Below the pieces are notes generated by a model that saw only the letters and a list, made by a program, of their open reading frames with translations, made no database searches and was not told the DNA's origin. A stretch of DNA of 30,386 nt from assembly GCA_027001995.1 (NCBI GenBank), contig JALTLO010000049.1:18253-48638 (forward strand). Reading direction: 5' to 3'. Each line of letters opens with the position of its first letter. Position 1 is the first letter of the stretch. The DNA is from Planctomycetota bacterium. GTDB taxonomy: Bacteria > Planctomycetota > GCA-002687715 > DRQF01. Position numbers and translations under genes: made by a program. This document shows, one piece after another, positions 1 to 30,386 of the stretch.

Positions 1-303
1 GCCGACGACAATTTCTTCGCTTTGACAAGAGCCAGGGTCGAATTGCCCAAGGCGACGACAAATGGGCCGGTACGTTTGGCTATTTTCCTCAACTTCCCGT
101 TTGAAAAAGGATGCGTCGTGAAGTTCCAAGCCGGCTCTTGGTCCCAAACAGTCAGCCAAACTCCAGCGATACCGGCCGACCCAATCATCCTTGAAGTGCC
201 GGATAGCGCTTCACAACAGCGATTACTTCTTTCAGTGATTCGCGGAAACCCCGCTGACATCCGTTTCGCCGGTGTTGTCACAATTCTTCTCGGAGTCAAA
301 TGA
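1..303 (+). CDS. C-terminal fragment of a hypothetical protein (runs off the left edge)
   Basis: Frame is open from base 1 (ADDNFFALTRARVELP...) to TGA at 301-303; no recognisable motif. Confidence 0.6.
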   Translation, partial: ADDNFFALTRARVELPKATTNGPVRLAIFLNFPFEKGCVVKFQAGSWSQTVSQTPAIPADPIILEVPDSASQQRLLLSVIRGNPADIRFAGVVTILLGVK

Positions 304-308
304 TGCTG

Positions 309-324
309 AGGCACGAACATTGCA
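309..324 (+). promoter_or_regulatory. sigma54 (RpoN) -24/-12 promoter of the porin gene
   Basis: AGGCACGAACATTGCA matches TGGCACG-N4-TTGC with exact GG-N10-GC spacing (GG 310-311, GC 322-323); intergenic, ~95 nt upstream of ATG 418. Confidence 0.7.
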
Positions 325-417
325 ATAGGCGGCATGAGCACGTGCGGATCATAGAAGGATCTATGACCAGACTGCTTCACTCATCGGTCGAAGGGATCGA
401 TAGATAAGGAGAGACAA

Positions 418-1869
418 ATGTTTCGTTATGCCACATTGGTCATGGTTTTCATCTTGGCTTCCGTTGGGCTCCAAGCTCAATCAAGTTCCCAAGGTGAACT
501 CATGGATCGCCTTCGAGCGATGGAAGAAAAGGCTGCAGCCCGAGATGCACAAATTGCTGATCTGAAGCAACGTCTCGGAGACTATGAAGCTGCGAATCTT
601 GAGAACAACGAGCTTGAGACCCTGTTGAACGGTATCTTGGAGGACAATGGTCCCACAGTAGACACACCCAAATCAATCTCCCTCAAGGTCGGCGGTCAGC
701 TTCGCTATCGCGGCGAATTTAGAACCGTCAAAAACTATGCTGGAGGGGTTCAGGAAGATACAGATTTCGTCATTCAAAGAACCCGTCTTCACTTTGACTT
801 TAGCGTCATGAAGAACGTACGCGCCTTTGTTCAGCTTCAAGACTCGCGTTTCTGGGGTGAAGAGAATTCCACAGTTGGCGATTTGGAAGGTGTGGACATT
901 CACCAAGCCTACGTCGATTTCGAAAACGTATTCGGCCATGATTGGACCTTCCGAGTTGGCCGCCAAGAATTGAGTTATGGCGACCAACGCCTAGTGAGTC
1001 CCTTGGACTGGAGTGCTGTTGGGCGCTCCTGGGATGGTGTGCGCACTTGGTACACCACTGAGGACTTTCAATTGGATTTGTTCGTCACCAACATTTCTGA
1101 GCGCAGTCTTGCTCCAAACGGCGAACAAGACGACGATCATGTTTTCTCTGGTATCTACTTCCACTTCACTGGATGGGAGAACCACGAGGTCGACGCATAC
1201 CTCTTCTACCGGAATTTCTCCTCTGGAACATTCGTCGGTGAAGATGGCGTCTTAGGTGACCGTGATGAATTTACATTCGGTCTGCGATTCAAGGGTCATA
1301 CCGGTGGCTTCAGTTACAGTGCCGAAGGCGATTACCAGTTCGGTAACAATGCCAACGATGACATCGAGGCTTATGCCTGGGCTCTGAAAGCTGGATATAC
1401 CTTCGGTGGCGACTGGAAGCCTCATGTGGGCCTCGAATGGGACTTCGCATCTGGTGATGACGACCCGACTGATGGAGACGCCGGGACGTTCAACCCTCTC
1501 TATCCTTTTGGTCACGCCTACCAAGGATTCTTGGACATCTTCGCTTGGCGTAACGGTCACGACTTCGTCTTCCGTGTCAATGCTCAACCCACAGAAGAAC
1601 TGTGGATCGAAGCTGCAGTCCACTACTTCCTCTTAGATTCGGACACAGACTCCTGGTACAACGCAGCCGGTAACCCAATTCGCACCGTCGGCGGTGGAGT
1701 CAGTAACGAAGTTGGCACTGAAATCGACATTCATGCCAAATACAAACTTAACCCTTCGACGCTTCTTTGGATTGGCTACAGCCACTTCTTCTCTGGCGAT
1801 TACGTCTCCGACACCGGGGACGACCCAGACGTAGATTGGGTTTACTTCCAAATGACCGTCAACTTCTAA
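418..1869 (+). CDS. Alginate export (AlgE-like) family outer-membrane beta-barrel protein
   Basis: RBS AAGGAGAG; signal peptide; motifs GQLRYRGE, QRTRL, QLQDSR, GRQELSYGDQRLV, DW..VGRSWDG, ASGDDDP..G..GTFNPLYP.GH; C-terminal Phe (YFQMTVNF) typical of BAM substrates. Confidence 0.85.
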   Translation: MFRYATLVMVFILASVGLQAQSSSQGELMDRLRAMEEKAAARDAQIADLKQRLGDYEAANLENNELETLLNGILEDNGPTVDTPKSISLKVGGQLRYRGEFRTVKNYAGGVQEDTDFVIQRTRLHFDFSVMKNVRAFVQLQDSRFWGEENSTVGDLEGVDIHQAYVDFENVFGHDWTFRVGRQELSYGDQRLVSPLDWSAVGRSWDGVRTWYTTEDFQLDLFVTNISERSLAPNGEQDDDHVFSGIYFHFTGWENHEVDAYLFYRNFSSGTFVGEDGVLGDRDEFTFGLRFKGHTGGFSYSAEGDYQFGNNANDDIEAYAWALKAGYTFGGDWKPHVGLEWDFASGDDDPTDGDAGTFNPLYPFGHAYQGFLDIFAWRNGHDFVFRVNAQPTEELWIEAAVHYFLLDSDTDSWYNAAGNPIRTVGGGVSNEVGTEIDIHAKYKLNPSTLLWIGYSHFFSGDYVSDTGDDPDVDWVYFQMTVNF

Positions 1870-1880
1870 GACAGAACCGT

Positions 1881-1914
1881 GAGGGGCGCACCACAAAGTG
1901 CGCCCCTCCCTTTT
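1881..1914 (+). terminator. Rho-independent terminator after the porin
   Basis: 11-bp stem GAGGGGCGCAC / GTGCGCCCCTC, loop CACAAA, followed by CCTTTT. Confidence 0.8.
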
Positions 1915-2359
1915 GCCACAACCCGCAGCGATGCACACACCTCACTTCGCCCTAATTTGGTTGATTCAGAATCGCTTGAGAACTGCCTGAAAGAAAATTC
2001 TCAACGCACAGTCCTTAAGGCTTCAAGAAAATCCTCTTGATTGCGAGGAATCAGCACGGGAGGCCGCGGTTCGTTCTTCAAGACTTCAAAATAGCAATCG
2101 CCCACAGGCCTTTTCCATGTTGATGATGAACCTGACCCGCCTTGGGATTCTCTCACCAAGTCGAAGGTACTTTGTCCAAGAGCCCGCGAGCTGGACCGTC
2201 ATTGTCGACGAATGCCACGATGGCATCCGCCGCTGGCATACCGGTAGCTTCATTTGACACTCGAATTCGAAGGCCAGGACCGCGCATCCGCCTCCTCTTA
2301 GTGTTAGGATGCCGTCCACAAATAAGACCTGAGAATGAAACACACAGGGAGTTCCAGAA

Positions 2360-4921
2360 ATGCAAGAGGTCGACGCAGCCGCCAGACCAAAAAGATTGGG
2401 ACCATTGGCATGGGCAACATTCATTCTCGTCTTGTTGTTCGCCACTTGGAATTCCATCATCACAGCCTTGATCTTGCCCATGGGCGCTGGCCCCGATGAG
2501 CACACCCACTTGGACCACATCATCTTCCTGGCTACCGAACACCGTCTGCCGAAAATGGAATCAGACCGAGTCGGCCAAATTCAACATCCCCCTTTACCCT
2601 ATGCCATAGACGCTCTGTTCTTTCATGGCTTTCAAAAATTTGCCCCTCAGCCGACGGATGGATCTAATCTCGTTGATCACCCTGGAGACTTTTTGGGTCG
2701 CAGAACCGTGTTTAACCCAAACGCTTCATTCGACAATCTGGGACGTGTGCCCAAGGGACCGAAATCCGCCCACCGAAAAATCATGAACAAGACGCAACAC
2801 TGGTCTTTTTATGGACTTCGGGGGATCTCCGTGCTCCTGGGTATCGGCACAGCTTTTTTCTTGCTCTCATGTTTGAGAACCGTCTTCCCCAATTCCGGGA
2901 ACTTAGTGGTCGCAGCATGCTGTGCTCTCTTGCTGCTGCCCAGTTGGAGTATGCACTTCGCCGTCATCTCCAACGATCCGTGGATGACGTTCTTCGGCGC
3001 CTGGCTCTGTGCTTTCGCCTTGAAGAAACGCAGAGAAAACCGTCTTCTGTCCACCCAATCCCTCATCCGTTTAGGCCTGCTCTTAGCTCTTTGCCTGCTC
3101 ACGAAACTCCATGTTGTTGGTGTGCTTGTTTTCGTTTCTCTCTTGATCGTGCAGGCGAAGCAGGAAGCCCCTCGCCTTTCCCAACGTCTTCTTGCCTTGG
3201 GAAAACTGGCTGCTGCGCCCATCTTCTTGGGGGGCTGGTGGCATCTGCGCCAGATCCTCGCTAATGGCGGTTTTTTGGCTCTTGATTATCACGCCCAGCA
3301 TGAGCCCTTTCTCCTACGCCTCCAAGGTCAACATTGGGTGGATCTCTTGGTCATTCCCTATCAGTTGGCAGAGTCCTTCATCGGTGTTGTCACAGCGGCC
3401 AATCTCAGTGCACCACAAATATTCTTCTTGCCAAGTTTGGCTTTAGCAACGTTATCACTCATGGCGTTCCTCTTGGTCCGACAGAAAGAACGTTTGGGGC
3501 ACAAACAGCAGCCTAATGACGGGCTCCCTGTTCCTTCAGGTTCAGCAATCTTAGCTCTCCTCACCCTCTTGGGTGCGATACTGATTGCCAATCAACACTA
3601 CCACCACATCCATGGCCGCTACTTCTTCGCTGCCCTCATTCCTTTGATGATCGTCTTGATCGATGGAATCAAGAAACTCACCAACAGCCGGGCCCAACTG
3701 TTGTTCACCACGGTAGCTCTGGCGAATTTCGCATTCGCCGTCTTTACTCTTTACATCACCGTCTTTCATTACTATTCCATTTCAATCGATAAAGTGAACC
3801 GAGGGCACGTTGTTGCTTACTTCGATTGTGGCCATTCCCAGTTTGACGATCGACTCGCTGGAGGATCCACCTTCCTCAGAGCCCATCCGAGTCTCTATGA
3901 TCCCCTGGATAGCCAACGATTAAGTGTCGACGATAAGATGGCTTACAGGATCAAATTGCCGGATGCTCAAAAGAAGTATCAGGTGCGCCTTTCTTATCCA
4001 GCCCCCTTGGGAGAGGGACGAGGAGAAGTCCCACGCCCAACAGGCATCAGTCTCTACGCCGATGAAATATTGGTGCACGGGCCTTTGAGCCTTTGGCCAA
4101 CAATGGGACAGCAGGTTCACCCTCTCCCCCTGGAAGCGACAAAAGACGGAGAAGTCACCTTAACTTGGAAAAACACAGCTCCTGGGGCTGTGGGCGTTTC
4201 CGTTTCGGAGATTTGGATAGAAGAATCTTGGATCTCTTTAGAAGACTTACACTTGGAAAGACGAGGGCAAACCGTCGTTTTCATTTTAGGGAACCTTGAC
4301 CAGAAGGCAGGGCACCAAGTGGCCATTCACGTGAAGGCGAAAGGCAAGAGTTTAGCAGAAGACAAAGTTTGGCTGGCCACTTTGACACGATCTGAAAGGA
4401 AGAGTTTTCGTTTCGACCTGGACAAAGCCTACGAACCGAAGGAGATCGAAGTCATCTTGGTGGCCACAGACCGCTCCGACTTCGTGAACGTAAAACTGGG
4501 CTACTATGGTATTGGTTTGAGTCAAAAAAGTGGCAGCCCACGCTCACCCGGGTTGGTCACGCTACGGGTCCCCCCAGGTCAACCCGCCAACAGCCCTGTC
4601 GCCCAAGTGATTTTTCCTGATTGCCCAGCCCTCTACTTCAATGTCCACTGTGGCCTACTCAGCACAGGCAACCCCTTTGAGAGCGGCCAACTGGTCATGA
4701 AATCCCCAAGCGACTTGGGTTCCTTTGATCAGCAGGCCAAGAAGCTGAAGAACGGCGTTTTCTTAGCAAGCACCACCATGGCTACCCATGGGGAGCCCTT
4801 CCAACTTGACATTCGAATTGGAGAGAATCTGAAAACGGAAATCGAAATCGACCGTCTCATGATTAGCCCCAATGTCGTCGACCCACGGTGGGGTCAAAAC
4901 TATCGCATCCAGGCACCCTAA
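2360..4921 (+). CDS. Polytopic membrane protein, DUF2142 / GT-C (PMT/ArnT-like) glycosyltransferase with a C-terminal soluble beta-rich region
   Basis: First TM followed by PDE..H motif (GPDEHTH), QHPPLPY, SND, many hydrophobic segments, HGRYFF loop; ~380-aa soluble C-terminal part; RBS GGGAG. Confidence 0.65.
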   Translation: MQEVDAAARPKRLGPLAWATFILVLLFATWNSIITALILPMGAGPDEHTHLDHIIFLATEHRLPKMESDRVGQIQHPPLPYAIDALFFHGFQKFAPQPTDGSNLVDHPGDFLGRRTVFNPNASFDNLGRVPKGPKSAHRKIMNKTQHWSFYGLRGISVLLGIGTAFFLLSCLRTVFPNSGNLVVAACCALLLLPSWSMHFAVISNDPWMTFFGAWLCAFALKKRRENRLLSTQSLIRLGLLLALCLLTKLHVVGVLVFVSLLIVQAKQEAPRLSQRLLALGKLAAAPIFLGGWWHLRQILANGGFLALDYHAQHEPFLLRLQGQHWVDLLVIPYQLAESFIGVVTAANLSAPQIFFLPSLALATLSLMAFLLVRQKERLGHKQQPNDGLPVPSGSAILALLTLLGAILIANQHYHHIHGRYFFAALIPLMIVLIDGIKKLTNSRAQLLFTTVALANFAFAVFTLYITVFHYYSISIDKVNRGHVVAYFDCGHSQFDDRLAGGSTFLRAHPSLYDPLDSQRLSVDDKMAYRIKLPDAQKKYQVRLSYPAPLGEGRGEVPRPTGISLYADEILVHGPLSLWPTMGQQVHPLPLEATKDGEVTLTWKNTAPGAVGVSVSEIWIEESWISLEDLHLERRGQTVVFILGNLDQKAGHQVAIHVKAKGKSLAEDKVWLATLTRSERKSFRFDLDKAYEPKEIEVILVATDRSDFVNVKLGYYGIGLSQKSGSPRSPGLVTLRVPPGQPANSPVAQVIFPDCPALYFNVHCGLLSTGNPFESGQLVMKSPSDLGSFDQQAKKLKNGVFLASTTMATHGEPFQLDIRIGENLKTEIEIDRLMISPNVVDPRWGQNYRIQAP

Positions 4922-5052
4922 GATGTCGGAAACCGGAAATTGTTACAATTCTCGCCAGTCTCAATGAACTGACGATAAGGCTTGCGAAAATCGGGGGTTC
5001 TTGCCAAATTGCTTGTCGGAGGTTTCTCCCCCACCAAGGGGAAGCACTTCCT

Positions 5053-5126
5053 GGGCCCTTAGCTCAGTTGGTTAGAGCTGGGAACTCATAATTCCTAGGT
5101 CGCAGGTTCGAGTCCTGCAGGGCCAA
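5053..5126 (+). tRNA. tRNA with CAT anticodon, most likely tRNA-Ile2 (lysidine-modified); no encoded CCA
   Basis: Cloverleaf: acceptor GGGCCCT/AGGGCCA, D arm GCTC/GAGC, anticodon arm GGGAA-CTCATAA-TTCCT, T arm GCAGG-TTCGAGT-CCTGC. C4-G69 and C5-G68 pairs are TilS determinants; it lacks the three G-C pairs of initiator tRNA anticodon stems. Confidence 0.9.
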
Positions 5127-5132
5127 GAATTC

Positions 5133-5180
5133 AAAAACAGCAAAGCCCAATATCGCAGTCGATGTTGGGCTTTGCTTTTG
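5133..5180. terminator. Probable bidirectional intrinsic terminator between the tRNA and the globin gene
   Basis: 17-bp stem AGCAAAGCCCAATATCG / CGATGTTGGGCTTTGCT (one G-U) with an A-run on the left and a T-run on the right, between convergent genes. Confidence 0.8.
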
Positions 5181-5219
5181 CTGATTCGAGGGGCGAGAAG
5201 CCACCATGCGGGCCAAGCT

Positions 5220-5597
5220 CTAAGCGGGGATTCTGCCCAGGACGGCGTCTCGGACAGATTCAGCGATTTCAGCTGCTTCGCCAATGAGTTCCGCTGGGAC
5301 TCCCAATTCTGAGAGGGTCTCACCGAGATTTTCCATCACCGCGTCAAAATGTTCGTCGCTGAGTCCCATGTCCTCAACGAGAGTCTCATGAGCATCTTCC
5401 ATATCGCGGCCGGGATAGTCCTGAGGACCACCAAAAGCCATAGTTAAGAACTTCTCCTGGAGCATGGCCTGCCGCTCCATATCAGTCCCATCGAAGAAAT
5501 GACTGATACGATCGTCATCCAGGACTTTGACATAGAACAATTCAATGGCTGCATGCATTGCAGCCTCACCACCAATTCTGTCGAATAACGAGCTCAT
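5220..5597 (-). CDS. glbN: Group 1 truncated hemoglobin (trHbN/GlbN family)
   Basis: SLFDRIGG, FY.KVL.D.RI..FF, Q..FL..AFGGP..Y.GR.M..AH (proximal His), HFDAV; RBS AGGAGAG. Confidence 0.92.
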   Translation of the reverse strand: MSSLFDRIGGEAAMHAAIELFYVKVLDDDRISHFFDGTDMERQAMLQEKFLTMAFGGPQDYPGRDMEDAHETLVEDMGLSDEHFDAVMENLGETLSELGVPAELIGEAAEIAESVRDAVLGRIPA

Positions 5598-6001
5598 TGA
5601 ACTCTCCTCAAAACTCTAAGTTTGCTCGGGACCATCTCACGAGAGATTCTCCCGCAACATGTTTCTTTCGGTTTTGCGCCAACGCTCTTCCCAAGTATGG
5701 ACATGGGAAAACGGGGGGAGAGAGGCACTCAGGGCATTTTCGACACATTCTCCAAGCAAACATTATATATTGCAGAAGAAACCACCTCCGTGTCCACAAC
5801 TCCTGATATTGCAGAAGTTTGGCTCATTTTTGAATGATTTATTTTTCTAAGTAATGTTCATAAAATATTGGCTATGAGACTCAAAGATGGGCTTATGAAT
5901 TAATACCCCCTGTTAATTCTCTGCAGAATCTGTAATTTGCCCAGACTCGTGGAGCCCATCTCCCCGATTCTTGCCACTGATCACGATAGCCGAGTATTCG
6001 A

Positions 6002-6976
6002 ATGCTGAGATCGATCGCGACCTTGATACTGATTCTCCATGTCTCTGCGTTCGGACAGGGAACACCCGTCGCTTTGGACTTGGCAGTCGAGGCCGCAGGA
6101 CCGTACGACACGGCCAATTGGGCAACCCGTGTCAACAACGCCAACTTGATCGACTTACTTTCGACAAACTCCATTTCCAGTCCTGTTCTGGCACCGGGCA
6201 ATCCTTTGGGATGGGCCCTTGCCAACTTCTATCGCCTACGCTGGAATCGGGCGGTCAACCGCTTGGGCACCCCTTTTGCTGGGTCCACTTCGAAACTCCG
6301 TCTTACCCACCTCTACAGCTCATCGTGGATCATTGAGAACAGTGGCTTGACTTGGGGAATCGACGTGGTCGAAGGACCGTTCGGCAATTACGGATTTGCG
6401 GGCAGCATCACCATGACAGAAGTGTTTGCCATGGCGAACAAACTGGATGCCCTATTCGTCACGCATTCGGACTCTGACCACCTCAGCACCTCCCTCGCCG
6501 TCGCCATGCTTTTACTTGGCAAACCTGTAATCTGCTCAATCGACTTAGGTGCTGTTGCCCTGGCCTTGGGCGCCCCCCCTTCCCTGGTCGAAATCCCGCG
6601 AACTGGATATCGCGGCGTTTTAACTGCAAACGGCTTGATAAAATATTCCGTCTACAACGGCAAACAGCGTGTCGGCACACCGACGGTGGTCGACTGCAAC
6701 GCCTATGCGTTCGATACCAATACTGGACAAACCATCATCCATGGTGGTGACGTCGAAGACCCAGGCTTTGCCACTCACATCATGAGCGCGAATTGGTACG
6801 CCGACTTCCTCCTAAACCCCAGCACATCTTACGTCCCACACAACTATCAATTCCTGAGCCACGAACTTGAATACACCCATTTCGGCTCAGCTCTCCTCAA
6901 GCTCAATATGCCAACAGTCGGGCCCTGTCCTCCAAGTCGCTTCGTCCTGATCTGGGGTGAAGCGGTCGAGTTCTGA
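6002..6976 (+). CDS. Secreted MBL-fold metallo-hydrolase-like protein
   Basis: Signal peptide; LTHLYSSSWIIE...ID, LDALFVTHSDSDH (variant HxHxDH), IIHGGD, late HE. Confidence 0.65.
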   Translation: MLRSIATLILILHVSAFGQGTPVALDLAVEAAGPYDTANWATRVNNANLIDLLSTNSISSPVLAPGNPLGWALANFYRLRWNRAVNRLGTPFAGSTSKLRLTHLYSSSWIIENSGLTWGIDVVEGPFGNYGFAGSITMTEVFAMANKLDALFVTHSDSDHLSTSLAVAMLLLGKPVICSIDLGAVALALGAPPSLVEIPRTGYRGVLTANGLIKYSVYNGKQRVGTPTVVDCNAYAFDTNTGQTIIHGGDVEDPGFATHIMSANWYADFLLNPSTSYVPHNYQFLSHELEYTHFGSALLKLNMPTVGPCPPSRFVLIWGEAVEF

Positions 6977-7044
6977 TTCAAGTAAATCCCCATAGCTGCA
7001 ACCGCCTAACCGACTAGAAACCCAGACCTTTGCCCGAATATCCA

Positions 7045-7084
7045 CACCCCAACTCCTTACGCTGGGTTGGGGTGCGATTTTTTG
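7045..7084 (+). terminator. Probable intrinsic terminator after the MBL-fold gene
   Basis: Stem CACCCCAACTC / GGGTTGGGGTG (one G-U) with 8-nt loop, then CGATTTTTT. Confidence 0.55.
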
Positions 7085-7150
7085 CCTTCGACTTCACTTC
7101 CACAGGAAACTTCCGGTATCATGCGGCTCACCCAACAAGGACGGTTACCC

Positions 7151-8890
7151 ATGCCACTGTATCGCCACAACACTCCCTACGCTGCTCTAGTCGCACTTAC
7201 GTTATTTCTCATGGCCGCTTGCTCCGACAACAGCTCAAGAGACAGAAACAATGAGGAGCCAATCGGTGGAGCGTTCGCTCCGATTCTTCACCCCAACCCC
7301 AACATGGATGAGGTTGAAGAACTCAGTGAACAGGTCGCGAACCGATTGATCGAGTTTTCTTATCGGCTAAAAGAACGTGACCTTAGGGGAGCATCAGCAT
7401 ATGTTTCTCCCACCATTGAAGGAAGTTCCCTCGCACAAGGAACGGTCACCGGCGACATCTCTCTTCCGCTCAACAGTAAGCAAGTGATTCGTGAGGTGTC
7501 TGAGAAACTCCCCCCCTTTTCTCGGGACGAATTCCTTGGGGCACTCGACCAAACTCTGGCCACCTTCACGACACTCGACTATGTGTTCTTTAAGACCAGG
7601 GGAGCTGAGTTCAATCGAAATGGTGATCGAGCTATCCTCAAGATGACTGCTTCGCTCATTGGAAGCAATCACAATGGCGGAAGACGCTCTCTCTATGCCT
7701 GGGCCGACGCCGCTGCCAGCCTTTCTGACGACGGTTGGATCCTCACCGGTTTTTCCGTGCGCAAAACCCGTGCGAAGGAGTGCCAGAAACCTCTTTTCAA
7801 AGAAGTAGCCACTGCTGCAGGTATCGCCGTCGATGGACCGCGAATCGGAACTGAGGGAAACGATCGTTTTTATTGGCGAGGATCAAGCGCCGCAGACTTC
7901 GACGGTGATGGTCTCATCGACATTTTCAGCTCCGGTTTCAAGAGGAACTTTCTTTATCGCAACAAGGGTGATGGATCCTTTGAGGAAGTAGCCGAGGCGT
8001 CTCAAGTTGCTCAACCTTCAGGCCCCACATCGACGATTTTCTTCGATTTCGATCGAGACGGTGATCAAGATCTCCTTCTGGGTTTCGTCGGTTGGGAAGA
8101 AGATGGCTTGCCCTTGGGCGACAGCCTTCATTTGCTCCGTAACGACGGCGGCACTTTCGTCGATGTCAGCCAAGAGGTTGGGCTCAACAATTTCCGGGGA
8201 CCGACATTCTCATCGATTGTCGGTGATTTCGACAACGACGGCTGGTTAGACATTTATGTGTGCAACTACGAGAGACTGGATGCCGCTTACCCGGACTCCT
8301 GGTTCGCCGCTACCAATGGTAGTGAAAACTTCCTTCTCATGAATCACAAAGGAAAATCGTTCACCAACGAAGCCCGAGAGCGTGGCATCACCGGCAGTCA
8401 TTGGACTTTTGCAGCCGCTGCTGCGGACTTCGATGAAGATGGCGACTTAGATATCTATTCCGTGAATGACTATGGAGTGAACGCCCTTTTTGTCAACGAC
8501 GGTACTGGGAATTTCAGCGATCAAGCCAAGCAATTTGGTGTTCTAGACTGTGGCAATGGCATGGGTACCTCCTGGGCCGACTTCAACGGTGACGGCAAGC
8601 TAGACCTTTATGTCTCCAATATGTCGTCATCCGCAGGAAAGAGAATCTTGAGACGTTTGGCCGCTCAAGAGAAGGCACAGGGCGTGCAAAAGACTCTCTA
8701 CAAATTGGCCGCAGGCAACAGCATCTTCATCAACACCGGAAAAACATTCCAAGCAAATCCAGAAGCACTGGGAGGTCGGAGTGCTTCATGGGCGTGGAGC
8801 CCTGTCATCTTCGATGCGAACTTGGATGGCCACGATGACATCTATGTTGCCAATGGCTTCATCTCTGGAGATTCCCTCAAGGACACCTGA
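7151..8890 (+). CDS. FG-GAP/VCBS-repeat lipoprotein (CRTAC1-like); probably the N-terminal part of a UGA-readthrough selenoprotein 7151..10000
   Basis: Preferred start ATG 7151 (AAGGA upstream) gives a signal peptide with lipobox MAAC; repeated DFDxDGxxD Ca-binding repeats; ends abruptly at ANGFISGDSLKDT-TGA. Confidence 0.85.
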   Translation: MPLYRHNTPYAALVALTLFLMAACSDNSSRDRNNEEPIGGAFAPILHPNPNMDEVEELSEQVANRLIEFSYRLKERDLRGASAYVSPTIEGSSLAQGTVTGDISLPLNSKQVIREVSEKLPPFSRDEFLGALDQTLATFTTLDYVFFKTRGAEFNRNGDRAILKMTASLIGSNHNGGRRSLYAWADAAASLSDDGWILTGFSVRKTRAKECQKPLFKEVATAAGIAVDGPRIGTEGNDRFYWRGSSAADFDGDGLIDIFSSGFKRNFLYRNKGDGSFEEVAEASQVAQPSGPTSTIFFDFDRDGDQDLLLGFVGWEEDGLPLGDSLHLLRNDGGTFVDVSQEVGLNNFRGPTFSSIVGDFDNDGWLDIYVCNYERLDAAYPDSWFAATNGSENFLLMNHKGKSFTNEARERGITGSHWTFAAAAADFDEDGDLDIYSVNDYGVNALFVNDGTGNFSDQAKQFGVLDCGNGMGTSWADFNGDGKLDLYVSNMSSSAGKRILRRLAAQEKAQGVQKTLYKLAAGNSIFINTGKTFQANPEALGGRSASWAWSPVIFDANLDGHDDIYVANGFISGDSLKDT

Positions 8891-8919
8891 AGTGTCTACT
8901 GGCGCCACGTTGTGGCGTC
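8888..8919 (+). promoter_or_regulatory. In-frame UGA plus putative bacterial SECIS hairpin
   Basis: TGA 8888-8890; 8-bp stem GGCGCCAC (8901-8908) / GTGGCGTC (8912-8919), apical loop GUU starting 18 nt after the UGA. Confidence 0.7.
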
Positions 8920-10000
8920 TTCCATGGGTGACTCAGAAGATTCAGCAACCGCAGAAATCACGAAGAAAGCAAACATTCAAGAAGACAAAGTCGGGAGCGA
9001 CCAATACAAGACCAACCACATGAGCCTCATCTTCCAGGAAGGGCTCTCCTTCTCAGGCTTCGAACGCAACAAGTTTTTCTTAGGCGACGGCAGTGGTCGG
9101 TTTGTTGATCTCTCTGACTTAAGTGGAGCGGATTCGGAAATGGATTGTCGAGCCGCATGCCTGGCTGACTTCGACAACGACGGAGACCTGGACCTATTCG
9201 TCAACTCCATACAACGAAAAACACATCTGCTCTACCGCAATGACCTTCATCATGACGATCGTCATTTCATCAAGGTTATTCTTCGGGGTACAAGTGGACA
9301 TCCAGATGCCATTGGAGCGACAGTTACACTCCTAGGAAAATCGAAGCAAACACATGTAATCTCTGGAGGGCCTAGCTTCGAGTCTCAACCCGCATTACCT
9401 CACACTTTTGGCGTCAAAGGCAAGACTCAGCGAATCATTCAGGTCCGATGGCCTGGAGGAAATTTGGAGAGCTTTGCAGTCAGCCCCACAAGCGAAAAAC
9501 AAGGGAATCAAATCTCTATATTCGTACTCGAAGAAGGAAGCGGCAAAGCCAAGCGCCATAGCCAAAAATCTTTTGAGCTGGCGGGAGCAAAGAAGAATGT
9601 GGGCCTGTCGATTGGCAAGTTCTTGCCCAAACTGAGCTGGTCTACGACACCCAACGTCCCCATTGATATGATAAACAACGATCAACGGCCAACACTCATT
9701 AACTTCTGGTCGACCACCTGCGTCCCCTGCTTGAAAGAACTGCCCGACTTAGAAAAACTCCACGCAAGTGCTAAATACCGTCTCATGTTGGTGGACATGG
9801 ATGGATTGGCCCATCCAAAGCGGCGCTCTGAGCTATTGGCCCAATTAGCTCCCAGCCTCACCCATGGTTCATTGGACGATAAATCATTGGAGCGTCTCTT
9901 TGGCAGCTCCCAAACTCCTCTGCCAATGAGTATCATCCTAGAGGCAGATGGCCGCATTCGTCGTATCGTACGTGGCGTCATCTCTCTTGAAGACCTATAG
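8912..10000 (+). CDS. ASPIC/UnbV domain + TlpA-like thioredoxin (CxxC) region; probably the C-terminal part of the readthrough protein, not an independent gene
   Basis: SFSGFERNKFF, final FG-GAP repeat DFDNDGDLDL, DAIGATV, VRWPGG (ASPIC/UnbV), then LINFWSTTCVPCLKELPDL (TlpA/redoxin). Same frame as the upstream ORF; no RBS before GTG 8912. Confidence 0.8.
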   Translation: MASSMGDSEDSATAEITKKANIQEDKVGSDQYKTNHMSLIFQEGLSFSGFERNKFFLGDGSGRFVDLSDLSGADSEMDCRAACLADFDNDGDLDLFVNSIQRKTHLLYRNDLHHDDRHFIKVILRGTSGHPDAIGATVTLLGKSKQTHVISGGPSFESQPALPHTFGVKGKTQRIIQVRWPGGNLESFAVSPTSEKQGNQISIFVLEEGSGKAKRHSQKSFELAGAKKNVGLSIGKFLPKLSWSTTPNVPIDMINNDQRPTLINFWSTTCVPCLKELPDLEKLHASAKYRLMLVDMDGLAHPKRRSELLAQLAPSLTHGSLDDKSLERLFGSSQTPLPMSIILEADGRIRRIVRGVISLEDL

Positions 10001-10021
10001 ACCGAGCAAACGAGGCCGAAA

Positions 10022-13000
10022 ATGAACCTAATGCAACATTTCTCTTTGTTCTGCCTGATTATGACTCTTGCTGCTTGTGGCGATTCTCCCCAAGAACTCA
10101 AGGACAATGAGGCCACCCAAAAAAAGCCGAGTTTGTTCTCTTTGAGGAACCGAGCTCGTTTGCACGGTCGTCGCGATAGTGAAGAAGGATTTCAAGAATC
10201 GGCCGAAATCCTTGACCAGATTCTATTGCAAGACCCAAAAGACCTCCGGGCTTTGATGGATCGCTTGCGCTGTGCCCTCCAAATTGATGGACAGGCAAAA
10301 CAAGCCCTAGCGCTTTTGGCTAAAATCGACGCCTTAGAGGTTCCTTCCAGCCAGCGAATTCCATTGGCATTCTTGCGAGGTGTTGCACACAAACGCAACC
10401 AGAATCATAAGGTTGCTTGGAAAGCTTTTACTGAAGTCACTCAAGCACTTCCTGAGCATCCCCAAGGACGATATCAAGCCGGATGGGCCGCAGAAAAAGC
10501 CCAAGAGTTTCCGAGCGCACGTATCCATTTCGAGGAGCTCGTGTCAAAGAAACTGCTCGTCCGCCCCGCCGCCTACCGTCTTTACCGAGTTCTTCAGCGC
10601 CTAGGCGACAAAAATGGAATGAAAAAAGCCTTAGAGATTTACGAATCTCGGCCCAGTGACGAAAAACCAGCCACAGAGAAATGCTCTTTCATGGAGCCCA
10701 GTGTGGCACCCATCCTGTTAGACGAATCACTCGCAAAAAGTCCACCCTTGGTCTTCACTGCCGAAGAAATTGAGGTAAATCCTCCGTCGGAAAAATTGGC
10801 CAATTCCCTAACCTGGGTCTCAGCAGATTTCGACAATAGCGGAATCGAGAGTACGATCGTCATCAACAAGGGTTCCATTCAACTCTTGGCAAGCAAAACC
10901 AGCCCCAGTGAATCCCAAACATTGGCTGTTGAAGGGGCAAAGCAAATCAAAGCTGCCGGGCAAGCCATAGCCATTGACACAGATCATGATGGCGATCTGG
11001 ATGTGGTTTTCTTTGGACAAGGAAGTGACTCTGGCAACAAGCTCATGCTGCTTCGTAACCTCAGCCACGCCAAATTCAAATTGGAGTCTCTGTTCTCGAC
11101 AGAACTCGCCGATTCCTCCCAGGATCTCAATGTCTCTGCTGGCGATTTCGACGAAGGAAATGATATCGACATTGTCGTCGCCGGGGGAAATATAGCGGCA
11201 AGGGTCGCCATGAATCTCCGCAACGACCAATGGCGAGCATTCGAAGTCAAGGGGCAACCTCGTAGCTGGGTTGTGAGTGCCGATTTCACTCAAGACGGAA
11301 TGGCAGACCTCCTGGCTGTTGGCTCTTCCCAGGGGGCAAGCCTTTTTGTCAACACCAACAGAGAGAAGAAACGGGCGATTGCCGCCTTTAGCGATGAGAG
11401 AAAGATCGAAGGATTATCTCAGATCTGGAGGGGTGCCAAAGCTGCTGACTTAGACAACGACGGCGACTTGGATTGCATCCTTTGGGGCCAAGGAGTTAGG
11501 ATCCTCCGCAACCGAGGCCAAGGTCATTTCGACGTAGAAACTCCAACCCAAAACCAAGATCAAACGCTCGCGTCGATTTCTGTCCTTGATCGTGATCAAG
11601 ACGGTCGGCTAGAGATTGAACTGCTCTCCGACGCTGGCAAGACCAATTACAGCTTGGAGGTTGCTTCCAAGGAGATTGGCAATGCCATTGCTTTAGTCCC
11701 CGATGGCCGCAAAGACAATCGAGACGGAGTAGGAGCCATCGTTGAAGTCTTCGCCGGTCAGATTCATACAACGCGCATGGTTCTGAAAGGAGGCCCACTT
11801 CATTTCGGCCTGGGCAAGGAGCAGTTGGATGGATTCGCGATCCGTTGGCCCCAAGGCATTCGTCAATCTGTAGTTGGTAAGGACTTAGACGCCATCAACG
11901 ATGGACTGATCACAGTCAAGCAGAAGCAGGGATTGGTCGCCAGTTGCCCCTTTCTCTTTACCAAGGGTGAGAATGGATGGACTTACAAGTCCGACATTGT
12001 TGGCATCGCTCCTTTGGACGAATGGCTACCCCGAGGTGCTCAACCTCACCTCGATCCTGAAGAGTTCATTCGCATCGATGAAGATGAGCTCATCATCGAG
12101 AATGGCCAAGTTCGACTAGCCATTACCGAGGAACTTCGGGAGATTACCTACTTGGACCGGGTCGAGCTCTACTACATCGACAAGTCTCCCCGCCAAGTGA
12201 TCCTCACAGACGAGAGCACACGCCAAGAAGCCTACGGTCCTCTCAGGTTCTGGGAAACCAACCCAGAGACAATTCACCCCCCTGCTTCGGTCACTGTCGA
12301 TGGCAAAGATGTTCTTGCCGCAGTCCGGGCCTGCGACGGCAACTATCTCCACGGCTATCGGATGGGCCCAAGCCAACTTCTGGGTTGGGGACCACGGCAT
12401 GATTTAGAAATTGAATTGAGCAACGGTGCAGAAGCACTCTTCTTGCAAGGGCGGCTTGCCTGGTATGACTCCACCACTTCCTACGCGATGGCACAGAAAT
12501 CACTCACCTGGGAAGAGCCACGCCTGGAGATCTTGAGAGAAGACGGCCGATGGGCGCCGCTGGTACAGAGCATTGGCTTCCCCGCTGGCATGGACCGCAG
12601 CTTGATCATTAGATTCCCAGGAGGTTCACTGAGCTCAGGAAGGAAGATTCGTCTCATTTCGAACCAACGCTTCCTTTGGGATCGCATTGCTTTGATTTCA
12701 CACTTAAGTCCTGTCGAGATTGCCACATCCCCGACACATCCCATCAGCTCAAAGCAAGTCCAGCAAGCCGAAATGATAACAGCGACCCTCTTCGACCGAG
12801 GATTCTCGCGAACAAAAGGGTCAACAGAAAATCATGAGCAAAGATACTTGTGGCAGGCCGATCCCAAAGACGATTTCGACCGTGCCCGGGGTTGGGCCAC
12901 CGCTTTTGGTGACGTCAAAGAGCGCCTACTCCACCACGACGATTCTCTCTGCATTCTAGTTTCTGCTGATGCAATCGCACTTTCTTTTGCTGTAGAGCCC

Positions 13001-13177
13001 AAAGCTTCCCAAATGAAACGAACTTGGTTCCTTCGAGTTACGGGGTGGGCCAAAGAATCAAGTTTCCACAATCAAAGCGGACGAGACATCGCCCCTTTAC
13101 CCCATCGATCCATGAAAAGTTATCCCCCGGCAACAGAACGGCATCGGCAAGATCAAACCCGGCGGGTAACACGATAG
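10022..13177 (+). CDS. TPR + FG-GAP + ASPIC/UnbV-like lipoprotein with a large C-terminal domain
   Basis: Lipobox LAAC; helical TPR-like N-terminus; DxDxDGDLD repeats; DNRDGVGAIVEV, LHFGLG, IRWPQG; then ASCPFLF, ITEELREITYLD, GWAKE motifs; starts 21 nt after the preceding stop (operon). Confidence 0.85.
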   Translation: MNLMQHFSLFCLIMTLAACGDSPQELKDNEATQKKPSLFSLRNRARLHGRRDSEEGFQESAEILDQILLQDPKDLRALMDRLRCALQIDGQAKQALALLAKIDALEVPSSQRIPLAFLRGVAHKRNQNHKVAWKAFTEVTQALPEHPQGRYQAGWAAEKAQEFPSARIHFEELVSKKLLVRPAAYRLYRVLQRLGDKNGMKKALEIYESRPSDEKPATEKCSFMEPSVAPILLDESLAKSPPLVFTAEEIEVNPPSEKLANSLTWVSADFDNSGIESTIVINKGSIQLLASKTSPSESQTLAVEGAKQIKAAGQAIAIDTDHDGDLDVVFFGQGSDSGNKLMLLRNLSHAKFKLESLFSTELADSSQDLNVSAGDFDEGNDIDIVVAGGNIAARVAMNLRNDQWRAFEVKGQPRSWVVSADFTQDGMADLLAVGSSQGASLFVNTNREKKRAIAAFSDERKIEGLSQIWRGAKAADLDNDGDLDCILWGQGVRILRNRGQGHFDVETPTQNQDQTLASISVLDRDQDGRLEIELLSDAGKTNYSLEVASKEIGNAIALVPDGRKDNRDGVGAIVEVFAGQIHTTRMVLKGGPLHFGLGKEQLDGFAIRWPQGIRQSVVGKDLDAINDGLITVKQKQGLVASCPFLFTKGENGWTYKSDIVGIAPLDEWLPRGAQPHLDPEEFIRIDEDELIIENGQVRLAITEELREITYLDRVELYYIDKSPRQVILTDESTRQEAYGPLRFWETNPETIHPPASVTVDGKDVLAAVRACDGNYLHGYRMGPSQLLGWGPRHDLEIELSNGAEALFLQGRLAWYDSTTSYAMAQKSLTWEEPRLEILREDGRWAPLVQSIGFPAGMDRSLIIRFPGGSLSSGRKIRLISNQRFLWDRIALISHLSPVEIATSPTHPISSKQVQQAEMITATLFDRGFSRTKGSTENHEQRYLWQADPKDDFDRARGWATAFGDVKERLLHHDDSLCILVSADAIALSFAVEPKASQMKRTWFLRVTGWAKESSFHNQSGRDIAPLPHRSMKSYPPATERHRQDQTRRVTR

Positions 13178-13195
13178 GTCCCTTGGGGCTGTGGG

Positions 13196-13717
13196 TTAGC
13201 CTTGGGGCTGAAGAGAGAGTTCCAATCGCCCTCCATCCACAAGCCGTTCCATGGCCTCTATCACGAGATGACCCACAGTATCGACATACTCAAGATGTTT
13301 TGGGGAAGCCGTTTCCAGTGCGCGAAAAACTGCCCGTGCTTCGGTCTTTCCGGATGCCAGTCGGTCTTCGATTCTTTGGATGAATGCAGTGAACACATCG
13401 GGGTCAACGGAGTCAGACACCGCCAAGAACGGCTCAACCAACACAGCATTGATTTGACCCAACAAAGTAGCCGCCACTTGGTCCGGTGAATCTGGATGTT
13501 CCATAGAGCGCACGTCGTCGCTTATACCACGGTGGCCCAAAGAATCTGCCAGTATCTGAAGCAAGAGCTGCAAGGTTCTTTTGTCACCAGGGTGAGACAA
13601 AGAGACCTTATCCCGAGGCGGTTCTTCTCGCTCTTGTTTGTGTGATGGCTGCTGCTGCCCCCCAGCCACCCTCGAAAGCGGGGTGACGGCGTCAACAGCG
13701 CGGATGGGATCTGCCAT
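13196..13717 (-). CDS. Hypothetical protein, DUF5610-like
   Basis: Strong RBS AAGGAGG 6 nt before ATG 13717 (preferred over 13810); SPDQVA..LL, G..EAR.VF.AL, V..V..LV.EAM pattern recalls DUF5610 (from memory, not verified). Confidence 0.6.
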   Translation of the reverse strand: MADPIRAVDAVTPLSRVAGGQQQPSHKQEREEPPRDKVSLSHPGDKRTLQLLLQILADSLGHRGISDDVRSMEHPDSPDQVAATLLGQINAVLVEPFLAVSDSVDPDVFTAFIQRIEDRLASGKTEARAVFRALETASPKHLEYVDTVGHLVIEAMERLVDGGRLELSLQPQG

Positions 13718-13857
13718 TTCGATCCTCCTTACTGGGTGCTCTTCCTTCTCATCATGTTCGGAAGAACTCCCCAACGCTTGAGAAGAAGATCGATGGGAAT
13801 TTTGGAACAAGTCGGCCGGGCTTTCCCTCCGTTCTCAGCCCCATTTACCCGTGGATA

Positions 13858-13888
13858 TAAAAAAACCCCCGAGCTTCAAGCTCGGGGG
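13858..13888 (-). terminator. Rho-independent terminator (minus strand)
   Basis: Minus strand reads CCCCCGAGC-TTGAA-GCTCGGGGG-TTTTTTT. Confidence 0.85.
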
Positions 13889-14025
13889 AATAAGGACATG
13901 ATCGAGGGAAAAGATTTCAGGCGTAGAGAGGAAGGAAGGATTTTTACATGTAACTTGGACACAACCTCGATCATGTTGATTGGTTTGTTTGCCTAACGCT
14001 CACTCATCGTAGCGTCTGCTCCTAA
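13858..14025 (-). ncRNA. Candidate structured small RNA or leader (5' end uncertain)
   Basis: Intergenic; short hairpin, A-rich linker, perfect 12-bp inverted repeat (13896-13907 / 13965-13976) enclosing a CU-rich loop, then the terminator. Confidence 0.4.
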
Positions 14026-14247
14026 GAATGCAAAACAAATTCACAGGATTGAGCACAATCCTTGATGAATTCCGCAAGAAAGCCCCGCTTCCCAACCGAG
14101 CTTCCGGTCTCTCTTTTTCAGGCCAAACGGAAACCCTTACGACATAAAAGGTTGCCGACCCGGAGCCGAAAAAGCGACGCCACAGCTATGTACGATTCTG
14201 GCCGGGGCACCGCAAAAAAAGATCTGGATGCCTCAAATTTTGCTGGG

Positions 14248-15144
14248 TCAAAGCACCAAAGCGACGCCAAGACTCATGAGCCCAACGGCCCAATACTGGG
14301 AAGGTAGTATTTTCTCGCCGAAAACCCAGGAACCCAAAGCCAAGGCAGACACCATCCCAATGACCCGCTTGATGGTTTCCGCCAAGCCCACAAAGCCCTC
14401 TTGATAGGCGATTAGCTGGATTCCCAAGGCACAAACAGCGAAAGCCATGGCCCTTCCAAGAGCAAATCGGCAAGAACCCACCGCCAACAGGCCACGATGC
14501 TCCCGACGCAAGACGAGGACGACAAGGAGAACAACCCCAACGCCACCACTGAGAAAACATGCATGGGCCGAAATACTCGCCCGGCTCACAGCAATCTTGT
14601 CGAAAGGTGCGGCGATACCCCAGCAAATGGCGGTGACAATCATCAAGAGGCTACCCCGCTCCCGCCGCAGAGCCCGTAGAACCCCAGAGAATGCTCCCCC
14701 CACCCCTGCTGAAGAGTTCAAAGTCAAAGCTCCAGCCACGACACAGAGAACCCCGCCCCATTGTTCGGGCTCCAAGACTTCGCCAACGACAAAGAACGCC
14801 GACATCGCCGCGAAAGCTGGACTGAGAGAAAGAAATGGGATCGTCCTGCTCAAAGGTGAGATCGAGATGGCTTTGAGAAACAAAAGGTTAGCCAAGACGT
14901 TCATCGCGACAGACAGGATGGCTGGAGGGAAGTAGCCCGACCTTAAAGGCGTCTGGGGCGCGACAAGAAACCAGATACCAAAGAAGGAAAACGTCGCCGC
15001 CACAAGCCACACCAGAATGACCGTGGCCGGCAGCTCTTCGAGAAGCTTCTTCCGGGAAAAGTCCAACCCGGCGAAGGCAACACCAGCCAATACGGCGGAA
15101 ATAATGAAAGTCGTAGTCAAAATTGTGAAGGGTGTCCCGTCCAT
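14248..15144 (-). CDS. EamA/DMT family transporter
   Basis: About 10 TM segments in two repeats; KAISISPLSRTIPFLSLSPAF, GE motifs at the end of each repeat. Confidence 0.88.
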   Translation of the reverse strand: MDGTPFTILTTTFIISAVLAGVAFAGLDFSRKKLLEELPATVILVWLVAATFSFFGIWFLVAPQTPLRSGYFPPAILSVAMNVLANLLFLKAISISPLSRTIPFLSLSPAFAAMSAFFVVGEVLEPEQWGGVLCVVAGALTLNSSAGVGGAFSGVLRALRRERGSLLMIVTAICWGIAAPFDKIAVSRASISAHACFLSGGVGVVLLVVLVLRREHRGLLAVGSCRFALGRAMAFAVCALGIQLIAYQEGFVGLAETIKRVIGMVSALALGSWVFGEKILPSQYWAVGLMSLGVALVL

Positions 15145-15173
15145 CTCATAGGAGATGGACAGGGCAACGAATC

Positions 15174-17204
15174 CTAATTCAGGCCAATCTCTCGAAGAAG
15201 GCGCTTGGCGCCGTACACCACATCCAAAGCGTGAGCAATCAAACGCGTGTCAACACAAACAGAACGACACGTCACCTCCTCGTAGAGGTTGTCGGTCAAA
15301 AGACTCTGGATATTCCCGTCAAAAAGGAGCCCCACGATTTCCCCATTTCGATTCACCACTGGGCTTCCGGAATTTCCGCCAGTCGTGTCACCTGTGCAAA
15401 CGAAATCCATGGGAGTGTCCATGTCCAAGTTCTTAGCCGCCTCCAACCACCTCTTGGGAAGATCAAAGGGTGCCTTGTTTCCGAAGGAACTGTTGCGCCC
15501 AAAAAGCCCCCACAGATTCGTCATCGCAGGCACATCAGTTGTTCCAAGTTCGTAGCCTTTGACCACACCGAAACTCAGACGCAAAGTGAAAGTGGCATCG
15601 GGATAAATGGTCTTCCCGTAAGTCCGGAATCGAGCCGCCGCAATCCGTTTCAATGCTTTCTCCTCCGCCTCCCGCAGACGATTGATTTCTTGTCCATGTC
15701 GCAAATTAGCCTCACGCTTGAGGCGAGCTAAAGCCAAGAGAGGTTCGGCTTTCAGCGCGTCAGCCAGCGGAATCTTTCCGCTCAGAAGGTGTCGAATGAA
15801 CTGAGGATCGCGTAGTTGAGTCCTTTCCACCATCAAATTGGCGGCGGCTTTCGGGCTGTCATCGCCAAGAGCAGTCCGCACGAAGGGATGCAACTCACCA
15901 AGAACAGACTTGGAAGTGGCGAAACTAGCTGCCAAGTAACGCCGAGCTAATTCCTCGTTGATGTCCCGCTCTTCCAGCGACTTCAGTTTCTTCACCAAGT
16001 TCTTGCCTTTGAAACCCAGAGCACGCTCATTCTCCGGCTTCGCCAATTGGGACAAGATGCGCTCAACATCCTGGGCCAAACGGCCAAGAGAGCCGTCCAT
16101 TCTCAGGAAAGCTGTTTCCTTGTATAGCAAGCCCCAGATTTGGCGCCCTTTTTCAATGGCTTCGAAGTCTCTCAACGCCGGATCTGATTCAGGTAGCTTG
16201 GCTTTGAAAGCAGACTCTCTGGCAACCATGGCACTCCAGATCTTGGGATCGACGAAAGAACGATAGTTGCCACGATAGAATTTCAGGCTATTCCGCAACG
16301 AGAATATGTCTTCCAAGACTTCGATCTTTTGTTCGTGCCCAAGAGAGGCGTAGTCATTGAGTACTGCTTCGCGGTCTTCGATCAACTTGATGATGGCTGG
16401 CACGCGCACATCACGCTTGAACTCCAACTGTCCCATTGTCTCATAGCGCCCAGTACTCGCTGGGTTCCCTGAGATAAAGATGAGATCACCTTCCTTGACT
16501 CCCGTTGGAGCCCATTCGAGATAGTCGGGTGTTTGAGCGGGTTTGCCATTCTCGTATGCCCGTAGGAATGAAGCATCAAGGCAGTACCGTGGATAACAAA
16601 AATTGTCGCGATCACCGCCGAAGAACCCAAGTTGCTTCTCAGGCGCCCAAACAAGCCGGACGTCATCAAAAACTCTATAGTAATACATGAAATGCTGGGC
16701 ACCTCCATGCATGGGCACGACTTCGCATTTGTGCCCTGAAGAACGAGACTCATTTTTTTCCAACATGGCGATCAGATTGCGCCGGGCAACCCCGGTCTTG
16801 GTGATCTTGTCGCTGATATTCTTCATCTGAACAAGCTGGTAGAGTTCAGCGCCGGGAATCTTGATCTCGTCTGCCAAAGTACTGGCCAAGAATCCCTTCT
16901 CCACCAAATCGGAACTGACGCTGGATAGTTGGTTGATGAATTCGAGGGCAACGTGGTGATTCGTTGCAACGAGGCCCTCAGAAGAAATGAATGACCCAGA
17001 CCCACCAGAACTAATCTTGACGGATGACATCCTCAGGTGCTTGAGCCACCCATTGCTGGGCTCGAAGCCATATTTCTCTTTCAGCAACTTGAGAGGTAAG
17101 TCATGAAACGGCCACATCCCTTCATCAGGAGAAGGGGTGGGCTTCGAAGTCATGGCCACAGCCAGAACGGTCAAAAGAGGCAATAGGATTCGGCGAGGTT
17201 TCAT
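15174..17204 (-). CDS. S46 family peptidase (dipeptidyl-peptidase 7/11-like)
   Basis: Signal peptide, DEGMW, GSGSFIS.EGLVATNHHV (catalytic His), DVRLV.AP, FGGDRDNF.YPR, YPDATFTLRLSFG, DTTGGNSGSPV (catalytic Ser), GLLFDGN. Confidence 0.93.
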   Translation of the reverse strand: MKPRRILLPLLTVLAVAMTSKPTPSPDEGMWPFHDLPLKLLKEKYGFEPSNGWLKHLRMSSVKISSGGSGSFISSEGLVATNHHVALEFINQLSSVSSDLVEKGFLASTLADEIKIPGAELYQLVQMKNISDKITKTGVARRNLIAMLEKNESRSSGHKCEVVPMHGGAQHFMYYYRVFDDVRLVWAPEKQLGFFGGDRDNFCYPRYCLDASFLRAYENGKPAQTPDYLEWAPTGVKEGDLIFISGNPASTGRYETMGQLEFKRDVRVPAIIKLIEDREAVLNDYASLGHEQKIEVLEDIFSLRNSLKFYRGNYRSFVDPKIWSAMVARESAFKAKLPESDPALRDFEAIEKGRQIWGLLYKETAFLRMDGSLGRLAQDVERILSQLAKPENERALGFKGKNLVKKLKSLEERDINEELARRYLAASFATSKSVLGELHPFVRTALGDDSPKAAANLMVERTQLRDPQFIRHLLSGKIPLADALKAEPLLALARLKREANLRHGQEINRLREAEEKALKRIAAARFRTYGKTIYPDATFTLRLSFGVVKGYELGTTDVPAMTNLWGLFGRNSSFGNKAPFDLPKRWLEAAKNLDMDTPMDFVCTGDTTGGNSGSPVVNRNGEIVGLLFDGNIQSLLTDNLYEEVTCRSVCVDTRLIAHALDVVYGAKRLLREIGLN

Positions 17205-17414
17205 GGTTCAACTCATCTCCAAATGAGAACTCAGAGGACGTGAAAAGAAGTCTAACGCCAAAGAATACGACCGTCGATCCAATCTCCAGATTTCACCATA
17301 TTGGGCTGGCATCCCAACCTGATTGCATATAGAAACGAGCAGAAGATATCGTCTTCCTTTCCTGTCTCCTTATGACGGGACCCGGAAGGAATAAAGGTGT
17401 AGGAAAGTAATACC

Positions 17415-19112
17415 ATGTTGAGCCGAATTCTTTTTGTCCTCTTGACCTTGGCGACGCTGGGTTCAGCGCAGCGCCACAAACCCTATGTCGACCGAGAGGC
17501 GGGGTTCTCCATCCGCCCCCCATCGAGCTTCTCCCGCGTCCCCATGCGCGGTGGCGAAAAGTGGATCTTGGCCAAATTCTTGAGTGACGAATCTTTCCCG
17601 CATGTTTATGAACAAGAAGGCAAACGAAGCACGATCCAACATCGTCCGACCATGCGGGTCTTAGTTTTCCCCAAAGACGCGAAAGCCGTGCAGGTCGAAC
17701 GAGTTAAGAAGAAGAAAGAGGATGGCTCCACCATAGACGGAACAGTCATCACCATCTCAAACCCCTACAAGAACTACAAAGACTACCTCCAAAGGCACGA
17801 TCAAGGAGGCGGTTGGCATATTAGCCAAGTGACTGAGACCAAAATCGCTGGTATTCCTGCGACCTGGACTGAAGCAGAAATACGGTCCATGACGATCTTA
17901 CCGCGAGACCTCATGGCCGTCGTTTATCACTTGGGCGATCGCACGCTCGTGGTCGAAGTCGATGTTCTGCCCGAATTTCGCTCGCGTATGAACAATCGCA
18001 TGAAGAACTCTCTGAAGTCCCTTCGGTGGTTGGGCACATCGCTACCCAAGAAAGAGAACGCCCCAAACAAAGAAAAATTCGACATCATCACGGACACCAA
18101 ACTTTCCCATGCTGAGCGTTCCGCCAAGCTCGCCGAGCACTATGCAAAAGTGGCAAGAAAAAGACGCGAAGAAGACCTCAAGCGAGCGGTGAAAAACAAA
18201 CCCAACGGTTGGCGCGCCATGAAGCGGAAGAACTTTGTTGTCTTGACCCACGTCGGAGACAAATACACCAACCACATTTTGAAACAATCTGGCTACTTCC
18301 GCAAATGGTTGGACAAGAAATTCGCAAAGATCGGCGATGGCAAAGTTTATCCATCTCTTATCCGAATCTTCAAAGGGAGGAGCGAAGCACAGGCGTATCT
18401 TCGAGGATCTGCCGACTCTTATTTCTATGACACCGGTGAAGTCGTCTGTGGCGGTGAAGCTTCAGCAATCTTGTCAGATTTCTCAAGCACCTCAACTGGA
18501 CTTCTTGAGCAGTACTTGACCGAAAAGAACCCAGCACTGTGGCGTGCCCTTCCCGACTGGCTCCGCAGCGGTTTGGTAAGTTATGCTAGCACGGCCTTTC
18601 CCAGCAAAGCAAAAGGGCTCGTTTTTGTCTCACCTCGAGGGGTCTTCGCAGAAGGTAAGGAGCTCTGTGAAGAAGGCACCTTCCCCACCGTTCGCAGTTT
18701 GATGCGCTCAGAATGGTCTTCCATGGCTAGTAACGAAGAGAGAAGCCAACACGCAGTCCTCGCTACTCTCTTCGTACGCTACCTCATGGAGAAAGGAAAA
18801 AAGGGAAAAACCAAGAACCTCTTGCAGCACTGGATGGACATGTCCCTCAAAGTGCTCAACAAGATGGACGGCGATTTTTGGCAAAAGATCACCAAGAACC
18901 GCAAGACAACGACCCCCCTCACCGAAGAGGAAGAAGACAAGGCATTTAAGGAACGCAAAAAAAGGTCAAGAGAATTCCACAAGGCCTTTGTCGAAGATCG
19001 GAAGAAACTCTTAAGACAGGCTTTTGATGAGACTTTTAAGGGATGGTCAGAGCGGGACTGGAAAAAGTTAGACAAGTCGTTTCGCTCTTGGGTGAAAACT
19101 GGTGGCAGGTAG
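17415..19112 (+). CDS. Secreted hypothetical protein with a degenerate zincin (DUF1570/peptidase MA-like) C-terminal region
   Basis: 565-aa ORF with RBS AGGA and signal peptide; LPDWLRSGLVSY resembles P.WL.EGLAEY, but there is no HExxH. Confidence 0.7.
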   Translation: MLSRILFVLLTLATLGSAQRHKPYVDREAGFSIRPPSSFSRVPMRGGEKWILAKFLSDESFPHVYEQEGKRSTIQHRPTMRVLVFPKDAKAVQVERVKKKKEDGSTIDGTVITISNPYKNYKDYLQRHDQGGGWHISQVTETKIAGIPATWTEAEIRSMTILPRDLMAVVYHLGDRTLVVEVDVLPEFRSRMNNRMKNSLKSLRWLGTSLPKKENAPNKEKFDIITDTKLSHAERSAKLAEHYAKVARKRREEDLKRAVKNKPNGWRAMKRKNFVVLTHVGDKYTNHILKQSGYFRKWLDKKFAKIGDGKVYPSLIRIFKGRSEAQAYLRGSADSYFYDTGEVVCGGEASAILSDFSSTSTGLLEQYLTEKNPALWRALPDWLRSGLVSYASTAFPSKAKGLVFVSPRGVFAEGKELCEEGTFPTVRSLMRSEWSSMASNEERSQHAVLATLFVRYLMEKGKKGKTKNLLQHWMDMSLKVLNKMDGDFWQKITKNRKTTTPLTEEEEDKAFKERKKRSREFHKAFVEDRKKLLRQAFDETFKGWSERDWKKLDKSFRSWVKTGGR

Positions 19113-19142
19113 GGAAATCTTCGAGTCCTTCACATCAACGAG

Positions 19143-19172
19143 TAGGCCTCGTTTCCGAGGAAACGAGGCCTA
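19143..19172. terminator. Hairpin between convergent genes, probable bidirectional terminator
   Basis: Perfect 13-bp stem TAGGCCTCGTTTC / GAAACGAGGCCTA with loop CGAG; U-tracts are weak. Confidence 0.7.
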
Positions 19173-19198
19173 TTCTCAATTGCGATGGATGGGATCAA

Positions 19199-20059
19199 CT
19201 ACTTGGAGAAGCTGATTTCGCCGAGGTCAGCAGTTCCTTTGGCGGAAACAGTGACTTCGACACCATCTTTGGCTGTCTTGCAATTGCCGTGGACAAAGCG
19301 AATCTTGTACTTTCCTGGAGGAACCCCCGTGATTGTGAACGATCCATCAGCGGCACTCACGGTGAAGCAAGGGTGTTCCATGATGTGAATCGTAGCATTC
19401 ATCCAAGGGTGAATGTCACAAGCGAGGCCGGCAGAAAGTTCGGCGTATTCAAAGATCTCGGTGCTGGTAGAAGGCTTGGGCTGAGTCTTGTTGATTTCAT
19501 CGTTGGCACGGCCAAGGAAGTGGTAGTTGTGGCTCGTGTCATCGGCGTTGACAATTTCGACATCCTGGTTGACCCGCACACCTAAGACGTGGGGACGGTA
19601 TTGGCATCCTTTTTGGATGATGCGGGCAGGCTTGTCTGTCTCTGGGAAAGACTCGGCGTGAGAGTCAAGCCCTTCGACGTAAACAAACACATCGCGAAGA
19701 CCGCCATCTGAAGCTACAACAAGAGTTTCGTCTTTTACTGTGCCTTGTTCTTTGCACCAAGCATCTTTCGAATTGTCCAGTGCCCGGGCTGCTGGTGCGG
19801 ATCCAGCAAATTTGACTTTGCCCTTGATCATGCCAGCGTTGGCCAAGTCGACTGTGCCCCCAAGAGGTCCCATGCCCCCAGCAGCGGCCGTATTCTTCTT
19901 GGCGCTCTTCTTCTTAGAAGCGCCTTTCTTTTTGGAGCTATTGGAAGACTTCTTATTATCTTTGCTGCCTTTGTCGTCGCCGCCACCGCAGGCAACGAGG
20001 CTCAACCCCAAACAGGCAATGACCAAGATGGTCACAATACTTTTCAATTGTTCACTCAT
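19199..20059 (-). CDS. Lipoprotein with cupredoxin-like and carboxypeptidase-regulatory-like domains
   Basis: Lipobox LVAC; K/S-rich linker; GKVKF.G, QKGCQYRPHV, N.D...HNYH, CDIHPWM (type-1 Cu-like C-H-M), DGSFTITGVPPGKY. Confidence 0.8.
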   Translation of the reverse strand: MSEQLKSIVTILVIACLGLSLVACGGGDDKGSKDNKKSSNSSKKKGASKKKSAKKNTAAAGGMGPLGGTVDLANAGMIKGKVKFAGSAPAARALDNSKDAWCKEQGTVKDETLVVASDGGLRDVFVYVEGLDSHAESFPETDKPARIIQKGCQYRPHVLGVRVNQDVEIVNADDTSHNYHFLGRANDEINKTQPKPSTSTEIFEYAELSAGLACDIHPWMNATIHIMEHPCFTVSAADGSFTITGVPPGKYKIRFVHGNCKTAKDGVEVTVSAKGTADLGEISFSK

Positions 20060-20220
20060 TGGAAAACATCCCTTACTTATTGGATACCATCGTTGTCTCG
20101 GTCCCTTAACTCACTTCATATAGGAACACCGAGCCTTCTTTACAAATTACCGCGTCAATGTGTCCTCATTGACTTCTGTCATATTCTCAGAGCGATCTTT
20201 TCACCCTGCAACCACGAAAA

Positions 20221-21105
20221 TTATGGTGAAGATGCTGAACTCGTATCCTGAGAATCATGTTCATCTACGCGACCAAACCGCAATGGGGGAATCGCCCCCG
20301 CTTCCTTGCTGAACACCATCTTACACGCTTCGATGCAGTCGCCACAACGAATGCACTCAGCGTCGCCATAGCGCTCTGGCTCTTCGTCAAATCCCGTCGC
20401 TTTCTGTTCGACCACAGTCCCCAAAGCCTTGGGGTCTATCTTGACTGGGCAGATTTTTTCACAAGCTCCGCACTCAATGCAGGGATTGGGGATTTCCTTG
20501 AAAACGATCCCAACCGGGGCCTTTGACGTCACCAGGCGATAGTAGAGGCCTATGGGACAGACATGAATGCAGAAGCCAAATCGCCAGATAAAAGCGTGTC
20601 CAAGTCCGCCCAAGGTCATGATAAGAAAGATTCCCGCCGTCACAGCCTTCGCCGTAGGAGAACCGTCGATCATGACCCGGGGGTCAACCCACCAGAGCAT
20701 CACCGCAATGATAAAGGTCGCAACGAACGAAGCGCCTTTCAGGTGCATCAAGATTTCCTGCAATTTTGAGCGACTATTGGCAACATCTTCGCCGAAACGC
20801 GCCACATAACCGACAGGACAACCCCAACCACAAAAGAACCTGCCAACGATCATGTTGGAAATGAATGTGCCGCCATACATAATTGCCATGGCAATGATTG
20901 AGCCCTTAAGAGCAGCAAAGAAATCGACTGATTCCCCCAAGAGCAAATGATCGCCGCCCCAGAGATCAACACGGGCTAGTCCGGTTACCGGCACCATGAC
21001 GAGCAGGGCCAAGGAAATCGTGATCACGACTATGCGCAAAGCTGTAAAAGCAGCCCCCTTGCGAGACACCGCCGACAACATGCGCACGCGATCTTCTTTG
21101 GTCAA
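20221..21105 (-). CDS. ccoG: 4Fe-4S membrane protein, CcoG/FixG-like (start uncertain: TTG 21105 or ATG 21081)
   Basis: TM helices with GRFFCGWGCP and FCIHVCP motifs, plus CIECGACEKICP and ECIRCGDCIEAC ferredoxin motifs; last gene of the cbb3 cluster. Confidence 0.8.
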   Translation of the reverse strand: MTKEDRVRMLSAVSRKGAAFTALRIVVITISLALLVMVPVTGLARVDLWGGDHLLLGESVDFFAALKGSIIAMAIMYGGTFISNMIVGRFFCGWGCPVGYVARFGEDVANSRSKLQEILMHLKGASFVATFIIAVMLWWVDPRVMIDGSPTAKAVTAGIFLIMTLGGLGHAFIWRFGFCIHVCPIGLYYRLVTSKAPVGIVFKEIPNPCIECGACEKICPVKIDPKALGTVVEQKATGFDEEPERYGDAECIRCGDCIEACKMVFSKEAGAIPPLRFGRVDEHDSQDTSSASSP

Positions 21106-21779
21106 TGACAGCAAGTCGCAGCTCCTGGCTCCATCATAATTGGACCCCATGCCCGCCAAGCAGTCGAAAGTCCAATGGCAATCAACAAGATTGCACCACC
21201 GACTTGAATCGTCCTGGGCCCCAATCGACTTTTTATTTTGCCAGACAAGAACCCAACAAGCAAAAGAGAAGGGGTGGTACTGACGCTCACCAAGGCCATA
21301 AGTGCGATCGACTTAATAATCGTCCCGGACAGGACGGCCTGAACTGCGGCCAAATAAACAATGCCGCAAGGCAGCAATCCAGTCACCGCGCCCAAAGCGA
21401 AAGTTCCTTTCAGGCCAGTCAAAGCTCTGGCGCCGCTGAAGAGGGGCTTTAGGAATTGGGAAAGATGCCGGGTCCATGATGCAGACCGGCGCTTGGGCAA
21501 CAAAGACATCAAACCTGCAGCGATCAAAATGAGAGCGGCACCCATGGCGGCATAGGCTCGCGCCGCGTTTGAATCCCGCAACACACGGGCCCCGAACCAA
21601 CCAGCAAGGGCACCCAAGAATGCGTAGGTAAAGGCCTTGCCAAGAACGTAAGCCAAGAAAGAACCCCGATGCCGATGAGTGGCAGCCTTCACTGCGAACA
21701 CACCACACATTCCGGCACAGTGGGCAGAGCTTGCCAAGCCCAACAGGATGGCGAAAGTCAAAATCTCACCCCAGCTCAT
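21102..21779 (-). CDS. DsbD_2 / TauE-SafE-like membrane protein of cbb3 biogenesis clusters
   Basis: GL.SSAHCAGMCG and GLLPCGIVY motifs; ATGA overlap with the ATPase stop. Confidence 0.85.
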   Translation of the reverse strand: MSWGEILTFAILLGLASSAHCAGMCGVFAVKAATHRHRGSFLAYVLGKAFTYAFLGALAGWFGARVLRDSNAARAYAAMGAALILIAAGLMSLLPKRRSASWTRHLSQFLKPLFSGARALTGLKGTFALGAVTGLLPCGIVYLAAVQAVLSGTIIKSIALMALVSVSTTPSLLLVGFLSGKIKSRLGPRTIQVGGAILLIAIGLSTAWRAWGPIMMEPGAATCCH

Positions 21780-23833
21780 ACAACCTCCTCCCCGAAAGAG
21801 AGCAGTCCAAAGCTACGGGTGCATACCACCATGCTCGAAATAATCATAAGAATGGCTGCGGCCAAGGGGTGAAGACGACCGGTTACAGCCAAGCCCAATG
21901 CAACCACGTTGTAGGCCACAGTCCATGCGATATTGCCAACTGCCACCTGCCTCAGTTTTCTGGCTCCTGCCAAAAGTAGAGTTAAGTGGGACAGGTCATC
22001 ATCCAAAATCTCGACCCCTGCTTGGGATTTCGTAGCTGCGGTCCCATCCGCTACCGCCACTCCCACCTCAGCTGCTCGCAACATGGGAGCGTCGTTAAGG
22101 CCATCTCCCACCACCAAGACTTTCTTCCCCATTTCCTGGAAATGCTTGAGGTGCTTGAGCTTGCCCTCCGGGCTCAAGCCACTTTTCGCCTTGATGCCAA
22201 GTTGGTCACCGATAGATTTAGCAGCCAGGGCATGGTCACCAGAAACAATCTCTGGCTCAAGATTGCTCTCCACAAGGCCTGCAATGACCTCCTTGGCTGA
22301 CGTTTTCAGTTCCTGAGCCAAGTAAGCCAAAGCTTGGACCCGACCAGCCTCGGCGAAAGCTACCACAGTTGAGCCATCAGCCAGCAATCTCTGTCTTTCG
22401 TTTTCTGTTTCGGGGTGCCAAGAAAAACCCTGTTCATCCATCCAGGTTGGGCTACCAGCGAAGCAATCAGCGCCATCAATGAGGCCCTTGACACCAGAGC
22501 CAGGAACAACTTTGAGCTGGTCCGGCTGAAGGTCCCTTGCCAACACAGCTTGAGCAAGAGGATGATTGGAGGCACCCACAAGAGACTCGAGTTTCTGCAT
22601 TTGTTTCTTGTCAGTACCGGGAATGCCCACGAGATTTCCCAATGTCTGGGTGAGGGTCCCAGTCTTGTCCAGAAGAACCTTGTCGACCATCGCTGCGGCT
22701 TCTAGGGCACGGGGATCCCGAATCAGAATGCCTCGACGGGCCAAAGAAGCTCGCATAGCACGGTAAGCCAAAGGCGTTGCCAAGCCCAAAGCGCAAGGAC
22801 AAGCAACCAAGAGAACGCTCAAGGCGACTTCAACCCCCGCCCCCAAACCAGCACTTCGGTAACTCATGTAGCCACCAGCCGCCGCCAACGACAGGGCCAC
22901 CCAAGCGAGGTAGCCTGCCAAACGATCGGCTAACATCATGAACCGCGTCATCCCCATTGGAGAATCCAGGAGCTGTCGAATACGCCCCATGGTGCCCTCG
23001 TCAGCACGTTGGGTGACGCGAGCCCGAAACAAACCTGTGCCATTCGTTGCCCCAGCATGAACCAGCGTGCCAGGAACAATGGGACGAGGTCGATGCTCTC
23101 CTGTAATGTGAGCTTCCACCACTTCACTGCGCCCTTCCGTCACAACCACATCTGCGGGGACAGATTCTCCCGGTCCGACCACGACCAAATCACCGATTTT
23201 TAGATCAGCGGGCTTGCATTCAGTGCGCTGGCCTCCGGGCTGAATAACCTGAACATTTTCTGGCAACAGCTCTGCCAAGAATTGGGCGGCGTCCCGACCT
23301 CGGGTGCGAGAATGGGCTTCCAACCGTCTGCCGAACATGACTAAGACAAGAACCATGGTTGCCGTATCAAAATAAACCTCGCCCCTGTCGGCGAATGTAT
23401 TTCGTAACGACAGACCGTAGGCGGCCAGAGTTGCCAAGCAAATGAGGCCATCCATGCGGATCGCCCCACGCTTCAAGTCAAGCCAAGCACCCTTGAGAAG
23501 TGGAAGCCCCAACAAGATGAAAACGGGAAGAGAAAAAACCGACAAGGCCAAACGCCCAATGCCACGAATGGCATTGGCACCTTGGTCGTCAACCCCGTCA
23601 TAAACTGACTCGCCGTAGAGAACGAGGCTAAAAGTCATGACTCCCATGGCGAGGAAGGCCGAAAGCAGCAATCGAGCTTCAAGAAACTCGACTGCGCCTT
23701 TGCCAGCTCCCACCATGGCCGAGGCCATACGGCAGCCAACGCAACAGAAAAGCGTCTTAGGATCCGCCTCCACGCCTGGGTTCAGGCGCAGAGGCAGTTC
23801 ACAGTGAGCGCAGATCCCGGCCGCTTCAGCCAC
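21776..23833 (-). CDS. ccoI: Heavy-metal (copper) P1B-type ATPase, CcoI/FixI-like
   Basis: N-terminal CAHC and FCCVGC, YFDT, TGE, ACPCALGLATP, DKTGTLT, HPLA, GDGLNDAP, YN and AA.LM..SS motifs. Confidence 0.92.
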   Translation of the reverse strand: MAEAAGICAHCELPLRLNPGVEADPKTLFCCVGCRMASAMVGAGKGAVEFLEARLLLSAFLAMGVMTFSLVLYGESVYDGVDDQGANAIRGIGRLALSVFSLPVFILLGLPLLKGAWLDLKRGAIRMDGLICLATLAAYGLSLRNTFADRGEVYFDTATMVLVLVMFGRRLEAHSRTRGRDAAQFLAELLPENVQVIQPGGQRTECKPADLKIGDLVVVGPGESVPADVVVTEGRSEVVEAHITGEHRPRPIVPGTLVHAGATNGTGLFRARVTQRADEGTMGRIRQLLDSPMGMTRFMMLADRLAGYLAWVALSLAAAGGYMSYRSAGLGAGVEVALSVLLVACPCALGLATPLAYRAMRASLARRGILIRDPRALEAAAMVDKVLLDKTGTLTQTLGNLVGIPGTDKKQMQKLESLVGASNHPLAQAVLARDLQPDQLKVVPGSGVKGLIDGADCFAGSPTWMDEQGFSWHPETENERQRLLADGSTVVAFAEAGRVQALAYLAQELKTSAKEVIAGLVESNLEPEIVSGDHALAAKSIGDQLGIKAKSGLSPEGKLKHLKHFQEMGKKVLVVGDGLNDAPMLRAAEVGVAVADGTAATKSQAGVEILDDDLSHLTLLLAGARKLRQVAVGNIAWTVAYNVVALGLAVTGRLHPLAAAILMIISSMVVCTRSFGLLSFGEEVV

Positions 23834-24011
23834 CCAAGTCTGCCTTCAGAGCGACCAGAAGGTGGTTCACAATGTAAAGGGTGGCAATCACGATGAATCC
23901 AACCCAGATAATTTTCATAAAGAAAGGCATGCGGCCATGATCATACTCAAAATTGTAGGCGGTCTGATCGTCACCTGCGATATCAGGAGTTTCCGAATTC
24001 TTCTCGGTCAT
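23826..24011 (-). CDS. 61-aa single-TM protein resembling the N-terminal (FixP_N-like) segment of CcoP
   Basis: RBS GGAG before ATG 24011; overlaps both neighbours; FEYDHGRMPFFMKIIW followed by one TM. Confidence 0.65.
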   Translation of the reverse strand: MTEKNSETPDIAGDDQTAYNFEYDHGRMPFFMKIIWVGFIVIATLYIVNHLLVALKADLGG

Positions 24012-24306
24012 AGCCGATCTCCATTTCCATGAGTTCATACTTTGCTTCTTCGATGTCGCTGAATTGCCCCGACATGAAGGCGTAGGCCAAAAGCAGCAGG
24101 AATCCACCAGCGACCAAGCAGTAGGTCAACAGATGAGACCCGGCGAAGCGCAAGCCATCCGAATCCGTCAAATCCAAGAAAAACTCGTAGAGCTTATAGA
24201 AAAAAGCAGCTCCTCCAGAGAAAACGACAAAGCCGAAGATCCATAGCATCACCCGATGCATGGATTGCGACGACTCATCTCGCTGTGTTCTTTGTACACT
24301 ACTCAT
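23983..24306 (-). CDS. ccoS: Extended CcoS-like cbb3 oxidase maturation protein (107 aa, two TM)
   Basis: ATG 24306 overlaps the ccoO end, RBS GGAG; C-terminal YAFMSGQFSDIEEAKYELM matches the CcoS W..xGQFxDxE motif. Confidence 0.7.
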   Translation of the reverse strand: MSSVQRTQRDESSQSMHRVMLWIFGFVVFSGGAAFFYKLYEFFLDLTDSDGLRFAGSHLLTYCLVAGGFLLLLAYAFMSGQFSDIEEAKYELMEMEIGYDREEFGNS

Positions 24307-25294
24307 CGTTGATCTCCCGAGTATCTTCTGGGCGCCAAGTTCCGAGCCACTGCAAGTAAGCAATGAGCGACAGACCTTTTTGATTTGGTCCAACAGCTTC
24401 TTCGACCCAGTAGGATTCTTCTAGGTTCGTGATTGCTTCAGCGTCACCACTGTTCTCCCGCTTCAGACCCTTCCGCGCGATCTCTTCTTCAACAATTTCG
24501 CCCATGGCGGATTCGGCATCAGCCTTGCTGCCAAAGATTTCCCGGCGCACAATGATTCCCGTATTAGGATCAAGATAGCCCGCCCGGGCTTTCTTAGGGG
24601 CGATCTTGCGCACAACGCGGAAACCTTCACGAGAATAGAAGGGAAACCGTGGCATGACACTGCCGGGGGTGGTGGATTGAGGATCATAGAGATGAGCTGC
24701 ATGCCAGTCATTACTGCGCTTGCCACCTTCGTAGGTCAAGTCTGGCCCAACACGCCGCGTACCCCACATCATAGGGCGTTGCAAATCGTTGTTGTCTTGC
24801 TCGGTGGTGTTCACAGGACCATAGCGCTGTTCCTCATTGGCAACAGGGCGCACAAACTGACTGTGACAATGCCAACAGGCATCTCCCACGTAACGATTGC
24901 GTCCAAGCTCCAAGGCTTCAGCAAAGACTTTAGGCCACAATTCGTCGCTCGTTGTCCGCAATGCGTCTATTTCGTCCCCGATCTTCTTCAGAGCTTCCGC
25001 TCTTGCCGGAGGTGACAGTTCCTTTGGCAGAGCTTCGATTTTTTCGTTCTTGATCGCAACCAAAGCTGCCTCGGTGTAGACCTCATCAGAACGGGCAAAT
25101 GACTGATCAAAAGCCAATGGCCAAGAGTCACTCATCGACTTAAAGTCAGGAAGAACGTGAGATGCTAATTCTTCAATTGTGGCTCTTTCTACCTTCGCAT
25201 CCGTAATCAGAAACGGATAGAGACCAGAAAGGAGCACAGAGAAGATAAAACAACCGAATCCTGCGAAGAGGATAACACTTTTGAATTTATCCAT
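24299..25294 (-). CDS. ccoO: cbb3-type cytochrome c oxidase subunit II
   Basis: GR..Y....CWHCHSQFVRP, WGTRRVGPDL, WH..HL.DP....PGSVMP, LIAYLQWLG. Confidence 0.93.
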   Translation of the reverse strand: MDKFKSVILFAGFGCFIFSVLLSGLYPFLITDAKVERATIEELASHVLPDFKSMSDSWPLAFDQSFARSDEVYTEAALVAIKNEKIEALPKELSPPARAEALKKIGDEIDALRTTSDELWPKVFAEALELGRNRYVGDACWHCHSQFVRPVANEEQRYGPVNTTEQDNNDLQRPMMWGTRRVGPDLTYEGGKRSNDWHAAHLYDPQSTTPGSVMPRFPFYSREGFRVVRKIAPKKARAGYLDPNTGIIVRREIFGSKADAESAMGEIVEEEIARKGLKRENSGDAEAITNLEESYWVEEAVGPNQKGLSLIAYLQWLGTWRPEDTREINDE

Positions 25295-25297
25295 GAT

Positions 25298-26764
25298 TTA
25301 CTTCTCCTCTATCGCAACAAGATCAACTCGATAGTCATAAGGTTTCCCTGTTCCCATGGCCGTCTTGTAGACATTCCAAGCGAAGCAGAGTTGGCCGATG
25401 ACAATCATCAATCCAGCAACAGTTCGAATCATCCAAAACGGCTTCAAAGAATCGACGATGGACATCCAAGGTGCGAGTTCCGCGAACATGAATCCGTGAA
25501 CCAAACCACCGGCAGTCAAGTCGGTGAACATGATGACCAGACCAATGACGCTCAGCCAATAGTGCCACTGATTGAGACGACGGTTATGCCAATCGCAGCC
25601 GGTCAACCTTGGCCAGATCCAAGTGATCATGCCAAGAATCCAGAACGCGAAAACTCCCAACATGACCAGATGTGCATGGGCCGGCACCCAATCAGTGAAA
25701 TGAATGTACTCTTGGAATGTCAGAGTCGTCTGAAAAGAACACTGTAAACAGGTGATGAAGTAGCAGACCATGCCTGTATAGAACCAACGAATCGGGAGGT
25801 TCGTTCGCAGAGCTGCTCCCCTTCCCCACATGGTGGCGAAGAAGTTCACAACAACCGTAGTCACCACAATCTCAACTGCAATGGTGGAGATCACGGCACC
25901 GTACTGCACACTCATCGGAATCGAAGAGAGCAAGAAATGGTGGACACCATTCAAAGGATAGAAGAACGCTAAAGCCCAAAAGCCAATCACGCTGAGTGCA
26001 TGACTCCAAATTGGTTTGCGCAAAATGATGGGGACAAAGAAATACATCAAGCCCCAGCCCATGGGAGTCACGAAGAGCCCCACAAGGTCATGAATAAACA
26101 AACCAACAGTGGCACCACCAGAACTTCCGGCGAGCGACCACTCTGGCAAAGTGTTTCCCATGACATAAGTTAAAATCAACCAGATAATTCCAGCGGAAAT
26201 GTACCAAGAAGAGACATACATCCGCTTGTGAACACTCTTAGCAAGTGGCGTCAAGAACTGAGCCGCCACCAAAAGGGCACCAAACTCAATTAAAAAGTCC
26301 ACGGGCAAGAAATTCATCCGGAAGGTTCCAGGTTCGAAGCCGGTTGGCGTCTCGCCCCATTCCACTCCCTGGGCTCTTCCCATGAGAAGTCCCACAGTGA
26401 CCATGAAAATCAAGAATTGCCAAACCCAGAAGATGATCCAGCCCAGCTTCTTGCCCAAAACTGGCCGACCAGTCATGCGAGGCACAGCATAGTAGAGCAT
26501 GCCCACGAATCCATTCACCAAGAAACCATACGCAATTTGGTTGGTGTGGATCATACGCAGACGCCCGAATGAAAGATATTCAGAGACGCCATCGAGGGGA
26601 TTGTGATTGAAGAATTGAAAAGAGATGATCAGTCCCACAAGCATCGAGCACACCATGAATGCCAAAGCAGCAATGATGTGGGCCTTTACTAGGCTCTTCT
26701 CAACCAGACTGCGGCCCCCATTGGAGGCGGCGATCGTTTCGTCCTTAGGTGTATCAGTTGTCAT
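25298..26764 (-). CDS. ccoN: cbb3-type (C-family) heme-copper oxidase subunit I, divergent type
   Basis: RBS AGGAGG before ATG 26764; FGRLRMIHTN, IHDLVG, FYPLNGVHH, HFTDWVPAHAH supply the six conserved His; about 12 TM. Confidence 0.93.
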   Translation of the reverse strand: MTTDTPKDETIAASNGGRSLVEKSLVKAHIIAALAFMVCSMLVGLIISFQFFNHNPLDGVSEYLSFGRLRMIHTNQIAYGFLVNGFVGMLYYAVPRMTGRPVLGKKLGWIIFWVWQFLIFMVTVGLLMGRAQGVEWGETPTGFEPGTFRMNFLPVDFLIEFGALLVAAQFLTPLAKSVHKRMYVSSWYISAGIIWLILTYVMGNTLPEWSLAGSSGGATVGLFIHDLVGLFVTPMGWGLMYFFVPIILRKPIWSHALSVIGFWALAFFYPLNGVHHFLLSSIPMSVQYGAVISTIAVEIVVTTVVVNFFATMWGRGAALRTNLPIRWFYTGMVCYFITCLQCSFQTTLTFQEYIHFTDWVPAHAHLVMLGVFAFWILGMITWIWPRLTGCDWHNRRLNQWHYWLSVIGLVIMFTDLTAGGLVHGFMFAELAPWMSIVDSLKPFWMIRTVAGLMIVIGQLCFAWNVYKTAMGTGKPYDYRVDLVAIEEK

Positions 26765-27719
26765 CGTGACCTCCTGGTAGACCGCCACCGGAATGAACCC
26801 GGTTTACGTAGGCTTCAGGATCTTTGAGGCTAAGAACGAAATGTGCCAAGGCCCAAATTTCTTCGTCGGATCCAGGAATTGCAGGCATGGGGGTTCCCGT
26901 TAGTCCAGTTCTCATGCGGATAAAAATGTCTTCTGGTTTACTTCCTGACCGAAAAACACCCGTGGTGAAATCACGAGCAATGATGGGTTGGTCCTTCCAG
27001 TCTCGAAGAGTGTAAGAAGATATGCCATCACCGCGCCCCGTATCGCCGTGGCAACGATTGCATTCGCCTAAATAGCGTTTCTTGCCAAGAGCCAAGAGTT
27101 TAGCCGTGACTTTGGGTGATGGTGGTACAGCGATGGGCTGCAAGCTTGACACCCTTTTCTTCCAGACCTTAGCCTTAATATCATTGATGTCGGAAGCCAG
27201 GACCTCTTCCAAGGTCTGCCCAGTCTTCTTCATGTGCCGCGCAACTTCATCACGTCCCTTACGAAAAGTTGAGACATGTTGAACATAAGCGGCGACTGCC
27301 TTCTTCTTGACGTCTGACATCAATTCGAAGGAAGGCATCGATGAACCTGGCAGTCCTCGCGTAATCGTCCGGACCAAATCAGGAATACGAGGCAACTTGC
27401 CTGTCGGGGTGGTCCGAAACTTGAATTTCGCATTTTGGAAATTGCGAGGTAGAGGGTCTAAGAAAGCCGAAGCTGGCCCATCCCCCATGCCGTCATCCCC
27501 ATGACACCCGATACAGCTTTCCTCGTAGACAGTACGACCAAAGGCCGCAGTCTTAGACATGGGCCAATCGTCCAGGGTAAAGGCTTCCGAGATATCCGGC
27601 TGTTGAACCGGCGGTTTTGCCGTCGTCGTGGGGGGCCCAAAAACGACGAACAACGTCAGCACAATGATCAGCGACCCAGCCGTGATCCATGTGCCAATGT
27701 TTCGCTTACTTGATCTCAA
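26754..27719 (-). CDS. Membrane-anchored diheme cytochrome c
   Basis: Start TTG 27719 with RBS AAGGAG; N-terminal TM; CIGCHG..G.GDG..PRNF...GSSMP and CNRCHG..G.GDG..ARDF...GTPMP (two His/Met class I domains). Confidence 0.9.
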   Translation of the reverse strand: MRSSKRNIGTWITAGSLIIVLTLFVVFGPPTTTAKPPVQQPDISEAFTLDDWPMSKTAAFGRTVYEESCIGCHGDDGMGDGPASAFLDPLPRNFQNAKFKFRTTPTGKLPRIPDLVRTITRGLPGSSMPSFELMSDVKKKAVAAYVQHVSTFRKGRDEVARHMKKTGQTLEEVLASDINDIKAKVWKKRVSSLQPIAVPPSPKVTAKLLALGKKRYLGECNRCHGDTGRGDGISSYTLRDWKDQPIIARDFTTGVFRSGSKPEDIFIRMRTGLTGTPMPAIPGSDEEIWALAHFVLSLKDPEAYVNRVHSGGGLPGGHDDN

Positions 27720-27827
27720 CGCAGTGCTCCTTTTGTCGAAACGCGAAATGAGAGGACAAACGATCAAAAAAACAACATCACCCCCTCACGCAGATGGAGG
27801 GGATTGAGTAAGAATTTTGTTTGCATG

Positions 27828-27842
27828 GCAATAAACGTGCCA
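27828..27842 (-). promoter_or_regulatory. sigma54 -24/-12 promoter of the cbb3 operon
   Basis: Minus strand TGGCACGTTTATTGC is a perfect match to TGGCACG-N4-TTGC, ~110 nt upstream of the first start codon. Confidence 0.8.
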
Positions 27843-27913
27843 ATGCCAGATCTCCATGATGGTGGTCTGACTTTCGAACGACTTAGCTTGTTCATTTCCT
27901 GCATTGTCGCGTA

Positions 27914-27930
27914 TGCGGCCTGATGTCGCA
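27914..27930. promoter_or_regulatory. Putative activator site (RegR/RegA-box-like or enhancer-binding protein site)
   Basis: TGCGGC-CTGAT-GTCGCA contains GCGGC-N5-GTCGC; extra half-site TGTCGC at 27905-27910; ~70-90 nt upstream of the sigma54 element. Confidence 0.5.
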
Positions 27931-28123
27931 GAATGATTACGACGAAATCATGAAGGTTGCCTGCAGTTCAAAATGAGAAACTCCATCACGTACGGTGATT
28001 TTCTATGCGAGTGGGGACAACCACACCAAAATTCCGGTCCACTGTGGCATTTACCCCAGGACAATCCATCCCTTGCCGCTCGATCATAGGCTCAACACAA
28101 TACGGCCACATAAGGAGATCGAG

Positions 28124-29749
28124 ATGATTCGTATCGTTGTCATCATGGCCGTCACATTCGCCATTTTCGCCCCACAAAGCACAGCCCAAACTGGACTTCC
28201 TGAAGGTCCAAACTGGGGACGTGGAAGAGATCCAGAAGGGAGCAACTCAGTCTTTGCGACTGCAGACGGTTGTGCAATCTGCCACAGTGCATCGGAAGAA
28301 GCCATTGCCATGCGTAGTGCCACAGGCGAGGATATTTCGCCCCACAATATGTGGCAGACATCCATGATGGCCAACTCCTTCCGGGACCCGTATTGGCGGG
28401 CCCAGGTATCGAAAGCGACTTTGGCTCACCCCAAGAAAGCCGCCGAGATCGAAAAACTCTGCACAACTTGCCATGCTCCCATGACCAGTCATACAGCGCG
28501 TCTGAGTGGATTCGAGCCGGCGCGGCTGAAGGACTTAGTGGGCATTCCCTTGGCAGAAGATGGTGTCTCTTGCACCGTGTGCCACCAGGCTCGTCCTGAA
28601 AATCTGGGCAAAAAAGAGAGCTTCAATGGTCGACTGGACATCAAACCCGGCCGAGACATTTTTGGGCCCTACCCTGAACCCACCGGTGGGCCCATGCGCA
28701 TGTTCTCTGCTTTTACACCCAACCACGGCTCCCACATTCAAACATCGGCACTCTGTGGCAGTTGTCACACTTTGGAAACACACCACGCTGTGGGCGCCGA
28801 AGGCTTCCAAGAACAAACACCTTATCTTGAATGGCTCAATAGTGACTTCGCCAAAGGCGGCAAGACAGAAAAGAGCTGCCAAGAATGCCACATGCCAGAC
28901 TTCGGCAATGTAAGAATCGCCCGCGCCCCTTTTGGCAGTGACTTCAACCTCCCAGCCAGACCCAACTATCGCGGTCATTCCTTTCAAGGTGGCAATGCTT
29001 ACATGCTCGACCTTTTGGCCAAGAACCGAGAAGAACTGGGTGTCAAAGCACCTGAGGACGCCCTCAAACGCGCAGCAATCGCTACCCGCAAGCAACTTGC
29101 AGACACGACCGCGAAAGTGAGCATCTTGAATACGCGTATCGAAGACGGTCATCTCAAGTTCGATGTGCGCGTCGAAAACAAGACAGGACACAAGCTTCCC
29201 AGCGGTTATCCATCCCGTCGTATCTGGCTCGCCATGGAGATTCGCCAAAGACGGGGACGCGTCTTCCTTTCTGGTAGCTACACAGAAGATGGCCGCCTTG
29301 AGGATGTGGAGAATCCCTTAGCCTTGCCTCACGTTGACGTTGTCACAAAAGATAACCAGATTCCCGTATGGGAAACGGTTGTGGTCGATGCTGCTGGCAA
29401 ACCAACCACCGAACTTGTGGCCATGGCCCGCTACAAGAAAGACAATCGAATCTTGCCCAAAGGCTGGAAAAAGGACGGTCCCTATGGCAAGGAAACAGCG
29501 CCCGCCGGCATTGGTGACGACAAAGACTTCCTCGGAGGTAGTGATACTGTCCATTACGATTTAGACTTGGGCAAAGACATCGAAGACGGGGGTGTCATGA
29601 TCGCTCGGTTGTTCTATCAGACAATTCCGCCGGTATGGGCTCTTGACCTTCAAAAGGTTGAAACCAAAGAAGCTAAACTGTTCATGAAGCTATACAAGAA
29701 GTCACCGACGAGCACGGAAATCCTCTCTATGGACATCCAAAGGTTCTAA
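28124..29749 (+). CDS. Periplasmic pentaheme cytochrome c
   Basis: RBS TAAGGAG before ATG 28124; signal peptide; five CxxCH (CAICH, CTTCH, CTVCH, CGSCH, CQECH); W..SMMANSFRDP, GHKLPSGYPSRR, KDNRILPKG; heme-free C-terminal domain. Confidence 0.9.
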   Translation: MIRIVVIMAVTFAIFAPQSTAQTGLPEGPNWGRGRDPEGSNSVFATADGCAICHSASEEAIAMRSATGEDISPHNMWQTSMMANSFRDPYWRAQVSKATLAHPKKAAEIEKLCTTCHAPMTSHTARLSGFEPARLKDLVGIPLAEDGVSCTVCHQARPENLGKKESFNGRLDIKPGRDIFGPYPEPTGGPMRMFSAFTPNHGSHIQTSALCGSCHTLETHHAVGAEGFQEQTPYLEWLNSDFAKGGKTEKSCQECHMPDFGNVRIARAPFGSDFNLPARPNYRGHSFQGGNAYMLDLLAKNREELGVKAPEDALKRAAIATRKQLADTTAKVSILNTRIEDGHLKFDVRVENKTGHKLPSGYPSRRIWLAMEIRQRRGRVFLSGSYTEDGRLEDVENPLALPHVDVVTKDNQIPVWETVVVDAAGKPTTELVAMARYKKDNRILPKGWKKDGPYGKETAPAGIGDDKDFLGGSDTVHYDLDLGKDIEDGGVMIARLFYQTIPPVWALDLQKVETKEAKLFMKLYKKSPTSTEILSMDIQRF

Positions 29750-29791
29750 CCTAAAGAAAATCGAGATCGACAGGGAAAAAGCGTTAGGCAA

Positions 29792-30385
29792 CTAACGCTT
29801 TTTCGCTTGGGTCTTTGTCAGATCAACCTCAACCTTCCCACGATAAATCAAATCCTGGTCTTCTCGCTCCCACCAAGACTCAACCAATGTGACACCTGAG
29901 AGTTGCACCTTCCCTGAAAACACCTGGGAACCATTCGCCTCAATGGTAATGGGGCGCTTCACGTTCAACAATTTCTCGTCGATATAGATCGTCATCTTGT
30001 CGACCTTCTTGGTCGAGAGGCTAATCCTATTGCCCGGAAGAATCCGGGCATCCACTTGGGCGTTAGGCATCCGAACCTTATCCAAACGCACCCAAAAGGA
30101 TTCCAACATGTACTTCCCCATGGCTCGATGGCGAACGCGCTTGGGATGAGGGTTGCGTCTTTGTTTCGCCATCCAACCAACGATGCCCGGCATCAGCGCC
30201 CCCGTTTCTCGCAGGTCAAGCATGTGCCTGTGGCCGGCTAATTCGACGTAGTCAAAGTTGTAGCCCAATTTCTTAAGTTCATTCCTGGTTCGTCGCGAGT
30301 GAATAACCGGGACAACTTTGTCGGAAGTCCCATGGACGAAAAGTAAGTTTGTATTTGATGCGTTGTAGAGCAAGCTGCGCAAGTA
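29792..30385 (-). CDS. C-terminal part of an alpha/beta-hydrolase (esterase/S9-like); runs off the right edge
   Basis: FVHGTSDKVVPV (catalytic Asp) and YVELAGHRH (catalytic His region), R.PHPKRV; frame open to the window end. Confidence 0.75.
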   Translation of the reverse strand, partial: YLRSLLYNASNTNLLFVHGTSDKVVPVIHSRRTRNELKKLGYNFDYVELAGHRHMLDLRETGALMPGIVGWMAKQRRNPHPKRVRHRAMGKYMLESFWVRLDKVRMPNAQVDARILPGNRISLSTKKVDKMTIYIDEKLLNVKRPITIEANGSQVFSGKVQLSGVTLVESWWEREDQDLIYRGKVEVDLTKTQAKKR

Positions 30386-30386
30386 G

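Follow-up and report, generated by a model that had tools for sequence, protein, structure and literature searches.

A conserved in-frame UGA, very probably a selenocysteine codon, in an exported CRTAC1-like beta-propeller protein of Planctomycetota

Results and Discussion

One gene across a TGA

Does the TGA at positions 8888-8890 end a gene, or does it lie inside one? The question is raised by two open reading frames in the window, by which we mean the whole 30,386-nt stretch of planctomycetotal DNA analysed here. The ORF at 7067..8890 (+ strand) stops at this TGA, and the ORF from GTG 8912 to 10000 shares its frame; as the initial annotation had stated, the TGA is the sole stop between them. 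Reading through it yields ...ANGFISGDSLKDT-U-SVYWRHVVASS..., and the product from ATG 7151 has 949 residues with the TGA as codon 580. The initial annotation proposed that this codon is read as selenocysteine (Sec) with the help of a neighboring hairpin. The features of the locus are as follows.

7045..7084, + strand: terminator-like hairpin and T run of the upstream gene (6002-6976), an 11-bp stem with 7 G-C pairs, then a T run
7151..10000, + strand: whole proposed selenoprotein gene, 949 codons closed by TAG, codon 580 being UGA; annotation would split it at 8890
7151..7222, + strand: putative signal peptide and lipobox-like ...LFLMAAC, with Cys24 at 7220-7222, as read from the sequence
7793..9250, + strand: FG-GAP beta-propeller, approximately residues 215-700, with Ca-loop-like DxDxDG motifs and the Sec site inside (profile and model)
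8888..8890, + strand: UGA, very probably read as Sec580; column shared by 82 loci, N-terminal residue of helix 580-592 in the model
8901..8919, + strand: SECIS-like hairpin GGCGCCAC-GUU-GUGGCGUC, in the codons for W-R-H-V-V-A-S, -12.0 kcal/mol
9308..9475, + strand: UnbV_ASPIC domain, residues 720-775 (PF07593, 28.7 bits, cut-off 23.4)
9608..9991, + strand: thioredoxin-fold (TlpA/ResA-like) C-terminal domain with C857-V-P-C860 at 9719-9730 (fold and CxxC column)
10022..13177, + strand: next gene, a TPR and FG-GAP protein 21 nt downstream (TPR_19, TPR_16 and FG-GAP_3 matches)

The nominal TTG start at 7067 is not the real start, because the terminator-like hairpin of the upstream gene overlaps it. 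A weak promoter-like site lies after this hairpin, at 7093-7122. ATG 7151 is preceded, 9 nt upstream, by AAGGA (read from the sequence), and a database fragment that is 99% identical, P0002, starts at the equivalent Met.

Downstream of the TGA, 369 codons are open and conserved. The FG-GAP series resumes there, with DFDNDGDLDL at residue 673, and the CVPC redoxin motif follows at residues 857-860; both had been noted in the initial annotation, as had the position of the nominal GTG start inside the hairpin stem. Genome searches also found homologs at full length with a single TGA.

The next gene is probably co-transcribed with the selenoprotein gene. The pair is syntenic in close relatives (L014-L016, 42% identity, same side). 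In other lineages the TPR and the Sec protein form a single fusion.

The TGA is conserved in three phyla

In the alignment, 82 distinct loci of Planctomycetota, Acidobacteriota and Verrucomicrobiota share a TGA at one column, a count made after duplicate removal over all search sets. We refer to these as Sec loci. The reading frame across the TGA is intact in every one of them, and across the 160 residues that surround the site the first 28 are 29-79% identical to the window.

Of 41 relatives, the 21 best-matching ones included 19 with an in-frame TGA. In the first set, 42 of 100 loci could be placed at the site; two poorly aligned ones were dropped, and 28 of the remaining 40 carried TGA at the column; over those 160 residues, identity to the window in this set was 28-79%. 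When 301 genomes of the phylum were sampled, TGA was present in 71 of 78 matches; 45 genomes gave a match and 43 of them had the TGA. All 29 loci fetched from this search had it at the column. Similar results were obtained with a sample of 301 Acidobacteriota, where the 38 best matches each had one TGA and 30 of 30 fetched loci had it at the column. Neither TAA nor TAG was seen at the column in the 100 loci that were read at the site. The initial annotation had named a conserved TGA with conserved flanks, or Cys in some homologs, as support for selenocysteine; the tabulation gave the former in the 82 loci and the latter (TGC) in two relatives.

These two TGC relatives, L027 and L147, were identified at the DNA level and are short, distant and without the thioredoxin tail. 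Two further proteins, P0007 and P0008, have Cys at the column, seen at the protein level only. The best relative of P0008 in the Acidobacteriota search is 74% identical and has TGA. Most non-Sec relatives, which are single unsplit proteins, carry E, N, S, A, D, R, L, I or Q at the column rather than Cys. The family thus follows the classical Sec/Cys pairing only partially, and a mostly non-Cys column is unusual for a catalytic Sec.

A contig from another study's metagenome (4,535 nt) differs from the window at 33 of 600 bases and leaves TGA 8888-8890 unchanged, which speaks against an assembly error. Reassignment of TGA in the genetic code was also considered and rejected: five of the 16 family-bearing ORFs in the window end in TGA and the other 15 contain none in frame, so TGA is an ordinary stop here. 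Additional TGAs in two relatives, one in L017 (replacing the Trp before CxxC) and two in L128, were considered as further Sec sites and taken as probable errors or mutations.

A covarying hairpin follows the TGA

The stem pairs 8901-8908 with 8912-8919 around a GUU loop at 8909-8911. It has 8 bp, including one G-U, and a free energy of -12.0 kcal/mol when folded alone. It begins 10 nt past the UGA, and the loop lies 18 nt after the UGA, just as first described. The hairpin beside the TGA is beyond chance: the + strand of the window has 16 of comparable quality (8 bp, at most one G-U, loop of 3-5), approximately one per 1,900 nt. The fold of the whole 76-nt stretch 8885-8960 was not unusually stable (z = -0.78), and the signal is confined to the local hairpin. 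When 8840-8980 was scanned against Rfam with E values of up to 10, two chance matches appeared and none to a SECIS family; this is uninformative, since bacterial SECIS elements are poorly covered in Rfam.

The hairpin is retained in 82 of 82 Sec loci through compensatory changes. Its register is fixed in 26 of the first 28, the other two being offset by 1 nt with a GGUC loop, and each locus of the two later sets (29 and 30 loci) retains at least six of the eight stem pairs. In the loop, G22 and U23 do not vary among the 28 loci. In the Sec alignment 79.8% of cells were paired, compared to 71.7% in shuffles, and the covariation score was 0.280 compared to 0.121; none of 500 shuffles reached the observed value in either case.

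Pair 18-28 illustrates the pattern. It occurs as CG (8), GU (7), UA (4), AU (2), GC (2) and UG (1), such that the third base of an Arg codon tracks the first base of an Ala, Thr, Ser or Pro codon four codons on. More pair flips accompany amino-acid changes, as in WREVLAP, WCQVVAS and WRQVLAS. The hairpin lies within the codons of a conserved peptide, WRHVVA, and its conservation is therefore partly protein-driven.

In contrast, the 12 sense-codon relatives had only 44.8% of cells paired, no better than shuffles (107 of 500 reached this value), and a mean longest paired run of 2.6 compared to 6.6 in the Sec loci. One of them, L079, still forms five hairpin pairs. Covariation, which the initial annotation had put forward as a check, is thus present in the Sec loci and absent in their sense-codon relatives.

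The genome encodes the selenocysteine machinery

Genes for all four components, selA, selB, selC and selD, are present in the genome from which the window derives. We found a tRNA-Sec with anticodon TCA (68.2 bits against a cut-off of 47), SelA (E 1.5e-136), a SelB wing domain (65 bits, in a 693-aa frame) and SelD (357 bits), and selD itself has one in-frame TGA. SelA was detected in all 43 genomes of the phylum sample with the TGA form, compared to 221 of 301 overall, an association that is inflated by kinship in a sample three quarters of which is SelA-positive anyway. It was also present in the three acidobacterial hosts tested. One genome with the TGC form (G027, 91% complete) gave no SelA match.

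TGA 8888-8890 is very probably a selenocysteine codon, as judged from sequence comparison. Those checks named in the initial annotation that the analysis covered all favored this reading. SelB and tRNA-Sec would decode it, and the hairpin at 8901-8919, a putative SECIS inside the reading frame, would recruit them by the ordinary bacterial mechanism. Under selenium shortage translation would be expected to halt at codon 580 and leave a 579-residue fragment.

Architecture and predicted fold

The protein comprises an N-terminal alpha/beta domain, a CRTAC1-like FG-GAP beta-propeller, UnbV_ASPIC and a TlpA/ResA-like thioredoxin-fold tail with C857-x-x-C860. The initial annotation's exported lipoprotein with these parts agrees with the profiles and fold matches and, for lipobox Cys24, with the sequence as read. 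The product would be exported and is probably lipid-anchored. The Cys24 column is retained in the four closest homologs and in P0007. Met, found here at lipobox position -3, is not the commonest residue there.

Pfam FG-GAP_3 matched in six stretches with 168 bits (cut-off 26.9) and FG-GAP with 48.3 bits (cut-off 22.1). Profile scores for the tail were below their cut-offs (Thioredoxin 19.6-23.2 against 23.5 bits, AhpC-TSA 21.5 against 26, ResA 29.5 against 170, TlpA 26.6 against 230), and no NCBIfam model covers the protein, the tail having weak ResA- and TlpA-like matches only. Homologs' tails pass AhpC-TSA or Redoxin with up to 68 bits. C857-V-P-C860 falls in the alignment column where homologs have their CxxC, and a W-x-x-x-C-x-x-C motif stands at the active-site position.

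The structure model had a pLDDT of 87.5 and a pTM of 0.82, with the propeller mostly above 90. Its best Foldseek match was murine CRTAC1 (9etn_A, E 5.1e-26, TM 0.72 normalised on the target, 16% identity), and the tail matched ResA (1su9), Etrx2 (4hqz), DsbE (3gl3) and also 4nmu with a TM of approximately 0.7 on the target. Sec580 is modelled as the first residue of helix 580-592 (pLDDT blocks 88 and 94), and it opens a three-helix insertion, 580-629, in the propeller. The Sec is not part of the thioredoxin CxxC (857-860), as first noted.

Alternative readings of the TGA

One alternative is programmed read-through or partial termination, in which a near-cognate tRNA (Trp, Cys or Arg) inserts its residue, the hairpin only stimulates the event and the product is full-length and selenium-free. 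Under such read-through the TGA, its frame and the hairpin would likewise be conserved. Many different residues are tolerated at the column in relatives, and the inserted residue is not decidable by sequence alone. Nevertheless, we consider this unlikely: the full Sec machinery is encoded in the same genome, SelA occurs in 43 of 43 phylum genomes with the TGA form, and neither TAA nor TAG replaces TGA in the 100 loci read. Moreover, a spacing of 10 nt and a loop with G-U are in keeping with the SECIS model for bacteria, and the co-occurrence of CxxC or an adjacent Cys (see below) points to a chalcogen residue at the site.

The reading of gene callers, by which two real genes encode a 579-residue propeller fragment ending at the TGA and a separate 362-residue protein from GTG 8912, matches approximately 54 of the 120 best database proteins, which end there. 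This is more improbable still. GTG 8912 sits inside the hairpin stem and codes for a conserved Val, no promoter- or terminator-like site was found between 8890 and 8912 on the + strand, and the frame is unbroken across the TGA in 82 of 82 loci. Relatives with a sense codon are single proteins, and the model has one propeller running across the site (pLDDT 88-94). Finally, a lone TGA in a draft metagenome bin (204 contigs, 92% completeness) is the usual signature of a recent nonsense mutation in a pseudogene, or of an assembly error. Either is scarcely credible for a TGA that recurs at one column in 82 distinct loci of three phyla, is kept in the contig of another study despite 33 differences in 600 bases, and is followed by 369 open, conserved codons. 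The most likely explanation by far is that the TGA is read as selenocysteine.

A possible redox role for Sec580

CxxC at the thioredoxin active-site column was found in 72 of 78 evaluable Sec loci and in one of 17 evaluable sense-codon loci. Because CxxC goes with Sec in this way, a redox relay between the two may tentatively be suggested. Four of four independent tree contrasts agree, with Sec accompanied by CxxC (sign test p = 0.125). Six Sec loci lack a readable CxxC, and two CxxC-less Sec groups have a Cys near the Sec: C-U in L131 and L132, and U-x4-C in L133 and L134.

It could be speculated that Sec580, as the N-terminal residue of the helix inserted in the propeller, serves as a redox-active residue, a nucleophile or peroxidatic centre, and acts on a substrate outside the cytoplasm. 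The fused CxxC domain would resolve the oxidised Sec580, and membrane thiol-reductant systems would in turn re-reduce that domain. We therefore put forward, tentatively and as somewhat short of an even bet, that the protein is an extracytoplasmic selenoenzyme whose catalytic body is the CRTAC1-like propeller, with Sec580 as the reactive centre and the fused TlpA-like CxxC (or the adjacent Cys in the variants) as its dedicated resolving partner. To our knowledge no chemistry is established for the ASPIC/UnbV/CRTAC1 superfamily, and the animal member has been characterised solely as a secreted matrix protein. If the proposal is true, the superfamily would include redox enzymes, and the sampled Planctomycetota, Acidobacteriota and Verrucomicrobiota would carry a sizeable exported selenoproteome, with up to seven paralogs per genome, that catalogues have missed. 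An exported propeller with a non-CxxC Sec, evolutionarily tied to a fused thioredoxin-fold domain, is a testable lead to the function of ASPIC/UnbV/CRTAC1 proteins.

Relation to known systems

The locus resembles bacterial selenoprotein genes decoded by SelB and SECIS, of which E. coli fdhF, with a SECIS hairpin inside the ORF, is the type case. It shares with them a UGA followed approximately 10 nt on by a stem-loop with a G-U apical loop (GUN, with GGUC variants), the presence of selA, selB, selC and selD in the genome and truncation at the UGA by gene callers. Unlike the classical bacterial selenoproteins, the host here is an exported beta-propeller and not a cytoplasmic redox enzyme or thioredoxin-fold protein, and the Sec lies outside a CxxU/UxxC motif, with relatives that are mostly non-Cys at the column.

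With the CRTAC1/ASPIC-UnbV family (9etn, and bacterial proteins annotated as 'CRTAC1 family', 'VCBS repeat-containing' or 'ASPIC/UnbV') the protein shares an FG-GAP propeller followed by UnbV_ASPIC. It differs from CRTAC1, for which we know of no redox chemistry, by its selenocysteine, its N-terminal alpha/beta domain and its fused CxxC thioredoxin-fold tail. The C-terminal 130 residues have the fold of the extracytoplasmic thiol-disulfide oxidoreductases TlpA, ResA, DsbE and Etrx, with CxxC at the active site, but the domain is propeller-fused and not free-standing, its Pfam and NCBIfam scores are sub-cut-off, and its proposed partner is a Sec in the same polypeptide.

Earlier notice of the selenoprotein family exists and is thin. 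A supplementary table of 2016 lists ASPIC/UnbV FG-GAP genes as selenoprotein candidates, each annotated as two genes in IMG; three of four were positive in bSECISearch, and the closest hit was reported with Gly at the site. The candidates appear in that table only and are absent from the selenoprotein section of the main text. Compared by domain description, they very probably belong to the same family as the Sec580 protein. The initial annotation's view of a fold outside the classical selenoprotein families needs correction in that the fold was already among the candidates of 2016. Searches of main-text literature for selenoprotein or selenocysteine together with FG-GAP, ASPIC, UnbV, CRTAC1, VCBS or beta-propeller returned nothing relevant, and these family names were not found in the 2026 catalogue texts that were searched or in the deep-Sep and BSepDB supplements, the BSepDB text being possibly incomplete.

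Consequences for annotation

The TGA, almost certainly read as selenocysteine, is the hallmark of a widespread family of bacterial proteins, each entered in gene catalogues as two genes. The approximately 54 short proteins among the 120 best database matches have lengths of 539-631 aa and span just 44% of the query region; two that were fetched, P0002 and P0016, both end in ...GDSLKDT, immediately before the TGA column. The statement in the initial annotation that homologs are often split at this position was thereby borne out. Dozens of database fragments of 560-620 residues named 'VCBS repeat' or 'hypothetical' would be selenoprotein halves, and one rule, the motif D-[TL]-U-S-x-[YF]-W-R together with the hairpin, could repair such split genes. 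The Sec family occurs in 43 of the 301 sampled phylum genomes, often in multiple copies, and in at least 38 of the 301 sampled Acidobacteriota (counted from the best 38 full-length matches). A family this common and often multi-copy implies that, for these groups from soil, sediment and the sea, selenoproteome size and selenium demand have been underestimated.

Reading frame and gene start

The gene under study lies on the plus strand, where one open reading frame (7067..8890) closes with the TGA at 8888-8890 and another, with a nominal GTG start, occupies 8912..10000 in the same frame. The initial annotation proposed that these two frames, separated by this single TGA, form one selenoprotein gene, and reading-frame analysis confirmed the arrangement. 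The product of read-through across the TGA would be ...ANGFISGDSLKDT-U-SVYWRHVVASS.... As had been claimed, it has 949 residues, with selenocysteine (Sec) as residue 580, when counted from ATG 7151. The nominal TTG start at 7067 falls within a terminator-like hairpin of the upstream gene, and we therefore take ATG 7151 to be the true start. An AAGGA sequence is found 9 nt before this ATG, and a database fragment with 99% identity begins at the equivalent position. TGA is an ordinary stop in the window: it terminates 5 of the 16 family-bearing ORFs and is in frame in none of the other 15.

Features of the gene and its leader
7045-7074, plus strand: terminator-like hairpin followed by a T run (to 7084), assigned to the upstream gene
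7093-7122, plus strand: weak promoter-like site, downstream of the terminator-like hairpin
Cys24, plus strand: end of a lipobox-like LFLMAAC, read from the sequence
8901-8919, plus strand: hairpin GGCGCCAC-GUU-GUGGCGUC, folding at -12.0 kcal/mol
Residues 857-860, plus strand: C857-V-P-C860 motif, read from the sequence

Conservation of the TGA codon

To assess conservation of the TGA, we compared the gene with its relatives in several surveys. A search of 41 related genomes with the read-through protein gave an in-frame TGA in 19 of its 21 best matches. When the 160 residues around the TGA were used as a tblastn query, the Sec column could be placed in 42 of 100 loci, two of which (L051 and L102) were dropped for poor alignment. 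Among the 40 loci kept, 28 had TGA (one of them, L056, only after a 4-codon alignment shift) and 12 had a sense codon. The records that hold the TGA loci bear the names Planctomycetota, Phycisphaerae, Acidobacteria, Vicinamibacteria, Pyrinomonadaceae, Roseibacillus, Akkermansiaceae and Verrucomicrobiales.

Of 301 genomes sampled evenly from the window's phylum, 45 gave a match at E <= 1e-12; TGA was present in 71 of the 78 matches, with at least one TGA form in 43 genomes, and in all 29 loci that we fetched from this survey it stood at the Sec column. One genome of this sample, G213, carries seven separate TGA-containing paralogs on one 7.9-Mb chromosome-scale contig. In 301 genomes of Acidobacteriota, each of the best 38 matches to a full-length relative contained one TGA (three of the genomes counted carry an unpublished flag and support no claim here), and the TGA stood at the Sec column in 30 of the 30 loci fetched. 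With all surveys pooled and duplicates removed there were 82 distinct Sec loci, which share the local motif D-[TL]-U-S-x-[YF]-W-R-x-V-V and an AG after every TGA; the codon is thus conserved with its flanks, a pattern that the initial annotation had named as support.

As a check for an assembly error, contigs of four public metagenome runs were placed over 8600-9200 and compared at the contig level. One contig from a different study differed at 33 of 600 bases, none of them at 8888-8890. In the four runs (X1-X4), short contigs from other organisms matched 8882-8919 only, with about 5 differences. These 38 nt comprise the UGA and the hairpin, the summed contig depth there reached 98 in X4, and this is the family's most conserved piece at the DNA level.

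The hairpin downstream of the UGA

The proposed hairpin with a GUU loop 3' of the UGA was found at 8901-8919. The plus strand of the 30,386-nt window holds 16 hairpins of the same quality, one in about 1,900 nt, and its position here exceeds chance expectation. The wider 76 nt around it showed no unusual stability (z = -0.78), and it is the local hairpin that stands out. If the T of TGA is column 1, columns 14-21 and 25-32 form the stem and 22-24 the loop. Of the 28 Sec loci compared first, 26 kept this register and the other two carry the hairpin one base out of register, with GGUC as the loop; at least six of the eight pairs were present in 59 of 59 later Sec loci. In the 28-row Sec alignment, loop positions G22 and U23 were invariant, 79.8% of cells were paired compared to 71.7% in shuffles, and the covariation score was 0.280 compared to 0.121; none of 500 shuffles reached either value. 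Sliding the partner by 1-3 columns lowered pairing to 34-67%.

The hairpin overlaps the codons for W-R-H-V-V-A-S, so one possibility for these observations is mimicry by protein conservation alone. However, the wobble base of the Arg codon covaries with the opening base of the codon four places downstream, giving the codon pairs CGC-GCG (Ala), CGU-ACG (Thr), CGG-CCG (Pro) and CGG/CGA-UCG (Ser), and this accounts for the composition of pair 18-28 (CG 8, GU 7, UA 4, AU 2, GC 2, UG 1). A lineage reading WCQVVAS has switched a hairpin pair from C-G to U-A. Moreover, in the 12 sense-codon relatives, which have the same or a similar peptide, pairing was at the level of shuffles (44.8% of cells; 107 of 500 shuffles reached this), and the longest paired run averaged 2.6 as compared to 6.6 in Sec loci (Mann-Whitney p = 3e-6, a value inflated by kinship). 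The exception was L079, a sense-codon relative that still has 5 pairs. The covariation at the Arg codon and the shuffle-level pairing in sense-codon relatives argue that the hairpin is selected as RNA and is not a mere product of protein conservation.

Selenocysteine machinery and decoding

The initial annotation called for a search for selA, selB, selC and selD, and all four were detected in the window's genome (204 contigs, 92% complete). The tRNA-Sec scored 68.2 bits and has the anticodon TCA, selA was found, and SelB was represented by its wing domain within a 693-aa frame. The selD gene has one in-frame TGA of its own and hence probably encodes the Sec form of selenophosphate synthetase; selA, selD and tRNA-Sec are mutually adjacent on one contig of this genome (C148:21981-24409; loci L001, L009 and L011). 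SelA was present in 221 of the 301 sampled phylum genomes and in 45 of 45 with a match, among them the 43 that carry a TGA form (chance about 2e-6 if genomes were independent, which they are not), as well as in 3 of 3 acidobacterial hosts tested. G027 (91% complete) had TGC at the Sec column, the Cys form anticipated for some relatives, and no SelA match.

By comparison among relatives, SelB would decode UGA 8888-8890 through a SECIS inside the ORF, and it is very probable that this UGA is read as selenocysteine. The host protein is unusual; the decoding mechanism is ordinary.

Prior descriptions of the family

A full-text literature search combining selenoprotein or selenocysteine with FG-GAP, ASPIC, UnbV, CRTAC1, VCBS or beta-propeller gave nothing relevant beyond one paper (PMC4807772; PLoS One 2016). 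Its S9 Table lists ASPIC/UnbV FG-GAP selenoprotein candidates, each split into two genes by its annotation; three of the four were positive in bSECISearch, and Gly is given at the site for the closest hit. These candidates are not taken up where its main text deals with selenoproteins. The text and Table 1 of a 2026 prokaryotic selenoproteome review (PMC13188914) contain none of 'propeller', 'repeat', PF13517, PF07593 and PF01839, and the deep-Sep and BSepDB supplements contain none of the family names. The family occurs widely, carries wrong annotations and is in effect absent from the catalogues.

Protein architecture and a possible redox relay

Pfam models matched FG-GAP_3 (six stretches), FG-GAP and UnbV_ASPIC, with Thioredoxin below threshold, and no NCBIfam model spanned the whole protein. 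An AlphaFold2 model from 27 aligned sequences (pLDDT 87.5, pTM 0.82) had murine CRTAC1 as its closest solved structure (9etn_A, E 5e-26), while its tail resembled ResA, Etrx2 and DsbE-type oxidoreductases. An N-terminal alpha/beta domain (residues ~47-212; 7290-7790) of two helices followed by a curved sheet, modeled with pLDDT above 90, had no match in Pfam or NCBIfam. Sec580 is predicted to open helix 580-592, which leads a group of three helices inserted between propeller strands 563-568 and 641-645. A reactive chalcogen usually sits at the N-terminus of a helix, and Sec580 may accordingly be the reactive residue.

Among evaluable Sec loci, 43 of 49 in the first sets and 30 of 30 from Acidobacteriota (29 of them new) had CxxC at the thioredoxin active site. 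Overall, 72 of 78 evaluable Sec loci had the motif compared to 1 of 17 evaluable sense-codon loci. In sense-codon forms the tail is absent or degenerate (SxxC, xxxC or none). L017 is among the six negatives of the first sets, yet its motif lies behind a second TGA. A maximum-likelihood tree of 68 rows requires five or more changes of the Sec state, of which well-supported branches force four; all four independent contrasts agreed with CxxC (p = 0.125, significance being out of reach with four).

Two Sec lineages without CxxC have a Cys beside Sec (C-U or U-x4-C). In L131 and L132 (G089:C253 and G063:C792), Cys immediately precedes Sec (KDC-U-TFYWREVLAPC), the hairpin is rebuilt through two pair flips (WREVLAP), and the redoxin-like tail has lost both Cys. 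L133 and L134 (G102:C17 and G287:C49) are short forms that end ~195 residues past Sec and have no thioredoxin tail; Cys at +5 (U-SEFW-C) replaces Arg, and the hairpin is retained by a C-G to U-A switch. It could be speculated that Sec580 and the CxxC of the tail form a redox relay, to which we give an even chance at best.

The second TGA of L017 (G008:C678) stands at the Trp position that precedes CxxC in relatives. L128 (G047:C78) has two more TGAs, 21 and 25 codons past Sec, after which the frame is open to the CxxC tail. These extra TGAs may be errors, decay or something else.

Genomic surroundings

Elsewhere in the window are genes for a globin, a peptidase S46, an alginate-export porin and a DUF2142 membrane protein, together with a cluster for a cbb3-type oxidase. 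None of these shows a visible tie to the Sec gene.

Neighboring features
10022-13177, plus strand: TPR and FG-GAP protein gene, 21 nt downstream of the Sec gene
20221-27767, minus strand: cbb3-type cytochrome oxidase cluster (COX1, FixO, dihaem cytochrome c, P-type ATPase, DsbD_2 membrane protein, 4Fe-4S protein)
27995-29749: multihaem cytochrome gene

Synteny of the TPR and FG-GAP gene with the Sec gene extends to the closest relatives (L014-L016). Several other lineages have a Sec protein with TPR repeats fused at its C-terminal end, and these fusions link the Sec gene to its downstream neighbor.
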